A stretch of DNA of 64,000 nucleotides, taken from assembly GCA_015257485.1 (NCBI GenBank), contig JABZKC010000001.1, positions 5,078 through 69,077 on the forward strand, written 5' to 3'. The notes beneath the pieces were generated by a model that was given only the letters and a program-made list of their open reading frames with translations, was not told the origin of the DNA and did no database searches. A program made the position numbers and the translations under genes. This DNA is from Candidatus Nanosynbacter sp. GTDB lineage: Bacteria > Patescibacteriota > Saccharimonadia > Saccharimonadales > Saccharimonadaceae. Shown in pieces: positions 1 through 64,000 of the stretch. Numbering within the stretch: the stretch's first letter is position 1; each line of letters opens with the position of its first letter.

Positions 1-1313
1 TCCTTAGCCGAACCTGCGGCCGAGTTACCCTCTACAATGAAGAGTTCACACTCTGAACGGTCCCTAGAAGAACAGTCTGCCAATTTCGAAGGTAAATTCA
101 AACCTTCAAAAGCACCCTTACGAATCACGTTATCACGCGCTGCTCTTGCCGCCTTGCGCGCACGCGCCGCCAAGGTCGCCTTACCGACAATCTTCTTCGC
201 AATTGCAGGATTTTCTTCGAGGAAATAGCCGAAATATTCGCTCATTACCTTATCGACATAGCCACGCACCTCTGGGTTGCCCAATTTATTCTTGGTCTGA
301 CCTTCGAATTCTGGGTTTGGCAATTTCACCGAAACCACCGCTGTCAAACCTTCACGAATATCATCACCGGTTAGGTTATCTTCTTTCTCTTTCAATAAAT
401 TATTCTTGCGTGCATAATCATTTAACACACGGTTCAAAGCCGTACGAAAACCCACCACATGTGAGCCACCTTCAGGGGTCAAAACGTTGTTAGCAAATGG
501 CTTCATGGTTTCTGCATAAGTGTCATTGTACTGAACGGCAATTTCCACTTCCGAATCTTCAATCTGTTTATCAACATAGAAAATCGTATCCGAAAGCACC
601 TCCTTACCGTTATTTAGACGCTTTACGTAGCTCTTAATCCCACCTTCGAAGTAGAAGGCTTCCTTCGCACCCGTACGTTCATCAAAGACCGAAATTAAAA
701 TTCCCTTAGTGAGGTAGGCCTGGTGTCTCGCGTAATGTGACACCCAGTTGTAATCAAAAGTCGTAGTTTCCTTAAAAATGGTTGGATCTGGATAGAAAAC
801 AATGCAAGTTCCCTGCTTCGTAGTACCACCCTCAATTTTCAAAGGTGCTATGGTTTTACCCGTTTCAAATTCGATGTGATGGACTTTTTTCTCACGATAA
901 ACTTCGGCAATCATCTTGGTTGAAAGTGCGTTCACAACAGAGGAACCCACCCCGTGGAGACCAGATGAAACCTTATAACCACCGCCACCGAACTTACCAC
1001 CGGCGTGTAGCACCGTCAAAACGGTTTCCAGTGTCGATTTATGAGTCTTTGGGTGAAGATCGACCGGAATACCACGTCCGTTATCTTCCACTTTTACACC
1101 CCCGTCAGCCAGCAATGTAATTTCGACTTTATTTGCGTAACCCGCAATTGCTTCATCGATCGAGTTATCCGCAATCTCTTTAATTAAATGATGCAAACCA
1201 TCGTAACCGGTCGAACCGATATACATACCTGGACGCACACGAACAGGTTCAAGCCCCTCTAGAACTTGAATTTCTGAGCTGTCGTATTCTTCAACTTTTT
1301 GTTTTCCAGCCAT
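1..1313 (-). CDS. gyrB: DNA gyrase subunit B, N-terminal about 437 aa (3' part runs off window start)
   Basis: Reverse-complement translation from the ATG at 1311-1313 gives MAGKQKVEEYDSSEIQVLEGLEPVRVRPGMYIGST...HHLIKEIADNSIDEA (GHKL ATPase) and ends at the window edge with ELFIVEGNSAAGSAK (Toprim EGDSAGGSAK motif). It is absent from the ORF track because it is edge-truncated. Confidence 0.9.
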   Translation of the reverse strand, partial: MAGKQKVEEYDSSEIQVLEGLEPVRVRPGMYIGSTGYDGLHHLIKEIADNSIDEAIAGYANKVEITLLADGGVKVEDNGRGIPVDLHPKTHKSTLETVLTVLHAGGKFGGGGYKVSSGLHGVGSSVVNALSTKMIAEVYREKKVHHIEFETGKTIAPLKIEGGTTKQGTCIVFYPDPTIFKETTTFDYNWVSHYARHQAYLTKGILISVFDERTGAKEAFYFEGGIKSYVKRLNNGKEVLSDTIFYVDKQIEDSEVEIAVQYNDTYAETMKPFANNVLTPEGGSHVVGFRTALNRVLNDYARKNNLLKEKEDNLTGDDIREGLTAVVSVKLPNPEFEGQTKNKLGNPEVRGYVDKVMSEYFGYFLEENPAIAKKIVGKATLAARARKAARAARDNVIRKGAFEGLNLPSKLADCSSRDRSECELFIVEGNSAAGSAK

Positions 1314-1593
1314 CAAGAAAATACCTCTTTTAAGTTAACTTGATACCTCTCTGGCTCACCACCCACGCCTTTCCAAATGATTCTTTTTGAATCTTTTTCC
1401 AGTCGTTTTAACCTCACTTGATATCTACTTTAGTGTAACCATTTTTGGTTTAGCTGTCAAGGTAAAATGGCGATATTTCGCGTTCTAAGCCGTTTTAAGG
1501 CCCTTGTTTCAATTTTTTGGGTACTTATAGCCTTTTAAGCTATTCTCACAACTTTCGCTTCACTAGCCTTAATATGTTTCACTAGCTTTAATA

Positions 1594-4500
1594 TTAGCGA
1601 ATTTTTACCACCGTACCGTCTTTTAGACGCCCATCTTCCTGGTTCGCCTCAGATACAGCCTCCATCGGCACGTTTACCACCTCTGGCTCCGCAGCCGCAG
1701 CACTCTTTCCCGCCATCAAATCATCTAGCTCAGCATTAATATCATCCAAGGTGAATTCCGCACGGCCTTCCTTACTAGCCCCTGCGTCAGGCCCCTCAGA
1801 TTCACCCCTTCCAGCCACCGCCTCAGCTATATCACTAGCCGTCCTCTCGGCCTTTTTCTCATTCCCTTCCTCGGCTTTCATTTTCTCCAAAAATTCTGCC
1901 ATCTCTGGACTTCCCGCCTTTGCCTCGCTGGCCGGCACTTTCTTCACCCCTAATGGAATACCCTTTTCGTCTCGATCAAAATTATCTAAACCAAGCGCCG
2001 CATCCATCGCGCCATCCCAAGGCTCATTGCTCGCAAAATTCCCATTTTCAATATTTGCTCGCCCTTCATCGCCATCACTAACCCTCAAGCGATCCTCGAT
2101 CTCCTTTTCCACCTCTTCCCCTGGACGGCCGTATTTCTTCGCTGAATAATCTTTTAGAGCGGCAAAAATATTACGGTCTTCCTTACCTCTTGGCGGCAAC
2201 AATCTCATCGTAAATGGCGCTGATGGCATACCGTGCATCAAAACCGTCGCAATTGCGTGATGGTTTGGTTGCTTATGCAAATCTTCCGCCTTAAAAGTCG
2301 GCGTAAAGACTTTTTCCATCATTTCCGCATCTGTTACGCCCAGACGACCCGCAATAATCGTACCTACGTTACCCAGTACACCTTCACGAATCTTATCTGT
2401 TAGCTGCGTCATGAACTGGTTCGCCACAATCAAATTCAAACGGAACTTACGAGCTTCCGACAAAATCGATTCAAAAGATTCTGTCGAGAAGTTCTGAAAC
2501 TCATCCACGAATAAACAAAAATCCTTACGTTCATGCTCTGGCGTATCTACCCTCGACATCGCCGCCGTCTGGAATTTCATCACGAAAATCATGCCCAGAA
2601 GCTTCGAGTTTAGCTCCCCTAATTTACCCTTAGAGAGATTCACCAGCAGAATTTTCTGTTGATCCATAATTTCGCGAATATTAAAGCCCGATTTAGTCTG
2701 GCCTAACACTCGTTTCATCATCGTATTTTGCTTAAATGGGCTCCATTTTGAAGCAAACCAAGTCACCACTTCACCGGCATCATTCGATTTCTGAGAAGCC
2801 GGAAATTCTTTCGTCCAATAATCAAAGAGGTCGCGATCTGTTACATATTTCAACTTATCTGCCACTAAATCTGGATTGATAAATGGACTCGGAATATCCA
2901 GAAAAGTCGCTCCCCTCGGATCACTCATCAAAAGCAGGGCGGCATTTCTGAACATCTGCTCACCGCGTGGACCAAAAATACCCGTGTGTCCAGGGTCATA
3001 CAGCGAATAGAGCATATTAATCCCCTCTTGCACGATAAAATCTTTCTGTTCCGTAGTGGCAAATTCCAACATATTCATGCCAATTGGAAAATCTGTATCT
3101 GATGGATCGAAGTAAATCACATCATCAATACGATTTTCTGGTACCATCGAAAGCAACTCCTCCGTCACGTCACCGTGCGGATCAATAAAACAGAAGCCCC
3201 TACCTGCCAACATATCTTGATAGGCCAAATTCTTCAAAAGTACCGACTTACCCATACCAGATGCACCGATAATATAAGTATGGCGCCTACGGTCATCTTC
3301 ACCTAGCTTAATCATCTTTGTGTTACCACGATATTCGTTAACACCCAGTTCCAGACCCTCTTCCACCAGTACGGTTGGCGCATCTACCTGTTTCGTCATC
3401 TGTCTCTCTACCCCCGATGATGGAATTGCCGCCTCAGATGGCAAATGAAAAATCGAAGCGAGTTCCTGTGTGTTCAAAATCATCCCCTTTTTCTTGGTTG
3501 GGAAAAAGCGAAAAATATAATTCGTCACCAAAGTATCCATTTTTTTCGCCATATCGTATTTGAAACCGTTCATGGTTGGCGAATCCAACTGCGAAAATGC
3601 CGCCACCACGCCACCAACCAAGGCCTCACTACGTTCATGACTACTAGAATGTGCTACCACACGAATCAAACATTCAAAAACCGGATACTTGGTTTTATTT
3701 TCAATCATTTGGGCTTCATCGAGCTTCGCCTGCGACACTTCCTTCGTCGTTTCCTTACCTTTATCGTATTCATGTAGCTCCGGCACTTCAAATGGTGCAC
3801 GAATAACGTCCATGATTAAATTTAGTACTCGGCCCTGTCCGAAGAATCCGCCACGCGACTTAACTTTTTTACCCTCTCGTAAATTTTTTATAATTTCTTC
3901 AACTTTTTTTCGCCAACCATCCCCCACTGGACGAAACATTAGTTGTAACCCCAGTCCTTCACCTTTTTTCGCTTTCGCAAAGGCATTCAAAATCGCCAGC
4001 TGCGCATCCCATTTCGATTCTGAAAATATCTGGATTGGATAATATTCTTCTTTCTTAAAAATCAGCTCCCCACCCGCCACATTACGGCTATCATCATCCT
4101 CTTTCGCTTCGTCACCGAGCCCTGCATTCGAGAAGATATTTTCCACCTCTGCTTCCTCTAAGCGCGCCGTTGGATAAGAAGATTGAATCGCCTGCTTCAC
4201 AATTTCCGTAGTCACTGCTGGCACCACGGCATAATACTTCACTAAACCGTCGACCACTACCATTTCGAATGAAAAATATTTCTGACCGTATAATTTTGTA
4301 TTAAAACTCTCTTTTTTCAACGTCGAAGCAATGATTGAATACATAATTGTCGACTGCGAAATCGCCTCTTCATTCACATCACGTTCATCTCTTCCGCCAC
4401 CCTGAATATCATCAGTAGCAGGAGGTAAATGAATCAAAAGTGGAATTAATTTTAGTGAACGCTCATATTCCTTCGCCTTACGTTTTTTAGCCAAAATTTT

Positions 4501-4731
4501 CACCCCCACAAAGAGGGCCGCCACTAGAATTAGGATAAAAATTTGTACACCAATTATAATGTTATTCGAGAAAATTTTGGAGAAATCCGCCCCCTGCTTT
4601 GGCGTAAAAATTGAACTATTTTTTTGTTCATTTTGCGCATTTTTTGGGGCGGCACTTGCCGCACCAGAATCCGCCGACGCTCCCGTCGTATTCTTTCGCA
4701 TAATGATATTTTCCACCGGATTTTCGCTCAT
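1594..4731 (-). CDS. Membrane-anchored HerA/VirB4/FtsK-superfamily P-loop ATPase (1045 aa) with an acidic, low-complexity C-terminal tail
   Basis: One predicted TM helix near aa 57-80 (IIIGVQIFILILVAALFVGVKIL). Walker A IIGASGMGKS, Walker B FCLFVDEFQNF, then EARKFRLNLIVANQ (the R-K...TQ motif of HerA/VirB4/TraG-type ATPases). C-terminal about 200 aa is E/D/A/G-rich. Confidence 0.6.
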   Translation of the reverse strand: MSENPVENIIMRKNTTGASADSGAASAAPKNAQNEQKNSSIFTPKQGADFSKIFSNNIIIGVQIFILILVAALFVGVKILAKKRKAKEYERSLKLIPLLIHLPPATDDIQGGGRDERDVNEEAISQSTIMYSIIASTLKKESFNTKLYGQKYFSFEMVVVDGLVKYYAVVPAVTTEIVKQAIQSSYPTARLEEAEVENIFSNAGLGDEAKEDDDSRNVAGGELIFKKEEYYPIQIFSESKWDAQLAILNAFAKAKKGEGLGLQLMFRPVGDGWRKKVEEIIKNLREGKKVKSRGGFFGQGRVLNLIMDVIRAPFEVPELHEYDKGKETTKEVSQAKLDEAQMIENKTKYPVFECLIRVVAHSSSHERSEALVGGVVAAFSQLDSPTMNGFKYDMAKKMDTLVTNYIFRFFPTKKKGMILNTQELASIFHLPSEAAIPSSGVERQMTKQVDAPTVLVEEGLELGVNEYRGNTKMIKLGEDDRRRHTYIIGASGMGKSVLLKNLAYQDMLAGRGFCFIDPHGDVTEELLSMVPENRIDDVIYFDPSDTDFPIGMNMLEFATTEQKDFIVQEGINMLYSLYDPGHTGIFGPRGEQMFRNAALLLMSDPRGATFLDIPSPFINPDLVADKLKYVTDRDLFDYWTKEFPASQKSNDAGEVVTWFASKWSPFKQNTMMKRVLGQTKSGFNIREIMDQQKILLVNLSKGKLGELNSKLLGMIFVMKFQTAAMSRVDTPEHERKDFCLFVDEFQNFSTESFESILSEARKFRLNLIVANQFMTQLTDKIREGVLGNVGTIIAGRLGVTDAEMMEKVFTPTFKAEDLHKQPNHHAIATVLMHGMPSAPFTMRLLPPRGKEDRNIFAALKDYSAKKYGRPGEEVEKEIEDRLRVSDGDEGRANIENGNFASNEPWDGAMDAALGLDNFDRDEKGIPLGVKKVPASEAKAGSPEMAEFLEKMKAEEGNEKKAERTASDIAEAVAGRGESEGPDAGASKEGRAEFTLDDINAELDDLMAGKSAAAAEPEVVNVPMEAVSEANQEDGRLKDGTVVKIR

Positions 4732-4846
4732 TTTTGTCTCTTCTTTTATCTTGTTTAGCTATGTCTTATTTTCTTAATTTATCTTCTTTTTCCCTAAACT
4801 CTTTTCAGGCTAGCCTTTTTCTTTCCTATTTTCCTCTGATCTTCGT

Positions 4847-5638
4847 CTAATTATCTTGTCCGAGTATTCTTCCATATCTGTCGAGCAAAAGTTTCGTGCT
4901 CAGCATTCTTTTTTGTCGATACTGCATGGTCGGACTTTTAATCTTTTTGGTTTTCTCAACTTCTTTCAGGATTTCTTCTTCTAAGCCATCTCTGTCTCGC
5001 GCCTTCGGCAAATCTGTTCCAATCAATTTTCCATCTTCGAAAGTCCGCGTCCCCACCGTTACAATCTTGCCCAAATCACTTTTTGGTACCCCCTCATCAC
5101 TATATTCTTCCCCCCGTTCAACTTCCGCTCGTTCTGTCTCCAGATTTTTTTCTTGTTCAATCTGTGAATTTGCATTTTCAAAGCCTTGTATCTGCTCTGA
5201 ATGAATTTGCATTGAGTTTACCTGTTCAAACTGCCCCTGCCCCGACACACCATTCGTCTGCACCCACTCTGGCACACCACTCGGCTGCATTCCCTCTGAG
5301 ACGCCTCCTATTCGCATCTCCTCCGGAACACCGTTCATTTGCGCCTGCCCCGGCACACTATTCATCTGCGCCTGCATCGCCATCTGGCCCATCGCCATCT
5401 GTCCTCTGTCAAAACCGTTCGCCCCAGGCATTCCCTGAGCTTCAAACATTTGGTTCAGTCTCGCCACAGCTTCATCTTGCGTCAGCCCAGTTGGTACCTG
5501 TTCCGCCCCAAAATCACCCGAAAGCATCTGCCCCATCCCATCCGGTACCTGTTCCACTGAAGAAGAATTTAAGCCAGAAAAATCCTGTCGTTCTCGATCA
5601 TTTACTCCAGAAACCTGCCCAATATTTTTCTGATCCAT
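4847..5638 (-). CDS. Hypothetical Q/M/G-rich low-complexity protein (263 aa)
   Basis: Co-directional with its neighbours and has an acidic, ordinary composition. The antisense ORF 5083..5706 is P/S/H-rich and looks like an artefact. No recognisable domain. Confidence 0.45.
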   Translation of the reverse strand: MDQKNIGQVSGVNDRERQDFSGLNSSSVEQVPDGMGQMLSGDFGAEQVPTGLTQDEAVARLNQMFEAQGMPGANGFDRGQMAMGQMAMQAQMNSVPGQAQMNGVPEEMRIGGVSEGMQPSGVPEWVQTNGVSGQGQFEQVNSMQIHSEQIQGFENANSQIEQEKNLETERAEVERGEEYSDEGVPKSDLGKIVTVGTRTFEDGKLIGTDLPKARDRDGLEEEILKEVEKTKKIKSPTMQYRQKRMLSTKLLLDRYGRILGQDN

Positions 5639-5673
5639 GCCCCTATTTTAGCATAAACACTATGAAAAAAATA

Positions 5674-6048
5674 CTATTTCACCATCTTGGTGAACACAAA
5701 AAATAACAAACCAACAAAAAATGCCGGTAAGAAAATCAAAACCAGCAAATTCGTCACACTTGAAGCCACCAAAATCAACAACATAATCGGGTACATCGCA
5801 ATAATTCCCGCCTTAAAATAGTCCGTCTGTGTAGTTCTGTTTTTTAGAAAAACTACCTTCAAAAACAGGTTCATCACCCAGGTAATAATTCCAAAAACCA
5901 GAACATAAAGCAGCACAAAAGCCAGCATAATCCCTAGCGGGCCGACCATCATTGGTGTAGTAGTGAAGAGCATAACTACCAAAATAACCAAAGAAATTAA
6001 GCTTGAAATTCCGATCAATAGATTAACCATAAGACTATTATAAAGCAA
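5674..6048 (-). CDS. Hypothetical small integral membrane protein (124 aa, about 4 TM)
   Basis: Four hydrophobic segments and no recognisable motif. Confidence 0.45.
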   Translation of the reverse strand: MLYNSLMVNLLIGISSLISLVILVVMLFTTTPMMVGPLGIMLAFVLLYVLVFGIITWVMNLFLKVVFLKNRTTQTDYFKAGIIAMYPIMLLILVASSVTNLLVLIFLPAFFVGLLFFVFTKMVK

Positions 6049-7231
6049 TTTCCTATTCCCTCCCAGAAATATTTCCTAATGCTTCGATTTTCCATAAATT
6101 TATCTAATGTACGATGGAAAATACCATAGTCAAGCGGGTGGTTATCTGGCAAAAACATAACTATAAACCACAACCATCACCGCTTGAAATTGACCGCTCC
6201 ACTTTTAGTGGGGCAAAAGATCAGCCTCAGCTGATACGCCAGAAAATCTGGCTAACGTAGTCTTCGTCACTACATTGATCTTTCTCCTAATTGTTAATGT
6301 GTTGTTTATTTGTATTTTTGTCTTTCGACATTCTTATAGTATCACGGGTGTATATTTTATGCAAGCCTTTTTTGCTTAGATTTTAAGTATAAAATACAAC
6401 AATAATAATCACCTATCTGTTAGATCCCAAATATCTAAAACATTCACTATTGTACAAAATACTACAAAAAAGCCTAAAAATTCTATGTTGTAATTAATAA
6501 CATACCAAAATACAACATAAATCCGATTATTATTCACAAAAATTTCCTTCTAAAATCAAAAAGTAGAAGCTTTATCTTTAATCCTAAAATCTTTTGATTT
6601 TCAAAAAAATTAGACGCTATACTTCATATTGTTTAGAATAAAAAATCCCCACATTTCCCTTTTCCAAATATCGATCAAAAATATATTAGTAAGCATTAAT
6701 TAAGATTTTCAAATACCAATCGAAAAACTAATCCCATTTCATCACAAAAAAACTATAGTGGATAATTTCCGTCTAAAAACCCACCACAAAACTTTATTTA
6801 TAAAAAACGCCTAAATTAGGCAAAATAAAAAAAGAAATCGGTCAAACTGCGAGGAATACCGATTTCTTTTGTAGAGTGTGGAGTTTTTTGGCTATATTGT
6901 TTGTTTTTGGCTTGTGAACAATTTTATTATTCAAAAGCTACCTCTATAATACCGCTTCAAAACGCTAATGTCAACATATTTTTGAATAATTTTTTTACAA
7001 TTTTGCCCTATTTTTTAGTTTTCCACATCTACCCCTGTTAGCTCTGTATACTATTTTTGAACAATTTTAGTTTTACTTGAACACATTTTTTATTATTTTG
7101 AGCTATTTTAAGTCATCCACCCCTGTTGGACTTAATTTTACATTTTTTATTTTCAATCAAAATCCTTTTTCAGTTATTTTTTTATTTAAAAACATAAAAA
7201 ATAGCCTCGAAAAAGGCCATTAAAAATCGAT

Positions 7232-7581
7232 TGGTGGAGCTGCCGGATACTGCCTCCGGGTCCGAAAAATCTTCATAATATCATTCTACATGCATAGTTA
7301 TTTATTTCATCTTGGTTTATATCTATAGCGACAAATAACAAAACTATAGATTACCATGACTGATTTTCGATCCCAGCCTCGTCACTGTCCGGAATCTATT
7401 CTCGTAAATCTAATAATCTAACTACTACGAAAACTTGGAGTTAGACCAGCCTATATTAAATTAGGCAAAAGCAGGTGCATAAAGCACATGCTTGGAAGTA
7501 TTTTCTTCACTTTTTCAATACTTACGGTATCAATCGTCATGCCTGATATCTGTTAATAATCCGTCTAAGCTTTGTCAGCCC
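7232..7581 (-). ncRNA. ssrA: tmRNA (SsrA), about 350 nt
   Basis: Minus-strand 5' end GGGGCTGACAAAGCTTAGACGG (compare E. coli GGGGCUGAUUCUGGAUUCGACGG). 3' end ...CCGGAGGCAGTATCCGGCAGCTCCACCA. Acceptor 5' GGGGCTG pairs with 3' CAGCTCC including a G3-U70 wobble, followed by discriminator A and CCA. Internal candidate tag frame ...KSEENTSKHVLYAPAFA then TAA. The T-loop sequence is atypical (GGCAGTA). Confidence 0.6.
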
Positions 7582-7834
7582 CAACTAATCCAATTATATC
7601 ATATAAAGATCGATTACACTCTATTATTCCCCCAATCTTGCCCTAGTTAGCCACCCCTCGCTCATTCTGCGAAAAAATACTAAGCATAAGCAAGTTATCA
7701 AAAGCATAAGCAAGTTATGATTTAACTTATTTATTTATCTCCTACCTCTTAAATCCCTACTCAAAATTTATTTTTCTCATCACCAAAATCATCATTTTCT
7801 TGGCATTTTTAACAAAACGATTCATTATAAAAAT

Positions 7835-9415
7835 ATGAATGTTAAAGTTTTTACCGCCATCCCCACCGGCTATTCTGGACAACTTATTGAAGTTGAAGGC
7901 ACCACCAATAAAGGTCTCCCGAGTTTTAATCTCGTGGGTATGGGTGATAAAACTATTCTTGAATCTAGAGAACGCGTTCGCAGTGCCATCATGAATTCAG
8001 ATTTCTCTTTTCCAAAGCACAAAATCACTATCAATCTCGCCCCTGCTGATCTTATTAAAAGTGGCTCTTCTCTGGATTTGCCCATCGCTATCAACATTTT
8101 AATTCTCGCTAAACAACTTCGTGAAGAAGATATCAAAGGCCTCTTTTTTACCGGCGAGTTATCCCTTGACGGCAGCTTAAAGCCAGTTAAGGGCATTCTA
8201 AACATTATCGAAACCGCTAAAACACACGGATTCAAACAAATTTTTCTTCCCGCCGCTTCCGCTACCAAGTCTACTCTTATTCAAGACATCGAAATTTACC
8301 CCGTACGAACCCTTAAACAGCTTTTTCTCCACCTCAAACATCAAATTTATATCCCGCCACTTGATGGTTCAAGTCAAATTTCCCCTCCAGGCCTCACATC
8401 GATTTCAGAAAAGAACTCTACTCCTGCCCTCATCTCTTCTCTTAGCTCCTCTTTCTGCGCCCTTGACCAAATCCAGGGTCTCGATTTTGCCAAGCGCGCT
8501 CTTATCCTAGCTATCGCCGGGCATCACAATCTTCTTCTCTCTGGTCCACCAGGTAGTGGTAAAACTTTGCTCGCGAGTGCAGCCAAAGATCTACTTCCGC
8601 CACCTAGCCCCACAGAGCTCATTTCGATTTACAAAATTCATGGTCTCACTACCGAACTTGATCAAATCCCTCAAAAACGCCCCTTTCGTCAGCCCCACCA
8701 CAGTAGTTCCGCCTGCTCCATTATTGGTGGTGGAAGCCCCATAACTCCAGGTGAAATTTCCCTTGCACATCTCGGCATTCTTTTTCTAGATGAATTACCC
8801 GAATTTCCCCGCTCTGTACTTGAGGCTATGCGTCAGCCACTCGAAGACCACCAAATCTCGATTTCTCGCGCCAAAGAACGCGCCACTTTTCCCGCCAACT
8901 TCACACTTTTTGCCACCATGAACCCCTGCCCCTGTGGTTACTATGGTTCGCACATCAAACCCTGCACCTGCACCCCCACTCAAATTCACAATTACACCAA
9001 ACATCTCAGTGGCCCAATTTTTGACCGCATCGACATCAAGCTTCATCTTCCCTATCTCGATCAAAATCTCCTCATCGATCACCTCTCCACTAAATCACCT
9101 CCAGAGAATTCCGCCAAAAATCTCCACTTCTATCAAAATAAAATCTGTCAAATTACCCAACTTCAAGCTGAACGCTACCATTCTCTAGAAAAATTCAACG
9201 GCACCCTCACGTCTGCTGAGATTTCTCAATACATTCACCTAAACTCAACCCTAAAAACCGAATTAAAACGCGCTACAGAAACCTTTAAGCTTTCCTCTCG
9301 CGCCATCATCAAAATTATCAAACTCAGCCGCACTATCGCCGATTATGATAACTCACCAGAAATCAAACTCGAACATCTCAAGGAAGCCATCTGCTTTGCT
9401 ACCTTTTCACCCTGA
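7835..9415 (+). CDS. comM: YifB/ComM family Mg-chelatase-like AAA+ ATPase
   Basis: N-terminal Lon-protease-like domain (GMGDKTILESRERVRSAI), Walker A LLSGPPGSGKTLLASA and a C-terminal ChlI-like region. 526 aa. Confidence 0.85.
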   Translation: MNVKVFTAIPTGYSGQLIEVEGTTNKGLPSFNLVGMGDKTILESRERVRSAIMNSDFSFPKHKITINLAPADLIKSGSSLDLPIAINILILAKQLREEDIKGLFFTGELSLDGSLKPVKGILNIIETAKTHGFKQIFLPAASATKSTLIQDIEIYPVRTLKQLFLHLKHQIYIPPLDGSSQISPPGLTSISEKNSTPALISSLSSSFCALDQIQGLDFAKRALILAIAGHHNLLLSGPPGSGKTLLASAAKDLLPPPSPTELISIYKIHGLTTELDQIPQKRPFRQPHHSSSACSIIGGGSPITPGEISLAHLGILFLDELPEFPRSVLEAMRQPLEDHQISISRAKERATFPANFTLFATMNPCPCGYYGSHIKPCTCTPTQIHNYTKHLSGPIFDRIDIKLHLPYLDQNLLIDHLSTKSPPENSAKNLHFYQNKICQITQLQAERYHSLEKFNGTLTSAEISQYIHLNSTLKTELKRATETFKLSSRAIIKIIKLSRTIADYDNSPEIKLEHLKEAICFATFSP

Positions 9416-9423
9416 TTTACCCC

Positions 9424-10005
9424 TTGAAAATCCCTAAAATTTTTGTTATAATTCACCCTAAGGTTAAAAAGAAAGGAATCAACATTAGTACTAAAACTTC
9501 ACGCACCAAAATCAATGGAGAAATCCGCTATGAACAGGTACGCGTTATTGGCACTAATGGAGAGCAGCTTGGCATCATGTCAAGCAAAGAAGCTCAGGTT
9601 CTGGCCCGGGAGCAAGGTGTCGACCTCGTCGAAATCGCAGGTAATGCCGCCCCTCCGGTCGTTAAAATCATCGATTGGGGTAAATATCAATACCAAAAGA
9701 TGAAAGAAGAGGCTAAAAATCGTAAAAAAGCTCGTGAAAAACAATCCGAGCTTAAACAAATGAAGATTGGTCTCAAAATCAGCGACAATGACCTCAACAT
9801 TAAAATCCGCAAAATTAAGAGTTTTCTCGAAGATGGCGATCACTGCCGTATTATCATTACCTTCAAGGGTCGTGAAATGGCACACAAAGAAATTGGTTCT
9901 CAACTTCTTGATCGTATCCTCGGACAAATGGCCGATTATGCCACTGTTGAAGGAAAACCACAATTTGCTGGACGCAACTTATCAGTCGGAGTACGAAAAA
10001 AGTAA
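9424..10005 (+). CDS. infC: Translation initiation factor IF-3. The true start is probably a non-AUG (AUU) codon near 9484.
   Basis: INGEIRYEQVRVIGTNGEQLGIMSSKEAQVLAREQGVDLVEIAGNAAPPVVKIIDWGKYQYQ...ITFKGREMAHKEIG. Canonical infC-rpmI-rplT order. Confidence 0.9.
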   Translation: MKIPKIFVIIHPKVKKKGINISTKTSRTKINGEIRYEQVRVIGTNGEQLGIMSSKEAQVLAREQGVDLVEIAGNAAPPVVKIIDWGKYQYQKMKEEAKNRKKAREKQSELKQMKIGLKISDNDLNIKIRKIKSFLEDGDHCRIIITFKGREMAHKEIGSQLLDRILGQMADYATVEGKPQFAGRNLSVGVRKK

Positions 10006-10067
10006 TTTCCTACTTTCAAGGTTCCCTGATCGCACATTGAATACTAAATTAACTAAAAGGAAAGCCT

Positions 10068-10262
10068 ATGCCAAAGCTTAAAACTCACAAAGGTACCGCT
10101 AAGCGTATTAAAATTTCCGGCACCGGTAAATTAATCCGCGAACGCGCCTATGGCAACCACATTCTTGCCAAAAAATCTAAAGCCCGCAAACGTAACATGA
10201 AGACTGCTGGTGCAGTCGAGGGTAAGATTGCTAAAAATATTAAAAGCGCATTAGGAGTTTAA
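10068..10262 (+). CDS. rpmI: 50S ribosomal protein L35
   Basis: [37 protein letters not shown], 64 aa. Confidence 0.9.
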
Positions 10263-10264
10263 TC

Positions 10265-10618
10265 ATGAGAATCAAAAGAGGTGTTGCCGCACGCGCAAAA
10301 CATAAGAAAATTCTAGCTGCCGCTAAGGGTATGCAACATTATCGCACCCGCAGCTTCCGTCTAGCTAAACAAGGTGTTATTAAGGCCCTTCGCTACGCTT
10401 ACCGCGACCGCCGTAATCGTAAACGCGATCTTCGTGCTCTTTGGATCACCCGTATCAATAACGCCGCTCACCAATATGATTTGAACTATTCTCAACTCAT
10501 CAATGGTATGAAAAAGCAAAATATCGCTGTTGATCGCAAGATCTTGGCCGAATTAGCTGTCAACCAACCAGCTGCCTTCCAAGCAATTGTCGAACAAGTT
10601 AAAAAGGAGATCAAATAA
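10265..10618 (+). CDS. rplT: 50S ribosomal protein L20
   Basis: [17 protein letters not shown]...[26 protein letters not shown], 117 aa. Confidence 0.95.
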
Positions 10619-10809
10619 TGGCTATTTGCGAAATTTCCGGTAAAGGAAAAATGTACGGTCATAATGTAAGCTTCTCCCAGCACAAGACCCGTAAAGTTTT
10701 CAAACCGAACATCCAAAAGAAAACCCTCCTCATCGGTGGCAAGAAACTTAAGATCAATGTTAGTACCGCAGCTCTTCGTACTTTGAAGAAAAAAGGTTTG
10801 ATCAAATAA
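10618..10809 (+). CDS. rpmB: 50S ribosomal protein L28
   Basis: [35 protein letters not shown], 63 aa. Its start overlaps the rplT stop. Confidence 0.85.
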   Translation: MAICEISGKGKMYGHNVSFSQHKTRKVFKPNIQKKTLLIGGKKLKINVSTAALRTLKKKGLIK

Positions 10810-10834
10810 TTTATTCATTTGGATATAACAAAAT

Positions 10835-10856
10835 AGACCCGTAAGGGTCTATTTTT
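10835..10856. terminator. Bidirectional rho-independent terminator shared by the convergent rpmB and rnpB
   Basis: Hairpin AGACCCGTAAGGGTCT followed by TATTTTT on the plus strand, and by ATTTTGTT on the minus strand. Confidence 0.6.
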
Positions 10857-11262
10857 AAGCTATCAGTAAGCCGGGTTTTGTAACTAAAAGGCGCAAATAC
10901 TCTTATCACAAGTAAAACCACAATAAAAGTTTCTTCCCTTTTTAGCCGATAATCATCTATCTAGATATTTTGTTGCCAAAATATTCAAGCGGTAAGCGTG
11001 CATCTTCGAACCAAAGTTTAGTAGCACTCCTTGCAGCCAGTAGGGTTTGCCATCAACCATGTCACCATGGATTGCCGTAAGCTCTTACCTTACACTTTTC
11101 ACCCTTGCCCGAAGGCGGTATTGTCTCTGTGGTACTTTCCCTATTCTTCAATTTTTTAGGCCGAAGCCGTCTAAATTTTCGAACGGTCGCCATTAACGAC
11201 TACTGCGTTCTATGCTGCCCGGACTTTCCTCTTGGCTAAGCCAAGCGATTATCTTTCAAGCT
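10857..11262 (-). ncRNA. rnpB: RNase P RNA (bacterial type), boundaries approximate
   Basis: Reverse complement contains GCTTGGCTTAGCCAAGAGGAAAGTCCGGGCAGCATAGAACGCAG (P3 hairpin plus the universally conserved GGAAAGUCCGGGC P4 strand). It also contains GGGTGAAAAGTGTAAGGTAAGAGCTTAC and the 3' ACAAAACCCGGCTTAC (P4 3' strand, compare ACAGAACCCGGCUUA). The ORF-track entry 11212..11421 overlaps it and is spurious. Confidence 0.75.
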
Positions 11263-11391
11263 CTACATCTATCTTATCACAATTTTTGTGATATTTTTAT
11301 TACTCAATATTTATGGCCAAAGATCCGTTTATCTACAAAGAATATCTTCACTGATTCTCTCCCATTTTCTCTAGTTTACCACAAGCGGCGT

Positions 11392-12267
11392 TTAAATCTT
11401 TTCAATCGTGTATTCGTCTAAAACCGTATTTAATTCCGCATCCGCTACCTGATTTTGCTCTCGCCTCACGTGCGTAAATGCCACCGCGTCAAATCGCTGA
11501 ATTAATTTCAAAATTTCCTCATACACCGGCAAAATATCACTATTTTTCACTGTATAAATTCCGTTCATTTGATTTACCATCATCAAATTATCCGACACGA
11601 ATTTCACAGTTTTAAATCCATATTCTAATGCTTTATCAATCCCCACCTTCAAGCCATAATATTCTGCCAATCTCGAGGTAGCATAGCCAATAAATTCCCC
11701 ACCTCGCGTTATTTCTTTGCCATTTTCATCAATAATTACGTAACCAACCGCCGATGGCCCCGGATTTCCCCTCGATCCCCCATCAGTATAAATCGTCGCC
11801 CCCAGCGCCGCTGCCCTCGCGTCAATTCGATTCATTTTACTAATCTTCTTATGACCAAATTCCACGCTAACCACCGAGGCAGTATCATCCGCTAAGCGAA
11901 AATCCGAATTAACATCCGCCGAAAAACTTACATATTTATAAGCTGAATATTTCTCATTCAATTCTAGCTTTAAATCACCACTTTCCGCCAAAGTTATATC
12001 ATATATGATATATAAATTATAAATATTCGACCCATCACTTTGATTTGTAAAAGTAATTACATCACGAATTTTAATCGTCTCAATCTTTTGATTCAAAGTC
12101 TCAAAAATCATTCGCCCCATCGCCTCTTCCGGCTGTTCACCAAAATTTATCTTCCCCGCCGGCAAACTCCACATCACCGCATCGGAGTCGTCATGTAATA
12201 CTTTTTTCAATAACAAAAAGCTGTCATCCTTTTTAATAATTCCGACTACTCTAACTTTTTGCTTCAT
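11392..12267 (-). CDS. Nudix hydrolase-like N-terminal domain fused to an RNase H (RNase HI-like) C-terminal domain
   Basis: N-terminal VVGIIKKDDSFLLLKK...LPAGKINFGEQPEEAMGRMIFETL (Nudix-box-like GX5EX7R..E). C-terminal AALGATIYTDGGSRGNPGPSAVGYVI...FVSDNLMMVNQMNG...REQNQVADAEL (RNase H TDGS/NPGP and DxxA signature). Confidence 0.65.
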   Translation of the reverse strand: MKQKVRVVGIIKKDDSFLLLKKVLHDDSDAVMWSLPAGKINFGEQPEEAMGRMIFETLNQKIETIKIRDVITFTNQSDGSNIYNLYIIYDITLAESGDLKLELNEKYSAYKYVSFSADVNSDFRLADDTASVVSVEFGHKKISKMNRIDARAAALGATIYTDGGSRGNPGPSAVGYVIIDENGKEITRGGEFIGYATSRLAEYYGLKVGIDKALEYGFKTVKFVSDNLMMVNQMNGIYTVKNSDILPVYEEILKLIQRFDAVAFTHVRREQNQVADAELNTVLDEYTIEKI

Positions 12268-12572
12268 TAATTCCCACCAAAATTCTCATGGTTAATATAC
12301 CTATTATAGAACAAAAAATCCTAATGGCATATATTTTCCGTAATATCTAACTACGGTGGGTAAAATCTTATGTAATAATTCCGCAGAACCATTACCACGA
12401 AATCCCTTAACATGACTATACAGAAAATCATGTTGCCACTAGGATAATTCGATTATAACAGTAAAAATTGCTTTCTGCAATTCAAATCTCGACCCTTCCC
12501 ACCCCAAGCAAGTACTAATACTCACCAGTCATTGCCACCTGATAATATCTACAATTCGCCCAATATTTCAAC

Positions 12573-13217
12573 CTACGCTGCCCCAACTAACAGATAAAAC
12601 ACACTTAAAATCCCCACCATCACATTATAGGTTATAGTCGATAATGCACTACCAAAAATCACCAAGAATAGATAAACAAACAAAATCCCCATACGCATTT
12701 CGATAAAATCCATCACCTCGCGTAACTTATCCGATAAGAAGTAATATAGTACCCTCGACCCATCTAGTGGTGGAATTGGAATTAAATTAAAAGCCATAAA
12801 ACCCAGATTCATAATAATCGTTTGACCAAAAATAAATCCAATCACGCCTCGATCATCTAAAAATCCCATAAAATGACCAATCATAAACATCAAAAATGCA
12901 ATCAAAAGGTTCATCATCGGCCCCGCTAGTGCTACAATTGCCATCGAGCCTTCCCCATTCCTTAAGTTTCGCTTATCTACTGGTACCGGTTTTGCCGCAC
13001 CCAGCACTACGCCACCCGTCAGATAAAGTAAAACTGGCAGAATTACCGATGTAAATAAGTCTAGGTGTACTAATGGGTTTAGCGATAATCTTCCCTCATC
13101 CTTAGCTGTCGTATCACCCTGAAAATAAGCCGCATAACCATGCGCCACCTCATGTAATACTGTAGAAATGATGATAATCGTAAAGACAATTATGAGATTT
13201 AATGGGTTCATATTCAT
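12573..13217 (-). CDS. Site-2-protease/M50-like membrane zinc metalloprotease (214 aa)
   Basis: HEVAHGYAAY (HExxH) in the first TM region, LSLNPLVHLD motif, and multiple TM helices. Confidence 0.55.
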   Translation of the reverse strand: MNMNPLNLIIVFTIIIISTVLHEVAHGYAAYFQGDTTAKDEGRLSLNPLVHLDLFTSVILPVLLYLTGGVVLGAAKPVPVDKRNLRNGEGSMAIVALAGPMMNLLIAFLMFMIGHFMGFLDDRGVIGFIFGQTIIMNLGFMAFNLIPIPPLDGSRVLYYFLSDKLREVMDFIEMRMGILFVYLFLVIFGSALSTITYNVMVGILSVFYLLVGAA

Positions 13218-13378
13218 ACCTATATTATATCACCCCCAAGGCCCAAACCCGTTCAGTCAACCATGAACACTAATTTTACTCAGAATCCACATCTGAACAC
13301 ATTTTTATACATTTTCATACTGCCCCACACCGCGACATCAAAAAACTCGCTATTTCGTGAGTTCCTTGAACACATTTT

Positions 13379-13831
13379 TTAATTAAGTACTACCACTTCT
13401 TGTGTGGTAGGTAAATCTTCTACACGCTTGATCTTCAGTTTCTTTTCCGTGCGAGCACTTAATTTAAGTTCTGCCACCATACCATCGACATTTCCTGTCG
13501 CTACGATAAGTTTAGGTCCAATTTCCCTAATCGCACGCACTGAGCTAGTACAGAGAATATCCGAGACACCGATGTCATCTAATCCCTCTTCAATATCACC
13601 CAAAATACCGATACGCACCCCAGATACACTCACATCGTAGATGGTTTTTGTATTGTTCATTACTGGCACACCTAAGATGGATACTTCCCCAATTTCGTAT
13701 TCACCAGGTCCACTAATTACCCCCACGCCCAGATCAGCCGCAATAGTACCTTCTACGAAATTAATCGTAATCTGCTTTGTACTGGTCTTAATCGTAATAG
13801 TTTCTGGACTTTTACTTTCTAATTCAAACAT
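13379..13831 (-). CDS. Hypothetical protein (150 aa)
   Basis: Co-directional with neighbours. No confident motif; weak resemblance to the C-terminal part of MBL-fold hydrolases, but the HxHxDH motif is absent. Confidence 0.45.
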   Translation of the reverse strand: MFELESKSPETITIKTSTKQITINFVEGTIAADLGVGVISGPGEYEIGEVSILGVPVMNNTKTIYDVSVSGVRIGILGDIEEGLDDIGVSDILCTSSVRAIREIGPKLIVATGNVDGMVAELKLSARTEKKLKIKRVEDLPTTQEVVVLN

Positions 13832-13868
13832 TTTCCTCCTTTATCTGTTCGGCCACCCTGCTATTTTA

Positions 13869-14474
13869 CTAATTCAACATTCCTTCTGGATCATATTGGA
13901 CAATGTGCTGCATTTCCATAATTTCTTTTAAGAATCGATCCTTCACACTCAATCGATATTTGAAATCATCACGCGAAATGATCACATAATTTAATGGCTT
14001 CCCCTCTTTTTTCTCCACTACTTCCGCCCAGCGCGAAAGCTTTTTCGTCCTATCATCCCCCACAACCAGCATATCAATTCCATCTTGTCCTGGCACGCGG
14101 TTCGTCACAAATAGGAAACTCAGGTATGACTTCACTGGGCAAATATATTCATCCCAAGTACTATCTTTCACTGCAGTCTCTACTAATACTTTATCAACTT
14201 TGGTCGAAAACATCATATTTAACGCTCTCGCGAATGGATGCTTCGTATTCGCTGAATAATAAACCTTATTGTCATAAGTTTCGTTCTTAATCACGCCAAT
14301 TGATTCAAGATTACTTAATTCACGGCGTACGGAATTAATTTGTTCATCGATTACCCTAGTCATTTCCCTGACATAGTAAGAACGCTCGATGTTACTAAAA
14401 AATAATGATAATAATTTTGTTCGCGTTTTTGAGCCGAACAATTTTTCTAAAGGAGTTGTATTTTCTTTGCCCAT
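13869..14474 (-). CDS. Hypothetical protein with an N-terminal winged-helix-like region (201 aa)
   Basis: N-terminal SYYVREMTRVIDEQINSVRRELSNLESIGVI resembles a wHTH. The rest is uncharacterised. Confidence 0.45.
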   Translation of the reverse strand: MGKENTTPLEKLFGSKTRTKLLSLFFSNIERSYYVREMTRVIDEQINSVRRELSNLESIGVIKNETYDNKVYYSANTKHPFARALNMMFSTKVDKVLVETAVKDSTWDEYICPVKSYLSFLFVTNRVPGQDGIDMLVVGDDRTKKLSRWAEVVEKKEGKPLNYVIISRDDFKYRLSVKDRFLKEIMEMQHIVQYDPEGMLN

Positions 14475-14506
14475 ATTACTTATATTTTAGCACCTGAAGC
14501 CGTATT

Positions 14507-15244
14507 TTAGTAGTGTTCAACCTGAAACTTCTCCAAAATCTTGTCTAAAATTTCCTCACGTTTGCACCATTTTATTTCCGGGTTCCGCTTAAACCAAGTC
14601 ATCTGGCGTTTTGCTAGCTGAAAATCTGAGATCGAAGCTAAATTTATCGCCTCCTCCAGGCTCAGTATGCCGTTCAAATAGTCCCAAACGTATCGATAAA
14701 TATTACTCTTCATCGCAGGCAGTCCAAAATCATACTTAGAAGCCAGTTCACGACATTCCTCATATAATTCTTCACCAAACATCGACTGAACACGTTTTTT
14801 AATACGCTTGCCTAGCTCTTCACGATCAGTTAAAATACCATAAATTTCGTACTCATCCCCCATTTTTTTCCGGTCAAGCTCTTTTCTTTTCGCCTCCTCT
14901 GAAAATTGATAGCCAAACACCAGTGCATCAACATAAAGTCCCGTCCCACCTACCACGATTGGCTGCCTACCACGCGCTAAAATCTCAGCAATCTTCTCTT
15001 TCGCATAGTTTTTCCAGTCCACCACCGTAAATCTCTCATTCGGTCGCACTAAGTCAAAACCAAAATGCGGCACATCGCCGCGCTCACCGAGATCTGGTTT
15101 CGCCGTACCGATATCCATCCCCTGAAAAATCGTCCGCGAATCTGCGCTGATAATTTCACCATTAAGACGCTTCGCCAGCTCCACCGCTACCGCCGTCTTC
15201 CCTGATGCTGTTGGCCCCACAATTGCGATAATTTTAGTGTTCAT
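14507..15244 (-). CDS. miaA: tRNA dimethylallyltransferase
   Basis: MNTKIIAIVGPTASGKTAVAVELAKRLNGEIISADSRTIFQGMDIGTAKP (P-loop plus the conserved SADS/QxY-like region). 245 aa. Confidence 0.9.
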   Translation of the reverse strand: MNTKIIAIVGPTASGKTAVAVELAKRLNGEIISADSRTIFQGMDIGTAKPDLGERGDVPHFGFDLVRPNERFTVVDWKNYAKEKIAEILARGRQPIVVGGTGLYVDALVFGYQFSEEAKRKELDRKKMGDEYEIYGILTDREELGKRIKKRVQSMFGEELYEECRELASKYDFGLPAMKSNIYRYVWDYLNGILSLEEAINLASISDFQLAKRQMTWFKRNPEIKWCKREEILDKILEKFQVEHY

Positions 15245-15315
15245 TTTTACGATAATTTTTTACTATAAAAATCTGGTCAGTGCCGCCCCTGTAACCTCAC
15301 TGACCAGACCCCTTA

Positions 15316-17106
15316 TTATTTAATATTTTGCAAGTATTCGACAAGCTCCGTTAGTGCCACCGTCTTTTCCGCATCCTTTTCGCGTACCGAAACCGTACCG
15401 TTTTCCTTGTCGCGTTCACCGACGATTAATAACACTGGCGTCTTCATCGAAACCGCACGCTTAATCTTCTTTCCGAGCGACTCATCAGACACATCCGCAG
15501 TAAAACGCAAATCATTATGCTTCAAGGGCGTCTCTAATGTCACCTCACTCAAAATCTGCTTGATTTTCTCTACATAATCTAGCACCTGGTCATTCACCGT
15601 CAAAATACGAACCTGTTCTGGCGCACACCAGAATGGAAACCAACCAGAGGTATGTTCGATAAATACCGACATAAAACGCTCAATTGAACCCAAAGTCGCA
15701 TGGTGAATCATCACTGGTTGTTCTTTTTCGCCATTCTCGTTCACAAAAGTCAAACCAAAGCGTTCTGGCTGTACGAAATCCAGCTGAATTGTCGCTACTT
15801 GATGTTCGCGACCAATCGCATCCTCAGCCATGAAGTCGATCTTCGGCCCATAAAAAGCAGCTTCACCTTCCATTTCGAAATAATCCAGTCCATTTTCGAT
15901 CGCCGCTTCTTTAATTTGTGCCTGTGCCATCTCCCAGAGTGATTTATCACCGAGATATTTATCTTCATCATTACGGTAAGAAAGGCGAGCACGTAATTTA
16001 CTCATCCCCACCACGGTATAGAGTTCACGCACGATCCCGACTAAGTTCTGAATTTCCGCCTTAATCTGCTCCTTACGACAGAAGACATGGGTATCATCCT
16101 GCGTTAAAGAACGCACACGCGATAGTCCACCCAGCTCACCAGACTTTTCATCACGGTAATCAGTCGTAGATTCCATATAGCGCACTGGCATTTCCTTGTA
16201 GGTGCGTGGACGACTAGCAAAAATCTGTGCGTGATGTGGACAGTTCATTGGTTTCAAAGCAAATTCTTCACCATTTACTTGAGAATGCACCAAGAATAAT
16301 TCCGCACCGAACTTTGCGTAGTGACCCGAGGCCTTATAGAGATCCAGCTTCGTAACATGTGGCGTCCAAACTCGCTCAAAACCGTATCTCGCCCGTAGTG
16401 ACAAGGAATAATTTGTCAAAACATCACGCAGTACAGTCCCACGAGGCGAGAAGAGCGGCAAACCTGCGCCCACTAATTCTGAAAAGCTAAATAAATCTAA
16501 TTCCTTACCAAGTTTGCGGTGGTCACGCGCTTTCGCTTCTTCTAGGCGCTGCAGATATTCCTTTAGTTCTTCTTCCGTCTCAAAGGCCACACCGTAAATA
16601 CGCGTCAACATTTCACGCTTTTCGTCACCACGCCAGTAGGCTCCTGCCACCTTAATTAGTTTGAAAGCACCGACCTTACCGGTATTCTCTACGTGTGGAC
16701 CCTTGCAAAGATCCATAAAATCACCGAGTTGATAGAAAGAAATAGTCTCTGATTCTGGTAAATCTTCAATCAGCTCTACCTTATATTTTTGATGATTTTC
16801 TTTCGCCCAAGCCAAAGCCTCTTCGCGACTCTTCTCCGAATAAACCAGGTCAAACTTCCTATTAATGATTGAATACATTTTTTTCTGAATCTTCGGAAGA
16901 TCAGCATCGGTAATTTTCACTGCATTTCCCTCTGCATCCTTCACTTCCGAAAGATCAATATCGTAATAAAAACCAGTTGCCGTCGCTGGGCCCACGCCAA
17001 ACTGCACTCCTGGATACATTTCAACCAAAGCGGCAGCTAAAACATGACTAAGTGTATGGCGCATTTTCATTACGTTTTGCTCATCTTCACCACATAGGTT
17101 ACACAT
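15316..17106 (-). CDS. thrS: Threonyl-tRNA synthetase (no long N-terminal TGS extension; the start may be at MKMRHTL)
   Basis: MRHTLSHVLAAAL..., class II motifs HHAQIFASRPRTYKEMPVRYMESTTDYRDEKSGELGGLSRVRSLTQDDTHVFC, and a C-terminal anticodon-binding domain. Confidence 0.95.
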   Translation of the reverse strand: MCNLCGEDEQNVMKMRHTLSHVLAAALVEMYPGVQFGVGPATATGFYYDIDLSEVKDAEGNAVKITDADLPKIQKKMYSIINRKFDLVYSEKSREEALAWAKENHQKYKVELIEDLPESETISFYQLGDFMDLCKGPHVENTGKVGAFKLIKVAGAYWRGDEKREMLTRIYGVAFETEEELKEYLQRLEEAKARDHRKLGKELDLFSFSELVGAGLPLFSPRGTVLRDVLTNYSLSLRARYGFERVWTPHVTKLDLYKASGHYAKFGAELFLVHSQVNGEEFALKPMNCPHHAQIFASRPRTYKEMPVRYMESTTDYRDEKSGELGGLSRVRSLTQDDTHVFCRKEQIKAEIQNLVGIVRELYTVVGMSKLRARLSYRNDEDKYLGDKSLWEMAQAQIKEAAIENGLDYFEMEGEAAFYGPKIDFMAEDAIGREHQVATIQLDFVQPERFGLTFVNENGEKEQPVMIHHATLGSIERFMSVFIEHTSGWFPFWCAPEQVRILTVNDQVLDYVEKIKQILSEVTLETPLKHNDLRFTADVSDESLGKKIKRAVSMKTPVLLIVGERDKENGTVSVREKDAEKTVALTELVEYLQNIK

Positions 17107-17175
17107 TCTGCCTTCTTTCTAATTACTCAAAATATTTCTTTTATTTTAACATATTTTATGGTAAAATACATCTAT

Positions 17176-17252
17176 GGGTCGCTAACTCAGCTGGCTAGAG
17201 TGTCTCCTTTACACGGAGGAAGTCGGGGGTTCGAATCCCTCGCGACCCACCA
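17176..17252 (+). tRNA. tRNA-Val (anticodon TAC)
   Basis: GGGTCGC/GCGACCC acceptor stem, D-arm ACTCAGCTGGCTAGAGT, anticodon stem-loop TCTCC-TTTACAC-GGAGG, T-arm GGGGGTTCGAATCCCTC, encoded CCA. Upstream TGGTAAAAT looks like an extended -10. Confidence 0.85.
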
Positions 17253-17301
17253 GATTATTCTCCTTCCGGGAGATTATTTTTTTGAATGATTTTTTGAATT
17301 T

Positions 17302-17769
17302 TTATCTCTTTTTCCCTGTAACTTCCAGAATATGATGATAATGCATGTGACCAGGCTCGTCGTCCCAAATCTTAAATTGTCTGCAACTTTCAATTTCTAA
17401 AGCAGTGTCCACAAAAAGACTCCTTAGACTTTCTTCCGTAAATCGCTTTTTTGCCACCTCATCTGCCATCTCGAAGGTGTGAATAAAAAATTTACCACCA
17501 CTTTTCAAATTCTTCGCGATCGAAAAAACCAATGCTTTTGAGCGCACCAATTTCTGTATCACATAATTTGAATAAACCAGATCGTATGGCGCATTCTCTG
17601 ATTGATACAAATAATTTAAATCCACACCAGTTAATAAGTCTACACCATCACACACCCAGCCAAGTTCTCGAAGACCCCTCATATCTACTTCTGGGCCACA
17701 ACCTAAATCTAATGCCTTCCCCGCCACTGGAAATTCTCTTAATACAAACTCTTTTAATTCCGGGTTCAT
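17302..17769 (-). CDS. Class I SAM-dependent methyltransferase (155 aa)
   Basis: LDLGCGPEVDMRGLRELGW (motif I GxGxG) and the Rossmann-fold pattern. Confidence 0.7.
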   Translation of the reverse strand: MNPELKEFVLREFPVAGKALDLGCGPEVDMRGLRELGWVCDGVDLLTGVDLNYLYQSENAPYDLVYSNYVIQKLVRSKALVFSIAKNLKSGGKFFIHTFEMADEVAKKRFTEESLRSLFVDTALEIESCRQFKIWDDEPGHMHYHHILEVTGKKR

Positions 17770-17783
17770 CTGGTAACCTCAAA

Positions 17784-19517
17784 TTATTTCTTCACCACTT
17801 TCTTCGTGACGTCAAATTTTTCCATATAATTCCCCACCATTAGCCTCGTCTGCGAATAAAACGCCGTAAAAGATTGATAAATAATCGCCACCACTGGCAT
17901 CAAAAGCCATTGTAACAGCATAAAAATCTTTGGTTTTTTAATATGAGCCGGACGCTTCGGTAACATCCTAAATGATAATAGAATCGTCGCCATCAAACCA
18001 ATCGAAGCAAATAATTGTACATAAGAAATTGTGTTCGGCAAATTAAAGGTCAAAAGTTCCTTCGAGGAAGCGTTGAGTAATTTTGGTACCCAACCACCAA
18101 ACGCCACCATCGGTGAAATCGAAGCTAAAGTTACGTGACCTTCAAGGAGTCTCGCAAATTTCACAAACAATGGCCAGAATTTCATGCCGGTGCGTTCCAT
18201 GCGGTCCTTTGAAAAAGTCCTCACCCCCACATAAGCCACATCCGAAGCCCCATAATCCCAGCGCCTTAACTGAATAAATTGCGCCTTCAGGGTCTTCCAT
18301 AAACCATTTTCAAGCACCGCATCCTGATAAATCGGAATATGGATCGGCTTCACGCTGTAATCACCCTTGAAGTAGAATAGCGAGCGCCAATATTGGTGAC
18401 CATCTTCCACAATTGTCAATTTACTCCAGTAACCCATATTTGATAACGCCAAAAATGGCTGCGAATGTGAAGCGAAATTTTTCAAAGTATGCACGCGCAT
18501 CGAGGAAATAATATTAAAAAATGAGTTCGAAACCGCGATAATTCGCATCGGCGCCGGCGTTTCCCAAATATTATTCGTAAACAATGAAATTGGCTGATAA
18601 CTCAAATGTTGACGGTTCGGACGTACGACAAATTCATAAGCCACATTATCTAGATATGACTTATGCATCTTATTGTCAGAGTCTAGAGAAGTTGCAATCA
18701 CATTTGCAAAATCAATCTTCTCTTTACGCAAGAATTTCGCTAGCTCCTCCGCTGCGTAGTCCAAATTTGGTCCCTTGCCCTGAATTTCCCCCTTCAAATC
18801 CTTCGGATGCATCACCGGAATAAAGGCATAAAAATCGTCTTTAAACTTTTCATATAACTGTTTCGCGTTCTCTTTCATCGCTTCCCCACCGCGCTCTTCG
18901 TAGCCGAACACTAAAATTATTTTCTTATTATCAAAGGTAGTATTTTTTACTGCCTCTACGGTCGGAATCAGAGTCTCGGGACCTTCATTATAAGCCACCA
19001 TAATCACTGCATGAAAAATATCCTCTGGTTTTGGGAATTCTACCTTCAGCACCTTGCCATTTTCATCTAACATCTTTTCCGACACCACTAAATCACGGCC
19101 AGTCGCTAGCATCTTCAGGTTTCTCACATGTTTATCGAAACCAAATTCAGTACTCTTTTTGCGATGATACTTCTCATAAGCCACATGTGGATCATATAAA
19201 TCCAAAAATCTCTGATGCCAGTCTACTTTTTCTGAAGCTCTCGAAGCCTGATACCCCTGCACGGTACGAAAAGTAATCCCCACTGCTTTCACTAAGGTCG
19301 TAGCAATAATAAATAGCAAATAATAAGACCCCAGTACCGGACTAATCAGCGAAAATACCACCAAAAGAATCAAAATCATATACGAAGTAAAGCCTGGTAG
19401 AATCTCAAAGAAGCGGTAAAGCTTCGTTCGCTTCCCCTGTGGTAAATCTAAACTATCCCAAACCGATTTCTCTGTACTATGTTGCGCTTTTTTCTGCACT
19501 TTTTGCTGTTTTTTCAT
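17784..19517 (-). CDS. Membrane-embedded processive family-2 glycosyltransferase (cellulose/chitin/hyaluronan-synthase-like)
   Basis: N-terminal TM helices, IMVAYNEGPE (D motif region), LDSDNKM (DxD) and QLRRWDYG (the Q(Q/R)xRW motif of processive GT2), followed by C-terminal TM helices. Confidence 0.65.
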   Translation of the reverse strand: MKKQQKVQKKAQHSTEKSVWDSLDLPQGKRTKLYRFFEILPGFTSYMILILLVVFSLISPVLGSYYLLFIIATTLVKAVGITFRTVQGYQASRASEKVDWHQRFLDLYDPHVAYEKYHRKKSTEFGFDKHVRNLKMLATGRDLVVSEKMLDENGKVLKVEFPKPEDIFHAVIMVAYNEGPETLIPTVEAVKNTTFDNKKIILVFGYEERGGEAMKENAKQLYEKFKDDFYAFIPVMHPKDLKGEIQGKGPNLDYAAEELAKFLRKEKIDFANVIATSLDSDNKMHKSYLDNVAYEFVVRPNRQHLSYQPISLFTNNIWETPAPMRIIAVSNSFFNIISSMRVHTLKNFASHSQPFLALSNMGYWSKLTIVEDGHQYWRSLFYFKGDYSVKPIHIPIYQDAVLENGLWKTLKAQFIQLRRWDYGASDVAYVGVRTFSKDRMERTGMKFWPLFVKFARLLEGHVTLASISPMVAFGGWVPKLLNASSKELLTFNLPNTISYVQLFASIGLMATILLSFRMLPKRPAHIKKPKIFMLLQWLLMPVVAIIYQSFTAFYSQTRLMVGNYMEKFDVTKKVVKK

Positions 19518-19537
19518 TCAAGTTATATCCGAATTAA

Positions 19538-19972
19538 TTAACCCTCACCTAGTAATCTAATGAAAACCAAAAAGCCCAGCACTAAAATACCTAGTGAAAT
19601 ACAAATAAACATTTTTGCCACCGCTGCACCTTTTTTCTCAAAAATTCGCAGTGCTAATAGATTATGTAATACCCCCAAAGTTAAAGCCAAGATTGGAAAA
19701 ATCAGCATCGCCTGCCAAGATCCGTCATGGTAACCACCCGAATTTGCCATCGAAGACCATTCTCCACCCTGATAACGTCCGATATCTCCATAGCTAATTT
19801 TCACAATTGAGGCATTTGGTTGCAAATTCAATGCCGAAAAAATCAAAAAAGCCAAAGACAAAATCAAAAGCAAAACCTGAAAAACTACCAGGCTACGCTC
19901 CTTTTGATATGCTTCCTTAAAAGTCGCAATTAATTCTTTCATTTCTCTTATTATACCATTTTTATTTATCAA
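19538..19972 (-). CDS. Hypothetical small membrane protein (144 aa)
   Basis: Three or four hydrophobic helices. Overlaps the upstream gene by 11 nt. Confidence 0.45.
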   Translation of the reverse strand: MINKNGIIREMKELIATFKEAYQKERSLVVFQVLLLILSLAFLIFSALNLQPNASIVKISYGDIGRYQGGEWSSMANSGGYHDGSWQAMLIFPILALTLGVLHNLLALRIFEKKGAAVAKMFICISLGILVLGFLVFIRLLGEG

Positions 19973-20948
19973 GCAATTTACAAATCAAATTCAGCATCAA
20001 TTCCTTCTCTTCCGGTTGACTTTCTGCAATCAAAAGCACCAAAGCCGTCAAAGCCCGATCAGAGAGCTTCGTCTCCCCCTGTTCATTCAATTGAAAGAAA
20101 TTCACCGAAAGATAGACTACAAAAAGTAACGCACTAATCTGTTGATTTCCCTCTAGAAACGGTTTCTCATGTACGATAAAATATAGTAATTTCGCCGCTC
20201 GCCTAGCCACCGAATCGCTTCGTTCGAACAAATTTTGTATTCGGGCCGAAATTAGCGTTTCGCCCCTGTTATTTCCCGCCAGCACCCCGAAATTTTCACT
20301 CTCATTCAATCTTTCGCGTAGGTCTGAAATATAATTTTCAATCTCTACTTCACTCAAATCTCTTCTCGCCCGGGCCTCTACCGAAAAAATAATTTTATTG
20401 TTCAGATACTCTGAAATCGTTGCAAAACTATCCGCATATTTCGTTACCACCTCGAGCACGCCATTTGCCTCATTTGCGCTCAGGCTAGTTTCCGTCAGCA
20501 TTCTACGCACAATTCCCAGCGTTTCCTCTAGGTTCTGCAATTTTTCGCTTTGCTCTGGCAGTTTCTTCACCAAATCATAATTAACCGCCACCCCCTCCGT
20601 CATATAACGCTTAATAATTGAGGAGGCCCAGATACGAAATTTTGTCGCTTTTTTCGAATTTACTCGATAACCTACCGAGATAATCACATCCAAATTATAC
20701 TTTTTAATCTTACGTGCAATCCGGCGACCCCCCTCGAGACGCTCTTCCACCTCTTCCTTCACGCATTTTTCCGCTTCCAGCTCCTCATCAGCAAAAATAT
20801 TACGTAAATGTCTGGAAATTACCGTACGATCCACCTCAAAAAGCTCCGCAATCTTCCCCTGTTCCGCCCAAATCGTCTGATTCATTTCATCTACATCGAA
20901 AAAGACTTCCCCCTCTGCACCCTGATAAATTTCTAGCTTCGTCATCAA
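19962..20948 (-). CDS. RhuM-family protein with a C-terminal degenerate Fic/DOC-like domain
   Basis: N-terminal IYQGAEGEVFFDVDEMNQTIWAEQGKIAELFEVDRTVISRHLRNIF...YNLDVIISVGYRVNSKKATKFRIWAS (RhuM-like). C-terminal HEKPFLEGNQQIS resembles a degenerate Fic motif HPFx(D/E)GNGR. Confidence 0.55.
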   Translation of the reverse strand: MMTKLEIYQGAEGEVFFDVDEMNQTIWAEQGKIAELFEVDRTVISRHLRNIFADEELEAEKCVKEEVEERLEGGRRIARKIKKYNLDVIISVGYRVNSKKATKFRIWASSIIKRYMTEGVAVNYDLVKKLPEQSEKLQNLEETLGIVRRMLTETSLSANEANGVLEVVTKYADSFATISEYLNNKIIFSVEARARRDLSEVEIENYISDLRERLNESENFGVLAGNNRGETLISARIQNLFERSDSVARRAAKLLYFIVHEKPFLEGNQQISALLFVVYLSVNFFQLNEQGETKLSDRALTALVLLIAESQPEEKELMLNLICKLLDK

Positions 20949-23326
20949 AGTTCTCCGAGGTTCTGCCCCGCCGTCACTTCCACCTTGAGCTTAATCTTCA
21001 ATTCTGGCGCCGCCCCTTCCATCTCTTTTTGCAAAATCATCTTTACCGCCTCTTGATCGGCCTGGTCACATTCCACCACCAAAGAATCATGAATTTGTAA
21101 CACCAATTTCGCTTCCTCTGGCAATTTCTTATCCACCGCAATCATCACCCGCTTCATCAAATCCGCCTCAGTTCCCTGAATCGGCATATTCTGCGCTGCT
21201 CGTTCTGCCGCATTACGAATAATAAAGTTCGAGGATTTCACATCTGGAGTCGGACGCTTGCGACCATAAAAAGTCCTCACTTCTCCGGTTTCTCGCGCCT
21301 CTTCTAAGGTGTGATTTAGATATGCATAAATCTTCTGGCGCACCTTAAAATACTCATCAATAAATCGCTTCGCCTCGAAGAAATTCATCTCCGTTGCATC
21401 GCTCAGACCCTTCGGACTCATGCCGTACATAATACCGAAATTAATCACCTTCGCCACGCGGCGCTGTAACTTCGTCACCTCTTCCATCGGTATCTGATAA
21501 ACTTCCGCCGCCGTCTTCGTGTGAATATCGACATCGTGGTTAAAATCTGAGACCAAAGCTTCATCTCCTGCGAGCACCGCCGCGAGCCTCAATTCGAACT
21601 GTGAATAGTCTGCCGAAACTAGTACTTTTCCCTCTGGTGCCACAAATCCTCGACGAATACGCTTCCCCTCCTCACTACGTACCGGAATATTCTGCAAATT
21701 CGGATTCAGACTTGAAAGTCGACCCGTCGCCGTCACGTTCTGCGTAAACGTCGAATGAATGCGCCCATCTGCCGCCACCTGTTCAATCAGCGGTGCAATA
21801 TAGGTCGATAATAGCTTCATCGTTTCTCGATAATGAATAATTTCTTTAATTATCGGATGCTCATCTTTGAGTTTTTCTAATTCCTTTGCCCCCGTCGAAT
21901 AACCTCTCGAGGTTTTCTTAATCCCCTTCACTGAAAGACCCAACTTTTCGAACAAAATTTGTGACATTTGAAGGGGCGAATTGACATTAAATTGTTCACC
22001 CGAAAGCTCATAAATTTTTTGTTCAATTTCTACCACTTTCCCCTCAAATTCCGTCTTCAAACCCTCAAAATATTCTCGGTCTAACAAAATCCCCGCCGCT
22101 TCCATCTTGTAGAGAATCGGCACTACTGGCATATCAAATTCCGTAAAAATTGTGTTCAATTTTTCATCTTTCGAAAAAGCCAAATATTGTTCACTAAATT
22201 TGTTCAATGTCGCTTCCGAATACACGCCGGTCAGCACCTCTTCCATCATACCAACCCCCTCCACCCCTGTACGGCGCAATGGATTTAGTAGAAAATCTGC
22301 CTGATCCAAATCCCAAAGCTTCCCCGCCTGAAAAACCCGTTCACGAAATTCGGCATTTTCATGCATCAAATCCTTAATGTTGCTCGCGATTAGCATTCCC
22401 TCCGGAATTTCCACTCGAGGCACCTCTCTCACTTCCGCCTCAGCATCCTTATCCGAAAAACCATTCTCAATTTTGAGTTTCTTCAGTAGATTATTAAATT
22501 CTAAACGCTTAAATACCTCTGAAATTCGAGAAAAATCTAGCTTCAAAGCCGGAACGTCCGAAAGCTTCACCGGCGCATCTGTCATAATTTTCGCGAGCTT
22601 AAGAGACATCTCAGCCGATTCCTTACCAGCAATTAGTTTCTTCTGTGTCGCCCCCGAAATTTCCTCAATATGGGTATAAATCCCCTCCAAGCTACCATAC
22701 TCGTTCAAAAGCTTCACCGCAGTTTTCTCGCCAATCCCCGGCACCCCCGGAATATTGTCCGAATTATCCCCTTTCAATGCCTTCAAATCCAAAAATTGTG
22801 ACTTCAAAATCCCATATTTTTCTTCTATCGCTGGAATATCCATCTCCTCGAGATCCGAAAATCCCCGCAAAATTCGATACATCTTAGTATTTTCATCCAC
22901 GATCTGCAACATATCAAGATCCGAAGACACGATATAAGTCATATAATCCCCCGCCTCATCCGCTTGACGCGCCAAGGTACCGATAATATCATCCGCCTCA
23001 TATTCGTCCACTTCCATGAAACCCCAAGACAGTGCCGAAATTAATTCCCGAAGCAAAGGAATCTGTGCATAAAAATCCTCTGGCGGTCTTACTCGCCCCG
23101 CCTTGTAATCCTTAAAAATCGCGAGCCTTTTCGCCGTCGAGGTATGTGCCTTATCCCACGCCACCACCACCTGGTCTGGTTGGATATTGCGCACGATTTC
23201 CATCGCGATTACCGCAAAGCCATACACTCCCGAAGTCGGCTCTCCCTTCGAAGTCGCCAAATTTCCCATCGCGTAGTAACCACGATAAAAAACGCTTTTT
23301 CCATCAATGATTACTAATTTTTTCAT
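20945..23326 (-). CDS. polA: DNA polymerase I (5'-3' exonuclease plus polymerase; probably lacking an active 3'-5' exonuclease)
   Basis: N-terminal MKKLVIIDGKSVFYRGYYA (5' nuclease). C-terminal pol A motifs RRVAKVINFGIMYGMS, LQIHDSLVVE. 793 aa. Confidence 0.95.
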   Translation of the reverse strand: MKKLVIIDGKSVFYRGYYAMGNLATSKGEPTSGVYGFAVIAMEIVRNIQPDQVVVAWDKAHTSTAKRLAIFKDYKAGRVRPPEDFYAQIPLLRELISALSWGFMEVDEYEADDIIGTLARQADEAGDYMTYIVSSDLDMLQIVDENTKMYRILRGFSDLEEMDIPAIEEKYGILKSQFLDLKALKGDNSDNIPGVPGIGEKTAVKLLNEYGSLEGIYTHIEEISGATQKKLIAGKESAEMSLKLAKIMTDAPVKLSDVPALKLDFSRISEVFKRLEFNNLLKKLKIENGFSDKDAEAEVREVPRVEIPEGMLIASNIKDLMHENAEFRERVFQAGKLWDLDQADFLLNPLRRTGVEGVGMMEEVLTGVYSEATLNKFSEQYLAFSKDEKLNTIFTEFDMPVVPILYKMEAAGILLDREYFEGLKTEFEGKVVEIEQKIYELSGEQFNVNSPLQMSQILFEKLGLSVKGIKKTSRGYSTGAKELEKLKDEHPIIKEIIHYRETMKLLSTYIAPLIEQVAADGRIHSTFTQNVTATGRLSSLNPNLQNIPVRSEEGKRIRRGFVAPEGKVLVSADYSQFELRLAAVLAGDEALVSDFNHDVDIHTKTAAEVYQIPMEEVTKLQRRVAKVINFGIMYGMSPKGLSDATEMNFFEAKRFIDEYFKVRQKIYAYLNHTLEEARETGEVRTFYGRKRPTPDVKSSNFIIRNAAERAAQNMPIQGTEADLMKRVMIAVDKKLPEEAKLVLQIHDSLVVECDQADQEAVKMILQKEMEGAAPELKIKLKVEVTAGQNLGEL

Positions 23327-23901
23327 TAAAATTCCATCCTCGTTAAAATTTCTGCCATTTTATCGTTCATTTCCGCCACACTGCCGTCATTCAAAATATA
23401 ATAATCCGCCATCGCAATCGGCCCACCTTTTTCAATATTCTCTACTTCCGTATAGTCTCGTTCCTGGATTTCCTTCAAAGTAAACGGTCGCTCCTCACGC
23501 TTGCCCACTCGAAAATGCCTCAGCGCTTTCGGCACTACAATCGCCACCACGGTCAAAAGTCCCGGATATTTACTCTTCAGTTCCTTATATTCCGTCCAAG
23601 AATATAACCCATCCAGCACAATTCGCTTCTGTCCCGAAGCAATCAAATTATCAATTTCCCCCATCACCTGACGCACCACCCAATCTTTCCCCTCAGTTTC
23701 ACGAATCATCTCTCGGAATTGACGCTCACTCGACCCGTCCGCCGTACGCTGAATTCCCCGGCGTTCCATCTCCTTATAAATCATTCCCCCAAAATAAACT
23801 TTCGGTATCCCTTTTTTAGTCAAAAAATCCACCACCACCGATTTACCCGATCCGCTCATCCCCACTACCGCTAAAATTTTTACCTCACTTTTTTCGCTCA
23901 T
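23326..23901 (-). CDS. P-loop nucleotide kinase (dephospho-CoA kinase-like/AAA family)
   Basis: ILAVVGMSGSGKSVV Walker A; size and pattern resemble CoaE-like kinases. Its start coincides with the polA stop. Confidence 0.5.
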   Translation of the reverse strand: MSEKSEVKILAVVGMSGSGKSVVVDFLTKKGIPKVYFGGMIYKEMERRGIQRTADGSSERQFREMIRETEGKDWVVRQVMGEIDNLIASGQKRIVLDGLYSWTEYKELKSKYPGLLTVVAIVVPKALRHFRVGKREERPFTLKEIQERDYTEVENIEKGGPIAMADYYILNDGSVAEMNDKMAEILTRMEF

Positions 23902-24641
23902 TTTTGCTCCCAGTTATTAAAAAATTCTACAAATCGCTCTCGCATTTTCGCCTGACTCATATAAATCAGCACCGGATTTCCCTCCACGTCCGTCAAAGTC
24001 CCCAAACTTTCGCTCGGCACATAAAAAGTCGTGCGATGCTTCGCCGAAAGTCGCATCAAAATCCGCTCATACCATTTCTCCGTTTGATCATAAATCTCAA
24101 AACGCTCGATAAATCTGCAATATTTTTTCTTCGCAAAATCTTTCGGATAAAACACAAAAACTTCACCAAATCGCGTCAGATCCGCATCTACTTTCATCAA
24201 CACCAAGCACTGAATTTCAGTGCTGAATCCCACTATAAGATTGGTATAAATCGCCTCCGTCACAGTACGGGTCGCGAGCTCCTCATTCGCATCATAAAAT
24301 TCTCGTGTCTTGGTGTCTTCATCGATATGATAGCCCACCACCAACTGAAATTGTTCCGGCAAAAGCACCCGCTCCACCTCCTCACTCACTGGATGCCCTG
24401 CCTCATCATGCATCGAGTGCGCCACTCCGTCATAAGACGCCCCGTCCCCCATTTCATCGAACTCACCCTTAGTCCCGGCACCACTCTCCAGATTATATTT
24501 CTCCAGCCCCGCCATAAAAATTCGCGCCATTTTCAGCTGATTTTCCGCCACCCATTCTCTATCTACTTCTGGTTGACTTTTGGCAAAGAAAAATTCAAAA
24601 ATCCCCCGACCTTTGTTTGTTTTTACACCTAATTGCACCAT
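23898..24641 (-). CDS. Hypothetical protein (247 aa)
   Basis: Normal acidic composition and co-directional with neighbours. The antisense ORF 23904..24632 is extremely basic and His/Arg-rich and is probably an artefact. Confidence 0.5.
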   Translation of the reverse strand: MVQLGVKTNKGRGIFEFFFAKSQPEVDREWVAENQLKMARIFMAGLEKYNLESGAGTKGEFDEMGDGASYDGVAHSMHDEAGHPVSEEVERVLLPEQFQLVVGYHIDEDTKTREFYDANEELATRTVTEAIYTNLIVGFSTEIQCLVLMKVDADLTRFGEVFVFYPKDFAKKKYCRFIERFEIYDQTEKWYERILMRLSAKHRTTFYVPSESLGTLTDVEGNPVLIYMSQAKMRERFVEFFNNWEQK

Positions 24642-24753
24642 TACTTTTATCTTATCACAGGTTAAGACGGATGAAAACTCACACCTCTATGATTTTACAA
24701 GTGAAGCCGCACTACGCCTCCCGTGATTTCACAGAAGAATCACTTCCACATCA

Positions 24754-26757
24754 CTATGGCTTACGCGTAAAGTACCCTTGTACTCCCGGGCGGTCCACTC
24801 TAAGCCAACTTAAATCTGCTGCACCTGGAGCCGCCAAAAATGAGCCATTACCGCCACGGAGCTTTTTACGATTTACAAACATTGCTGAAAAATTTATAAC
24901 TTTAGCAGTATCGAAATCATTATTTACATAAATTGTTTCTAACTTATCATTAAGCTTATCTTCATCTTGAAGGCTAAACATATTCTCCATATTCGTTACC
25001 TGGGAGGTATCAAAGTTGGAGAGATCAAGTGAGGTAAGACCAGACATATCAGAAAACATAGCTTCCATATTTGTTACCTTAGAGGTATCGAAGTTAGAGA
25101 GATTAAGGGAAGTGAGGCTAGACGTATTATGAAACATATAGTTCATATCCGTCACCTTTGAAGTATCGAAATTGGAGAGATCAAGGGAGGCGAGACTAGA
25201 CGTATCACGAAACATAAAGTGCATATCTGTCACTTTCGAGGTATCGAAGTGGGAGAGATTAAGGGAGGTGAGACTAGGCATGTCATAAAACATACCACTC
25301 ATATCCGTCACCTGTGAAGTATTGAAGCTAGAAAGATTAAGAGCAGTGAGGTTGCGCATGCCATAAAACATGAAACTCATCTTCGTTGTCTTCGAGGTAT
25401 CAAAGTTGGAGAGATCAAGTGAAGTAAGGTTAGGTATACCATAAAACATAAAGCCCATATTCGTCACCTCCGAAGTATTGAAGCTAGAAAGATTAAGGGA
25501 GGTAAGATTAGTCATGCTAGAAAACATATTACCCATATTCGTTACCTTCGAGGTATCAAAGTTGGAAAGGTCAAGGGCAGTGACATTAGACATACCATAA
25601 AACATTAAACCCATATTTGTTACCTTCGAGGTGTCAAAGTTGGAGAGATCAAGAGTGGTGAGATTAGACATACCATAAAACATATTGTGCATATCCGTTA
25701 CCTGTGAAGTATTGAAACTAGAAAGATTAAGGGCAGAGAGGTCACGCATACCATGAAACATTAAACTCATATCCGTTACCTTAGAGGTATCGAAGTGGGA
25801 GACATTGAGCGTGGTGAGATTAGACATACCATAAAACATACCGCCCATATTCGTTACCTCGGAGGTATCGAAGTTAGAGAGATCTATCTCTAAGATGTTT
25901 TTGATTTTTTGTTCATCAGATTTTGAAAAGAACATCTCATTGCTCTTCTTATTTAAATAAACTTTTCCCGGTTCAGTGTAATAATAAGCTGTCTTATCAG
26001 TCGGGTCTAACCAAAGTTTAATTTCGCATTCAGACTCATCATCATCAATATTCACCGCATTCATAGAAGCAGCTGGCGCAACAGGGCTCTTCTTAAAGTG
26101 CTCTATTTTATTTGTAGCGGTTTCCAAGGCTTTTAGTTTTGCATTAAAATCTGGGCCCTCTGTCATGATAGCTTTTGGCGTATATGGATTTGAAACCACC
26201 GAGATTATGAGCTTGTTTTCGTAATTACCAGGCTTAAGGCTGCTATTTAATTTCATACCAAGCTTAATGGTGTGGTTTTCTTCATCGGTAGATTTTTCGG
26301 TAGTATGAATAAGATTAGCTGGTGTAGAAAGTGCTGGGATAGGATTAAAATCAGTATTTGTATTGAAGCTATAGCCCCAGGTATTAGCAGGAAGATTGGA
26401 GAGAGAAGATACTGAAGAGATGGAGCTGATTTTTGTAGTAATGGCAGGGTTAGTATTTAATAGAGCAGTTTCATCAGTCTTAGCGCTAAGAGTAGCGGTA
26501 TAGCCAGTCTTATTAGTAGTTTTTACCTTGAGATTAATTGCATGTTCAGCAGTCTCGGAGCTAGATTCGATGGCTTCAGTACCATCAATAACTGCAGTGT
26601 TTTCATTGACGGAAGCTGAGAGCGTAGCTTTATAATATTCCGCAAATGAATTCTGACTAAACGCAAAATTTAACGTGAGTGATATTAAAACTATAAGAAA
26701 GCCAAAAATAGTCTTATCTAAAATAATATTTAAAATATTAAACTTTTCTCTCTTCAT
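24754..26757 (-). CDS. Secreted BspA-family (DUF285-type) leucine-rich-repeat surface protein
   Basis: N-terminal signal/anchor helix. At least 12 tandem 23-aa repeats of the form LSNFDTSKVTNMxxMFxxMSNLTSLD (the FDTS-V-MxxMF motif of DUF285/BspA LRR). Confidence 0.8.
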   Translation of the reverse strand: MKREKFNILNIILDKTIFGFLIVLISLTLNFAFSQNSFAEYYKATLSASVNENTAVIDGTEAIESSSETAEHAINLKVKTTNKTGYTATLSAKTDETALLNTNPAITTKISSISSVSSLSNLPANTWGYSFNTNTDFNPIPALSTPANLIHTTEKSTDEENHTIKLGMKLNSSLKPGNYENKLIISVVSNPYTPKAIMTEGPDFNAKLKALETATNKIEHFKKSPVAPAASMNAVNIDDDESECEIKLWLDPTDKTAYYYTEPGKVYLNKKSNEMFFSKSDEQKIKNILEIDLSNFDTSEVTNMGGMFYGMSNLTTLNVSHFDTSKVTDMSLMFHGMRDLSALNLSSFNTSQVTDMHNMFYGMSNLTTLDLSNFDTSKVTNMGLMFYGMSNVTALDLSNFDTSKVTNMGNMFSSMTNLTSLNLSSFNTSEVTNMGFMFYGIPNLTSLDLSNFDTSKTTKMSFMFYGMRNLTALNLSSFNTSQVTDMSGMFYDMPSLTSLNLSHFDTSKVTDMHFMFRDTSSLASLDLSNFDTSKVTDMNYMFHNTSSLTSLNLSNFDTSKVTNMEAMFSDMSGLTSLDLSNFDTSQVTNMENMFSLQDEDKLNDKLETIYVNNDFDTAKVINFSAMFVNRKKLRGGNGSFLAAPGAADLSWLRVDRPGVQGYFTRKP
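24957..25887. repeat. Tandem 69-bp coding repeats inside the BspA-like gene
   Basis: The DNA periodicity matches the 23-aa protein repeat; copies are imperfect. Confidence 0.7.
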
Positions 26758-26978
26758 GATAACCTTATTTTAGCATAAGAACCTTCAGCAAAACCAAAAG
26801 CGTTATTGATTTTCTTTCATTTTTATTGTGAAGTCATTAAAAGTACCGCCTATTTTGATATAAAGAATGTCGTCTTACCTTTTTGAGGACATAGGCTTGG
26901 GCAAGCGCCCTTGAGCGGTCCGAAAAAAGGCATGCGACATTCTGTAACATTCTTTCCTGCTTACGCTATAATATATTT

Positions 26979-27914
26979 ATGAACAAAAACTCCACTTCAC
27001 TTTATGATGTCGCCATCATTGGCGCTGGTATCGCTGGCATGACCGCCGCCCTTTACCTTTTGCGTAATCATCAAAAAGTTCTTTTGCTCGAAAATACCGG
27101 CTACGGCGGCCAAATTCTAGAAGCTCCGATCGTCGAAAATTATCCTGGTTTTACCAAAGTTAGTGGCCCCGAACTTTCCGAACATATTTATCAACAGTTA
27201 AAGCCTCTCGGTCTTTCCCTTACTTACGATAAAATTAAACATCTTGAAAAGACCACCACACATTTTACCCTAACTGGCGATCAAACTTATACCGCCAAAT
27301 CCGTCATTCTCGCCACCGGCACCACTCCGCGCCGTCTCAATCTTATTAACGAATCAGAGCTTATCGGCCACGGCATTTCCTATTGCGCGACTTGCGATGG
27401 CGCTTTTTATCAAAATCAAACCGTTGCTGTCGTCGGTGGTGGCAATTCCGCCCTTCTCGCCGCCTCTTATCTCTCTCATATTGCGCAAAAAGTTTTCCCC
27501 ATTCATCGCCGCAATCATTTTACCGCCGAAAAGGCCCTAATTTCCCAAATTCAAAACTCCACCAATATCGAAATTCTCTACAATCAGGAAATTCTCGCTT
27601 ATCACGCCAACGAAGATCATCATCTCGATTCCCTCATCTTAAAAAATCAACAAGTTCTGCCTGTCTCCAGTCTCTTCGTCGAAATTGGTCGCCTTTCTTC
27701 CCTCACCGAAATTTTCAAAGATAGCAATCTCAAAAGCCTCCTCCTCTTCGATCAATCTGGTTTCATTATTACCGACGATACCTGTTCCACTAACCTCGCT
27801 GGTCTCTTCGCCGCCGGCGACTGTCGCTCCAAAAAATTCCGCCAACTCGTCACCGCTTCCTCCGACGGTGCCATTGCCGCCAATTCTGCTATTGAGTTTC
27901 TTTCACAGATTTAA
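26979..27914 (+). CDS. trxB: Thioredoxin-disulfide reductase
   Basis: IIGAGIAGMTAA (FAD), redox-active CATC (GISYCATCDG), VVGGGNSAL (NADPH) and C-terminal GDCRS. A TATAAT lies about 10 bp upstream of the ATG. Confidence 0.9.
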   Translation: MNKNSTSLYDVAIIGAGIAGMTAALYLLRNHQKVLLLENTGYGGQILEAPIVENYPGFTKVSGPELSEHIYQQLKPLGLSLTYDKIKHLEKTTTHFTLTGDQTYTAKSVILATGTTPRRLNLINESELIGHGISYCATCDGAFYQNQTVAVVGGGNSALLAASYLSHIAQKVFPIHRRNHFTAEKALISQIQNSTNIEILYNQEILAYHANEDHHLDSLILKNQQVLPVSSLFVEIGRLSSLTEIFKDSNLKSLLLFDQSGFIITDDTCSTNLAGLFAAGDCRSKKFRQLVTASSDGAIAANSAIEFLSQI

Positions 27915-28049
27915 TTAAATCAGATCACTTATAATTTCTTTCACAAGTTTAATTAAATCGGCACCTCCATATTTTTTCCGCAAATTTAAGTAAATCGGCA
28001 TATTCAAATTTTTCATCAATAAAAAACTGGCTCATGCCAGATAAAAAAA

Positions 28050-28125
28050 TGGAGCCATTGGCAGGGATCGAACCTGTGACCTGCTCGTTACGAATGAGCT
28101 GCTCTACCAACTGAGCTACAATGGC
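28050..28125 (-). tRNA. tRNA-Thr (anticodon CGT)
   Basis: Reverse complement GCCATTGTAGCTCAGTTGGTAGAGCAGCTCATTCGTAACGAGCAGGTCACAGGTTCGATCCCTGCCAATGGCTCCA. Anticodon loop TTCGTAA. Confidence 0.8.
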
Positions 28126-28156
28126 ATAGAGACATTATACATTATTTTTTTCTTTA

Positions 28157-28924
28157 ATGTATAATGAGGTCATGAAGAGCCTCATCTCGGATCTCATCGC
28201 TCATCGCGGCATGCACGGGACTTATCAAGGCGCCAAGAATTTTCCCGAAAATTCTCTTTCCGCATTTAAGCGCGCCCTGCTCGCGAATTATGCTATCGAA
28301 CTGGATGTTCATCTTACCAAAGACCTTCAGCTCGCAGTTTTTCATGACCACGACACCAAGCGCCTCACTGGAAAATCTTTTAATCTTGAATTTACTGAAC
28401 TTGCCACGCTTCAAAAACTGAAACTTATTAATTCTGACGGCGTCACCACCACCCAGCACATTCCGGCACTTTCCGAAGTTCTCGATTTAATTCACGCCAA
28501 AGTCCCCCTTCTCATCGAACTTAAAACCACCAGAAATTCCGATATTTCCCTCTTCGGTAAAACCCTTCTCACCACGCTCGAAAAATATCTAAAAAGCTAC
28601 CGTTCACCGAAAATTTATCTCCAAAGTTTCGACCCGCGCATCGTCTACTGGGTTAAACACCATCATCCTAAAATACCTGTCGGCCTTCTCCTCTCTGACG
28701 ACTCCAACCTTGCTAAAAAATATGACTTCTTCGTCAACAACCCTCTAATTTGGCGCTTCACTAAGCCAGATTTTCTCAGTGTCAACGAATCCATGCTTTC
28801 CCGCCCTGCCATCCAAAAATTTAAGACCAAGGCGCCAGTTTTCTGCTACACCATCGATGACGAGAAAAAACTTCAGGAATTAAAACCCCTCGCCACCCAA
28901 TTTATTGTCGAAAAAATCCTCTAA
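28157..28924 (+). CDS. Glycerophosphodiester phosphodiesterase
   Basis: AHRGMHG...ENSLSAFKRALLANYAIELDVHLTKDLQLAVFHDHD (GDPD catalytic HR...E..D..H.D motifs). The overlapping minus ORF 28154..28459 was rejected. Confidence 0.85.
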   Translation: MYNEVMKSLISDLIAHRGMHGTYQGAKNFPENSLSAFKRALLANYAIELDVHLTKDLQLAVFHDHDTKRLTGKSFNLEFTELATLQKLKLINSDGVTTTQHIPALSEVLDLIHAKVPLLIELKTTRNSDISLFGKTLLTTLEKYLKSYRSPKIYLQSFDPRIVYWVKHHHPKIPVGLLLSDDSNLAKKYDFFVNNPLIWRFTKPDFLSVNESMLSRPAIQKFKTKAPVFCYTIDDEKKLQELKPLATQFIVEKIL

Positions 28925-29012
28925 TCTAAACAATTTTCAAAAAACAAAACTTATCACTAAAACTCGCCGTCACTTAAAATCCACCAAGCTCTATTTTCAA
29001 ACCACAAAAAAT

Positions 29013-29030
29013 AGCCCGAAGGGCTTTATT
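29013..29030. terminator. Bidirectional rho-independent terminator between the GDPD gene (+) and tRNA-Asp (-)
   Basis: AGCCCGAAGGGCT hairpin flanked by A-run and T-run on both sides. Confidence 0.55.
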
Positions 29031-29031
29031 C

Positions 29032-29108
29032 TGGCGGATCCGACGAGACTCGAACTCGCGACCTCTGCCGTGACAGGGCAGCGCTCTAACCAACTGAGCT
29101 ACGAATCC
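29032..29108 (-). tRNA. tRNA-Asp (anticodon GTC)
   Basis: Reverse complement GGATTCGTAGCTCAGTTGGTTAGAGCGCTGCCCTGTCACGGCAGAGGTCGCGAGTTCGAGTCTCGTCGGATCCGCCA. Anticodon loop CTGTCAC. Confidence 0.85.
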
Positions 29109-29109
29109 A

Positions 29110-30258
29110 CTACTTGATATTATAACGTGATTCCCCTGTTTGTGCAAGAGTTTTTCCCTTTTTTACCGTTCCAAAATCAATTCTGAAACTAAAACTCTTT
29201 TTCTGGTTATAAATTTCATATTTCAAACCATATCGTTTCAATAAATTTTTGACAATGTAAAGCCCCAAACCACTTCCGCTCTGCTCATTAGTGCCCGCTC
29301 TATACGAATTTTTAATTTCTAATTCTTCATCTCGCATCTGCACTGAAATCTTACCACCCTCCTCCGCATACTTCACTGCATTACCGATTAAATTCGCTAA
29401 CACCATCGATAAAGCCGTCCGATTCAACCAAATTTTTTGCTCTCCCACCTCCATTCGTATATGCAGATTCTTCTCCGCAATCATAATCTGATTGCGCCTC
29501 AAGGACTCTTCGACTACCTCTGAGATTTTTATCCATTCAGATTTTTCGAAACTATCCATTTTCGACATCAAGAGCAATTCTCGAATTCCCGCATCAAGTT
29601 CATCCACCGTTTCCCCACATTTTTCCAAATAAAAATCCCGATCCTTATATTTCCCTACCTTAAATTGCATGTTTTCCAAAACAATCTTCAAGCTGGTCAG
29701 TGGCGTTTTCAATTCATGCGAAGCCCCACGCAAAAATTCAAAATTCGCTTGCTTCATTCTCAGAGTTTCTTGTCTCGCGTAAAATCCTGCCACCACCAGC
29801 GAGAACACCACCGATCCCAGTAATGTCACCGGCAAAAACTTCAAGCTCAAATCAATCGCATCTTTTTCTAAATTTGCCGTCGAAACAAACTGCACCAAAG
29901 CCTCTTCTTCGTTTTTAAGCTTCACACTTTTTTCTTCAATAATCACCGAATTATTTTCACTCGTCCGATCCACAGGTAGTAGCTCCGAAACTTTCATCTC
30001 GTTCTCCGCATTTTGCGTTTTCAGATAAGCTTTAATCTCACCGCTTCTTGAATAAAAATCCAAAACCTGCTCCACGTACTCACGATTTTTGCCGGCTAAA
30101 TTTTTCGTCACATCCGAAGCCGTCTGCCTAATTTCTTTTGTTTTTTCTTCCAAATAAGATTTCGAAAGCGTATAAAATATCCCACCATGAATCATCGTCA
30201 CCACTCCAAGTAGTAATATCAAGACCCTGAAAAATCCCTTCCAAAAAATTCTTCTCAT
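29110..30258 (-). CDS. Sensor histidine kinase (membrane, HAMP-less)
   Basis: Two N-terminal TM helices, H-box HELKTPLTSLKI, and an ATP-binding domain with N, G1 (GSGLGLYIV) boxes. The stop is 2 nt from tRNA-Asp. Confidence 0.85.
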   Translation of the reverse strand: MRRIFWKGFFRVLILLLGVVTMIHGGIFYTLSKSYLEEKTKEIRQTASDVTKNLAGKNREYVEQVLDFYSRSGEIKAYLKTQNAENEMKVSELLPVDRTSENNSVIIEEKSVKLKNEEEALVQFVSTANLEKDAIDLSLKFLPVTLLGSVVFSLVVAGFYARQETLRMKQANFEFLRGASHELKTPLTSLKIVLENMQFKVGKYKDRDFYLEKCGETVDELDAGIRELLLMSKMDSFEKSEWIKISEVVEESLRRNQIMIAEKNLHIRMEVGEQKIWLNRTALSMVLANLIGNAVKYAEEGGKISVQMRDEELEIKNSYRAGTNEQSGSGLGLYIVKNLLKRYGLKYEIYNQKKSFSFRIDFGTVKKGKTLAQTGESRYNIK

Positions 30259-30911
30259 CCTCGCTCCAATTTATACCCCACTCCACGCGCCGTATAAATA
30301 CAATCCAGTTTTAATTTTTTTCTTAGCTCTTTAATATAAACATCGATCACCCGATCAAACGGAATTTCTTCACTTTCCTTCCAGACATTTTCAATAATTT
30401 GTTCCCTCTTGAGAACTCTCCCCTCATTCAAAAACAAATATTTTAAAATCTCCAATTCCTTCGGTTTCACTTCTACTGGTTGCCCTGCTACCTCAGCTCG
30501 AAAACTCACAAAATCAATCTTCGCCTCCCGATAAGAAAATCCCCTTACGTCCTCACCCAAAGTTTTCTTTAGCAATGCTTCCACTCGCGCCTTCAAAACC
30601 GGTAATGAAAACGGTTTTTCCATAAACCCGTCCGCCAAATTCGAAAAAGCCATGATCTGTGATTCTTCGTCCGAAAATGCCGTCATCATCAAAACCGGTA
30701 CTCGACTTTTTTCACGAATTTTTCTTAAAACTTCCAATCCACTCATCGACGGCAATTTGATATCTAAAATCACTAAATTAATTTCATGATTAAACTTCTT
30801 CAGCGCCTCTATCCCATCCCCCGCCTCGACCATCTCGTATTTAAATTCCCGCAAAAATTCTACCACCCCTTCCCGAATCATTCGGTCATCCTCTACGATC
30901 AGTATTTTCAT
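30255..30911 (-). CDS. OmpR/PhoB-family response regulator
   Basis: MKILIVEDDRMIREG...DIKLPSMSGLEVL receiver domain and a C-terminal winged-helix domain (VKPKELEILKYL...YIYTARGVGYKL). Overlaps the HK gene by 4 nt. Confidence 0.9.
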   Translation of the reverse strand: MKILIVEDDRMIREGVVEFLREFKYEMVEAGDGIEALKKFNHEINLVILDIKLPSMSGLEVLRKIREKSRVPVLMMTAFSDEESQIMAFSNLADGFMEKPFSLPVLKARVEALLKKTLGEDVRGFSYREAKIDFVSFRAEVAGQPVEVKPKELEILKYLFLNEGRVLKREQIIENVWKESEEIPFDRVIDVYIKELRKKLKLDCIYTARGVGYKLERG

Positions 30912-30930
30912 TAATCTAAATATACCAAAT

Positions 30931-32304
30931 TTAAAGCTCTGTCAAAAGTTCCTTTGGATTCTTTTTTAAATTTCGATAGCTTATTATCCCAAGCGAAATC
31001 AGTATAACTACCAACATGAAAACCACTGTTATCACTACCGCGCTAATCGTCATCTGTACATCAATCGCCGAAAGGGTTTTAGTAAAACCTTCCATTTCTG
31101 CGCCCCCACCTAGTTGCGTCGCCCCAGCCTGTTTTGCCATTTGTTTTGTCACCCCAGTTGTTACATTTTTTAAAATATCATTTCCCATGATTTTCGCAAA
31201 TTTTCCCGCCAAGACATAAGCCCCCACGAACGCCGGTAGGCTTACCATCAAAAGTTCTATCACGAACTGTCCGAAAATTTGTCCTTTTTCCAAGCCTATC
31301 GCCAGTAAAATTGCGATTTCTTTTTTTCGCGCATTCATCCAGAGTAGTAAAACTAGAGCCACTACTATTCCCGCAAAAATTAATGAACCGAAAAACATTT
31401 GGTTGGCCACTCCATACATTCCCGAAATTGATTGTTCTAAAGCTGGATAGTTTGAGGCACTTTTTATCAAATTATACTCGCGCCAATTCACATCCAATTT
31501 CTTCACCGCAGCCATCACTTGATCGAGATTCTTCTCGCCCTTCACGAAAAATGTTGCATCTTGATAAACCGCCGTATCCTCATCATTGCCATAAACTTTT
31601 GCCGCCGTAGAAACGTCCGTCACTAAAGTGTTTTCATAAAGCTCCTGTGCCGCTGTCACACCCCCCGTATTTTTCCCTGCAAACAAACCCTTGATCACCA
31701 CCTCTACAGTTTCGTTTGCCGCTTTTTCGTTATCCGCGTCAAATAAATTTGATTTAATTTTTATTTTATCCCCCACTTTCAAATTATTTTTCTTCGCCAA
31801 ATCTTCGTGCATCAAAATTTGATTTTTATCATTCGAATTCAGATGCCCACCCGAAACCAGTTTATACGCCCCCGAAACAAATTTGGTTTCTCTCGCCGAA
31901 TCATTCACGCCAGTTAGCATCACTGCGCGCTTAAAATTCTTCGCGCGTTCCGCCGACCTTCCGCGCAGAGTTTCTGGTGTCTCGATAATATCCTTATCTA
32001 CCAAATCCGCTACACTATTGATCCTTTTCACCGTATATTCAATCTCCGGCGACTCAGAAATTTTTTTAATATCCGCCCCCCTCACATTACCACCACCCCG
32101 CGGTGTACCTTGATTTACTTGGCGATTAATTTCCATTGAAAAACTATTAGTTACTCCCGAAAAAGCCTCACTCGCCGCCTTACTTGTCGCATCCTGAATC
32201 GCCAGACTGATCATTCCCAGTGCCGCCATTACTAGCACCACAGAAAAAATCACCAAACTTTTTAACTTTTTGCGCGTTACATATAAAAATGCATTTTTCA
32301 ACAT
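30931..32304 (-). CDS. ABC transporter permease, FtsX/MacB-type (4 TM plus a large extracytoplasmic domain)
   Basis: N-terminal TM, about 230-aa extracytoplasmic domain, three C-terminal TM helices. FtsX-fold architecture. Confidence 0.8.
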
Positions 32305-32930
32305 TATTTCAATTTCCTTCCCTTTAATTCCAAGATCACATCTGCCGAATCCGCCACCCTTTTACTATGCGTCACCACAATCACGCACTTATTACGCTCC
32401 TTTGCCAGTTTTTTCAAAACTTCAATAATTTCTTCCGCCGTGTTTTCGTCCAAATTTCCCGTCGGTTCATCCGCCAAAATGATCGGTGCCTCCGAAACTA
32501 ACGCCCGCGCGATCGCCACGCGTTGTTGCTGTCCACCCGAAAGCTTCATCACATTTCGATTTATTTGATCTTTATCTAATCCCAACTTCATCAAAATCTC
32601 ATCCGTCGCCTCTCGATTCACCAGTCTAATATTTTCTAGCGGCGTTAAGTAATCAATCAAATTATAGTTCTGAAAAACCAGAGCGATGTGATTTTTGCGA
32701 TGATAACTGTAACCGTATTTACCAATCTTTTCATCTTCAAACAAGATTTCGCCACTCTTCGGTTCATCTAATCCCGCGAGCAGTGAAAGCAAGGTAGATT
32801 TTCCTGCCCCCGATTTTCCGATAATCGCATAAAATTTCCCTCGCTCAAATTTCTGATCCACCCCTTCTAAAATATTTTCCCGATTTCCCTCGTAAGCATA
32901 TGAAACATTTTTAATTTTTAGTACACTCAT
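32304..32930 (-). CDS. ABC transporter ATP-binding protein (MacB/LolD-like). Start chosen at MSVLKIK, which is preceded by AGGAGG.
   Basis: [17 protein letters not shown] Walker [16 protein letters not shown] signature and [11 protein letters not shown] Walker B. Confidence 0.9.
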
Positions 32931-32938
32931 TTTTCCTC

Positions 32939-34180
32939 CTAACTTATTTTCGCTAAAATTTCTTTCGGTTTTTTCACTAAAATCATCCACGACGCCACTA
33001 TCACCGCTAGAACAATAATTAAAATCAAAAGTCCATAGCTCATCGCAAACATATCCATTCCTCCACCAGCCGTAAAGCTGCTTAAATCTAAATTATCTAA
33101 GCCCTCTTTCTGTAAAACCGCACTCAGAATCCATCCTACGAAAATTCTTCCCAGTATCGCCGCCAAAATAATTGCCGGCAACGAAATTAATATCATTTCG
33201 AAGATAAATTGACCCATAATTTTCATTTTGCTGCGCCCAATCGCCAGCAATATCCCAATTTCATACATCCTTTCCCGCACCCAAAGAATTAAAACCAAGG
33301 ACAATACAATTATTCCCGCGCCAATCACCGCCATAATCATCATAAAAATCATCTGTTTCACCATATCTAGCGACTCTACCATCCCCGAGAATTGATTTTC
33401 TTCTTCAATCATCTCAAAGTCTCCTAGCTGAACACTTTTTTTATTCATTTCTGCCTTTAACGCCGCTACTTTTCCGGAATCAGATACCAATAATTTTAGA
33501 CTCGTCACCAGTTTTTTCTTGCCAAAAATTTGCGCCATCGTCGTGTAGTCCATGAACATCATATTCTCACTAAAATCCGAAGACATCCCGGTGTATTTTT
33601 CTTGTTTTTTCCCGGTAAAAATTCCTTGAATAAAAAGTTCTAACTCTTCCTCTTCCCCTAAAACTTTTAGACTCACCTTATCGCCGACCTTCCACTGGTT
33701 CTTCTTCGCCAGTACTTCATGCACTAAAACCTTTCCAGCTTCCCCACGCGCAATATTTTTCCCTTCAATCAACTTAAATACTTCACTACGAAATAACGGG
33801 TCTTTCTCCACATCACTTATAACCTGAAGCATAACCGCGTTTCCTAAGTAGCCCGGCAAATCTTCTCGCATCACAATTTGCTCACCCGCCACCACCTTGC
33901 CGTTTTTTAATTCTGCCACCCCTTCATATTGATAAATCTTCTCTGTCCCAAGTTTGCTATCAATCAAATCAAAACTTTCCGCATTAAAAGTCTCAGATTT
34001 TAATGATCTAATTTTTAACCCCAAATCATTCGCGCTATTTATCACACCCGCCATTTTTTCGCTAGTTTTTATTATTGAAAAACCGGCATAAATCACCGCC
34101 AGAATTAAAGTTAAAATCAAAAATATCAACGCCGTACGCGTGCGTTTTCGAAAAACATAAGCTACCGCATTTTTAATCAT
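32939..34180 (-). CDS. ABC transporter permease, FtsX/MacB-type (second copy)
   Basis: Same 1+3 TM architecture with an extracytoplasmic domain. Gene order permease-ATPase-permease. Confidence 0.8.
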   Translation of the reverse strand: MIKNAVAYVFRKRTRTALIFLILTLILAVIYAGFSIIKTSEKMAGVINSANDLGLKIRSLKSETFNAESFDLIDSKLGTEKIYQYEGVAELKNGKVVAGEQIVMREDLPGYLGNAVMLQVISDVEKDPLFRSEVFKLIEGKNIARGEAGKVLVHEVLAKKNQWKVGDKVSLKVLGEEEELELFIQGIFTGKKQEKYTGMSSDFSENMMFMDYTTMAQIFGKKKLVTSLKLLVSDSGKVAALKAEMNKKSVQLGDFEMIEEENQFSGMVESLDMVKQMIFMMIMAVIGAGIIVLSLVLILWVRERMYEIGILLAIGRSKMKIMGQFIFEMILISLPAIILAAILGRIFVGWILSAVLQKEGLDNLDLSSFTAGGGMDMFAMSYGLLILIIVLAVIVASWMILVKKPKEILAKIS

Positions 34181-34270
34181 TTCTCCTCCATATTTTTATT
34201 TTAAATTTTAATTATGAAGCCACTGTGAATTTTCCAAAATCCCCCTCAAATTATGATAAAATGAAATTAC

Positions 34271-34345
34271 GCGAGTGTCGTATAACGGCTATTATATTTC
34301 CTTCCCAAGGAAGAGACGAGGGTCCGACTCCCTCCACTCGCACCA
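34271..34345 (+). tRNA. Putative tRNA-Gly (anticodon CCC). Weak D-arm and an unusual C55 in the T-loop.
   Basis: Perfect 7-bp acceptor GCGAGTG/CACTCGC, anticodon arm TTTCC-TTCCCAA-GGAAG, T-arm GAGGG-TCCGACT-CCCTC, discriminator A, encoded CCA. The D-stem has only 3 pairs. Confidence 0.55.
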
Positions 34346-34600
34346 GACCATAATAAGAAAGAGTATTTATACTCTTTATTTTTATGGTCGCCCGTCCGAG
34401 AAAGACCGCGAAGCGGGATTACTCGCACCAAATCAAAAAAATAAGAACGTTTACGTTCTTTATTTTTTTGATTGCCTGTACGAGAAAGATTACGGAGTAA
34501 TCTTACTCGCACTATTTTTTGAAATGATACTTCATTTTTTTAATTGCCTGTACGAGAAAGACTACGCAGTAATCTTTCTCGTACTAGTGTTTAGTTTCGC
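34346..34600 (+). repeat. Three tandem diverged repeat units of about 70-75 bp downstream of the tRNA-Gly-like gene
   Basis: Units end at 34430, about 34512 and about 34584 with ACTCGCACCA / ACTCGCAC / TCTCGTAC, echoing the tRNA 3' end CCACTCGCACCA. Units 2 and 3 contain 12-15-bp inverted repeats (GTACGAGAAAGAtTAcggagTAATCTTtCTCGtAC). AT hairpins with T-tracts lie between units (AAGAGTATTTATACTCTTTATTTTT; AAGAACGTTTACGTTCTTTATTTTTTT). Confidence 0.6.
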
Positions 34601-34909
34601 CACTACTAAATAATCGATTATTGTTGTTTGACGGCTTAACCCGTTGCTTTCGAGGTCGCCCCATAGTCTTTCTAATCGATTTTTGAACTGATTAGAGGAA
34701 GAGGTATTATTAGGACTTGCGGCAACATTGATTTCAATTTTAGTAAACTCATCATTGAAGGATTTTGCATTTTTCCCCACCTCTGGGTTTTAAAACATAA
34801 GTGGCGGTACTTCACTTACCCAATAGTTATAAATAGCGCGGTCTAAGACACGGCCTATGTTTTTCAAAATAATCTGCTAATTCTTTGCTACCTCATCCAT
34901 AAGGCCTCT

Positions 34910-35611
34910 TTAATTGCTAGTTTCCCAAACACAGCTAATTTCTTTTGATATAGTTATATCATCTGGCTTAAATGTTTCGTCAATGTTTTTAATTTCTTGT
35001 TCTAATCCTTGCATTGGAGCCGAGCCAAAACGGACAGATTTGGCTAGCCCCATATCCCCCATCACTCCATTACGAACAGAATCAATTTCTACACGCACAC
35101 AATCACGTAAATTTTTGTTAGCGGCAACGGCTAGAGCTTCGGCTTTTTTCTTAGCATCTTCGTAGGCGCTAGCAATTAGTTCGCGTTGTTTCGATGCGAC
35201 ATCTTTTAATCCAAAATCTATATGAAGCATTGGTGCATTAGAAATCTTTGACGAAATAGCAAGTAGTTTTGCAAGCCTCATTTTGTCATAATCGAACTCT
35301 AGGTAAGCAAATTGCGAGAAGAAGAAGCCATCAGAAACACGTTTTTGCAAATTTTTTCCCAAATCAGCTTCAGTTTGTGGCTCTAAGCTATTAATATGAA
35401 ATTCTTCTCGAATAAAATATGCTCTGGTCTTAAAATCCTCTGGCTTGAAATCAGTTACCTCCGAGATGCTTTCTATGTAATTTTTTACTTTTTCTACGCC
35501 ACCTTTTAGAGCTTCGTCATAAGTCATAGCGTGAAAATTAAAATTAACACTTGCTTTAATTTGGTCTGGAGCGAAATCTTTTTCTCCTTGGCCATTCACG
35601 AATATCTGCAT
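34910..35611 (-). CDS. SIMPL/DUF541-domain protein (BP26/OMP28-like)
   Basis: 233 aa. The overall pattern (alternating beta-rich segments, ...AYEDAKKKAEALAVAA...RFGSAPM...) resembles SIMPL-family proteins. Judged from pattern only. Confidence 0.5.
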   Translation of the reverse strand: MQIFVNGQGEKDFAPDQIKASVNFNFHAMTYDEALKGGVEKVKNYIESISEVTDFKPEDFKTRAYFIREEFHINSLEPQTEADLGKNLQKRVSDGFFFSQFAYLEFDYDKMRLAKLLAISSKISNAPMLHIDFGLKDVASKQRELIASAYEDAKKKAEALAVAANKNLRDCVRVEIDSVRNGVMGDMGLAKSVRFGSAPMQGLEQEIKNIDETFKPDDITISKEISCVWETSN

Positions 35612-35729
35612 TATTGCCTCCTATTTAATATGTATATTATACCAGAGAATCGAGTTTAAAAAGCACATGTAAACGAATTCACTAAAAAGTCCACCCCTGT
35701 TTCCAGAGGTGGATTCTAATTAATCACAC

Positions 35730-36845
35730 TTAAGATTCTTGGCGGTCAATTTTAATTAATTCTTTGACCTTCCCAGAATCTCGAATTTCCTTCATTTGTC
35801 TATCAAATTCCGTGAACGAAATTTTGATCGAAGTATAATTCACCGTCGAATCAGTTTTCGCTACCAATTTCACGAAGTAATAACCATCTCCTGAACTTGA
35901 TACAAATTTATCCGAAATTTCCCCCGCATTGAGACTCATCGCTTTTAGTGATCTGCCACCATCTACGTTCATTTTATCGACCAAGCCACCGGTTTCTTCA
36001 TATAGTACCTTATCGCCCAGCTCTTCCGAAATCGTCTTCAAATCTTTTCCAGACTTAATCAAAGATTCTACCTGCGCCGCAAGCTGCACTGCATTCATAT
36101 CAATTGCCTGCGAAACTTTTTCCTTCACTAGTGACAGATAAATCATTCGACGATATTCCTTCATCGTCAAACCAAAATTATCTTCCAGGATCTTCTTAAA
36201 ACCTTCTTCACTACGTTCCACCCCACCAATTTTTCGGTGCTCTAAAATCGTTTCGTCCACTTCTTTATCCGTCACCGTCAAATCATTTTCTTTCGCCAAT
36301 TTCAAGGCCCAAGCATAATTTTCTGCTTCATCCAGCGCCAAGCGCTTATAATGCTGCTCCATAAAATCATTATCTTTCGCATTATCTAATTTACCCTGTT
36401 GTTTTTCGATCGGCGTAATCGTACCATGATAAATCAAAAGATAATCCGAATAACGCACATCCGCGCCGTTTACGTTAGCCACCGATACTGGCAAAAGTTG
36501 AGTCAAACGATAAAGAATCGGATTCGTACTCTGCCATTTATAAAGCATAAAATAACCTGCCCCCGAAGCCAAAACCACCGCCATCACTGATAAAATAATC
36601 GTCACCGTCACCACACGATATTTTGCATATTGCATTGGGTACTTAAATTTACGTCCCTTCGATAGCACCTCCTCGCGGCGTTCTTCGACCTTCTCCAGTT
36701 CCGTCTTATTCTTGAACTCTTCAATCTTTTTTTGTTCGCGTTTCTGCTTCATTTTCGCCACGATTGAAAGTCTCTTCTCTTTTACGGCGTCGGTTTCGTT
36801 TGTCATAGTCTTATCCACTTCGTTTTCTAATTTAGCTTTGCTCAT
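35730..36845 (-). CDS. Membrane-anchored protein with a SurA-N/PpiD-like chaperone domain (371 aa)
   Basis: N-terminal K/E-rich coiled coil, one TM helix (VVTVTIILSVMAVVLASGAGYFML), then a region resembling the SurA N-terminal/PpiD chaperone domain. Confidence 0.45.
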   Translation of the reverse strand: MSKAKLENEVDKTMTNETDAVKEKRLSIVAKMKQKREQKKIEEFKNKTELEKVEERREEVLSKGRKFKYPMQYAKYRVVTVTIILSVMAVVLASGAGYFMLYKWQSTNPILYRLTQLLPVSVANVNGADVRYSDYLLIYHGTITPIEKQQGKLDNAKDNDFMEQHYKRLALDEAENYAWALKLAKENDLTVTDKEVDETILEHRKIGGVERSEEGFKKILEDNFGLTMKEYRRMIYLSLVKEKVSQAIDMNAVQLAAQVESLIKSGKDLKTISEELGDKVLYEETGGLVDKMNVDGGRSLKAMSLNAGEISDKFVSSSGDGYYFVKLVAKTDSTVNYTSIKISFTEFDRQMKEIRDSGKVKELIKIDRQES

Positions 36846-36848
36846 TTC

Positions 36849-37328
36849 CTATTTCTCATTAATTAGATTTTGTAAATCGTTATAAATTTTTTCCGAATTT
36901 TTCACCATCGATATTACCAAATCCCCCACCGCTGTTTGAATTACAATCGTACCATATCCCATTAATCCTGCCCGAATTCCGCTCACACCATAAGAAATAC
37001 TTTGAATCTTATCTAACCCCAAGTCTACCACTGATTTCTTAAACAAGCCTCGTTGTGAAATCTGACGAATCCGCTGATTGGTCACGATATAAATCGAAAA
37101 ATACCATAACATGTAAGAATATAAAAATCCTAAAACCCCCACCAAAATCAGTGCCAAGAAGGTTTCAAAAATCATCATATTATTTGGCCAAAGTAAGGTC
37201 AATCCCACCCCAATCATAATCATCAAAATTAAAAATATCACGCCGGACTTTACCGTCAAAAAATGGCGTCGGAACACAAACTGCACCTCTTCGCCTTCTC
37301 TCTGACCATCAAAAATCATTTTTCTCAT
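36849..37328 (-). CDS. Bacterial PH-domain (bPH_2/YdbS-like) membrane protein
   Basis: Two TM helices followed by IYIVTNQRIRQISQRGLFKKSVVDLGLDKIQSISYGVSGI, a typical bPH_2 pattern. Confidence 0.55.
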   Translation of the reverse strand: MRKMIFDGQREGEEVQFVFRRHFLTVKSGVIFLILMIMIGVGLTLLWPNNMMIFETFLALILVGVLGFLYSYMLWYFSIYIVTNQRIRQISQRGLFKKSVVDLGLDKIQSISYGVSGIRAGLMGYGTIVIQTAVGDLVISMVKNSEKIYNDLQNLINEK

Positions 37329-37335
37329 ACGTATT

Positions 37336-37411
37336 TGGTGACCCGGGCGGGAGTCGAACTCGCAACCTTCTCCTTAGGACGGAGCCGCTCTATCCATTGA
37401 GCTACCAGGCC
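37336..37411 (-). tRNA. tRNA-Arg (anticodon CCT)
   Basis: Reverse complement GGCCTGGTAGCTCAATGGATAGAGCGGCTCCGTCCTAAGGAGAAGGTTGCGAGTTCGACTCCCGCCCGGGTCACCA. Anticodon loop GTCCTAA. One A-C mismatch in the T-stem. Confidence 0.8.
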
Positions 37412-37519
37412 ATACTTAAATTATACCATATTCGATTCCACGACCATTTTTGATAAACATAGAGATTAACTAAGACTTTTTAGTAAAATAACCTAGGAAT
37501 TGTTATATAACTTCATAGT

Positions 37520-38308
37520 TTAGTTATTATGATGAACATCGTTTTCCAAAAATGGATTAACTAAATCCATCCACTCCAAAGGCAAATAAACAGATAGATA
37601 ACCATGATTATATCCTTTCGCTTCATATACGGTACAATCGGGATGCATTTTTTGAAATAGCTTAGCCGATTCCTTAACGCAACTCATTTCTTTTTCACCA
37701 TAAATATATAGAACCTGCGCTTTGCTTTCTGCAATAGAATGTTTAAGCCTATATTCTCCCATATATGTTTGATATATAGTCACCAATGTTTTAATCGGCG
37801 TCCTTGGCATATCCTCCATATAATAGTTTTCTATTTCTTTCGGATAAGCCATATTAGGAAACATTTTTTTCATTAAACTCAACTGAATTTTACATGCATA
37901 TTTGCTAAACATAAGTTTTCCAAATAATTTTACAATAATCGTACTGACCCTTGCCAGCCTGGGTTGAGGAATACAAATACTACCATCTATTATTGCTTTC
38001 TGAGCTATATCACTATTTAGCGATAATAGCTCAATAGCAATTTGACCTCCCAAAGAAACACCTCCCACAGCAAACAATTTTCCATCGCAATTATTTTTTA
38101 TATAGTCCATAATTTGACGTGCGGAATTTTCAGTTGAAATATACTCTTTTTGATATTCTTCTCCATGACCATCAAGTGTTGGTAAGATCACATGATATTT
38201 ATCGGATAACATACGAGCTTGCCGGAGATAATTCCACCAGGAATTACCTCCGCCATGTATCAATAATATATGTGGAAATTTTTTATCACCAAATTCATGA
38301 AATATCAT
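37520..38308 (-). CDS. Alpha/beta-fold hydrolase
   Basis: HILLIHGGGNSWWNY (HG oxyanion region), GVSLGGQIA (GxSxG nucleophile elbow) and a C-terminal GYNHGY (His of the triad). Confidence 0.75.
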   Translation of the reverse strand: MIFHEFGDKKFPHILLIHGGGNSWWNYLRQARMLSDKYHVILPTLDGHGEEYQKEYISTENSARQIMDYIKNNCDGKLFAVGGVSLGGQIAIELLSLNSDIAQKAIIDGSICIPQPRLARVSTIIVKLFGKLMFSKYACKIQLSLMKKMFPNMAYPKEIENYYMEDMPRTPIKTLVTIYQTYMGEYRLKHSIAESKAQVLYIYGEKEMSCVKESAKLFQKMHPDCTVYEAKGYNHGYLSVYLPLEWMDLVNPFLENDVHHNN

Positions 38309-39134
38309 ATTCCAAAACCTCCACCACCTTCGCCACTAAAAACGCCATCACATTAAAAATTACGATCGTCGCCCCGGTCGGAGTGGCTACAAAATACGAA
38401 AAGATAATTCCCATTACCATACAAAATATCGAAACTATCACTGAGCTAAAAACCACCGCCTTAAAACTTTTCACCACTTGCATCGCCGTCACCGTCGGGA
38501 AAATAATTAAACTCGAAATCAGAAGCGCCCCCACCAGTCGCATTCCCAACACCACTACCACCGCACACAAAATCGCAAAAATTGTATTTAATCGCTCAGT
38601 TTTCAGCCCAATCGATTTGGCAAAATTCTCATCAAACGTCATCGCGAAAATCTCATGGTATTTCACGATAAAGAATAGAATCACCACCAGCGAAAAAATC
38701 ACTCCCACTACCACATCGGAATCATCTAGCGCCAGGATACTGCCGAATAAATAATTATTAATATCCGTGTTCACTCCCTTGACCACCGAAATCACCAAAG
38801 TTCCCACCGCCAGTGCCCCCGCTGAAAGCATCGCGATTAGAGCATCCGCGTCCACCTTACTTTTCTGGTTCACCTGCAAAATCAAAATCGCCGCCAAAAT
38901 CACTATCGGTAAGGCAAATTGCAGTGGCATCACCCCAATTACCGTCGCAATCGCAAACGCACCGAATCCCACATGTGAAAGTCCATCCCCAATCATCGCT
39001 TTTCGCCTTAGTACCAAGGACACTCCAATCAGTCCCGCCGTCACTGCCAGCACTACCCCCACTACCAGAGCCTTTACCATAAATTGGTATTGCCACATTT
39101 CCAGAAACTTTTCCAAAATTCCGTTCATCGCCAC
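38295..39134 (-). CDS. znuB: Metal (Zn/Mn) ABC transporter permease, ABC-3 family
   Basis: About 8 TM helices with FMVKALVVGVVLAVTAGLIGVSLVLRR, typical of ZnuB/MntB. Four antisense plus-strand ORFs in this span were rejected. Confidence 0.85.
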   Translation of the reverse strand: MAMNGILEKFLEMWQYQFMVKALVVGVVLAVTAGLIGVSLVLRRKAMIGDGLSHVGFGAFAIATVIGVMPLQFALPIVILAAILILQVNQKSKVDADALIAMLSAGALAVGTLVISVVKGVNTDINNYLFGSILALDDSDVVVGVIFSLVVILFFIVKYHEIFAMTFDENFAKSIGLKTERLNTIFAILCAVVVVLGMRLVGALLISSLIIFPTVTAMQVVKSFKAVVFSSVIVSIFCMVMGIIFSYFVATPTGATIVIFNVMAFLVAKVVEVLEYDIS

Positions 39135-39137
39135 CTC

Positions 39138-39845
39138 CTATTTCCCATCACTTTCACCATGGTCATGGCGATGAATTCTTTTTACATATTCCTCTGTCGT
39201 TTCCATCGTCGCCACTCCGTCCGCTAGCGCCAAAATTTTATTCCCCACCAAATTCTGATGGTCGAGATCGTGCGTAATCATCATAATCGTGATTCCCTGC
39301 GCATTTAATTTCAAAAGCTCTGCGTATAATTCCTTCTTCGATTTCGAATCCAAATTATTTCCCGGCTCATCCAAAATCAATAATTTCTTCGTCGCTACTA
39401 CCGCTCGTGCTAGCCAAATTTTCTGTCTCTGTCCACCCGAAAGCTCCGCAAAATGTTTCTTCAACATTTTTTTCATGCCAAATTTCGCGAGCGCTTCCTC
39501 ACATTTTTTCTTGTCACTCTTCGTATAAAAAATCCCCCGCTTCTGATTGAGTAGTCCACTTAATACAATTTCTTCCACTGTCGCCGGAAAATTCGACGTT
39601 ATTACCGTCTCCTGTGAAATATAGCCAATCTCCTTCCGGCTCATCCCGAGAAACTCCACACTTCCCGCACTTGGCTCTATCAAACCTAAAATTGTCTTAA
39701 TTAGAGTGGTTTTCCCGGCCCCGTTACAGCCAACCAAGCAGATAAAATCTCCCGCCAAAATTTCAAAATTAATCTTCCGAAACACCGGCGTTTTCGCATA
39801 TTCTACGCTCAAATTTTTTACTGCAATGATTGGCTGTTTTTCCAT
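39138..39845 (-). CDS. znuC: Metal ABC transporter ATP-binding protein
   Basis: GCNGAGKTTLIKTILGL, LSGGQRQKIWLARAV, LLILDEPGNNLD. Confidence 0.85.
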   Translation of the reverse strand: MEKQPIIAVKNLSVEYAKTPVFRKINFEILAGDFICLVGCNGAGKTTLIKTILGLIEPSAGSVEFLGMSRKEIGYISQETVITSNFPATVEEIVLSGLLNQKRGIFYTKSDKKKCEEALAKFGMKKMLKKHFAELSGGQRQKIWLARAVVATKKLLILDEPGNNLDSKSKKELYAELLKLNAQGITIMMITHDLDHQNLVGNKILALADGVATMETTEEYVKRIHRHDHGESDGK

Positions 39846-39852
39846 AAAAATC

Positions 39853-40887
39853 CTATTTACTTAAAGCCGCAAGATTACGCTTCATCAAATCTACGTAAGT
39901 CACGCCCTTCGAAAAATCATCCGCCGTCACATTATGTGCCGAATGTAACTCCAAAACTTCTGCGCCCGTATCTTTACTTACGGTCTCTGCAATCTTGCCA
40001 TTCGAAAGTTCGATCTTGTAAATTTTCTTAATCTTTTCTTGCTTCACTTTATTAATTAAGAAACTAATTGTCTTCGCACTAGCCTCAGTTTGTTCTGAGC
40101 AACCCGAAAAAGCCGCCGCATATTTCAAACCAAATTCATCAGCAAAATAACGGAACGGAAAACGATCTGCCACCACGATTTCTGAGATTTTACCATCAAT
40201 CACTTGATGCAAATCCTTATCTACCTCTGCAATTTCTGCCACATATTTTTCGGCATTATCGTCAATCTTATTTTTCTCCGCCGCATCAATTTCGGAAGCC
40301 ACTTCTGCGATTTTTTTCACGATTTCCATTGCCTTTTTTGGACTCGTCCAAACATGCTCATCAACTTCTGGACCTTCCTCTTCTTCGTCGTGATCATGCT
40401 TATGCTCATGCGATACGTGGTCGTGGTCATGATCGTGGTCATGGCTGTCCGAGTGATTGTTATCATGATCGTGATCATGTTCATCCTCATCTTCCATTCC
40501 TTCCACGATTTCTTCTTCCACCGTCGACACAAGATCAACTAATTTCACTACATGGGTCTTTTTCGTGTCTACGTCTTTCAAAATTTTCTCCACCCAAGTG
40601 TCTGAATCTCCCCCCACGTAGACAAACATATCCGCATTCTTAATATCGATGATATCCTGCGGTGTTGGCTCATAGGTATGGGTTTCTGCTCCCGGCTTCA
40701 CCAACATTTTTGCACTAATATTCGTATTTTTCGTCACTGCCCTAGCAAAATCATAGCCCGGAAAACTGGTCGACACTACTGAATACTTTTTTTGTTCAAA
40801 CTTTTCTCGATTTAATACCAAGAAAGCCAATAATCCCACCACCAAAACTAGGCCGAAAATCGCCCATAACTTTTTCAAATTTTTCAT
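39853..40887 (-). CDS. znuA: Metal ABC transporter substrate-binding protein (TroA/ZnuA cluster-9) with a His/Asp-rich loop
   Basis: Signal anchor, conserved metal-binding His positions, and a charged loop DEDEHDHDHDNNHSDSHDHDHDHDHVSHEHKHDHDEEEEG characteristic of ZnuA. Confidence 0.85.
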   Translation of the reverse strand: MKNLKKLWAIFGLVLVVGLLAFLVLNREKFEQKKYSVVSTSFPGYDFARAVTKNTNISAKMLVKPGAETHTYEPTPQDIIDIKNADMFVYVGGDSDTWVEKILKDVDTKKTHVVKLVDLVSTVEEEIVEGMEDEDEHDHDHDNNHSDSHDHDHDHDHVSHEHKHDHDEEEEGPEVDEHVWTSPKKAMEIVKKIAEVASEIDAAEKNKIDDNAEKYVAEIAEVDKDLHQVIDGKISEIVVADRFPFRYFADEFGLKYAAAFSGCSEQTEASAKTISFLINKVKQEKIKKIYKIELSNGKIAETVSKDTGAEVLELHSAHNVTADDFSKGVTYVDLMKRNLAALSK

Positions 40888-41115
40888 TTTTACTCCTTAT
40901 TCTACTATTAAAATTCTGAGTAAAAAATTTAATCAATCAAGCAATTCCCTCGCGAAACTTCATTCACTCCGCGTTTATCTAATAACCTCAAACGAAAAAT
41001 CCGAAACAAACATCGCGCACAAATCGTTAGTCTCGGCAAACCATCAAAAATGTGGGAAGCTCTCTTTTCACTCCCGCATTCCACCGCATGTCCACAAAGT
41101 CGACAATAGTGCATT

Positions 41116-42135
41116 TTAGCCTCTTGGTGGTTCGCCTTCCGGCTCGTTTAATAATTTCTTTGACTTAATTTCGTAGCGCTTACCGTTAATTGGCGAAACA
41201 TAATAATCTTCGTTCAAAAGATTCACAAACATCGTCAAATCCTTATCATCCATCATGATAATCGCACCATCATCATCAGTCATAAGTTCGAGTTTCATCT
41301 CGTCTGCATAGTCCACCAATTGTTCTTGCGACATTTGCTCTTCGATGTTCATGTCTTGTAACTTCTTCACTAACGGTTTTTTGTCCATCAAAAGCGCATT
41401 CAAGGTCAAACCTTCCGCGAAAGAAAGTTTGTATTTTTCTTCAATTTCTTTCGCCTTCGCTTCCGCTAACATCTGTGATTTAAAATCGTACTGGAAGAGA
41501 TTTTCAAACTTCGTCTGGTTAAAAATCACTACCGATCCATCGACAAAGGCCACCTGATTATCATCTGGCATCTTCAAAGCCACTTCCGCGGAAAATGGTT
41601 CAAAACTTTCCCCATTCAATTCCCAAGAAGTCTTCGCGTTCAATGCAGAAGCGGCAGAAATTCCCTTCGCGATGTAAAAAACTTTCGTCCCATCATCACC
41701 ACCTGGATAAGAAAACTTCGCAATAATTCCCTTCATCTTCTTGAACTGATGCTCATTATCCGTGAAATAATCGATATCCTTGTATTCTTTTTCAATCAAA
41801 TTTAATAGACTTTCTGCGCGAATCACTTTCGAAAGATCCGTACGATAAATTACCTTATCTTCGCCGTCTGATTTTTCATACTCACGGCATTCCAAACCTT
41901 TTTCAGCGCCCGAAATCACATAAGCGATTGCTTCCCCCATAAACATTTGCTTCACCGAATTAGTTAATTTTTCAGAATAGCGAATCTTAAACGGCGTGTA
42001 GTTTTTGTTAAACAAAAATAGTTCACACGACACATTATTTTTTACCTCATCAAGTTCATTCGCCCACAAAAATACATCAAAATCGTTCAATTTTCGAATT
42101 TCAGAGTTCGTAATTTCAGTCTTTTCGGAATCCAT
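41116..42135 (-). CDS. Hypothetical protein (339 aa), acidic, no recognised domain
   Basis: Long ORF co-directional with neighbours; no motif recognised by eye. Confidence 0.5.
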   Translation of the reverse strand: MDSEKTEITNSEIRKLNDFDVFLWANELDEVKNNVSCELFLFNKNYTPFKIRYSEKLTNSVKQMFMGEAIAYVISGAEKGLECREYEKSDGEDKVIYRTDLSKVIRAESLLNLIEKEYKDIDYFTDNEHQFKKMKGIIAKFSYPGGDDGTKVFYIAKGISAASALNAKTSWELNGESFEPFSAEVALKMPDDNQVAFVDGSVVIFNQTKFENLFQYDFKSQMLAEAKAKEIEEKYKLSFAEGLTLNALLMDKKPLVKKLQDMNIEEQMSQEQLVDYADEMKLELMTDDDGAIIMMDDKDLTMFVNLLNEDYYVSPINGKRYEIKSKKLLNEPEGEPPRG

Positions 42136-42171
42136 ATCACCTCACTATTTTTCTATTAGTTTAGCACACTT

Positions 42172-42714
42172 TTACTTCGCTGTTTCGCCGTAAGTATCTT
42201 TTACCACCAAATCCGGCAAAATATTTAAGTCCATCATCAAAACTTCAATGCGGTTTCGTATTTCTTCGGCCTCTGATTCATTTTCCAAAACCGCCTCGAA
42301 CTTAATATAAGATTTTCGGCCATGCTCAATCTGATCAAGATAAATCGTAATCCCGTTCTCCAGTACCACTTCTTGGCGCGTTCTCGAAACTTCCGATTGA
42401 ATAATTAGTCCCATTTGTAATAAAATATTCGCCGCTTCTGCATAACTCGAAACCAAGGTTTCGTGCACCAGATCAATTTTCGACTTTTCGAGATGCCTCT
42501 TACAAATTAGGCTATAACGCGCCGGTCGATCCACCGCCTTTACATCCATTCTTAAGATCATTCTAGCAAAATTATTGTGTTCTTCGTAATTTCGTGGCAC
42601 AAAAATTCGTGAGTGCTGCCAATACATTGGATCAAAATCATAACCCAGATTCATCAAGCGATTTTCTAGTTTATCAGCGTCTCTAACTTCTGCTTTGACA
42701 ATAATTTTCTTCAT
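42172..42714 (-). CDS. CYTH-like domain protein (class IV adenylyl cyclase/triphosphatase tunnel fold), tentative
   Basis: 180 aa. N-terminal IVKAEVRD (ExExK-like), alternating charged beta-strand pattern and C-terminal KFEAVLENESE. Resemblance only. Confidence 0.45.
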   Translation of the reverse strand: MKKIIVKAEVRDADKLENRLMNLGYDFDPMYWQHSRIFVPRNYEEHNNFARMILRMDVKAVDRPARYSLICKRHLEKSKIDLVHETLVSSYAEAANILLQMGLIIQSEVSRTRQEVVLENGITIYLDQIEHGRKSYIKFEAVLENESEAEEIRNRIEVLMMDLNILPDLVVKDTYGETAK

Positions 42715-43166
42715 TCCTCACTCGTTTCCACCGTTAAAATTTCTAGCCCAGAATAATTTTGATTTTCTCGTGCCTTGTTCGCCCACTCATCAGCTAGCTC
42801 ATTCTCTGCCGTGCCATTATGGCCACGTACCCAGACCAATTTTGCGTTTGCCTCCCTGTAAGCTTTGAACACTTTTTTTACTAAACCTAAATTTTTAATT
42901 GGTCCGCTCTTTTTCTTCCAACCGTTCTTTTCCCAACCTGGCGCCCATTTTGTCAGCACATTAATCCAAAATTCTGAGTCCGTCCAAATTTCCGCTTCCT
43001 CGCCCGCTAACACCTTTAAGGCTTCCAGAATCGCCGAACCCTCCATCCGGATATTTGTCGTCAAATCTTCTCGCCCCATCGCTACCGGTTTATTATTTTC
43101 AATTACAGAAAATCCCCCCGGCCCCGGATTCGGTGACGCGCTTCCATCTGTCCATAATTTTCTCAT
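42711..43166 (-). CDS. rnhA: Ribonuclease HI. Start placed at MRKLWTDGS, preceded by GAGG.
   Basis: MRKLWTDGSASPNPGPGGFSVI...EGSAILEALKVL...IWTDSEFWINVL...WVRGHNGTAENELADEWA (DEDD catalytic residues of RNase HI). Confidence 0.85.
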   Translation of the reverse strand: MRKLWTDGSASPNPGPGGFSVIENNKPVAMGREDLTTNIRMEGSAILEALKVLAGEEAEIWTDSEFWINVLTKWAPGWEKNGWKKKSGPIKNLGLVKKVFKAYREANAKLVWVRGHNGTAENELADEWANKARENQNYSGLEILTVETSEE

Positions 43167-43173
43167 TTTACCT

Positions 43174-44385
43174 CTATTTCTGAATTTGCGACACCAATTG
43201 ATAAATCGGCATAAGCACACCGGCAATAATTACTGCAACCATCAAGGTCATAATTACCAACATAATCGGCTCAATCAATGTCGAAATCGTATTAATTTGC
43301 TGATCTAATTCGTCCTCATAGACGTTCGCTGCCTTACCCAGCATTTCATCAATTTTACCAGATTCTTCACCAATCGCCGCCATTTGTGGCAGTAAAGGCA
43401 AAATATAATTTAGCTCTTTCAAAGATGCCGACAAGGTTTTACCCTGTTTCACCTTTTCTGAAACTTCCTTGATTTGTTCTTCCATAACCAAGTTATTAAT
43501 CGCTTCTGCTGAAATTGCCAAAGTATCCTGAATTGACACACCTGTCGAAAGCAAGTTTTCCGCCGTACGCGCGAAACGCCCATTATATAGACGCCAAAAC
43601 ATCAATTTGAATACCGGCATATTCAATTTAATCCTTGCTAAAATATGTCGGCCACTATCGGTACGCACGAACTGGAATACAAAATAGATAATCAAACCCA
43701 GCACGATCGTCACCAACCACCACATATTCACTAAGAAATTCGTGACCGCCACCAGCATATTAGTGATCGCTGGTAAATCTTTTCCAAGATCATGGTAAAG
43801 CTGTTGCACCTGTGGCACCACACCAATCACCATAAATAAAAGCACGCCAATAATTACCGCAAGCACAATTGCCGGATAGGTCAAAGAGTTCTTAATTCTT
43901 GTCACCATCGCATAATCTTTTTCTTGTTGATTAGCTAGTCGTTTTAGTGACATATCTAAAGTACCGGAAGACTCACCAGCTTTTAGTAGTGCTAAATAAA
44001 TTCGATTAAACACTTCTGGAAATTTTGCACAGGCTTGGGTTAGACTTCTACCTGCCTCCACATCTGCCAAAATCGATTCCGTGATGCGACGCATTGGTTT
44101 ACTTCCCGTCTGCTCAATCAAAACTCTCAAGGAATTCGAAAGTGGCAATCCCGCCCCAATCAAAGTCGAAAATTGTCTGGTAAAAACGATTTTATCTTTC
44201 GTGGTAACCTTGTTTTTGAATTTATCAAAAAAACTGTCGCCCGAAGTATCTTCCGTCACCGTATCAGGAGTATAACCACGCTCGATCAAAAGCTTACCGG
44301 CTGCACGTTCACTCTCTGCCTGAATTACACCCTTAATGATTGCGCCCGACTTACTATCACGGGCCTTATAAATATATCGATTCAT
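43174..44385 (-). CDS. pilC: Type IV pilus/type II secretion platform protein (PilC/GspF family)
   Basis: Two GspF repeats and three TM segments, 403 aa. Confidence 0.85.
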   Translation of the reverse strand: MNRYIYKARDSKSGAIIKGVIQAESERAAGKLLIERGYTPDTVTEDTSGDSFFDKFKNKVTTKDKIVFTRQFSTLIGAGLPLSNSLRVLIEQTGSKPMRRITESILADVEAGRSLTQACAKFPEVFNRIYLALLKAGESSGTLDMSLKRLANQQEKDYAMVTRIKNSLTYPAIVLAVIIGVLLFMVIGVVPQVQQLYHDLGKDLPAITNMLVAVTNFLVNMWWLVTIVLGLIIYFVFQFVRTDSGRHILARIKLNMPVFKLMFWRLYNGRFARTAENLLSTGVSIQDTLAISAEAINNLVMEEQIKEVSEKVKQGKTLSASLKELNYILPLLPQMAAIGEESGKIDEMLGKAANVYEDELDQQINTISTLIEPIMLVIMTLMVAVIIAGVLMPIYQLVSQIQK

Positions 44386-45536
44386 TAGGCGCCTTTCACA
44401 ATCCTTTCAAATTCACGTACATCTACTGCATATTCTCTTGCGCTATCATAAGTTACTGTTCCTTGTTGTACTAATTTTGCCAAAGTACGGTCCATGGTTT
44501 GCATACCTTCTGAAGCACCAGTCTGAATTGCCGTATCTAATTGATGAGTTTTTCCTTCACGAATAATCGAGCGAATTGCCGTGTTCGCCACCATAATTTC
44601 TGCCGCACAAACACGTCCGCCACCAATTGCTGGCACTAGACGCTGAGAACAAACTGCCATCAAAATCCCTGCGAGCTGTGAACGAATTTGCGGTTGTTGC
44701 TCTGCTGGGAATACGTCAATCATACGGTCCACTGATTGTGCTGCCGAATTGGTATGTAGTGTCGCGAATACCAAGTGACCAGTTTCCGCAATCGTAATCG
44801 CCGCACTAATTGTCTCGAGGTCACGCATCTCACCGAGTAGTACCACATCTGGATCTTCACGTAGAGCCGACTTTAAAGCCCGACTAAACGAATACGTATC
44901 ATAATGTACTTCGCGCTGCGCCACCAAACTTCGCTTCGATTTATGCGTAAACTCAATCGGATCTTCAATTGTCAAAATATGCACCGATTTTTCACTATTA
45001 ATCTTATTAATAATTGCTGCCAGTGTCGTCGATTTACCAGAACCAGTCGGGCCCGTCACCAAAACCAAACCACGTGGATAATCGGAAAAACCTGAAATCA
45101 CCTGGGGCATACCTAATTCTTCAATCGTTGGCATCTTAGTTGGAATCAAACGAAAAGCCGCTGCAAGATGGCCTTTTTCATTAAAGGCATTCACACGAAA
45201 ACGCGCAATTTCCCCGAAAGCAAACGAATAGTCAAACTCTTTATCCTTCGCCAAAGTTTCACGTTGCATCGAATCTAGCGTCGAGAAAATCAAAGTGTCC
45301 ACAATCTCCGTTGTCAAAATTGGTGTGTTTGGAATTGGTGCTAGTGACCCGTCAATACGTAAAATTGGTGGTAATCCCACCTGAATATGCAAATCCGAAG
45401 CCCCATACTTAATACAGGCTTCTAGTAATGTCTCAATTTTTACGGAATTTGGCACTGCGATTGGCGATGAAGCAGCTGCAGCGGCCTGTGCTGCGGCTGC
45501 TGAGTGTACACTCGTCTGTGCTTGATTTTCTTGCAT
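44385..45536 (-). CDS. pilT: Type IV pilus retraction ATPase PilT
   Basis: ASDLHIQVGLPP, Walker A VTGPTGSGKSTTLAA, Asp box, His box; 383 aa. Confidence 0.85.
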   Translation of the reverse strand: MQENQAQTSVHSAAAAQAAAAASSPIAVPNSVKIETLLEACIKYGASDLHIQVGLPPILRIDGSLAPIPNTPILTTEIVDTLIFSTLDSMQRETLAKDKEFDYSFAFGEIARFRVNAFNEKGHLAAAFRLIPTKMPTIEELGMPQVISGFSDYPRGLVLVTGPTGSGKSTTLAAIINKINSEKSVHILTIEDPIEFTHKSKRSLVAQREVHYDTYSFSRALKSALREDPDVVLLGEMRDLETISAAITIAETGHLVFATLHTNSAAQSVDRMIDVFPAEQQPQIRSQLAGILMAVCSQRLVPAIGGGRVCAAEIMVANTAIRSIIREGKTHQLDTAIQTGASEGMQTMDRTLAKLVQQGTVTYDSAREYAVDVREFERIVKGA

Positions 45537-45580
45537 ATTTACCTCTTATCTTTATTTTACCATAAACTTTTTTATCTTCA

Positions 45581-47332
45581 CTACGCCAAATCTGACGCTA
45601 CGCGATTTACCTCACTTACGGTTGTCACTCCAGTCAGCGCCTTTAACATTCCATCTTGTCGCATCGTCAAAGTACCTTTTTCTTTCGCCAGTTGCATAAT
45701 CTCTGAAGATGTTGCGTGTTTCACAATCATCTTCTGGATATCATCATCAACTTCAATTGTTTCATAAAGACCCACACGTCCCTTATATCCACCCGGCGTT
45801 TCCCTTTCGTCAATTCCCCGCATCATTGAGTAGCCATTCGGATTCACTACTGGAAGTCCCGGATACCCCAAATCTTCCGACACCATCGCCACCTGTTCTT
45901 GACTTTGTGGCAATAATTTCGCTACCAAATCATTAATTTGTTTGGTTTCCATTTCCGTTGAATGCACCACTTCCCGCTTCGGGGCTACACGACGCACCAA
46001 ACGCTGACCAATCACCGTATTTAGTGTCGATGCTAGAAGATATGGTTCAATTCCCATATCTAGAAGCCTTGGCAAAATACCTGCCGCCGAGTTAGTATGC
46101 AAAGTCGAAAATACCAAGTGTCCAGTTAGCGATGCCTGTACGGCTAAGTTAGCCGTTTCCGCATCACGAATCTCACCCACCATTACTACATCTGGGTCTT
46201 GACGTAAAATACTACGCAACCCCGTCGCAAAAGTTAGACCAGCATCCACATTCACCTGAATCTGATTCACACCGCCCATCTTATATTCGACCGGATCTTC
46301 CAGAGTCACGATATTAATCCTGTCGGATTTGATTCGTTTAACCAAAGCATAAAGCGTCGTCGATTTACCAGAACCCGTCGGCCCAGAAGTCAAAATCATT
46401 CCATTCGGACGTTCAATCCCCCGCTGCACCATCGCTAGTGCATGTCCCGTCATCCCCATCTGCTCGATATCGAGCGTCGTCCCACTTTTATCCAAAATAC
46501 GAATCACCACCTGTTCCCCCCAAATCACTGGTGAAACTGCGATACGTAAATCAATTTCTGTACCATCTACCGACACCGTGAACTGACCGTCTTGTGGCAC
46601 CCGGTGCTCATCAATCTTTAAGTTCGCTAAAATCTTAATCCTTGAAACTAGCGCTGGTTCTATCGATTTTGGCAATTCCATTACCTTACGTAAAACCCCA
46701 TCCACTCGGTAACGTACTACCAGTGTTGTCTCCAGTGGCTCAATATGAATATCTGAAGCTTTTGTTTTCGTCGCATAATCTAAAATCGTGGTGAGTGCCT
46801 TCGAAATTGGTGAATCCTGTGTAATCGTTTTTACACTTGAAGAATTTACATCTTCCTCATCACTATTTTTGACCGCTTTTTCCACCGCGCGAAAATCCCC
46901 CTGATACTGAGCAATCGCACTTTTAATTCCTGCCTCGCTGGCCACCATGCCGCGAATCTGTTTTTGGGTCAAAGTCGAAAGATAATCAATCTGTTGCACA
47001 TTCGAGACGTCCAACATCGCCACATAAAGAATTCCGTTTTTCTCCCCTAGTGGCACTACCATCAATCTTGAAACTACATCGTAAGGTAGTAATGTCAAAA
47101 TCTCGCGGTCCATTTTCACGTTATGCAGACTCACATACGGCACATTCATAATCACTGCCGTCGCATGTGAAATAGTCTCAACATCACAAATTTTTTGCGC
47201 TACCAAATTTGCAAGTAATGGCTGTTTACGTTTTTCTGCCTCTTCTACTACTCTTTTTACGTCTGGCTCAAAAACCAACCCTTCCCTTATCAAGAGCTGG
47301 ATCACTTTTTCCTGCGAGTCATGCGTAAACAA
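45581..47332 (-). CDS. pilB: Type IV pilus assembly ATPase (PilB/GspE family)
   Basis: N-terminal GspE_N domain, Walker A LTSGPTGSGKSTTLYA, Asp/His boxes; the tetracysteine zinc motif is absent or degenerate. 583 aa. Confidence 0.9.
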   Translation of the reverse strand: MFTHDSQEKVIQLLIREGLVFEPDVKRVVEEAEKRKQPLLANLVAQKICDVETISHATAVIMNVPYVSLHNVKMDREILTLLPYDVVSRLMVVPLGEKNGILYVAMLDVSNVQQIDYLSTLTQKQIRGMVASEAGIKSAIAQYQGDFRAVEKAVKNSDEEDVNSSSVKTITQDSPISKALTTILDYATKTKASDIHIEPLETTLVVRYRVDGVLRKVMELPKSIEPALVSRIKILANLKIDEHRVPQDGQFTVSVDGTEIDLRIAVSPVIWGEQVVIRILDKSGTTLDIEQMGMTGHALAMVQRGIERPNGMILTSGPTGSGKSTTLYALVKRIKSDRINIVTLEDPVEYKMGGVNQIQVNVDAGLTFATGLRSILRQDPDVVMVGEIRDAETANLAVQASLTGHLVFSTLHTNSAAGILPRLLDMGIEPYLLASTLNTVIGQRLVRRVAPKREVVHSTEMETKQINDLVAKLLPQSQEQVAMVSEDLGYPGLPVVNPNGYSMMRGIDERETPGGYKGRVGLYETIEVDDDIQKMIVKHATSSEIMQLAKEKGTLTMRQDGMLKALTGVTTVSEVNRVASDLA

Positions 47333-47343
47333 AATCTTTTCCT

Positions 47344-47769
47344 TTAATTTTCTTTCTTAGTTTCTGAAGTTTTATCTGAATCCACCTTCATCTTAGAATC
47401 TTGATCTTCACCATCAGAAGTTTTTTCGGCTTCTTCTTTTTTCTCTTCTACCTCTTTTTCTTTTTTCTCTTCTTCTGCCGCAGTCTCCGGCGTAGCGCGA
47501 CCACAAGCCACTAATTCGGCGCGGTCCAAAATACCGTTACGGTCCACATCTTCACAACTACCCACATAAACTTCTACCGTTGGGTTAATCGCATCTACAT
47601 TGAAGACTTCCGGATCAGGACTCGTCAAATCTGCTGTGATTTTACCAATTGTCTTATGCTTTAAATATTTAGCATCTGGATCACCCAATAAGAAGCTTGA
47701 CGCGATGAAAGTAAGCAAGATCCCTACACTAGCAACAAAAGTTACTGTAAAGATATCCGAGCGTTTCAT
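47344..47769 (-). CDS. Hypothetical membrane-anchored protein in the pilus operon (PilP/PilO-position; 141 aa)
   Basis: N-terminal TM (IFTVTFVASVGILLTFIASSFLLG) and a C-terminal E/K-rich tail. Confidence 0.4.
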   Translation of the reverse strand: MKRSDIFTVTFVASVGILLTFIASSFLLGDPDAKYLKHKTIGKITADLTSPDPEVFNVDAINPTVEVYVGSCEDVDRNGILDRAELVACGRATPETAAEEEKKEKEVEEKKEEAEKTSDGEDQDSKMKVDSDKTSETKKEN

Positions 47770-48752
47770 TTCTCATCCTCCTTTTCTTTTTTCTTTGCTT
47801 CTTCTGCTTCTTTTTTCTTGGCTTTTTCCTCAGCCTTTTTCTTCGCCGCCTCGTCTGCCTTGTCTTTCGACTCCTGAGTACGTGCCTTATTTGAGGCATA
47901 AACCGTCGCATCCTTTTCGCGCACCGCCGCACCTTTTGTATAGTACGCTGCACCCTGTGCCGTTAATTCAAGTTTTGAAGATTCTGTTGAAAGATTCGAA
48001 CTCCACTTAATCTGTGCACTTTCGATATTAAAAGAGCGAATCGATTTTTCCAAATTTGAAAGCACCTTCATCGTGTCTTTTTCGTCTTTTTTCACCGAAA
48101 TCGAAACTGGGATGGTTGAGACACCCGGGATTCCACTATTCTTGTATGAATTACCCGGAGATAGTTGCTCCGGCTCAAATCCTGATAGCAGGAAAATTTG
48201 GTTGATGGAAGCGAGCAAGGCTTCATCGTTCTTTTGTGCCGGCAAGGCATCCGGAATCACCCGCAGTGCCGAACACATTTTAATCATCTTCAAATTGTAA
48301 GCCTTTTCATTATCGTTCTTAGAATTCAAATACAACTTCGAATAGTCAATGCGATTTTTTTGATTATCAAAACAACTCTTCTGACCATCGCGCGCAATCG
48401 ATTCTAGGTTTGTATTATTCGCCATTGTCACCAAAGCGTTATAACGCAACGTATTTGCCATCTTCGAAACATCCACCTTGTTTGGATCGCATTTCGCCAG
48501 TTCCTTGTCATTATACTTACCATCCTTATCGGTATCTTCACAAATTCCCACATTCTTAATTGTTTGGTAATAATTATTAATCGAAGTATCACGCGAAGCA
48601 ATCACCTTACTATTGAAGCTCATATATTTAATGAAATAAATCGAAAGTACCATACAAATTCCGAAACAGACTGAGGCCGCCAAAACAATCAAAGTAATTT
48701 GTTGTCTAATCTTATTCATTCGTACGCGTTTTGTTAAAATTAATTCGCTCAT
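47766..48752 (-). CDS. Hypothetical membrane-anchored pilus-biogenesis-associated protein (PilO-position; 328 aa)
   Basis: N-terminal TM after a short cytoplasmic segment, large extracytoplasmic domain, and a C-terminal KKKAEEKAKKKE low-complexity tail. Confidence 0.4.
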   Translation of the reverse strand: MSELILTKRVRMNKIRQQITLIVLAASVCFGICMVLSIYFIKYMSFNSKVIASRDTSINNYYQTIKNVGICEDTDKDGKYNDKELAKCDPNKVDVSKMANTLRYNALVTMANNTNLESIARDGQKSCFDNQKNRIDYSKLYLNSKNDNEKAYNLKMIKMCSALRVIPDALPAQKNDEALLASINQIFLLSGFEPEQLSPGNSYKNSGIPGVSTIPVSISVKKDEKDTMKVLSNLEKSIRSFNIESAQIKWSSNLSTESSKLELTAQGAAYYTKGAAVREKDATVYASNKARTQESKDKADEAAKKKAEEKAKKKEAEEAKKKEKEDEK

Positions 48753-48764
48753 TTTTTACCTTCT

Positions 48765-50270
48765 TTAATTGTTTGTTCCTGATGAAGTTTTCTGCCCCAC
48801 ACATTCCGCATCGTCTCTTGCACAATCCTTGGCTGGTGCAGCAAACATGCCTTCCACCTGGAGATAAGAGTCGGTCACGTTTTGACCAGAAGGGCCAAAT
48901 GTTAAAATGTGCTTATTCGTAAACTTAAAGAGCTCTGGATCTACATTGATAATCGTCGAAAAACGAAGTACTAAGTTTGAGCTTGAATCACGACCGTTCG
49001 AAGAATCCGTCACACGAATGCCATTTGGCACCATTAAACATTTGTTCTCTGCCGACCATTTCACATTATCGCCGTTCTTTTCGCCCTTATAAGTAATACA
49101 GCTACTTTCGAAGTGCGGCACGCTCGAAATTTTACCATCCAATCCCATCGAAGGTGTGTAGATGTAATTTTTTACATTCTTAATTTTCTGCGTGCGAGTC
49201 TTCACACCATTTACTTCCGATTCTGACACTTCTGTATTGGTATCAATCGTGTCTTGGATTCCATCATCTGCCGTACGCATTTTTTCATGCTTATACCAAA
49301 GGTCAAATAATGGACTACGCCAAATCTTTTCATCTGGGATAATCGTCTGAATATCTGTCTTGACTACATCACCATTATTTTCTACATTACCACTCTTTTC
49401 CGTATTTTCCACATGCTCAACATCGTCTGAAACGTTCGATTTTGTCTTTACTTTCCCGAAGTCGCCATTCAATTTCGTATTTGAAACATCGGAATTATTA
49501 TTTGATTGACTTAAGGCATCCCTCTTTTGATGATCATTTCGTGCTGGATCACAGTCGGTTAATCCACGCTTCCAAATCGCATAAGTATTACCATTATCAG
49601 TCAAAATATTTCCCGCCGAATCCGTTTCCTCAATACACCTTGATGGAATCAAATTCCCTTGTGTATCCACATAACGTCCATAGTCATACTTCATCAAATT
49701 CACTGATTTCTTAAATGACTCTAGTACGCGGTAATCAATATATGGTTCCTCCCCCGCATTCGCCTGGGCATCGAAATTAATCGTTGAGTTCGAAAGATTC
49801 ACGTTTAAGTCCGAAATCTTAATTGTATCTTTGTTGGTTGGGAAAAGATTTTTTAACACCGGAAAGACTCGTGACAGAACCGAACGTTTATCATTAATGC
49901 TTTTTAGTTTTGCCAGCTGGTCCTGAATATTCAAGAAATCTGGCAATTCCGAATACTCCTTAATTGTCGAAGAGAGATTATCAATATGCTTACCTTGGCT
50001 ATCAATCGTCAAATCTTGCGTCCCCTTAATCACTGCCAGAAACGCCGTAAAGACTGCTGATCCAATAATTACTAGTACTGAAACAAAAACAATCGTGTTG
50101 CGTAGTTTCATCAACTTCAACATATCGGTCTTAATATCTGGCACCAAATTAATTTCATACTTACCAGTTTGACCCGTCATCATTTCATTGTCATCTTCAC
50201 CAGTGAAAATACTTTTGATCACACCTGGAATATCAGAAAGATGCATGGTTTTAAAATCAATTTTTTTCAT
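48765..50270 (-). CDS. PilN-like inner-membrane pilus alignment protein with an enlarged extracytoplasmic domain (501 aa)
   Basis: N-terminal cytoplasmic motif YEINLVPDIK (the INLLP PilM-binding motif), a single TM, Cys-containing periplasmic domain, and position immediately downstream of pilM. Confidence 0.55.
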   Translation of the reverse strand: MKKIDFKTMHLSDIPGVIKSIFTGEDDNEMMTGQTGKYEINLVPDIKTDMLKLMKLRNTIVFVSVLVIIGSAVFTAFLAVIKGTQDLTIDSQGKHIDNLSSTIKEYSELPDFLNIQDQLAKLKSINDKRSVLSRVFPVLKNLFPTNKDTIKISDLNVNLSNSTINFDAQANAGEEPYIDYRVLESFKKSVNLMKYDYGRYVDTQGNLIPSRCIEETDSAGNILTDNGNTYAIWKRGLTDCDPARNDHQKRDALSQSNNNSDVSNTKLNGDFGKVKTKSNVSDDVEHVENTEKSGNVENNGDVVKTDIQTIIPDEKIWRSPLFDLWYKHEKMRTADDGIQDTIDTNTEVSESEVNGVKTRTQKIKNVKNYIYTPSMGLDGKISSVPHFESSCITYKGEKNGDNVKWSAENKCLMVPNGIRVTDSSNGRDSSSNLVLRFSTIINVDPELFKFTNKHILTFGPSGQNVTDSYLQVEGMFAAPAKDCARDDAECVGQKTSSGTNN

Positions 50271-51316
50271 CAGTCATTGCTCCTTTCTGCAAGTCCAATT
50301 GCTACGCCAAATTCCGATGCCACTGGTAGTAATAATTTCTGCTGTTGCTCATTGACGCGTACATACTGCCATGGATTACCTTGAATTGTCGAAATACCAG
50401 TTTTTACTTCAATATACTCCGCCATTAGTGGAATAATACCTGCATACCCTGAAAGAATAATTCCACCAAATTGTGCTCCTGTGTATTTGTTCTGGAAGAA
50501 ACGTACCGACTTGACTAATTCCATCGTAAAGCCTTCTAAATTGCTCGAAAGCGTTTGATAAATTCTACCTTCGAATTGATTTTGCAATAAACCATATTGC
50601 AAAATAAATTGTTTTGCCTGTGCTTCTGAAATTGAGAGCCCATTCGCTACAGTTTTTACAAAGGCCGAAAGTCCACCCGGAATCGAACGCACTAACCTTG
50701 GCGCACCAAGATACATTACCACTAAATCTGTGGAATTTGCCCCAAAATCGATAATCATTCTTGCATCGTCCACACCAATTTGCGATAAAGCCCTCACCAT
50801 GGCAATCGGTTCTGGCTCCTGTGCAATCACATTCAGCCCCAGCATTTCAATATCTTCGAGTCTCTCTTCCGCGTAGGCACGATCTGTGGATGAAATCAAA
50901 ATCTCTGCCTTCATATTATCATTAGGCGATACTCCAAGCACTGCAAAATCAATCTTCGCATCGTCCACTGCCATCGGAATATACTGATCAGATTCGTACT
51001 TTACAGTTTTTGCTAGTTCCTTTTCTGGAGCATTTGGTACTTCAATAATTGCTGTATAAGTTTTGCGCGCCGGCAAGCCAATCGCGATATTTTTAGTAGT
51101 AATACCCGCCTGCTTTTTCGCGCCCAAAATTGTTTCGGCCAGTTTCCTACGACCCTGCTCCGAATCATCCATCGTAATTTTTTGGTCCACCGGCACATAG
51201 GCGAATTTTTCCAACACCCAACCCTTCTCAATATCGCCCGACAATTGAATCATGCGAATCGAGTTAGTTCCAATATCTAATGCGAAGAAATCGCCCACAC
51301 CACGTAATAGACTCAT
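50270..51316 (-). CDS. pilM: Type IV pilus assembly protein PilM (actin-like ATPase fold)
   Basis: FALDIGTNSIRMIQL (phosphate-1 of the actin fold), 348 aa, and gene order pilM then pilN-like. Confidence 0.85.
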   Translation of the reverse strand: MSLLRGVGDFFALDIGTNSIRMIQLSGDIEKGWVLEKFAYVPVDQKITMDDSEQGRRKLAETILGAKKQAGITTKNIAIGLPARKTYTAIIEVPNAPEKELAKTVKYESDQYIPMAVDDAKIDFAVLGVSPNDNMKAEILISSTDRAYAEERLEDIEMLGLNVIAQEPEPIAMVRALSQIGVDDARMIIDFGANSTDLVVMYLGAPRLVRSIPGGLSAFVKTVANGLSISEAQAKQFILQYGLLQNQFEGRIYQTLSSNLEGFTMELVKSVRFFQNKYTGAQFGGIILSGYAGIIPLMAEYIEVKTGISTIQGNPWQYVRVNEQQQKLLLPVASEFGVAIGLAERSND

Positions 51317-51360
51317 ATAGCTTTATTATAACATAAGCGAAATAGAAATCTTTAATTTTT

Positions 51361-52302
51361 TTACAGGATTTCAATCGACTTTTTACTCTTCAGGAAGCTA
51401 ATTTCTTGCACTACCAAATCTTTATATTCGCCCTCTGATTGAATAAAAATTCTCTGCTTTTCCTCAAAATGAATCGTCTTTTCTTTTAATTTTTTCCCTG
51501 GAATTCCACTAAACATAGCCTGCAACATAAAAAATACCATGGCAAAAAAGTTATTCAAACGTTGTTCCGTATATAGAAAAGTTTCTCCCAAATAATATTC
51601 CCCACCTTTCATTAACCTCGCCACATTTTTCCCGTTCACTACGAGAATATCTGAATATTTTTGACCATCAACCGTAATATAGTCTTTCTTATGATTCACG
51701 AAAAACCACATCAAAAGCGTCTTCAAGGAAAAGATTAAATTAAATTTCGATTTTCTCAATTTCCTACGCACTTTTTCATCATCAAAAATTTTCGTCGATT
51801 CCGCCATCATCCCCACCGTAAAATACGCCAGAGCGTAACGAAAATGCTTTCCATCCATCAAGGCCTCAATTGGGTAAACTTTTTTACCCGAATTTGGCCG
51901 TAAAATCTGAATAATATCGTTAAAATTCCCGTACGGTATCACATAAAATTTCGCCGCCTTACCCGACTGCATAATCCCGTTCACCCCGATTCCTGCCGTA
52001 CCATCACCACCAGCCGTAAGCACCACATCTCCATCCACGATTAATTTCGAGAGTTTTTCCACGTTTTCTTCCAGCGTCGGCGACTCCACATCAAAACGCA
52101 AAAAAGTCATTCCCTTTTGCTGTAAGATAAATTCACGAAGCGGTTTCACCACTTCTTTTTCAACTCGTTTATGACCTGTACTCTTGCAATTACAAACCAA
52201 AATCACTCGCATCCTTACTCCAGCGAGTTCTTTTAGGCGAATCTTAATATGTTCAAGATCGGCTTTCCTCGACATTTTAATTCCCTTTGCCGTAGATGCC
52301 AC
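51361..52302 (-). CDS. Diacylglycerol/lipid kinase catalytic-domain protein (YegS/BmrU-like)
   Basis: VVLTAGGDGTAGIGVNGIM (the GGDGT motif of the DAGK_cat family); the NAD-kinase NxGxLGFL motif is absent. Confidence 0.7.
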   Translation of the reverse strand: MASTAKGIKMSRKADLEHIKIRLKELAGVRMRVILVCNCKSTGHKRVEKEVVKPLREFILQQKGMTFLRFDVESPTLEENVEKLSKLIVDGDVVLTAGGDGTAGIGVNGIMQSGKAAKFYVIPYGNFNDIIQILRPNSGKKVYPIEALMDGKHFRYALAYFTVGMMAESTKIFDDEKVRRKLRKSKFNLIFSLKTLLMWFFVNHKKDYITVDGQKYSDILVVNGKNVARLMKGGEYYLGETFLYTEQRLNNFFAMVFFMLQAMFSGIPGKKLKEKTIHFEEKQRIFIQSEGEYKDLVVQEISFLKSKKSIEIL

Positions 52303-52687
52303 CAGGCAAAAGGAAGTTCAAAATTCCCCACATCAAAGCATAAACCAAAAGTCCAATCACAATTTGCATTGCGCGATCTTTTGCTATTTTGATTTTTCCT
52401 GGATCATTTTGTGAAGTCATATAAAGAAAACCAACATAGGTAAATCCCGCTACCGCACCAACTCCTACCCCGTAGGTTAAAATATTCACTACACTACCAA
52501 TGATCGAAAAGAAAGCTTCTTGGCTATCAGAAGTTCCACATTTAATAATTGCAGTTGGCACACCGCAGTCTTCCCCCTCCGCAAATACTCTAGCCACCGG
52601 CAAAAAAGCCACCATCGACACGCAAAAAATCGCGAAAACTGGTAGCAAATTTAATAATCTTTGACAAAAATTTTTCATTACTTTCAT
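52277..52687 (-). CDS. Small secreted protein with two hydrophobic helices; VirB2/TrbC-pilin-like architecture (136 aa)
   Basis: Signal peptide ...FLPVARVFA|EGED, then a mature part of about 105 aa with two long hydrophobic segments separated by a short polar loop (TSQNDPGKIKIAKDR). Overlaps the lipid-kinase gene by 26 nt. Confidence 0.4.
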   Translation of the reverse strand: MKVMKNFCQRLLNLLPVFAIFCVSMVAFLPVARVFAEGEDCGVPTAIIKCGTSDSQEAFFSIIGSVVNILTYGVGVGAVAGFTYVGFLYMTSQNDPGKIKIAKDRAMQIVIGLLVYALMWGILNFLLPGGIYGKGN

Positions 52688-52747
52688 TATAGCGTATCTT
52701 GTGTTTTTCGCACAGTTTCCCGTCCGAAAATCACCCGCTCCCCTATT

Positions 52748-53752
52748 TTAATGTAAATATTCGTGCAGTTTTTTCGTATCTTTGTGTTTACGAAGCTTGG
52801 ATAAGGCCTTCGCCTCAATCTGACGAATGCGTTCACGCGTCACTGAAAATTCCGCGCCCACTTCTTCCAAAGTATGTGGACGACCACCACCAATACCAAA
52901 ACGTAGCTTCACTACTTTTTGCTCACGTTCCGAAAGGCTAGAAAGAATTTCCGCAATTTGCTCTTTTAGCATCTGCGCAGCGGCCGCATCTTCTGGCGAA
53001 ACTCGACCTTCATCTTCGATAAAATCACCGAGTACTGAATCCTCATCATCACCATCGCGACCCACTGTTGCATCAAGTGAAGCAATATCTTGCTTGATTT
53101 TCATTACATAGTCAATCTTTTCCGGTTCCATACCCATCTCTTTAGCAATTTCTTCCACGGTCGGCTCACGGTTAAGTTCATTGGTTAATTTGCGCGTTGC
53201 ACGAAGCACCTTGTTGATCGTTTCTACCATATGCACTGGAATACGAATCGTTCTTGCCTGATCCGCAATCGCACGGGTGATTGCTTGACGAATCCACCAA
53301 GTTGCATAAGTCGAGAATTTAAAACCCTTATCCGGATCAAACTTCTCTACCGCGCGCAAAAGCCCCGTGTTTCCCTCTTGAATCAAATCCAAAAAATCCA
53401 AACCTCTACCCGAATAACGTTTTGCAATCGAAACCACTAGGCGCATATTGGCTTCTACCATTTTATCTTTGGCTTTTTTCTCACCCTTCACGATGCGATA
53501 GGCCAAATCTACTTCCTCCTCATTCGAAAGTAGTGGAATCTTACCAATCTCACGCAAATACAGACGCACCGAGTCATCAGAGAACTGATCTACGTTCTCT
53601 GCTGTAATCTCGAGATCTTCATCCGTCAAATCATCTTCCGAGACTAAATCATCATATTCCGGCTCTGGCGCACCATCCAGACTAAAAGAGCTGAGAACGT
53701 CTTCTTCCTCATTGATCTTGTTCTTATCTTCTTCCACGACATTTTTTCCCAT
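52748..53752 (-). CDS. rpoD: RNA polymerase sigma-70 factor RpoD (compact, 334 aa)
   Basis: Region 2 [50 protein letters not shown], region 3 and region 4 [38 protein letters not shown]. Confidence 0.9.
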
Positions 53753-53897
53753 TGCACCAATTTATATCACAAAAAATCAAACATGTCAAAATCTCTCCCT
53801 TGATTTTCTGCTTCTACCCCTTTCCCTTATTTTTATCTTTATTCCCAAACGCAATTCTCAAATTTGCTCGCAAGATATTTATCGGATTTTTCATCTC

Positions 53898-55292
53898 TTA
53901 TCTAACTTTTTGCAAGAAGAGATATCTGTTCGCGTTTTTCTTTTCATTCTCTGGAACCGAAGCATATTCTTCATTGGAATATCTCTCACCCTGATGTGAA
54001 CCTATATTTTCTAAGAAACCCTCCTTCACCTGATCAAGCATCGCCAATTCTTCCATCGCTTTTTGCTTTTCTTCTTCACTACTTCTTTTATCATCAATAA
54101 TATTCTGTAGCTCATTTCTTGAAGCATCGATACGATAAAGCCCAATCCCAAATTCTAACTTCGCATTACTAGAAATTGCACGGCCTACATCGGCCTTGAT
54201 TTTATCTAAATTAAATTTCGATTCAAAGGCCTTCATCTTCTCAATCGATTCATTGTGCAACTTATTTCGTTCATCAAAAGATGCAAGTTCTGGACTACCA
54301 GCTTCTGGCTTTTTTAATGGCCTCAAAAAACTTTCATAATACATCTCTTTATAGCCATCTGCCGCCATTGCCCCACCAAGTGTTTTCAGGTTCTCATAGA
54401 AAAACTTCTCCTCCGCCTGTCTCAATGCCTCTTTTTGTACCGCATTTAAAGCTTCAGTTTTAATACCATCAGCCGTATTATTTTCAGTTGTTTTATCTAC
54501 TTTTACCGTCGATGCACTTCCTCCAGGAAAGAACATTGGCCCGCCTGCTCCGCCTATCCAAGAAAAAGTCCTGGTTGGTTTTTTCTCTTTCTTTTCAGAA
54601 GCTTCATTCTCCACTGAAGTTTTCGATTCATTAGTCTTCGCAGAATCTTCCACTGAAATTTCTGATTTTTCTTCAGTTTTTAGTTCAGTCTTGTCTTCAG
54701 TTTTTCCCTCGGTTTCCTTTTCAGTCTTTTCTTTAGTCTCGGCCTCAGCCTTTTCCTCGCCCGATTTTCCACCAAACAGCTGATAAACCCGCTCATCCAT
54801 TTCACGAGCTTTCTTCACTTTTTCTACTTTGTCATGACAATCAACTAAACGCTGCGAAAAGCGCTCCATTAACTTCATTTTTTCGTCTCGTGGCAGTTCT
54901 TTATCTTGACTAAGCCTTCTTAAAAAGTCTTTACTTTCTTCAAATTGTTCATTTCGAAGCTCAAGTTCTTTCTCACGCTTCGCCTCGTTTACTTCACGAT
55001 TTTCATAAATGTCGTAAAGTTTAGTTAATTTATTCTCAACTAAATCCAGCGCATGCTTCTTAGTCTTGTAATCATCAAAACCCAGTTTCCCCTCCATCTT
55101 CATCTGCTCAATCATCTCACGACGATTCGCGATCTGGCTCATCTTCATCTCAAAAATTTCTGCCCCAGTTTTTGGCTTTTCTGAATTTTTTTCTACCTCA
55201 AAATTCTTCACCGGATTTTGCTCCGCCGAAAAGTTACCCGTTTTTTCCACTCCACCTCCTGGAGCCGCACTGCCTAATTTATTTGGATTCAT
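53898..55292 (-). CDS. Hypothetical K/E-rich coiled-coil protein (464 aa) inserted between dnaG and rpoD
   Basis: Highly charged repeats (TEKETEGKTEDKTELKTEEK) and no catalytic motif. Confidence 0.45.
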   Translation of the reverse strand: MNPNKLGSAAPGGGVEKTGNFSAEQNPVKNFEVEKNSEKPKTGAEIFEMKMSQIANRREMIEQMKMEGKLGFDDYKTKKHALDLVENKLTKLYDIYENREVNEAKREKELELRNEQFEESKDFLRRLSQDKELPRDEKMKLMERFSQRLVDCHDKVEKVKKAREMDERVYQLFGGKSGEEKAEAETKEKTEKETEGKTEDKTELKTEEKSEISVEDSAKTNESKTSVENEASEKKEKKPTRTFSWIGGAGGPMFFPGGSASTVKVDKTTENNTADGIKTEALNAVQKEALRQAEEKFFYENLKTLGGAMAADGYKEMYYESFLRPLKKPEAGSPELASFDERNKLHNESIEKMKAFESKFNLDKIKADVGRAISSNAKLEFGIGLYRIDASRNELQNIIDDKRSSEEEKQKAMEELAMLDQVKEGFLENIGSHQGERYSNEEYASVPENEKKNANRYLFLQKVR

Positions 55293-55402
55293 TATTATTT
55301 TAGTTCCTCAAATTAAATTAAGTATAACGCTTATTTTAATCTTAATCAACCAGCCAACCTCAAAAAATGCCGATAAAATCTAACTCCCCCCTCACACTTT
55401 TT

Positions 55403-57016
55403 CTAGCCTAAACGCTCAATTTCCTTCAAAATTTCCGTCATTCGCTCTTCGTCTTCACAAGATTCAAGCTCTAAAATCAATTGTCTCTTTTTCTCTTTAT
55501 TACGTTCTACCTCGTAGCGTTGACGAAGCTCCTGACTTAATTTCGAAAGTTCCGCTTCACTCTTTTTCGCAAATTTTTCTTCAAAAATCAACGATAATTC
55601 CTCTAACTTCACTTCATCGGTCGGAATCTCCAAATCAATCTCCGCTCCTGCCGTTCCCCCATAAACCAAAATCGCAAGTAAATCATTTTCGAGTACCTTC
55701 AAAAGACTTGGTGTCGCCGTCTCCTTCACTTCTTTCACTGGCTTAAGTCGCACAGTTTCCACTTGTACCTTTTTTTCTTTCAGGTCCTCCACCGTTACTT
55801 CCAATTTACGTGCCACCATCTGCTCGTAATGCTTACGCTCCACCGGGTCTTGAATTTCCACGATCAATTTCATTGCCAAATCCGAATATTGTTTCTTTCC
55901 CATTCCGGTACGCAAATTACATTTAATTTCATATTTTCCTAACACCCAATCGATCGCTGGCACCGGCTTCGCTACGCATTCTCGCCATTTTTCTGGCGCC
56001 GAACGAATTAATTCATCCGGATCCTTCGCTTTACCATAATCTGATACCACCGACAAAGAAATTCCCAATTTACTCGCCATCAAAATCGCTCGTTCCGTCG
56101 CCGCTACCCCCGCTGTGTCTCCGTCATAAGCCAAACGAATATCTGAAGTTAGACGCGATAAAATTTTCAAATGATTTTCCGTCATCGCCGTACCCGAAGT
56201 CGCCACCGCCTCCTGCACCCCCGCCTGATGCGACGAGATCACATCCATATTCCCCTCCACAATCACACAAAAACCATTTTCCCTGATCGCTTTTTTCGCC
56301 AAATTCAAGCCAAAAATAAATCGACCCTTATTAAAAAGTAACGTTTCCGATGTATTCAAGTATTTCGGCTCCCCCGCTTCTGTAATTCTCCCCGTAAAAC
56401 CAATCACGTTATCGGAACTTGCATCAATAAACGGAATCATCATCCTACCACGGAAAAAATCTCCACCAAAGCGATTCATCAAGCCCGCCTCTTTAATTTC
56501 CGCTTCCTTATAGCCACGTTTTTTCAAAAAATTTACCAAAAAATCTTTCCCACTCGGCGCATAGCCAATTCGAAACTTCAAAATCGAATTACGATCTAAA
56601 TTTCTCTGATAAAATACATAGTCTCGTATTTTTTCGTTTTTCACCAGGCATGCTTGATAAAATTTCGTCGCGAGTTCCAAAATTTCCCGCATCTTCATCT
56701 TTGTGCGCGACACTTGCATATCTCCATTCGAGTATTTTTTTAGTTCCACCCGTGCCTTTGCCGCTAATTTTTCCAAAGCCTCCGGAAAACTAATTCCCTC
56801 TACCTCCATTACAAACGAGAAAATATCCCCACCTTTATTTGCCGAGAAATCATGCCAAATCCCCTTATCTGGCGACACCATAAACGAAGGTGTTTTATCG
56901 ACCCCCCAAGGTGAATGTCCCTTCAGAGTTGCACCGCTTCGCTTCAGCTCAATATATTCCGATACCACATCTTCGATCGGCAGCCTGGCTCGAATTTCCT
57001 CCTTCGCATCTTGCAT
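55403..57016 (-). CDS. dnaG: DNA primase
   Basis: N-terminal region HSPWGVDKTPSFMVSPDKGIWHDFSANKGGDIFSF (no obvious Cys/His zinc-ribbon ligands in this stretch), RNA-polymerase domain, and Toprim (EGNMDVIS...DGDTAG). Confidence 0.9.
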   Translation of the reverse strand: MQDAKEEIRARLPIEDVVSEYIELKRSGATLKGHSPWGVDKTPSFMVSPDKGIWHDFSANKGGDIFSFVMEVEGISFPEALEKLAAKARVELKKYSNGDMQVSRTKMKMREILELATKFYQACLVKNEKIRDYVFYQRNLDRNSILKFRIGYAPSGKDFLVNFLKKRGYKEAEIKEAGLMNRFGGDFFRGRMMIPFIDASSDNVIGFTGRITEAGEPKYLNTSETLLFNKGRFIFGLNLAKKAIRENGFCVIVEGNMDVISSHQAGVQEAVATSGTAMTENHLKILSRLTSDIRLAYDGDTAGVAATERAILMASKLGISLSVVSDYGKAKDPDELIRSAPEKWRECVAKPVPAIDWVLGKYEIKCNLRTGMGKKQYSDLAMKLIVEIQDPVERKHYEQMVARKLEVTVEDLKEKKVQVETVRLKPVKEVKETATPSLLKVLENDLLAILVYGGTAGAEIDLEIPTDEVKLEELSLIFEEKFAKKSEAELSKLSQELRQRYEVERNKEKKRQLILELESCEDEERMTEILKEIERLG

Positions 57017-57054
57017 AATATAATTATAACAAACCTCTATGCTATAATTAAAGC

Positions 57055-57717
57055 ATGGACAATATGGCTTATCTTCAACAAATCGCCTCTAATTCTTCCA
57101 AGCCGAATTCAGGCAAAAAGAGTTCTCCTTTTGGTTTTCTCGAAAAAATCATCCCTTATCTTACCCTGCGCAATATTTCTATCGCTCTTGGGGCTATTTT
57201 CATCTTAATTCTTTTCAGTATTTTTTCTGGCACTAAAAAAATCGTCGAAAACCGCGATCGCGATAGTTTGGTTTCGAGTTATTACCTCGCCAAATATATG
57301 AACGAAGAACTTATCGACAAATATAAGGACTATATGCAATCCTCCGATGTTCGCGGTATCACTGCCTCCCTTCAAGCCGTACTTGTCGAACTTGAATTGA
57401 ATGAAAAAAATCTCCTAACTTCTGAATTTGGTATTACCGAACTAGAGTCTACTTTTAATAAATCGGAGCTTGCAACTAGCCAAAAAAATACCGTTGAGAA
57501 AATCGCCGAAAAATTCCAAAATGGTCGTATTTCCGCTCGTCTTGATCGTTTTGCCCTACGTGAATTCCCCCTACTTCTAGCCTATTTAATTAATTATCAA
57601 ACCGAAGCCGAAACTCGTACCACTAATCAAAAAATTAAAGCCAACACCATCGAGCGTGTGAAAAACCTCGAAAATATTAAATCTCAATACGAAAATTTCA
57701 AATCTTCTGCTATCTAA
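57055..57717 (+). CDS. Hypothetical membrane-anchored protein (220 aa); the only plus-strand CDS in the 29-62 kb block
   Basis: One TM (IALGAIFILILFSIFSG) and no motif. Confidence 0.45.
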   Translation: MDNMAYLQQIASNSSKPNSGKKSSPFGFLEKIIPYLTLRNISIALGAIFILILFSIFSGTKKIVENRDRDSLVSSYYLAKYMNEELIDKYKDYMQSSDVRGITASLQAVLVELELNEKNLLTSEFGITELESTFNKSELATSQKNTVEKIAEKFQNGRISARLDRFALREFPLLLAYLINYQTEAETRTTNQKIKANTIERVKNLENIKSQYENFKSSAI

Positions 57718-57851
57718 AACTACAAAAATTTCTCCAAAATACGTTTCATAAAACATGAGAAGCCATTTCGTAAAACTTAAAAAACCATCTCGTAAAGCTC
57801 TTAAATCGTAACAAAAATAAGTCGCTCTTCGCGACCTATTTTTTTTAAAAC

Positions 57852-58307
57852 CTATTTCTGGTGTTTGCGAATATCTTTCAAGACTTCCAAGATTTGTTTA
57901 TCAGTAGTTGGCTCGGCTTTTTCTTTCTCTTCTTTCTTGAATTTGCTGGTAAATTTATTCATAATCTTAATGATTAAGAATACACAAAAAGCGATAATCA
58001 CAAAGTCTACCATATTTTGTAGGAAGTTCCCGTAGCGAATATGAGCCGCAGAGTCTTGTCCAAATAGATTTGGAATCGTGATTTCCAAATTGCGAAAATC
58101 TACTCCACCCGCGATTAAACCAACTAATGGCATAATCATATCACTTACTAGTGATGAAATGATTTTTTGGAATGCACCACCGATGATCACACCGACTGCA
58201 AGATCGAGTACGTTACCACGATTGATGAATTCCTTAAATTCTGTCATAAAGTTCGATTTGCTCACTTTTTCGACATTCTTTTTAAGTTTCTTTAATTCTT
58301 TTTTCAT
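57852..58307 (-). CDS. mscL: Large-conductance mechanosensitive channel
   Basis: FKEFINRGNVLDLAVGVIIGGAFQKIISSLVSDMIMPLVG (the signature MscL TM1). Confidence 0.85.
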   Translation of the reverse strand: MKKELKKLKKNVEKVSKSNFMTEFKEFINRGNVLDLAVGVIIGGAFQKIISSLVSDMIMPLVGLIAGGVDFRNLEITIPNLFGQDSAAHIRYGNFLQNMVDFVIIAFCVFLIIKIMNKFTSKFKKEEKEKAEPTTDKQILEVLKDIRKHQK

Positions 58308-58383
58308 AGGCTCATTATATGAGATTTTTCTTTTCCCCGCAAATAAAAATAGGCAGTCAACCTATTTTTATCATCCTAGAATT

Positions 58384-58716
58384 CTAATCCACCATTTCTT
58401 TAGTCAGATTATAGCTTAGTCGTACCAAGTCCTCGATCTTATCTTCTTCCACTTGGCCACTCAGCACAATTTCTACTCCCCCCACACCGAAATAACGCGA
58501 AGTCATTACTGATTCGAATTCTTCTTCTAGTAATTTCGACAAATTTCGGTCACATCTAACTTCCAACGTATTTTTACGTTCCACCAAAAATACTTTTTCA
58601 TTTGGCGTCAAATAGATATATTCTTCTAAATTTGCGTTTTTTGTATTCGCGTGAATATCGAAAAATCGCTCTTTCTTAAATTTTCCAATTCCACTTACTT
58701 TTTCAATTTCAAACAT
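58384..58716 (-). CDS. Hypothetical protein (110 aa)
   Basis: Only ORF evidence and co-orientation. Confidence 0.35.
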   Translation of the reverse strand: MFEIEKVSGIGKFKKERFFDIHANTKNANLEEYIYLTPNEKVFLVERKNTLEVRCDRNLSKLLEEEFESVMTSRYFGVGGVEIVLSGQVEEDKIEDLVRLSYNLTKEMVD

Positions 58717-58717
58717 C

Positions 58718-59248
58718 TTATTTCTTTATATATTTACTGTAGTATTTTAATTCTTCAATTGAACCCAAAATATCATCCAGTGCCAAATGCATTTCCCTTT
58801 TGGTGAATTTTTTCTTCATCACATTTTCAAAGTACAATTTAAAGGCTGACACATCGAGCATTCGATAATGCAAACGTTCATTCAATCTCGGCCATTCTTT
58901 TACAATGAATCTTTTATCCTGATGAATCGAATTCCCTGCTAAATAAACTTCCTCACCAAAATGATCATCGATAAATTTTAGAAGCATCTCTTCCACTTCC
59001 TTCACTGGAAGCCCAGCCTTGTTTTGTTCACAAAGTTTTTGATAAGTTTCTTCGTGTTTTTCCCAGAACTCACCCACCATGCGTTTTTTAATCAATTTTT
59101 CCGAAACCTTCACCGTCGCTGTCATTTGCGCCATCGGATTTAATTCCCAATCTGTCGCAATTACCGCTACTTCCAAAATCTTATCTTTTTCTGGATCTAG
59201 ACCCGTCATCTCCAGATCCATCCAAAGCAATTTCGCTTTTTTCGGCAT
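58718..59248 (-). CDS. orn: Oligoribonuclease (DEDDh 3'-5' exonuclease)
   Basis: LLWMDLEMTGLDPEKDKILEVAVIATD (Exo I), ...AGNSIHQDKRFI (Exo II), HYRMLDVSAF...ALDDILGSIEEL (Exo III). Its stop abuts the argS start at 59248. Confidence 0.85.
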   Translation of the reverse strand: MPKKAKLLWMDLEMTGLDPEKDKILEVAVIATDWELNPMAQMTATVKVSEKLIKKRMVGEFWEKHEETYQKLCEQNKAGLPVKEVEEMLLKFIDDHFGEEVYLAGNSIHQDKRFIVKEWPRLNERLHYRMLDVSAFKLYFENVMKKKFTKREMHLALDDILGSIEELKYYSKYIKK

Positions 59249-61008
59249 TACATTTGCTCCGGTACTTCAATACCTAGTAAATTCAAGCCATGAGTCAAAA
59301 CTTTCAAGTAAACTAAAATAATTTTACCTCGTTCTAGCTCAAATTCTGATCCTGCCACCTGTACATGTTCATAAAAACGGCTAAATTCTTGCGCTAATTC
59401 ATAGAGGTAAGTACAAATTTTATTTGGCAAAAGTTCACGCACTGTTTCCTTCAAAACATCTGGATACTGAATTATTTTCTTCATCAAATTACGTTCATAA
59501 ATCGAAATGTTCGCGAGATATTTCGCTTCTTTTTCCGCCGAATCAGTCTCCGAAATTAAAGCTTCCGCTTCATCTTCCACCTTATTTAGTTCCCCACTAA
59601 TTCGACCACTGAAGATTTTACCCAAAATTTTCTTCGCGCGCACTGCCGAATATTGTAGGTATGGACCAGAATTTCCCGTCATCGAAACTGACTCTTTTAT
59701 ATCAAATATGATATCTCCGCCAATCTTGTATTTAGCGAATGCATACTTCAGCGCCCCCATCAAAACTTTCTCATCGCTCGTTTTTTCCATTGCCTCGCGC
59801 ACCATTTCAATCACATCAATCGCGCGTAAGAAATTTCCTTTTCTCGAAGACATTTTTTCATTGCCTGGCAATTTCACTTGACCATGCGTAATATGTAAAG
59901 TCTTACTCGAAAGTTCCGGCGCGTATTGCGAAATCGCCGAAAGCACCACCTTCATATATTCGATAATATCATTACCAGTAATAATGACTGATTTATCAAA
60001 ATGAAAATCTTTATATTTCTCAAAAATCAAACCAGTATCTTTGGCTTCGTAAGTTGGTAGGCCCTTATTATTAATAAATACCCTCGTATGTAGCCCGTGT
60101 TTATCGCCACGGTAAACCACCGCCCCATCCGACATTTCATACACACCGTTTTTAAGCTCCCTGCGCACCGTCTCCAGACCGGTCTTCGCTACCATTGATT
60201 CAGGGTAATATTTATCAAATTTTACCTGCAAACGCTTATAAAAATTCTCAAAATACTGATAGCTGTTCCTGCGGCCCCAGAAATAAAGTTCTGCCACCCT
60301 GGCACGTTCTGGATCATTACTATAATCAGCTTCCTCGCCTGCTTCCGCAATTTCAAAAATCATCTTATTGAGTTTCACAATTTCCGCGTGCGCCTCCGCG
60401 TCATTCTCATCCGCCCGCGTACCAAATACATAACATTCTGCCAGTAAATCTGCTACTTTTTCGGGTGTCAGATCAGTTGGAATTTCTTTAATTTTACGTA
60501 GCATGCCATACATATTTCTCGCCACGTGCAAGCCAATATCCCCACCGAAATTCGCGCGCACTACTTTACCGCCAGCATATTCAACCACACGTGAAATCGC
60601 TTCCCCCACAATCGAAGTGTAAAGATGGCCGACATGAAGTACCTTAAATGGATTTGGATCCGAAAATTCACAAATTACTGTCTGACCAGAATATGCGTCT
60701 GATGATATATTTTTCGTGAAATCTTTTTCGAACTTATCAATATTTTTTAATAACTTTTTATTACTTAATTTGAAATTCAAAAACCCTGGCCGTGCGATTT
60801 CAATCTCCAAATCCGTCTCGCCAAGTCCACGCATCAGCTCCTCGGCAATTTCCATCGGATTCTTCTTTAAAGTTTTTGCTAGCAACATCGCCACATTGGT
60901 CGCGAAGTCACAGCCAGTATTCTCTGGCGCAGGTGTCAAAACTACATCCATTTCTACGGAGTATAGTTCGACAATCGTCTTTTTTAGGGTATTTTGAATT
61001 TCTTCCAT
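59248..61008 (-). CDS. argS: Arginyl-tRNA synthetase
   Basis: FSDPNPFKVLHVGHLYTSIVGEAISRV (HIGH-type motif), a class I Rossmann core and a C-terminal DALR anticodon-binding domain. Confidence 0.9.
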   Translation of the reverse strand: MEEIQNTLKKTIVELYSVEMDVVLTPAPENTGCDFATNVAMLLAKTLKKNPMEIAEELMRGLGETDLEIEIARPGFLNFKLSNKKLLKNIDKFEKDFTKNISSDAYSGQTVICEFSDPNPFKVLHVGHLYTSIVGEAISRVVEYAGGKVVRANFGGDIGLHVARNMYGMLRKIKEIPTDLTPEKVADLLAECYVFGTRADENDAEAHAEIVKLNKMIFEIAEAGEEADYSNDPERARVAELYFWGRRNSYQYFENFYKRLQVKFDKYYPESMVAKTGLETVRRELKNGVYEMSDGAVVYRGDKHGLHTRVFINNKGLPTYEAKDTGLIFEKYKDFHFDKSVIITGNDIIEYMKVVLSAISQYAPELSSKTLHITHGQVKLPGNEKMSSRKGNFLRAIDVIEMVREAMEKTSDEKVLMGALKYAFAKYKIGGDIIFDIKESVSMTGNSGPYLQYSAVRAKKILGKIFSGRISGELNKVEDEAEALISETDSAEKEAKYLANISIYERNLMKKIIQYPDVLKETVRELLPNKICTYLYELAQEFSRFYEHVQVAGSEFELERGKIILVYLKVLTHGLNLLGIEVPEQM

Positions 61009-61155
61009 ATCTCTATTTTATCACAATTTTAGTTACACAACATTTTTCGAAAAAATACAAAAATTCTATAAAATTTTGATCATTGTTCCCGCAACAAAAA
61101 AATAGCAGCCTTAGACTGCTATTTTTAAACTCACTTTTAGAACTTTAAGTTTTCT

Positions 61156-62760
61156 TTATTCTAAACTTTTCACAAACTCCATAAATAGTGGGTGCACACG
61201 TAAAGGTCTCGACTTGAACTCTGGATGCGCTTGAGTCGCCACAAAGAATTTCTTCCCCGGAGCCTCGATGAATTCCACCAATTTTCCGTCTGGTGATGTA
61301 CCCGAAACCACCACACCACCTTTCTCGATCTCTTTGAGGAATTTTTGATTTACTTCATAACGATGACGATGACGTTCTACAATATTGGTTTTTCCATAAA
61401 TCTTAGCTGTTTTACTTCCCTTAACTAATTTCGCCGGAAAATCCCCGAGACGCATACTACCACCCGTCGATTCCTTCCCCTCCTGGCCATCCATCAGATA
61501 AATCACGTTTTCTTTAGTTTCTTTATCAAATTCTTCCGAATTCGCTTGCATTAGTCCCGCTCTTCTCGCGCTCGCAATGCAAGCCACCTGCATCCCGAGA
61601 CATAGTCCAAGATAAGGCACATCTTTCTCCAATGCATAAGTCGCAGCCCTAATCTTCCCCTCCACCCCACGATTACCAAAACCACCCGGCACCACTAGGC
61701 CATCGACTTCCGACAACATTTTTTCATCAACTTTTTCCGCATTGATCCACCTAAGATCCAAATTAACATTATTCCAAGCTGCCGCCGCCTTCAAAGCTTC
61801 CGTCACACAAATATAGGTATCTTCGTTCCCGACATACTTCGCCACCAACCCCACCTTCACGGTTCGCGCATTTTTCTGTGCTCGCTTCTTGGAAAATTCT
61901 TCCCAATCGGACATATCTGGCTCTTTGTCATCTCCCACAAAATCATTGAGAATTTCCAATACCCCGGATTTCAAAACATTAAACGGCACGTCATAAACCG
62001 AATCAATATCTGGCAAATTCAATACTGCCTCATCCGCAATTCCCGAAAACCTCGCAATTTTTTCACAAATTTCGCGTGGTGCAGGTTTTTCTGTGCGACA
62101 CACTACCACATCTGGAATAATTCCAAATCCACGTAAATCTTTTAACGCATTTTGCGCCGGTTTACTCTTTAATTCTTTCGAGGTATTAATCCATGGCACA
62201 TAAACCACATTTACATAAAGACAATTTCGGCGTCCCACCTTATTGCCGAACAGCCTAATCGCTTCAATGAATGACAAACCCTCATAATCACCCACTGTAC
62301 CACCGATTTCCACGATATGAATATCCGAATTTTTCGAAGCATTCATAATTTTCTCTTGCACTAAATCCGTAAAATGCGGCACTAACTGTACGGTTTTACC
62401 ATGAAAACCTCCCGCACGTTCTTTTTCAATTAATTCCTTAAAAATCGAGCCCGAAAGCGTAATTGAATAGCGGTTCGTCTCAAAATCCAAAAAACGTTCA
62501 TAGTGACCCAGATCCAAATCGGTTTCCACGCCATCATGTGTCACATAACATTCACCGTGTTCCACCGGATTCAAAAGTCCTGCATCCACATTCAGATACG
62601 GGTCGCACTTCTGCATTGTCACCTTGAATCCCTTCGCCTTCAAAATGGAGCCAATCGAAGCCGCTGTAATTCCCTTTCCCACCCCCGAAAGCACTCCGCC
62701 GGTTACGAAGATATACTTACATTTATTCTTCTCTTTTTGTTTTACGTCTTTATTTTTCAT
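61156..62760 (-). CDS. pyrG: CTP synthase
   Basis: KYIFVTGGVLSGVGKGITAASIG... and a C-terminal glutamine amidotransferase domain with GLCLGMQ and HPEF. Confidence 0.95.
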   Translation of the reverse strand: MKNKDVKQKEKNKCKYIFVTGGVLSGVGKGITAASIGSILKAKGFKVTMQKCDPYLNVDAGLLNPVEHGECYVTHDGVETDLDLGHYERFLDFETNRYSITLSGSIFKELIEKERAGGFHGKTVQLVPHFTDLVQEKIMNASKNSDIHIVEIGGTVGDYEGLSFIEAIRLFGNKVGRRNCLYVNVVYVPWINTSKELKSKPAQNALKDLRGFGIIPDVVVCRTEKPAPREICEKIARFSGIADEAVLNLPDIDSVYDVPFNVLKSGVLEILNDFVGDDKEPDMSDWEEFSKKRAQKNARTVKVGLVAKYVGNEDTYICVTEALKAAAAWNNVNLDLRWINAEKVDEKMLSEVDGLVVPGGFGNRGVEGKIRAATYALEKDVPYLGLCLGMQVACIASARRAGLMQANSEEFDKETKENVIYLMDGQEGKESTGGSMRLGDFPAKLVKGSKTAKIYGKTNIVERHRHRYEVNQKFLKEIEKGGVVVSGTSPDGKLVEFIEAPGKKFFVATQAHPEFKSRPLRVHPLFMEFVKSLE

Positions 62761-62897
62761 GGGACACCTCTCCTTTCGCCCACTCCATTAACCTTTACAT
62801 ATCTTCATATTAGCATAAACATTAAATAAAAATAGACTATTTTCTCAGAGTTTTCTTCATTTTCTCCCTAAATTCTGTTATAATATAGAAAATTGTT

Positions 62898-62987
62898 GGA
62901 AGTGTGTCCGAGTGGTTTAAGGAGCACGCCTGGAACGCGTGTATGCGGGGAACCGTATCGGAGGTTCGAATCCTCTCGCTTCCGCCA
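62898..62987 (+). tRNA. tRNA-Ser (anticodon GGA), class II with a long variable arm
   Basis: GGAAGTG...CGCTTCC acceptor, anticodon stem-loop CACGC-CTGGAAC-GCGTG, long variable arm, T-arm GGAGGTTCGAATCCTCTC, and encoded CCA. Confidence 0.85.
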
Positions 62988-63286
62988 TTAAAATAAAATA
63001 GACCCAGAGGGTCTTATTTTATTTTAACTTGTGAGAGGATGAGAACCGTAGGTTAGACCGGACGACGAAGCGAGACAAAAGAAAATTTATTTTCATTTTG
63101 CGAGCAAGGAGGAACGGAAGGGTTTTGCTTTCAAAAATCTACCGGACGACGAAGCGAGTGAAAGACAAAAAGCTTGCTTTTTTCTTTTTGAGCGAGGAGG
63201 AACGGAAAGATTTCGCGAAGCGAAATTTTAATCCTCTCGCTTCCGCCATTAAAATAAAATAGACCCAGAGGGTCTTATTTTATTTT
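62969..63286 (+). repeat. Perfect 57-bp direct repeats (62969-63025 and 63230-63286), each comprising the last 19 nt of tRNA-Ser plus its terminator hairpin, flanking a 204-bp insert
   Basis: Both copies read AATCCTCTCGCTTCCGCCATTAAAATAAAATAGACCCAGAGGGTCTTATTTTATTTT. The insert contains two internal units of about 75 bp that share ACCGGACGACGAAGCGAG...GAGGAGGAACGGAA. Confidence 0.8.
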
Positions 63287-63294
63287 TCGTAATT

Positions 63295-63708
63295 CTAGCG
63301 ATTATTTTTATTATGCAAGAAATACACCAGCGCCGAAATAAAAGCTCCGAGTGTTACCATGCTGCCCACTACCGTAGTCACTATCATTGTTGCAGTAATA
63401 CTTTGTTCCGTCATGTGATTCATGTGATCATAAATAAACAGTGCCGACTCATTATTCGTCACATCTGAAGCATCCTCCTTTTCCGAGTTCTCGCAAAGTC
63501 GGGCATTTTTTAAGACTACTTTTTCCATCTTCTCACTTTTATCAAAACAAATCGCTGGCACGTTATCCACTTCGACTCCTGCACGCATTGCAGTCCTAAT
63601 TTCACTTACACCCCAAAATGTTAAAAACCCCGATACGAATCCTAAAATAAATAATAGCACCGTATTGCAAACCACAAAACGTTTCTTATTATTTTCTCTT
63701 CCCGCCAT
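63295..63708 (-). CDS. Hypothetical membrane protein (137 aa)
   Basis: N-terminal and C-terminal TM helices with a Cys-containing middle segment. Confidence 0.45.
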   Translation of the reverse strand: MAGRENNKKRFVVCNTVLLFILGFVSGFLTFWGVSEIRTAMRAGVEVDNVPAICFDKSEKMEKVVLKNARLCENSEKEDASDVTNNESALFIYDHMNHMTEQSITATMIVTTVVGSMVTLGAFISALVYFLHNKNNR

Positions 63709-63787
63709 TTATTTTCCTTACGGTTACTTTTCTTCATTATACTAAATTCCCCACAAAAAAAGATTGCGTTTTCGCAATCTTTTAAAT

Positions 63788-64000
63788 TTACTCTACCTTA
63801 CTCTCCGTTTTTATTTCTTTCGGTACCACAATCTGGCTACGTAGATACTTCTGAAAATTCGTATAATTATATAACGATCCTTCCGAATAAGTTGACGCAC
63901 CCGCTGGAATCACCACACTAGATAAACCAATTCTCCCCGTACCAAATTGATCAACCGTCGAAATCGGTTGAATTCCCCCTTCTAGTTTTGTACCAAAATC
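63788..64000 (-). CDS. Partial CDS (C-terminal end; the gene continues beyond the window), unknown function
   Basis: Open frame to the window edge, reverse translation ...GGIQPISTVDQFGTGRIGLSSVVIPAGASTYSEGSLYNY...VPKEIKTESKVE then a stop. Confidence 0.35.
   Translation of the reverse strand, partial: DFGTKLEGGIQPISTVDQFGTGRIGLSSVVIPAGASTYSEGSLYNYTNFQKYLRSQIVVPKEIKTESKVE

Follow-up and report, generated by a model that had tools for sequence, protein, structure and literature searches.

Members of the Saccharibacteria (TM7) live as ultrasmall epibionts and have genomes of about 0.7 Mb, and a tract of some 1.8 kb without a protein gene in one of them raises the question of what it holds. The tract lies in a stretch of 64,000 nucleotides of Candidatus Nanosynbacter DNA that was analysed whole and is called the window here. 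Saccharibacteria genomes are about 94% coding (PMC10768705). A sequence-only reading of the window had described the tract as free of protein genes, and this was confirmed, since the longest open reading frame between 6048 and 7835 on either strand has 52 amino acids. The gap extends over 6031-7834 if the gene on its left starts at its probable true ATG at 6030. The same reading had put the GC content at 25-30%, which is right for the spacers (0.24-0.31 from 6300 to 7200) but too low for the structured RNA parts, where it is 0.34-0.38 (over the tmRNA and over 6000-6300); in the flanks it is 0.39-0.58.

The locus was compared in 24 genomes, 23 from Nanosynbacter and one, L024, from a distant Saccharibacterium. 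The neighbouring ComM protein, assigned to ComM/YifB by Pfam, is 88-97% identical across the Nanosynbacter loci and 45% identical in L024. All 24 loci have the same arrangement of a small membrane-protein gene, two RNAs that we term RNA A and sRNA B, the tmRNA and comM. They can be aligned end to end except in the spacers, with identities of 0.9-0.95 in the RNA genes and 0.42-0.8 in the spacer at 6380-6808. RNA A, sRNA B and the tmRNA keep this order in 118 loci: the RNA A core lies 0.47-1.6 kb from sRNA B in every one of the 118 sources where nhmmer detected it, and the tmRNA is beyond sRNA B, on the strand of RNA A in all but one case. In a genome of this size and coding density, a non-coding tract of 1.8 kb that is present lineage-wide is costly and must be functional. 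We conclude that three RNA genes form a conserved cluster in the tract, namely those of the tmRNA and of two RNAs outside described families. Very probably it is a Saccharibacteria 'RNA island', in which three independently promoted minus-strand RNA genes lie between two divergent leaderless protein genes, and the AT-rich spacers between the RNA genes would carry their promoters and possible operator motifs. The features of the tract are listed in Table 1.

Table 1. Features in and around the tract. Positions are those of the window; the ends of RNA A and sRNA B are predicted.
Feature	Position	Strand	Details or basis
Left flank, mechanical ORF	5674..6048	-	
-10 box TATAAT of leaderless small membrane-protein gene	6037..6042	-	left tract boundary; probable promoter
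RNA A, short form, about 280 nt	6052..6331	-	conservation and homologues
RNA A 3' G-rich motif	6066..6052	-	CUGGGAGGGAAUAGG
RNA A hairpin between core and 3' motif	6087..6122	-	Nanosynbacter-specific; predicted; alignment
RNA A universal core	6130..6214	-	covariation, 47 representatives
RNA A core, long irregular hairpin	6130-6187	-	
RNA A core, GGUCAA	6190-6195	-	
RNA A core, 7-bp hairpin	6196-6214	-	
RNA A, two clade-specific hairpins	6220..6252	-	6220-6235 and 6238-6252; predicted; alignment
RNA A clade-specific hairpin	6257..6273	-	GUAGUGACGAAGACUAC; predicted; Nanosynbacter-type sequences only
RNA A 5'-terminal hairpin	6320..6329	-	GUCGAAAGAC, then A/C-rich stretch ACAAAAAUACAAAUAAACAACAC
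RNA A extended -10 promoter	6336..6344	-	TGATACTAT; positional homology to TTGACT-17-TATAGT
RNA A weak -35	6364..6359	-	TTGCAT
AT-rich spacer	6380..6808		low identity among loci
Palindromes near RNA A promoter	6450-6467, 6484-6519		TGTTGTA..TACAACA type
Second intrinsic terminator behind sRNA B	6802..6822	-	GCCUAAUUUAGGC, then U-run; not kept outside genus
sRNA B, about 115 nt	6826..6941	-	about 6941 to 6826; alignment of representatives
sRNA B terminator hairpin	6834-6866	-	loop UUCCUCGCAGUU, then U-run
sRNA B single-stranded A/C-rich region	6866-6909	-	includes AACUCCACACUC
sRNA B 5' hairpin	6910-6938	-	
sRNA B promoter	6946..6974	-	TTGACA (6974..6969), 17 nt, TATTAT (6951..6946)
Repeat upstream of sRNA B promoter	7026-7039, 7114-7127	+	CATCYACCCCTGTT, two copies
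ssrA intrinsic terminator	7200..7221	-	
tmRNA (ssrA), one-piece, 351 nt	7232..7582	-	Rfam RF00023
tmRNA T-arm	7243-7259	-	T-loop GGCAGUA
tmRNA tag reading frame	7508..7461	-	EENTSKHVLYAPAFA, then stop
ssrA extended -10 promoter	7593..7601	-	TGATATAAT; putative, read from sequence
Third repeat copy, upstream of ssrA	7650-7657		CCACCCCT
Tandem 17-mer	7682-7698, 7702-7718	+	AAGCATAAGCAAGTTAT, two copies, 20 nt start to start
comM promoter	7800..7828	+	TTGGCA, 17 nt, CATTAT; right tract boundary
comM	7835..9415	+	right flank

Both flanking protein genes have a predicted promoter close to the start codon. The comM ATG at 7835 is 6 nt past the promoter, and for this reason we regard the gene as leaderless. 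The ATG of the membrane-protein gene (6030..6028) lies 6 nt 3' of the TATAAT box, which from its sequence is probably the promoter of this gene; TGnTATAAT followed after 6-7 nt by an ATG precedes the homologous gene in every clade examined. The membrane protein has no match in Pfam or NCBIfam, and its database relatives are only near-identical sequences. Behind this gene lie a gene for a 263-aa protein and one for a VirD4/TraD-like ATPase.

The tmRNA gene

The sequence-only reading had placed a tmRNA on the minus strand at 7581..7232 and proposed that it be checked with Rfam covariance models and ARAGORN. The two programs gave different answers. RF00023 matches 7232-7582 on the minus strand over model positions 1-374 with 75.1 bits (E=2.4e-27), well above the gathering score of 47, and the L024 tmRNA scores 74.1 bits against the same model. 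ARAGORN reports no tmRNA, even with lowered thresholds (-ps80). The sequence bears out the features that had been read from the letters, with GGGGCUGA as its 5' end, a UUAGACGG block, a G3-U70 pair and a 3' ACCA. The acceptor is tRNA-Ala-like and consists of a 7-bp stem (5' GGGGCUG pairing with CAGCUCC) with A as discriminator. The gene also resembles other members of RF00023 in having its own promoter and terminator, the putative extended -10 element lying some 11 nt ahead of the mature 5' end.

The tag was derived from the Rfam alignment and from conservation across clades, the alignment also giving the probable resume codon. Its frame has a hydrophobic C-terminus and ends, as is usual in the family, with ..YAPAFA and a UAA inside a helix; in other clades it reads SKHV[LA]Y[AM]PA[FY]A(LA). 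Alanine charging and the tagging of stalled proteins are the established role of tmRNA. The product of ssrA would accordingly be a one-piece tmRNA, charged with alanine through G3-U70, that tags stalled proteins with ..SKHVLYAPAFA.

Two points set this RNA apart from the family model. The middle (pseudoknot) region is aligned at low posterior probability, and the T-loop, found as GGCAGUA in about 100 related loci, does not fit the canonical TPsiC-type UUCRANU of other bacteria. GGCAGUA is present in almost all of 102 related sequences, with GGCGGUA and UGCAAUA as variants, and the T-stem shows compensatory changes across relatives. The loop is a lineage variant and gives no ground to exclude tmRNA identity; apart from this non-canonical T-loop, which ARAGORN cannot detect, the tmRNA is ordinary.

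sRNA B and RNA A

The account of the tract from sequence alone did not mention an RNA gene at 6826-6941, although sRNA B is better defined than the hairpins to which that account drew attention. Its promoter scores 11/12, the best promoter-like site in the region, and both hexamers are kept in all representatives. At least 120 metagenome matches were reduced to 45-46 representatives of less than 90% identity. In the alignment of 46, 97.8% of positions in helices are paired and 11 of the 18 pairs show compensatory changes; none of 500 shuffles reached the covariation score, and slid controls were 29-49% paired. The A/C-rich single-stranded stretch and the terminator loop CCUCGCAG are invariant. 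A pattern derived from sRNA B had been used to collect the metagenome loci, and in this set the invariance of GCCAAAAACAAA and AACUCCACAC is thus partly by construction. The L024 locus was fetched independently of the pattern and contains sRNA B as well; in the alignment with it the stems change in a compensatory way, the loop is invariant, and a 4-nt indel disrupts a 30-codon open reading frame. Judged by its sequence, sRNA B has the promoter, terminator, conserved structure and lack of a conserved reading frame expected of a generic intrinsically terminated sRNA; it would be transcribed from a consensus sigma-70-type promoter and end at the intrinsic terminator.

That 30-codon frame (6842..6934, minus strand, MNNKIVHKPKTNNIAKKLHTLQKKSVFLAV) might be taken to make sRNA B a gene for a small protein, as it is intact in 18/18 Nanosynbacter loci and begins 5-7 nt past the predicted start of transcription, as the neighbouring leaderless genes do. 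Its integrity is uninformative, however, because this part of the sequence hardly varies within the genus. The frame would require a TTG start, it passes through the terminator hairpin, the linker has indels of 1-8 nt across clades, and a stop ends the frame after 13 codons in L024. We consider a protein product exceedingly improbable, and it is the indels that rule out a coding role. Most small reading frames in the tract are broken in close relatives. The two intact ones were considered as genes and rejected; they lie in near-invariant sequence and are not kept outside the genus.

sRNA B has two invariant unpaired C-rich elements, the linker motif CUCCACAC and the terminator-loop motif CCUCGCAG, which are both complementary to ribosome-binding sites of the GGAG/GAGG type. 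By analogy with LhrC- or RoxS-type sRNAs, sRNA B may possibly be a trans-acting base-pairing regulator that occludes translation start regions. Within the 64 kb window, complementary sites occur at chance frequency (duplex scan and complement searches), and the best one is inside a coding region. No support was found for pairing of the CUCCACAC seed with the G-rich 3' tail of RNA A (mean z of -0.22 against shuffles).

At the other end of the tract, stable hairpins at 6120-6290 had been suggested as a possible small RNA. Fold z-scores and covariation in other genomes agree that they belong to an RNA; they are, however, only part of one, a minus-strand RNA of about 280 nt that had gone unseen. 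Homologues of RNA A were found in 118 sources with nhmmer, and they are longer (320-400 nt) in other Saccharibacteria clades. In 18 Nanosynbacter loci 6050-6360 is near-invariant. The core, aligned for 47 representatives, has 99.3% of cells paired and compensatory changes at 6 of 16 pairs, a score reached by 0/500 shuffles, with slid controls 31-56% paired. Its long irregular hairpin carries a conserved UUGYGGC...GCCRGAUAA. On the 5' side, TTGACT-17-TATAGT stands on the minus strand at a fixed distance in about 30/47 representative loci; the 5' end of RNA A in the window would lie near 6331. Further conserved helices, including a GNRA-capped hairpin, lie between promoter and core, and the 5'-terminal position is occupied by a hairpin in every clade, its stem sequence differing. 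No recognisable terminator was found on the 3' side, so that transcription may run on into the membrane-protein gene. In the long form, a kissing interaction between AUUAC in the domain-2 loop and GUAAU in the core apical loop was no better than in shuffled AU-rich loops (p ~0.9).

Competing explanations

The strand of RNA A needs to be considered with some care. The core (6130-6214) might be transcribed in the plus direction, giving an antisense or divergent small RNA, or in both directions. The fold of 6050-6370 has the better z-score on the plus strand (-4.0, against -2.4 on the minus strand); two covarying core pairs are G-U in plus orientation in 20/47 and 13/47 representatives where the minus strand has A-C mismatches; and the hairpin at 6196-6214 has a minus-strand C-A mismatch in about 15/47 that becomes a perfect helix with G-U on the plus strand. 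Against this, other core pairs are G-U in the minus orientation only (13 cells and two invariant G-U pairs), a plus-strand promoter of at least 10/12 is found upstream of the core in 0/47 representatives whereas the minus-strand promoter is conserved, and conserved sequence runs from the core up to that promoter. Comparison over the full length of the long form also favours the minus strand, with -39.1 against -28.4 kcal/mol, 50 against 30 pairs, 27 against 17 covarying pairs and 1.9% against 4% mismatches. The short-form alignment, which contains the window, is strand-neutral (-38.1 vs -36.8 kcal/mol), as is the per-sequence folding energy of the core (26/47 favour plus, p=0.41). Plus-strand transcription therefore appears unlikely, and it is the position of the promoter together with the full-length long-form comparison that leads us to assign RNA A to the minus strand. 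On that strand it lies just upstream of the membrane-protein gene, in the same orientation and with a member of this gene family as its neighbour in about 42/47 representatives, and it might be a long cis-acting 5' leader (a riboswitch, a protein-binding leader or an attenuator) of this gene and the genes behind it. No intrinsic terminator separates the two, the G-rich 3' motif is 9 nt before an in-frame TTG in the window, and the structure is as complex and conserved as riboswitch aptamers are. Adjacency alone is weak evidence, because the whole locus is syntenic, and the extended -10 box that intervenes 6-7 nt before the ATG in every clade examined would give a leaderless mRNA without RNA A. 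In other clades 30-100 nt separate the G-rich motif from the start codon, and so it is not a ribosome-binding site in general. We found no alternative pairing that sequesters a start region, no terminator past the core or conserved ribosome-binding site near the start codon that could serve as an expression platform, and no Rfam riboswitch class matching RNA A (nothing relevant as an aptamer class in Rfam 15 at E<=10). A leader is thus a possibility that we rate as rather low. We prefer, tentatively, the reading of RNA A as a stand-alone RNA, which may be protein-binding or act as a scaffold.

For the tract as a whole, the sequence-only reading had pointed to 6050-7230, 3' of ssrA, as a place for integrative elements. 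ssrA is an integration hot spot, and the segment shares with ssrA-linked genomic islands and prophages both its position directly 3' of this gene and its AT-richness. It also has short direct repeats, which would be att-like or element-derived, and most close relatives have a different sequence in place of about 280 nt of it (6517-6800). The repeats that had been noted at about 7025 and 7118, and the tandem pair at 7683-7716, were all found (at 7026-7039/7114-7127 and 7682-7718). Unlike such islands, however, the segment shows no integrase, no att duplication, no mobile-element similarity and conserved content. Integrase-sized frames are absent, 52 aa being the maximum in 6048-7835; there is no integrase or recombinase gene beside ssrA, whose neighbours are the membrane protein and ComM; no similarity to phage or plasmid was found; and the 19-nt 3' end of ssrA occurs once in the 64 kb, even at 3 mismatches. 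Comparison with related genomes, which had been proposed for deciding the matter, shows that 6050-7230 is conserved and not island-like, with only the spacer at 6517-6800 varying. The tract and its order are kept across the lineage, including the genome with a 45% identical ComM, and the conserved blocks carry RNA-type compensatory changes. That an integrative element landed here or left its remnant is scarcely credible, and synteny, the missing att duplication and the lack of a phage or plasmid match refute an integrative island. It may also be asked whether the conserved blocks act as DNA, in the form of promoters, operators or replication or uptake signals. Promoter-like and palindromic motifs are plentiful and conserved in the tract. 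TGTTGTA..TACAACA-type palindromes are enriched upstream of RNA A promoters, L024 and other clades have the CATCYACCCCTGTT motif ahead of their sRNA B and RNA A promoters, and the tandem AAGCATAAGCAAGTTAT is kept in Nanosynbacter relatives while its flanks are variable. ACCCCTGT is over-represented, with 4 occurrences in the window against 0.59 expected. Saccharibacteria are, moreover, naturally competent (PMC10187176), and comM is adjacent. DNA-binding sites, however, do not give helix-specific compensatory changes with G-U tolerance, such as are seen at 11/18 pairs in sRNA B and in the 27 covarying pairs of RNA A, and a promoter and a terminator bracket sRNA B exactly. We regard a purely DNA-level function as very unlikely and retain the reading of the conserved blocks as RNA genes.

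Known RNA classes and meaning for Saccharibacteria

Neither RNA A nor sRNA B belongs to a family of Rfam 15 at E<=10 (window 5600-8000, L024, and L045 1150-1800); the same searches returned only noise and a sub-threshold LhrC, and no match to the 6S, OLE, ROOL, GOLLD, HEARO or raiA models. Inspection by eye for SRP RNA, 6S, T-box, fluoride, TPP and group II domain V found their signature motifs absent from both RNAs. The LhrC match (RF00616, clan CL00114) is the only weak one to sRNA B, in the window (28.9 bits) and in L024 (33.9 bits), and was rejected against a gathering score of 110. In its size of about 110 nt and its succession of hairpin, unstructured stretch and terminator, sRNA B is nevertheless like LhrC-, RoxS- and FsrA-type RNAs, and it exposes C-rich motifs in a single-stranded stretch and terminator loop as C-rich, SD-targeting sRNAs of Gram-positive bacteria do. 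It differs from LhrC, RoxS and FsrA in that its motifs are CUCCACAC and CCUCGCAG, not UCCC, and that there is a single copy per locus. Its retention across a class-level lineage is unusually broad for a base-pairing sRNA.

RNA A was compared with the raiA motif, OLE, ROOL, GOLLD and HEARO. Like these large orphan ncRNAs it is 280-400 nt long and multi-helical, with a GNRA-capped hairpin, its own promoter, invariant loop and junction nucleotides, and no evident coding or classical cis-regulatory role. Unlike them it is, as far as the sampling goes, confined to Saccharibacteria, it lacks one whole domain in the Nanosynbacter and L026 clades, and it is fixed beside ssrA and a small membrane-protein gene. 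6S RNA (RF00013) is a widespread housekeeping RNA. RNA A shares with it an AT-rich, promoter-like 20-nt loop, but there is no model match, and RNA A forms a series of local hairpins in place of a rod with a central bubble. 6S RNA is without annotation in Nanosynbacter.

The literature searched yielded nothing about this locus or about sRNAs of Saccharibacteria, and in a complete Nanosynbacter genome PGAP annotates only 2 ncRNAs (PMC8830319). Our working proposal, put forward with some reserve, is that RNA A represents an undescribed class of large structured ncRNA specific to Saccharibacteria, 320-400 nt long and naturally reduced to a 280-nt version in Nanosynbacter. With the undescribed sRNA B and ssrA it would make up an RNA locus of three genes in a fixed arrangement, in which the palindrome TGTTGTA..TACAACA lies upstream of both RNA A and sRNA B. 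Transformation of Saccharibacteria is now possible (PMC10187176), which brings deletions and seed mutations within reach. Pipelines that are based on ARAGORN will miss ssrA in Saccharibacteria because of the deviant T-loop. Large structured RNAs are a rare class whose members have repeatedly proved to have unusual biochemistry, and RNA A is a candidate for it. RNA A and sRNA B are the first candidate riboregulators for a lineage of the candidate phyla radiation (CPR). If the proposal is correct, RNA A would be expected to work as part of a ribonucleoprotein or to regulate globally, perhaps in connection with the epibiotic lifestyle, because the genomes are of about 0.7 Mb, 94% coding and almost devoid of recognisable regulators.

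The gene-free tract and its tmRNA

Between the mechanically called ORF 5674..6048(-) and comM (7835, +), the longest ORF on either strand has no more than 52 codons, in agreement with an earlier sequence-only reading of this tract, which had seen none of 60 codons or more. Since Saccharibacteria (TM7) genomes of the Nanosynbacter type are about 0.7 Mb in size and about 94% coding (PMC10768705), 1.8 kb without coding sequence is exceptional for these genomes. The strong AT-richness described along with it holds for 6300–7200 (GC 0.24–0.31) and is weaker at 6000–6300 and across the tmRNA (0.34–0.38); the flanks have 0.39–0.58. The ComM/YifB-like protein (7835–9415) is 88–97% identical to proteins of 23 assemblies labelled Candidatus Saccharibacteria or Candidatus Nanosynbacter, and 45% identical to that of the distant Saccharibacteria bacterium UBA4387 (locus L024). 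These identities assign the window to a Nanosynbacter-like Saccharibacterium. The window has a further RNA gene that would look empty in an ORF track, a bacterial class A RNase P RNA at 10852–11264(-) (192.6 bits, full model), with an insertion of about 50 nt directly before the 3' strand of its closing helix.

A full-length tmRNA is found by Rfam at 7232–7582(-), scoring 75.1 bits where the gathering score is 47 (E=2e-27), matching the one read from sequence at about 7581..7232, and carries the marks listed for it: GGGGCUGA, UUAGACGG, the G3-U70 pair and ACCA. Its tag frame, EENTSKHVLYAPAFA* at 7508..7461, ends in a UAA within a helix and is kept in distant relatives as ..SKHV[LA]Y[AM]PA[FY]A(LA). 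ARAGORN, which had also been suggested as a check, reported no tmRNA, including at strongly lowered thresholds. This is probably because the 7-nt T-loop (T-arm at 7243–7259) departs from the usual UUCRANU: it reads GGCAGUA in nearly every one of 102 related sequences, with GGCGGUA and UGCAAUA as rare variants, and the T-stem covaries through compensatory changes in the same set. We conclude that this is an ordinary one-piece tmRNA with the T-arm as its single unusual feature, and that ARAGORN-based pipelines will report such Saccharibacteria genomes as being without ssrA.

The 1.2 kb on the 3' side of ssrA (6050–7230) had been read as a place for integrative elements. When compared with 24 genome loci by blastn, the tract aligns at 82–97% in Nanosynbacter genomes, apart from the spacer 6517–6800, which most of them have swapped for an unrelated stretch of about 400 bp, likewise free of ORFs (e.g. 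L009 4557–4967); the version in the window is common only to L001, L003, L018 and L020. This spacer is the sole truly variable part of the tract. A per-column profile of 18 loci shows blocks at 6050–6360, 6840–7110, 7200–7590 and 7680–7710 that are conserved like the tmRNA itself, with AT-rich variable spacers between them. Neither strand of the tract holds an integrase-sized ORF, a search of the 64 kb window for the 19-nt 3' end of ssrA gives a single copy even with three mismatches permitted, and the 1.2 kb resembles neither phage nor plasmid sequence. Together these results rule out an island. The tmRNA in a gene-free tract is thus a correct, ordinary finding, and the island interpretation is wrong.

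Features of the tract and its neighbourhood
Feature	Position	Strand	Remark
VirD4/TraD/TrwB-like coupling ATPase, 1045 aa	1594-4731	-	behind small membrane protein, same strand
263-aa protein	4847-5638	-	behind small membrane protein, same strand; without family match
Small membrane protein	5674-6030	-	family motif TSPxxxGPLGxLxFF
Membrane-gene -10	TATAAT 6042..6037, ATG at 6030	-	same layout as comM
RNA A	about 6052-6331	-	conserved block 6050-6360
RNA A promoter	extended -10 TGATACTAT 6344..6336	-	short form
TGTTGTA..TACAACA-type palindromes	6450-6467, 6484-6519
sRNA B	6826-6941	-	promoter, terminators, conserved helices
ssrA intrinsic terminator	7221..7200	-	3' of ssrA
ssrA extended -10	TGATATAAT 7601..7593	-	about 11 nt upstream of mature 5' end
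CCACCCCT	7650-7657
comM -10	CATTAT 7823-7828, ATG 7835	+	layout like membrane gene's

A small RNA gene next to ssrA

Two further RNA genes, designated RNA A and sRNA B, lie beside ssrA. The promoter of sRNA B, TTGACA-17-TATTAT at 6974..6946(-), scores 11/12 and is the top promoter-like site of the region; two same-strand intrinsic terminators follow 100–140 nt downstream. By blastn, 6845–6984 is 78% identical to L024, as against 68% for the tmRNA, and relative to ssrA the matching segment is inverted. Both promoter hexamers are kept in L024, the terminator stem has changed in a compensatory manner (AAAUCGGU/ACCGAUUU vs AGGUUCGGC/GCCGAACCU) while its loop, CUCGCAGUU, is invariant, and a 30-codon ORF in the window's sRNA B is broken by a 4-nt insertion.

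A metagenome pattern scan built on two invariant linker motifs matched at least 120 contigs, and no viral contigs. Removal of a few CRISPR-like false positives left 45 representatives below 90% identity. The false positives (L033, L053, L082 and L145) contain a CRISPR-like direct repeat (..CAACTCCACACGGTRCATTAGGAAC..) that has the sRNA B seed motif by chance, and are unrelated to the tmRNA/RNA A/sRNA B locus. The 45 representatives are built alike: the promoter precedes a 5' hairpin, after which an unpaired A/C-rich stretch (CAAAAACAAA ... AACUCCACACUC) leads to a terminator hairpin whose loop reads UUYCCUCGCAGUU. Invariance of the linker motifs in this set is partly by construction, since they were the search pattern; L024 and the Nanosynbacter genomes, fetched via ComM, also carry both. 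In an alignment of 46 sequences, pairing in the two helices reaches 97.8%, with both-side changes in 11 of 18 pairs; none of 500 shuffles reaches the covariation score, slid controls are 29–49% paired, and an independent second test agrees.

sRNA B may be a trans-acting regulator, its exposed CUCCACAC and CCUCGCAG elements pairing with GGAG/GAGG-type start regions. It would resemble the LhrC and RoxS types in this proposed working mode, not by family membership: the Rfam LhrC model scores 28.9 bits in the window and 33.9 bits in L024, below the cut-off of 110. No target was identified within the 64 kb window.

RNA A: form, strand and relation to the downstream gene

Searches with nhmmer (block 6050–6360, then a core profile, 6130–6217) found RNA A homologues in 118 sources, including L024 and nearly all loci fetched via sRNA B. 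Locus order is fixed: the RNA A core is followed by sRNA B at 0.47–1.6 kb, in either orientation, and then, on contigs reaching far enough, by the tmRNA, which with the exception of one locus shares the strand of RNA A. The core comprises a 7-bp hairpin, GGUCAA(U) and a long irregular hairpin with conserved UUGYGGC ... GCCRGAUAA, and has many compensatory changes; in minus orientation its 16 pairs are 99.3% paired (slid controls 31–56%) and none of 500 shuffles reaches the covariation score. Between promoter and core lie a 5'-terminal hairpin whose stem differs by clade, an A/C-rich run, a domain UUUGGCG..GGUAAUUUCUAG-CCAUAAAUUACA-CUAGGARUUACC..CGCCAAA, a GNRA-capped hairpin, GAGCGUAGAGCGCG and UAGCACAUU; a G-rich motif, CUUGUGGGGA, lies 3' of the core. 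In Nanosynbacter and a single sister clade (L026-like), RNA A takes a short form of about 255–285 nt, which retains the promoter, the core, the G-rich motif (6066..6052) and the 5' hairpin together with its A/C-rich run. Clade-specific hairpins replace its middle domains; these are the hairpins at 6120–6290 suspected from sequence of being another RNA, and they indeed belong to RNA A. At about 6276–6294(-) the RNA also contains AGGAGAAAGAUCA-AUG-UAG, a Shine-Dalgarno-like sequence, start codon and immediate stop kept only within Nanosynbacter.

The strand of RNA A is not obvious from the core alone. Transcription from the plus strand would agree with G-U at two covarying pairs (20 and 13 sequences) and with a better z-score of the fold, but at other core pairs G-U occurs only in minus orientation. 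Per-sequence folding energies do not discriminate, and the short-form alignment, which holds the window, is neutral (-38.1 vs -36.8 kcal/mol). The context decides. A minus-strand promoter, TTGACT-17-TATAGT/TATATT, lies 240–280 nt from the core in about 30 of 47 representatives, whereas a comparable plus-strand promoter upstream of the core is present in 0/47, and conserved elements occupy the stretch from the minus-strand promoter to the core. The 36-sequence long-form alignment folds in minus orientation at -39.1 kcal/mol with 50 pairs, 27 covarying and 1.9% mismatches; the plus fold of the same alignment reaches -28.4 kcal/mol with 30 pairs, 17 covarying and 4% mismatches. Because of the promoter position, the conserved elements and this fold comparison, we favour the minus strand.

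On that strand, RNA A could be the leader of the small membrane-protein gene downstream. One family (..TSPxxxGPLGxLxFF.., without a Pfam or NCBIfam model) occupies this position in about 42 of 47 representatives and is found with RNA A in all clades; moreover, RNA A is without a recognisable terminator of its own, for which reason the leader model is kept as the main rival. However, both genes flanking the tract have a -10 box (often TGnTATAAT) 6–7 nt ahead of the ATG, with homologous sites in L024, L030, L035, L045, L047, L078 and L127, and both appear to be leaderless. For the membrane gene, a TGnTATAAT box has this spacing in every clade examined, a promoter layout typical of leaderless mRNA that would place RNA A outside the transcript. 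TTG 6048, the mechanical ORF start, is probably wrong because it lies upstream of the -10 box; the true start would probably be ATG 6030, giving 118 aa. In other clades the G-rich 3' motif is 30–100 nt from the start codon, and is therefore not a general ribosome-binding site, and a search for a terminator/antiterminator pair found none. We therefore favour RNA A as a putative stand-alone RNA. The proposed role is to bind proteins or serve as a scaffold, and in its GNRA hairpin, invariant loops and modular architecture RNA A is compatible with the large orphan structured RNAs as a class. Two more specific ideas found no support when tested: base-pairing between the RNA A tail and the sRNA B seed (mean z = -0.22) and a kissing loop inside RNA A (p about 0.9).

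Shared elements and significance of the locus

RNA A and sRNA B are alike at the 5' end, where a hairpin is followed by an (AAN)n-like run. In many clades a palindrome, TGTTGTA-N(4-9)-TACAACA, stands upstream of both promoters, with counts of 30 of 37 loci for RNA A and 27/81 for sRNA B, compared with 4/77 for ssrA (background 3.8%); it may be an operator shared by RNA A and sRNA B. These likenesses point tentatively to joint regulation or to one protein that binds both, as a lead and not a result. The short repeats reported earlier are present: CATCYACCCCTGTT occurs at both 7026 and 7114, and the 17-mer AAGCATAAGCAAGTTAT forms a perfect tandem (7682–7698 and 7702–7718) between ssrA and comM. 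ACCCCTGT has four copies in the window (7031, 7119, 22263 and 35693) vs 0.59 expected, and recurs in distant clades ahead of the promoters for sRNA B and for RNA A, with sites in L024 at 5004–5015, 5076–5090 and 5273–5290. The 17-mer is kept in Nanosynbacter relatives amid variable sequence; it overlaps a weak minus-strand promoter-like site (7701..7674) that could be a second ssrA promoter.

Searching Rfam 15 (4227 families, E<=10) with the tract, all of L024 and the L045 long-form locus returned nothing relevant, the sole matches being the tmRNA, the weak LhrC and eukaryotic noise. A complete Nanosynbacter genome carries only two PGAP-annotated ncRNAs (PMC8830319). The single TM7-specific motif of the Breaker-lab survey, lysM-TM7 (PMC5737381), is a different element from RNA A and sRNA B, and full-text searches of the searchable literature found nothing on Saccharibacteria sRNAs or this locus. 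As far as we can tell, within reach of the tools used, both RNAs are undescribed.

Sequence comparison thus shows the tract to consist of three promoter-bearing, non-coding RNA genes with conserved predicted structures and fixed linkage. Its value lies in the two conserved, unannotated RNA genes that fill the remainder beside the tmRNA, and RNA A, a structured RNA of 280–400 nt, sits in a lineage with almost no regulatory RNA known.

Follow-up and report, generated by a model that had tools for sequence, protein, structure and literature searches.

Genetic-element integration is one established source of partial tRNA genes (PMC9897764). The locus described here, at a tRNA-Gly(CCC) gene, resembles tRNA-site genomic islands (attL/attR, tandem islands, the Islander logic) in that an intact tRNA is followed by stacked partial copies of its 3' end, in that strains differ by presence or absence at the repeat, and in that the site is a synteny break with variable genes. 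Unlike such islands, the array has neither integrase nor cargo, its repeats are spaced ~85 bp rather than kilobases apart, its identity to the tRNA extends over 8–18 nt, and each direct copy is preceded by an inverted copy, giving a palindrome.

Three other described systems provide partial parallels. CIMEs and accretion arrays, as in Streptococcus thermophilus, are cis-mobilisable structures that have kept their att sites and lost their recombination genes. On the reading favoured below, the array would likewise be att-flanked without an integrase of its own, stacked by successive events and served by a recombinase in trans; CIMEs, however, are kilobases long, carry genes and have a known helper ICE, whereas the modules here are 85 bp and have no known helper. 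Integron attC sites and CALINs share with the array the layout of each unit (inverted core, variable hairpin, direct core), conserved stem mismatches, a primary site containing the same core, cassettes that assort between strains and neighbouring cassettes without concerted evolution; as in attC sites, structure is kept despite sequence change (covariation at four inner pairs). In contrast to integrons, the arms are GTMCGAG and CTCGCAC rather than RYYYAAC/GTTRRRY, there is no IntI, a terminator hairpin is all that a cassette contains, and a tRNA 3' end serves as primary site. CTXphi-type IMEX carry two inverted dif-like sites that fold, as single-stranded DNA, into an attP; their integration is irreversible and gives tandem arrays at dif. 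They too have inverted and direct target copies with a loop between them at one junction, and on this model recombination would be host-encoded, accounting for the missing integrase, and tandem accumulation would be irreversible. The target of the array is a tRNA end rather than dif, however, phage genes are missing, and the likeness is one of layout alone.

The features of the locus, and of a second example in the window (the whole 64,000-nt stretch that was analysed, from a Nanosynbacter-like Saccharibacterium, TM7), are:

34254–34262, + strand: putative extended -10 element, TGATAAAAT, separated from the tRNA 5' end by 8 nt (from sequence)
34271–34345, + strand: tRNA-Gly(CCC) gene with encoded CCA (ARAGORN; Rfam RF00005)
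34346–34389, + strand: spacer hairpin A, a 21-bp AT-rich inverted repeat (I2), 90% complementary (fold)
34390–34430, + strand: unit A, GCCCGTCCGAGAAAGACCGCGAAGCGGGATTACTCGCACCA, direct repeats D1 and D2 (fold, -13.5 kcal/mol)
34431–34473, + strand: spacer hairpin B, AATCAAAAAAATAAGAACG TTTA CGTTCTTTATTTTTTTGATT, inverted repeats I6 and I7, terminator-like on both strands
34474–34514, + strand: unit B, a 16+16-nt near-palindrome ending ACTCGCACTA (inverted repeat I5, 88% complementary)
34515–34545, + strand: spacer C, a short decayed hairpin (AAATGA/TCATTT) followed by a T-run (sequence; fold)
34546–34586, + strand: unit C, a 16+16-nt near-palindrome ending TCTCGTACTA (inverted repeat I3, 94% complementary)
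34587–34909, no strand: species-specific 'tail' that separates the array from the SIMPL gene (strain comparison)
62898–63287, + strand: tRNA-Ser(GGA) and downstream region, the second example (sequence, fold)

A sequence-only reading of this DNA had proposed a tRNA-Gly(CCC)-like gene with perfect acceptor and T-stems, a weak D-arm and a C at position 55. The ARAGORN call of Gly(ccc) and an RF00005 score of 54.9 bits (gathering score 29) bear out a real tRNA, and the ARAGORN cloverleaf has the same anatomy: perfect acceptor stem and T-stem, a D-stem weakened by one G.T and one T:T, and a T-loop of TCCGACT that places C at 55. The full-length, 75-nt gene is unaltered in ~30 related loci from many species. 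Upstream, a consensus scan gave no entry for the putative -10 element at 34254–34262, and some related strains carry a 19–23-nt duplication just before this region.

The tRNA lies on the + strand and faces a SIMPL operon that, like nearly all other genes of the window, is on the - strand; GC skew is strongly negative across the whole window. Two open reading frames run over the tRNA gene (34275–34613, + strand; 34267–34512, - strand). They had been called spurious, and the overlap with the tRNA and the lack of Pfam matches for either agree with this; ORF callers put spurious genes over the array. The tail is common to strains of this species whichever module precedes it, and has a - strand open frame of ~59–75 codons that differs among strains and matches nothing in Pfam. 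The array locus is a synteny break: in different species, a different single gene separates the array from the conserved right flank. Type IV pilus proteins are encoded elsewhere in the window, as is a Mg-chelatase/ChlI-family protein, which we take to be ComM-like.

The tRNA is followed by three modules, of 85, 84 and 72 bp, that end at 34586; the unit length of 70–75 bp and the array end at 34610 given previously were both inaccurate. Each module comprises an AT-rich hairpin with a T-run and then a 41-nt near-palindrome, whose right arm is a copy of the last 8–10 nt of the tRNA and whose left arm is the same sequence inverted. The repeat copies are 84 and 72 nt apart (start to start) and are 68% and 87% identical to the reference copy; Tandem Repeats Finder did not detect the array because the copies are too diverged. 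The 3' ends of units A, B and C (ACTCGCACCA, ACTCGCACTA and TCTCGTACTA) are direct copies of the tRNA 3' end, that of unit C being the most decayed of the three, and D-type units in other strains copy up to 18 nt. The units derive from the adjacent tRNA 3' end. They had been described as decaying copies of the tRNA 3' half; the derivation stands, but the copied part is here only 8–10 nt, the remainder of each unit consisting of a small variable hairpin and the same tRNA end in inverted form. This palindromic build of every unit had been overlooked.

Within spacer hairpin A, AAAGAGTA and TACTCTTT pair as an inner stem, with a T-run behind it, and the hairpin is the presumed intrinsic terminator of the tRNA gene; other strains have a compensatory variant of this stem (GAGCAT..ATGCTC). 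Unit A has the left arm GTCCGAG, the mini-hairpin GCGAAGC and a right arm that is the exact tRNA 3' end. An identical 85-nt module A (spacer plus unit) is shared by 14 loci with ~10% divergence in the flanking gene. Near variants of spacer B, with one or two base changes, are also found in tRNA-Gly(TCC) arrays. The cassettes hold no ORF.

Folding agreed with the earlier description of the second and third units as near-perfect hairpins: units B and C each form 16 pairs, with two mismatches and one mismatch, and fold z-scores of -3.6 and -6.4, respectively. Unit A folds more weakly (-2.2), and the array region as a whole scores -9.8. Unit B folds better on the - strand (-6.0) than on the + strand (-3.6), where an A.C mismatch replaces a G.U. 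AT-rich stem-loops with T-runs between the units were also seen as described; a scan picked out the terminator pattern (stem-loop plus U-run) on both strands of spacer B, visual inspection showed it in spacers A, C and D, and the spacer hairpins are predicted to stop transcription. Across arrays, both hairpins retain pairing through double-sided changes. At four inner unit pairs there are 9–17 compensatory cells, and 78% of cells are paired compared to 29–43% in slid controls; the stem mismatches at columns 7/37 and 12/32 are conserved. In Rfam scans of the array, by gathering score and by E-value, the tRNA was the sole family matched. A known RNA family can be discarded, the miRNA-type Rfam matches being far below threshold and representing generic hairpins.

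When module HMMs were run over 817 kb of Saccharibacteria DNA, each locus had one cluster, no longer than 440 nt, and neither these HMMs nor probe searches located a further module in the 64-kb window outside the array. A 21-nt unit probe matched the window only within the array (chance matches expected, 0.00), and in metagenomes 46/46 loci with the unit pattern were arrays directly after tRNA-Gly or at a contig end. Although the units are short intergenic hairpin repeats, as in REP, BIME or MITE families, they form one cluster per locus, at tRNA-Gly only, and lack terminal inverted repeats; the suggestion that they might be a genome-wide family of this kind can be set aside. The arrays occur at Gly(CCC) with FtsX and at Gly(TCC) with tRNA-His/tRNA-Gly, the latter loci not overlapping the window. 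The two tRNAs differ throughout the body and T-arm and share the acceptor 3' end CCACTCGCACCA, and their arrays contain the same module types at 88–98% identity. The modules are thus limited to the two tRNA-Gly genes that share this 3' end.

Comparison of ~100 related loci revealed 0–5 modules directly 3' of the tRNA-Gly gene, with number and order varying even among strains whose neighbouring protein is identical. Alternative states of the locus, which the sequence-only reading had suggested looking for, are present: ten loci with a 100% identical SIMPL protein have differing module sets. Some arrays are exactly one module apart, with the difference bounded by the ACTCGCACCA core, for example the window (A-B-C) and L005 (D-A-B-C), and L089 (A) and L003 (D-A). 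Within an array the median identity between modules is 0.62, and a near-duplicate pair is found in only 1/56 arrays; the best match in another array has a median identity of 0.99. The modules thus assort like cassettes; they have no coding capacity and are not dispersed. Decay of successive copies, as originally described, is seen across arrays: core mismatches average 0.33, 1.30 and 2.19 at positions 1, 2 and 3 from the tRNA, and in 40/56 arrays decay is further advanced in the last unit than in the first (the reverse in 4/56). Similarly, D-type units adjoining the tRNA retain 18-nt identity while distal D units are degraded. This gradient could reflect gene conversion by the tRNA instead of age. 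Strictly polar, tRNA-proximal addition as in CRISPR arrays was not supported by the module-type strings: proximal modules are shared more often than distal ones (86 modules in shared prefixes, 45 in shared suffixes), and extra distal modules are as frequent between arrays as extra proximal ones. The spacers of different modules are homologous to one another. Recombination breakpoints lie inside the conserved left arm of the unit and at the core (L004 versus L011, hybrid units), truncation junctions at A-runs are seen in L095 and L096, and L051 has two identical 67-nt tandem copies.

Similar layouts follow other tRNAs. The tRNA-Ser(GGA) gene of the window (62898–62987) is followed by a terminator hairpin and then by ~200 nt with two terminator-like hairpins, where the 3' region of the tRNA recurs in inverted, degenerate copies. 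A palindromic unit here (63188–63248; -23.3 kcal/mol) ends with an exact 19-nt copy of the tRNA 3' end (63230–63248), after which comes the same terminator again; in strain variants the tRNA-proximal terminator differs and the mini-hairpin carries compensatory changes. Inverted-plus-direct copies of the local tRNA's own 3' end also occur at tRNA-His, at tRNA-Gly(TCC) in gut lineages and at the L094 tRNA. In a 10-mer test, a downstream copy of the 3' end was found at 14/77 tRNAs and an upstream copy at 0/77. A GAGAACCG motif after tRNA-Ser, tRNA-His and the L094 tRNA was considered as a ribozyme core and dismissed, as it is an inverted copy of the universal T-loop.

We tentatively favour, with a little less than even confidence, the reading of the array as att-type footprints or miniature cassettes of tRNA-targeted site-specific recombination, reshuffled later by homologous recombination and deletion. 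Recombination would target the 3' end (...ACTCGCACCA) of tRNA-Gly genes in Nanosynbacter-like Saccharibacteria, and one ~85-bp module would be what a single insertion into the tRNA end adds. Each insertion would place a terminator hairpin directly after the CCA, so that the tRNA would still be properly terminated, and would also bring the inverted target arm, a small variable hairpin and a direct copy of the tRNA end. The tRNA would remain intact while the copies accumulate downstream and, no longer under selection as tRNA, decay. The stack would be reshuffled and trimmed by small deletions and by homologous recombination within the conserved arms of the units, giving every strain its own combination of modules. 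The insertions would be the work of a site-specific recombinase acting in trans, and the palindromes suggest that it may act on folded single-stranded DNA. The modules would then be complete mini-elements rather than trimmed remnants of larger ones.

Serial integration and excision at the tRNA end had been proposed from the sequence. The tRNA-derived copies and the alternative states fit this; integrase, excisionase, cargo and attP were not found, and integration and excision alone cannot explain the stack because precise excision leaves no scar. Searches of the window and of ~100 loci for an integrase, a serine recombinase or a HUH transposase gave none: they comprised Pfam scans of 48 window ORFs, precomputed Pfam for ±6 kb in 10 loci, and phmmer seeds that, with the sensitivity of single sequences, had 0 matches among 2,281 ORFs. 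Nor did they give a tyrosine recombinase of the IntI kind. The locus has no cargo, only 31–49-nt hairpin spacers lying between cores, and the module HMM found no significant unit flanking the variable genes distal to the array; a degenerate unit at the right border of this gene slot, picked out by eye only, was dropped on the same grounds. A large element with a distant attR was likewise rejected, as no further copy of the tRNA end lies within 4–8 kb on either side at 37 Saccharibacteria loci (species-representative genome matches). In two pattern scans of IMG/VR for a free attP, every match was due to chance or lay in a phage tRNA gene, and a BLAST search of phage and plasmid collections left the array modules unmatched, so that a phage or plasmid attP was discarded. 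In the data searched, no unit or module occurred in a non-tRNA context, a virus or a plasmid, and a donor element was never seen. Three further points count against footprints: the 85-bp modules are too small for autonomy or duplex circularisation; classical attR sites give no reason for an inverted copy of the core; and, given the mutual homology of the spacers, one ancient duplication followed by divergence could also yield the module types.

A purely local origin is, in our view, rather unlikely. Here, the tRNA 3' end and terminator would have been duplicated once, a fold-back (template switch) would have made the inverted arm, and tandem amplification, divergence, deletions, unequal crossover and exchange by transformation would have done the rest, with types spreading between the two tRNA-Gly loci by ectopic gene conversion; neither mobile element nor site-specific recombinase is needed. 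The spacers and units of all modules share one framework and are plausibly homologous, and the empty searches for recombinase and donor are as expected. The breakpoints in the left arm as well as the core, the A-run junctions and the identical tandem pair in L051 also fit, as do the pilus and ChlI-family proteins if they serve DNA uptake. Template switching in quasi-palindromes yields 'compensatory' changes without selection, and could have done so here. However, active unequal crossover should give both near-duplicates and concerted evolution, and near-duplicates are confined to the single array in 56, with no concerted evolution. Spread between Gly(CCC) and Gly(TCC) would initially have had just 12 nt of shared sequence to work with. 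Moreover, the inverted-plus-direct layout arose at no fewer than four different tRNA genes, in different lineages, and in each case copies that tRNA's own end, which points to a tRNA-targeted process.

We regard it as improbable that the array was selected for a function, either by shielding the tRNA gene from the convergent SIMPL operon with stacked bidirectional terminators and stable hairpins, or by producing small hairpin or antisense RNAs able to imitate the tRNA-Gly 3' end or to base-pair with it. The convergent arrangement, the negative GC skew, the terminator-like look of the spacers, some on both strands, and the better - strand fold of unit B count in favour of a function, as do the pairing kept by double-sided changes and persistence across a genus with very small, gene-dense genomes. 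Nonetheless, the content is dispensable and highly variable, with any type of module present and their number ranging from 0 to 5; deletions have truncated some arrays, and distal units decay. Every unit lies behind a terminator on the tRNA strand, so poor transcription is expected; the units match no Rfam family; and in other species the convergent gene has a strong terminator of its own before the array.

More specific than the footprint reading, and to our minds a speculative extension of low probability, is a cassette system not yet described in Saccharibacteria. Two-hairpin modules (a terminator plus an attC-like target palindrome) would be inserted beside particular tRNA 3' ends by a recombinase that is encoded elsewhere and acts on folded single-stranded DNA, as in integron attC x attI or CTXphi/XerCD recombination, with the tRNA end as primary site. 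The variable distal genes could then be larger cassettes.

A degenerate CRISPR-like array, with the tRNA as leader, has almost no chance of being correct and is effectively refuted: ~41-nt palindromic repeats do alternate with ~43-nt spacers behind a fixed 'leader', with degenerate distal repeats and strain-specific content, but the repeats are merely 68–87% alike, the 'spacers' are mutually homologous AT-rich terminator hairpins, nearly identical between species, the Rfam CRISPR repeat models do not match the units, and cas-family Pfam domains are absent within ±6 kb at 10 loci and from the 48 window ORFs.

If tRNA-targeted recombination is the correct reading, the array would preserve, in a small space, a history of mobile DNA moving through a phylum whose members are ultra-small epibionts and for which, to our knowledge, few mobile elements are known, and the attC-like palindromic build of every unit hints at a recombination chemistry undescribed for tRNA sites. 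Saccharibacteria genomes are ~1 Mb in size, and if the array is merely decaying junk, its persistence in them would still be a useful gauge of deletion bias. Being hypervariable even among strains with identical neighbouring proteins, the array could serve as a strain-typing marker for oral Saccharibacteria. Several metagenome contigs end within the array, which appears to break metagenome assemblies.

The tRNA-Gly(CCC) gene of the window is followed by an array that is real, tRNA-linked, lineage-wide and hypervariable. The gene, described in the sequence-only reading as tRNA-Gly(CCC)-like, was called by both ARAGORN and Rfam (54.9 bits; threshold 29). In the cloverleaf the acceptor, anticodon and T stems are perfect, and the two oddities reported at the outset, a weak D-arm and a C at position 55 (T-loop TCCGACT), are both seen. 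U at position 55 is near-universal in tRNAs, where this gene has C instead. Despite C55 and the very weak D-stem, the 75-nt sequence is invariant in ~30 related loci from many species. A T-loop variant, TCCAACT, occurs in one metagenome copy (locus L208), and in loci L002, L006, L007, L009 and L011 a stretch of 19-23 nt in the presumed promoter region (equivalent to ~34230-34262) is duplicated in tandem (TTTCCGAAATC..CTCAAATTAT). Downstream of the tRNA CCA, the three claimed units are present as modules A, B and C, each a spacer followed by a palindromic unit:

34271-34345, plus strand, tRNA-Gly(CCC)
34346-34389, spacer hairpin, and 34390-34430, unit, module A
34431-34473, spacer hairpin, and 34474-34514, unit, module B
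34515-34545, spacer, and 34546-34586, unit, module C

The array observation is confirmed with revised dimensions: the module periods are 85, 84 and 72 bp rather than about 70-75 bp, and the array stops at 34586, not 34610. The units had been read as copies of the tRNA 3' half; the 3' end is indeed copied, but in each unit the direct copy is limited to the final 8-10 nt. Units A, B and C end in ACTCGCACCA, ACTCGCACTA and TCTCGTACTA, respectively. With a 21-nt unit probe, the sole matches in the window were in this array (0 chance matches expected), and neither of the two overlying ORFs, already suspected to be spurious, has a family match.

Immediately 5' of the copied tRNA end (the core) lies a small variable hairpin, often GCGAAGC, and the outermost 5' arm of the unit (GTMCGAG...) is the inverted complement of the core, which makes every unit a palindrome derived from the tRNA 3' end. 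An inverted core, a variable hairpin and a direct core is also the layout of integron attC sites and of the folded CTXphi attP, a likeness that implies no membership of either class. When integron criteria were applied to the array, neither the core consensus nor an IntI integrase was found.

Scanned with module HMMs, 817 kb of Saccharibacteria DNA gave a single cluster of <=440 nt per locus, and no further match in the 64-kb window outside the array. The units are thus not a genome-wide, REP-like dispersed family, the outcome that would have severed them from the tRNA. No unit was found on viral contigs or in phage or plasmid records, and none in the metagenomes searched lay outside a tRNA-Gly array. 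One module family lies behind two genes, tRNA-Gly(CCC) in the context of the upstream FtsX gene and, at other loci, tRNA-Gly(TCC) just downstream of tRNA-His. The latter differs from the former in its body and its T-arm (GAGAGTTCGATTCTCTC) and is identical to it in the acceptor 3' end, CCACTCGCACCA. Between the two sets of loci, identity is 88-98% for unit types A, B' and B'' and ~84% for the A spacer, and spacer B is 1-2 bases apart. Gut lineages have another tRNA-Gly(TCC), with units whose tRNA identity begins in the T-loop. Gut/rumen Saccharibacteria repeat the pattern with unit types of their own: L051 has, behind tRNA-Gly(TCC), a tandem pair of identical 67-nt copies, L101 has, behind tRNA-His, a 28-nt direct repeat spanning the T-arm in full plus the acceptor end, and L067 has a ~140-nt insert between tRNA-His 3'-end-plus-terminator repeats.

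A second tRNA in the window has an array of its own:

62898-63287, tRNA-Ser(GGA) and its array

Here a terminator hairpin comes first, then ~200 nt that hold two terminator-like hairpins and degenerate copies, in inverted orientation, of the tRNA 3' region, and finally a palindromic unit that ends in an exact 19-nt tRNA-end copy plus a second terminator copy (a 58-nt direct repeat). Some strains have a different tRNA-proximal terminator and compensatory changes in the mini-hairpin. This array, those at tRNA-His (L067, L101) and one at a tRNA in locus L094 share a plan: behind a terminator, the 3' region of the tRNA itself recurs in inverted orientation, followed by a loop that contains mini-hairpins and by a direct 3'-end copy. 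GAGAACCG, considered as a conserved motif across these cases, is merely the inverted T-loop.

Relatives were collected with an 18-nt tRNA-end probe against species-representative genomes (62 loci), a lookup of SIMPL, the protein encoded downstream of the array (ten metagenome loci, protein 100% identical), and a unit-pattern search (46 further metagenome loci). The loci sharing tRNA-Gly(CCC) are Saccharibacteria/TM7, with titles including Candidatus Nanosynbacter sp. and TM7 oral taxon 351, and their FtsX gene is 86-94% identical to that of the window, except in two near-identical loci. Even among the ten loci with identical SIMPL, the stretch from the tRNA to the conserved downstream sequence holds different module sets:

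Module order from the tRNA outwards
Window: A-B-C
L005: D-A-B-C
L003, L010: D-A
L007: D-B'
L011: A-B'-D'
L006, L008: A-B''-D
L002: B'-D-A
L004: two modules, a hybrid (A spacer with B' unit), then D'
L009: three modules, the first a hybrid similar to that of L004

Across 88 tRNA-Gly arrays, the number of modules ranges from 0 to 5. Modules within an array are ~62% identical (median), with a near-duplicate pair in 1 of 56 arrays, yet for each module another array or species has a twin that is ~99% identical. A tandem repeat under concerted evolution would show the reverse pattern. Spacer and unit types are partially re-assorted on both sides (mutual information 1.59 and 1.78 bits), and hybrid units occur, which indicates that homologous exchange inside the conserved arms also takes place. 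Some arrays are cut short by deletions, with half a unit or half a spacer fused to the downstream terminator (L095, L096). Many metagenome and MAG contigs stop within, or at the border of, tRNA-Gly or tRNA-Ser arrays (L190-L192, L195, L197, L211, L242, L096, L099), and these arrays seem to break assemblies. In one MAG (L049 and L099), tRNA-Gly(CCC) leads into two distinct downstream contexts, perhaps through a chimeric join via shared modules.

We tentatively favour the modules as att-type footprints or mini-cassettes of tRNA-targeted recombination, subsequently reshuffled by homologous exchange and deletion. Recombination aimed at tRNA 3' ends fits better than random duplication because of four features: the restriction to tRNA ends, the use of each tRNA's own end, the occurrence behind two tRNA-Gly genes with nothing but that end in common, and the cassette-like assortment. 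Integration of elements is known to leave partial tRNA genes as a by-product (PMC9897764). The closest known system would be stacked tRNA att repeats, from which the array differs in its miniature, palindromic form, a form previously undescribed; its miniature modules, built-in terminator and palindromic structure (inverted core, variable hairpin, direct core) in every unit are unusual. A purely local history of duplication and decay we consider rather unlikely.

The array is also strongly structured, with a z-score of -9.8 for the fold of the whole region against shuffled sequence. The long hairpins claimed for the second and third units correspond to near-palindromes of 16+16 nt in B and C, and the stem-loops with U-runs described between units to spacers that are AT-rich hairpins followed by T-runs, one of which scored as a terminator on both strands. 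In an alignment of 39 distinct units, double-sided changes were present at four inner stem pairs (9-17 sequences each), and 78% of cells were paired, compared with 29-43% when partners were slid. Mismatches are conserved at columns 7/37 (A.C) and 12/32 (A.A), and spacer hairpins have compensatory changes, e.g. GAGTA/TACTC to GAGCA/TGCTC and AATC../..GATT to AATT../..AATT. An array selected as terminators or structured RNA would account for such pairing, but quasi-palindrome correction by template switch can imitate this covariation without selection. We regard such a selected array as improbable.

The decay of the copies noticed initially is borne out as a polarity. The core of the tRNA-nearest unit is almost always perfect, and mean mismatches to ACTCGCACCA rise from 0.33 at position 1 to 1.30 and 2.19 at positions 2 and 3. 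Of 56 distinct arrays, 40 have a last unit more decayed than the first and 4 show the reverse, although these arrays are related by descent and are not independent counts. In D-type units, 18 nt of tRNA identity are retained next to the tRNA, and distal D-type units are degraded. However, type-strings share proximal modules more often than distal ones (86 versus 45), and array pairs differ by extra distal modules (18 pairs) and by extra proximal modules (12 pairs) with similar frequency, so that addition strictly at the tRNA end, in the manner of CRISPR, is not demonstrated. A CRISPR-like array as such is effectively excluded.

The tRNA-Gly(CCC) gene is on the plus strand and nearly all other window genes are on the minus strand. 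Synteny across species is kept up to the array and resumes from ~35668, leaving a species-variable gene slot (34585-35668 in the window; 0.7-2.7 kb across species, loci L049-L108 compared). Depending on species, the slot holds SIMPL (as in the window), an MBL-fold protein of ~238 aa, a 155-aa SAM methyltransferase or a radical-SAM (SPASM-like) protein. In the MBL contexts, sequence at the right border of the slot faintly resembles a decayed unit; the module HMM did not detect this candidate. Reading frames beside the tRNAs include:

34587-34909, minus strand, open frame of 59-75 codons (NPEVGK.AKSFNDEFTKIEINVA...) between array and SIMPL
17302-17769, minus strand, small methyltransferase (Methyltransf_23) directly downstream of tRNA-Val (17176-17252)

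The open frame is present in all strains of the species, with many amino-acid differences and a variable C-terminus; it has no Pfam match and may represent a short gene or what is left of one. The methyltransferase is a paralogue of the one directly downstream of the tRNA-Gly array in other species (66-69% DNA identity), and one cargo gene family thus adjoins two different tRNA genes. No integrase, recombinase or transposase was found by Pfam on 48 window ORFs, by precomputed Pfam at ten loci or by three seed searches over 2,281 ORFs. Other features of the window are:

7232-7582 and 10852-11264, minus strand, tmRNA and RNase P RNA genes
7835-9415, 11392-12267, 19962-20948, 41116-42135 and 43174-51316, other gene content

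No mobile-element genes were seen among this other content. The 2-kb bin containing the tmRNA (6001-8000) has the lowest GC of the window (0.32, against ~0.41). The window also encodes a Mg-chelatase/ChlI-family ATPase, which we take to be ComM-like, a NUDIX and RNase H-like (RVT_3) fusion, a RhuM-family protein, a KwaB-like (Kiwa defence) protein and a type IV pilus cluster (PilM, T2SSE ATPase, T2SSF).

Follow-up and report, generated by a model that had tools for sequence, protein, structure and literature searches.

A candidate RtT-like RNA cassette in Saccharibacteria that ends in a copy of the neighbouring tRNA 3′ end

RtT elements have been known since 1978–1991, and their original descriptions are reportedly those of Egan and Landy in 1978, Rossi et al. 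in 1981, and Bosl and Kersten in 1991. They are found near several tRNA genes, vary between strains and have no known function (PMC4986893, PMC7542023, PMC8092127). In Escherichia coli, RtT is described as an RNA that arises from tRNA operon transcripts by processing (Bosl and Kersten, 1991, as cited in PMC4986893 and PMC7542023). In the tyrT-tyrV region of E. coli K-12, four RtT units were detected with Rfam (133–137 bits), one of them between two tRNA-Tyr genes and three in tandem with a period of 178 nt. AATCCTTCCCCCACCACCA, which corresponds to the 3′-terminal 19 nt of tRNA-Tyr, is found at the end of each of these units. RtT was found in 4738 of 5426 complete E. coli genomes at 1–10 places per genome, and none was found in 688 genomes. 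In the same set of genomes, 18 places are located on plasmids.

In the window, the stretch of 64,000 nt from Candidatus Nanosynbacter sp. that was analyzed here as a whole, an insert of 204 nt (63026–63229) is located directly 3′ of a tRNA-Ser(GGA) gene and is flanked by a direct repeat of 57 nt (62969–63025 and 63230–63286). In the repeat search, the two copies were 100% identical without any mismatch. In each copy, the 3′-terminal 19 nt of the tRNA are followed by a hairpin with a T-run that was scored as terminator-like. An exact repeat of 57 nt within 2 kb cannot be due to chance, and the duplication of the tRNA 3′ end together with its hairpin, which the initial annotation had placed at these positions, was confirmed. 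The insert had been described there as two copies of a unit of about 75 bp. Two copies are indeed present, but their unit length is 84 nt, they lie 84–88 nt apart and they are only 70–91% alike. The blocks ACCGGACGACGAAGCGAG and GCRAGGAGGAACGGAA occur in both units, the two hairpins differ between them, and for the 18-mer ACCGGACGACGAAGCGAG the two occurrences compare with 0.06 expected. Since the same arrangement is found in many independent assemblies, it is not an assembly artefact. The locus is flanked on one side by pyrG (61156–62760, − strand) and argS and on the other side by the gene of a 137-aa membrane protein (63295–63708, − strand); a LytR_cpsA_psr protein is also encoded within 63295–64000. 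The single features of the locus are listed in Table 1.

Table 1. Features of the tRNA-Ser(GGA) gene and the cassette behind it, in positions of the window.
Feature	Position	Strand	Evidence
tRNA-Ser(GGA), intact, CCA encoded	62898–62987	+	ARAGORN; Rfam tRNA 52.4 bits
Direct repeat, copy 1: tRNA nt 58–76 (19 nt, 62969–62987), first terminator hairpin and T-run	62969–63025	+	repeat search; terminator scoring
P1 5′ strand: leader GTGAGAGGAT, pairing with ATCCTCTCGC in the tRNA-derived strand	63031–63040	+	RNAalifold; R1 alignment
P2 hairpin GAACC-GTA-GGTTA, with the motif GGATGAGAA, common with E. coli RtT, just before it	63043–63055	+	R1 alignment; Rfam RtT alignment; single-sequence folds
Core domain, copy 1: junction CCGGACGACGAAGCGAG, P3 (63075–63100), junction CGAGCAAGGAGGAACGGA, P4 (63119–63140); without a closing strand after it	63058–63140	+	
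Core domain, copy 2: junction CCGGACGACGAAGCGAG, P3 (63159–63191), junction GCGAGGAGGAACGGA, P4 (63207–63229)	63142–63229	+	
Second copy of tRNA nt 58–76: A58, P1 3′ strand ATCCTCTCGC (63231–63240), single-stranded tail TTCCGCCA (63241–63248)	63230–63248	+	
Terminator 2, hairpin and T-run; same terminator at the L002 empty site	63249–63286	+	

One genome per species was scanned with the pattern CGACGAAGCGAGN{20,50}GGAGGAACGG, which resulted in 45 loci. Saccharibacteria from mouth, gut and rumen account for 37 of these (about 37 species), and the other eight are GC-rich chance matches. With the exception of L109, the cassette core in the Saccharibacteria loci is located just 3′ of a tRNA gene and on the strand of the tRNA. 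Eight types of tRNA were identified as neighbours, namely Ser-GGA, which is the most frequent, Ser-CGA, Asp-GTC, Tyr-GTA, Asn-GTT, Val-TAC, Gln-CTG and Leu-CAG, and the distance between the tRNA end and the core motif amounts to 68–83 nt in most loci. The segment following the last hairpin reproduces the sequence of the tRNA present at the locus, and its first nucleotide is in all cases A58, at a distance of 19 nt from the tRNA 3′ end. The full 19 nt are retained behind Ser-GGA, Ser-CGA (two different sequences), Val and, in L112, Tyr, and only 8–13 nt behind Asp, Gln, Asn and, in L085, Tyr. The upstream leader contains the reverse complement of this tRNA-derived segment, and an intrinsic terminator follows every tRNA-derived tail of the Saccharibacteria cassettes.

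Some loci deviate from this arrangement. L109 contains a full cassette (6836–6971, 105 bits) and no tRNA gene in its 8 kb, and compared with L083, its closing helix contains compensating changes. In L085, the intact cassette is directly followed by a degenerate second one (7584–7695, 15.9 bits), which appears to be decaying. Between tRNA and cassette, L078 and L107 have an additional stretch of about 70 nt with an inverted partial copy of a junction motif (cttgctcgctcgtcg), and the gap from tRNA to core is 145–146 nt there, compared with 68–83 nt elsewhere. The genome JAZUAP01 carries two cassettes, behind tRNA-Asp and tRNA-Asn (L106 and L107), which share the P3 type and have different closing helices.

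The cassette fold is a junction of four helices: the closing helix P1, formed by the leader and the tRNA-derived strand, the short hairpin P2, the hairpin P3 at the tip of a long arm of purine-rich, invariant junction sequence, and the hairpin P4. In a MAFFT alignment of 39 single-core units, 32 columns are invariant, and all of them lie within the two junctions. The unguided RNAalifold analysis predicted P1, P3 and P4 as well as a CCG/CGG pairing. A covariance model with five helices, termed R1, was built from the Saccharibacteria units and gave 50 strong matches in the Saccharibacteria loci (82–152 bits). In the R1 alignment, which is fitted to the model and favours the structure, 91.2% of the paired cells are standard pairs and double changes are found at 39 of 41 pairs. 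None of 500 shuffles reached any of the five measures for this alignment, and when the partners were slid by 1–3 columns, pairing fell to 38–54%. RNAalifold and single-sequence folds, both of them unfitted, agree with the structure; the single-sequence folds of units behind Ser, Tyr and Val tRNAs show this architecture at z-scores between −3.6 and −7.0.

Across the loci, P1 shows compensatory changes at all of its 10 pairs, and these track the neighbouring tRNA. Pairing is also held in L109 and in L096, where the 3′ strand differs from the tRNA (GTAGGTC/GACCTAC, compared with GTAGGAC/GTCCTAC elsewhere). Because the distal tRNA copy forms the 3′ strand of P1 with its nucleotides 59–68 (tRNA numbering), it is part of the element. 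A heavily deleted element, one of two possibilities named in the initial annotation, does not fit these results, since a structured core of about 130 nt is conserved with strong covariation behind eight types of tRNA. In total, 75 G-U pairs and 44 A-C mismatches were counted, a modest excess that mildly favours the tRNA-sense strand.

In the window, R1 matches only once, at 63126–63230 with 89 bits. In the minimum-energy fold of this copy, GAAGCGAG pairs with CTCGCTTC and P1 is not formed. The invariant junction sequence GAAGCGAG (63067–63074 and 63151–63158) is complementary to CTCGCTTC in the tRNA-Ser-derived strand (63236–63243), and this complementarity exists behind tRNA-Ser only.

Further candidate structures were considered and rejected. 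For a full tRNA-like minihelix, consisting of an acceptor stem (GAAGCG/CGCTTC) and a T-arm with an inserted hairpin, the motifs proved to be invariant behind all tRNA types, and it is the leader that co-varies instead. The supposed core positions of a hammerhead-like reading of GGAUGAGAAC vary among the loci. Rfam gave no meaningful match to known ribozymes, tmRNA, YrlA or other tRNA-like families, and no match of the cassette to the tRNA-like families was significant. With the tRNA-like domains of tmRNA, YrlA and viral tRNA-like structures, the cassette shares a 3′ end made up of a tRNA T-stem and acceptor strand with NCCA; it differs from them in having neither a T-loop nor a full acceptor stem, and only three of seven acceptor nucleotides are paired.

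The Rfam RtT search of the window copy returned no match up to an E-value of 10. Five single-domain relatives match positions 1–130, the full RF00391 model, at the exact position of the unit with 29.9, 26.6, 23.6, 22.3 and 21.1 bits, scores that are below the gathering score of 45 bits. A T-run, the closing helix onto the tRNA-derived strand, GGAUGAGAAC...GGUUCGA, AGCGAG and a terminal NCCA are common features in the RF00391 alignment, and the Rfam consensus structure line of RtT likewise contains the closing helix of leader and tRNA-derived strand. In the reverse direction, R1 detects all four E. coli RtT units at the places given by Rfam (24.5, 13.9, 13.1 and 11.5 bits).

The likeness extends to the arrangement of the units. 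In both groups, the unit directly follows a tRNA gene in the same orientation, its 3′ end is made up of the 19 nt from A58 to CCA of this tRNA, and it is closed by pairing of its leader with the tRNA-derived strand. The GGAUGAGAAC...GGUUCGA hairpin and the AGCGAG motif are shared, tandem arrays of similar unit length occur (176 nt in Saccharibacteria, 178 nt in E. coli), and the copy number varies among strains or relatives, some of which have no copy at all. In contrast to RtT of the Gammaproteobacteria, the cassettes in Saccharibacteria have a P2 loop of 3 nt instead of the T-loop-like UUCGACYAA, AT-rich P3 and P4 arms of unrelated sequence, and the junctions CCGGACGACGAAGCGAG and GAGCGAGGAGGAACGGA. 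They also differ from RtT by the terminator after every tail, the lack of a Tpr reading frame, the eight types of neighbouring tRNA and, for the window copy, the doubled core domain. Judged from sequence and predicted structure, the window element is probably a divergent RtT-like element, a classification that is held with much more confidence than any statement on its cellular role. With the RtT-like clade in Saccharibacteria, an RNA family that is known but unexplained gains a divergent relative, which belongs to a new and distant phylum of tiny genomes and shows some new traits. No relevant literature was found on mobile elements or non-coding RNAs at tRNA genes of Saccharibacteria.

The variation at the window locus was analyzed with 16 metagenome contigs encoding an identical PyrG or an identical membrane protein. 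An empty site, for which the initial annotation had proposed to search, was identified in L002, a contig with 95.8% identity to the window along 10.3 kb, from which precisely 63026–63229 and one copy of the repeat are missing, so that the tRNA is followed by a single terminator. The insertion-deletion polymorphism is thus bounded exactly by the repeats. The genes at 63295–64000 had been regarded as possible cargo; as the membrane protein and LytR_cpsA_psr genes are present at the empty site of L002 too, they are chromosomal. A larger occupied form with an integrase had also been named there as something to look for in relatives, and none was found in the loci of 37 species.

In total, the relatives have 0, 1, 2 or 3 cassettes. 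Two complete tandem units with a period of 176 nt, each with one core and its own tRNA-derived tail, are present in L006, the same period was found in L073, and L097 contains three units. In L009, L013 and L016, the arrangement is as in the window, with a different hairpin as the tRNA-adjacent terminator and a repeat of only about 20 nt. The two-domain form also occurs in L001, L004, L009, L014 and L074 and is therefore inherited and tolerated. The nearest named genomes are Candidatus Saccharibacteria (Nanosynbacter-like) with 88–94% identity, and about 20 species-level genomes that are 88–94% identical to the window carry a cassette behind tRNA-Ser(GGA) beside pyrG. According to the initial annotation, the same duplication with a conserved insert in all relatives would point away from a mobile scar and toward a structural or regulatory element. 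This pattern was largely observed. The view of the repeats as an att scar or the border of a mobile remnant holds insofar as they bound a discrete unit that comes and goes; the unit itself is neither a scar nor the decayed form of a larger element.

Two further observations concern the compared contigs. Many independent metagenome contigs, namely L003, L005, L007, L008, L010–L012 and L015, end in or beside the cassette, and its repeats seem to break metagenome assemblies at this locus. In L009, four short ORFs are called at 4987–5898 where L010–L012 have an intact tsaD (~4840–5892); tsaD of L009 may be frameshifted or replaced.

Taken as a package, an RtT-like RNA cassette with read-through transcription, tRNA-style processing and copy-number change by recombination is the explanation that we consider reasonably probable. 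The cassette would constitute one small structured RNA gene directly behind the tRNA gene and on its strand, in which the copied tRNA tail would be a working part, providing a strand of P1, the NCCA tail, and the tRNA's own context for 3′ processing and termination. As a terminator sits between tRNA and cassette and no promoter-like site was found before the cassette on the + strand, expression would need read-through. Transcription would proceed from the tRNA promoter and end at the second terminator, and the RNA would be set free by the nucleases of tRNA 3′-end maturation, in the way that has been reported for the rtT RNA of E. coli. The released RNA might then act as a mimic of tRNA 3′ ends, a role proposed with much less confidence.

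Most likely, the copy number changes by recombination between the repeats. Unequal homologous recombination between the repeated tail and terminator would add or remove whole cassettes, resulting in the observed range of 0 to 3. The two domains of the window cassette carry different types of P3 and P4, for which a deletion between two unlike tandem units is the simplest origin. In this event, the first unit would have lost its closing strand, tail and terminator, and the second its leader and P2. Unequal recombination accounts for the cassette numbers at one site; it does not account for cassettes behind eight tRNAs with a matching P1.

A miniature non-autonomous integrative element, i.e., a circle of about 176 bp with the copy of the tRNA 3′ end as attachment site, is a doubtful alternative. 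A tyrosine recombinase encoded elsewhere would insert it at the T-loop region of the tRNA, by which the tRNA is regenerated, the old 3′ end is displaced and arrays are built up. Integrative elements at tRNA 3′ ends, among them the cis-mobilizable elements (CIMEs) as derivatives without an integrase, have direct repeats of the tRNA 3′ end, empty sites and tandem accretion in common with the cassette. In agreement with an insertion, the left edge of the tRNA repeats is fixed at A58 in every tRNA type, the empty site in the 96%-identical relative L002 is exact, and the tRNA-adjacent terminator of the L009 type differs from the native one of the empty site as if it were insert-borne. Arrays composed of unlike cassettes, the eight tRNA neighbours including two cassettes at two tRNAs in one genome, and the patchy distribution of the family over Gammaproteobacteria and Saccharibacteria point in the same direction, and the decay of the distal tRNA tail at some loci is consistent with a displaced, non-functional 3′ end. 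The cassette differs from these elements in its unit of only about 176–261 bp without genes, in having no integrase nearby, and in a distal repeat that is part of a conserved fold. Within 10 kb to the left and right, the Pfam lists contain no integrase family, in line with the initial annotation, and no recombinase or integrase was detected with Pfam among ten otherwise unassigned ORFs of the window. By clustering of the flanking ORFs, no protein family was found to travel with the cassette between tRNA types. The search of phage sequences did not reveal a carrier either. A scan of viral contigs with GGACGACGAAGCGAG gave 56 matches, all by chance, and a looser gapped pattern gave at least 120, again only by chance; none of either set had the second motif or scored with R1. 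With blastn against 50,697 phage records, nothing was found for the Saccharibacteria cassette and only a misfiled Salmonella chromosome for E. coli RtT. Compensatory changes in four helices are unexpected for a double-stranded attachment site, and the occupation of about 20 related species argues for long residence. Furthermore, the copy number of RtT in E. coli varies likewise, and no integrase is known for it there.

A related possibility is a folded single-stranded DNA site like that of integron attC or of the CTX phage attachment site, in which P1 would rebuild the tRNA target and a host recombinase would exchange one strand; it is considered quite improbable. In attC and the CTX phage attP, too, an inverted repeat rebuilds the target, and arrays are found beside an intact target. 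Correspondingly, P1 is a hairpin copy of its target that changes with it, an intact target is left beside the tRNA in arrays, and G-U pairs are only modestly in excess of A-C mismatches. In attC sites, conservation concerns the structure and not the sequence, unlike in the cassette with its strongly conserved unpaired junctions and their 32 invariant positions, and no linked recombinase, either of the IntI or of the Xer type, was found. The raised coverage of exonuclease-resistant DNA at E. coli tyrT/rttR under stress (preprint 10.1101/2024.07.17.603846) would agree with a folded DNA, and the reported finding that the product of E. coli rtT is an RNA (Bosl and Kersten, 1991, as cited in PMC4986893) speaks against it.

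Functionless pseudogene debris, in which the insert would consist of decayed duplicates of the tRNA-Ser 3′ half from local tandem duplication, is very improbable. GAACCGTA and GGTTCGA/GGTTAGA of the insert are indeed also part of tRNA-Ser(GGA), in its variable arm and T-arm. The reading is contradicted by the conservation of the core behind Asp, Tyr, Asn, Val, Gln and Leu tRNAs and the Tyr tRNA of E. coli, and also by helices with compensatory change instead of decay and by the 32 positions that are invariant across species. Least credible is a small basic Tpr-like protein encoded from the ATG of GGATGAGAA, as might be suggested by the E. coli tpr annotated within the RtT unit and by a basic ORF of 54 aa in the window (63098–63262), because the window frame from this ATG stops after five codons (ATGAGAACCGTAGGTTAG), an A/C polymorphism there makes or removes a stop codon among relatives, and the sequences of P3 and P4 change completely while their pairing is kept.

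Beyond the RtT-like RNA cassette favoured here, a wider and rather speculative idea concerns the spread between tRNA genes. RtT-like cassettes of Gammaproteobacteria and Saccharibacteria might be protein-less selfish elements that spread by copying the last 19 nt of the target (A58–A76) and then re-tuning the leader so that P1 matches the new tRNA, with the conserved fold being recognized by the propagation machinery. This machinery would be an enzyme of the host that handles tRNA, a recombinase that works on folded DNA, or a step of reverse transcription. The stretch A58–A76 is the one matched by retroviral primer-binding sites.

Duplication of a tRNA 3′ end need not be the footprint of an integrase. 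In the Saccharibacteria clade, deep covariation fixes the RtT-like fold, the last 19 nt follow a simple rule by copying the neighbouring tRNA while the leader co-varies, and natural alleles with 0 to 3 cassettes exist. With fold, rule and alleles at hand, the role of the RNA and its movement between tRNA genes become testable questions.

As to the remaining window, the GC skew is strongly negative throughout and almost all long ORFs are located on the − strand; tRNA-Ser and cassette lie on the + strand and oppose this main direction. Among the − strand ORFs, there is one of 339 aa (41116–42135) with a Pfam match of 37 bits to KwaB of the Kiwa anti-phage defence, one for a RhuM-family protein with a weak Fic match (19962–20948), a fusion of Nudix and RNase H-like (RVT_3) domains (11392–12267), and one for a DUF285/leucine-rich-repeat protein of 667 aa (24754–26757).
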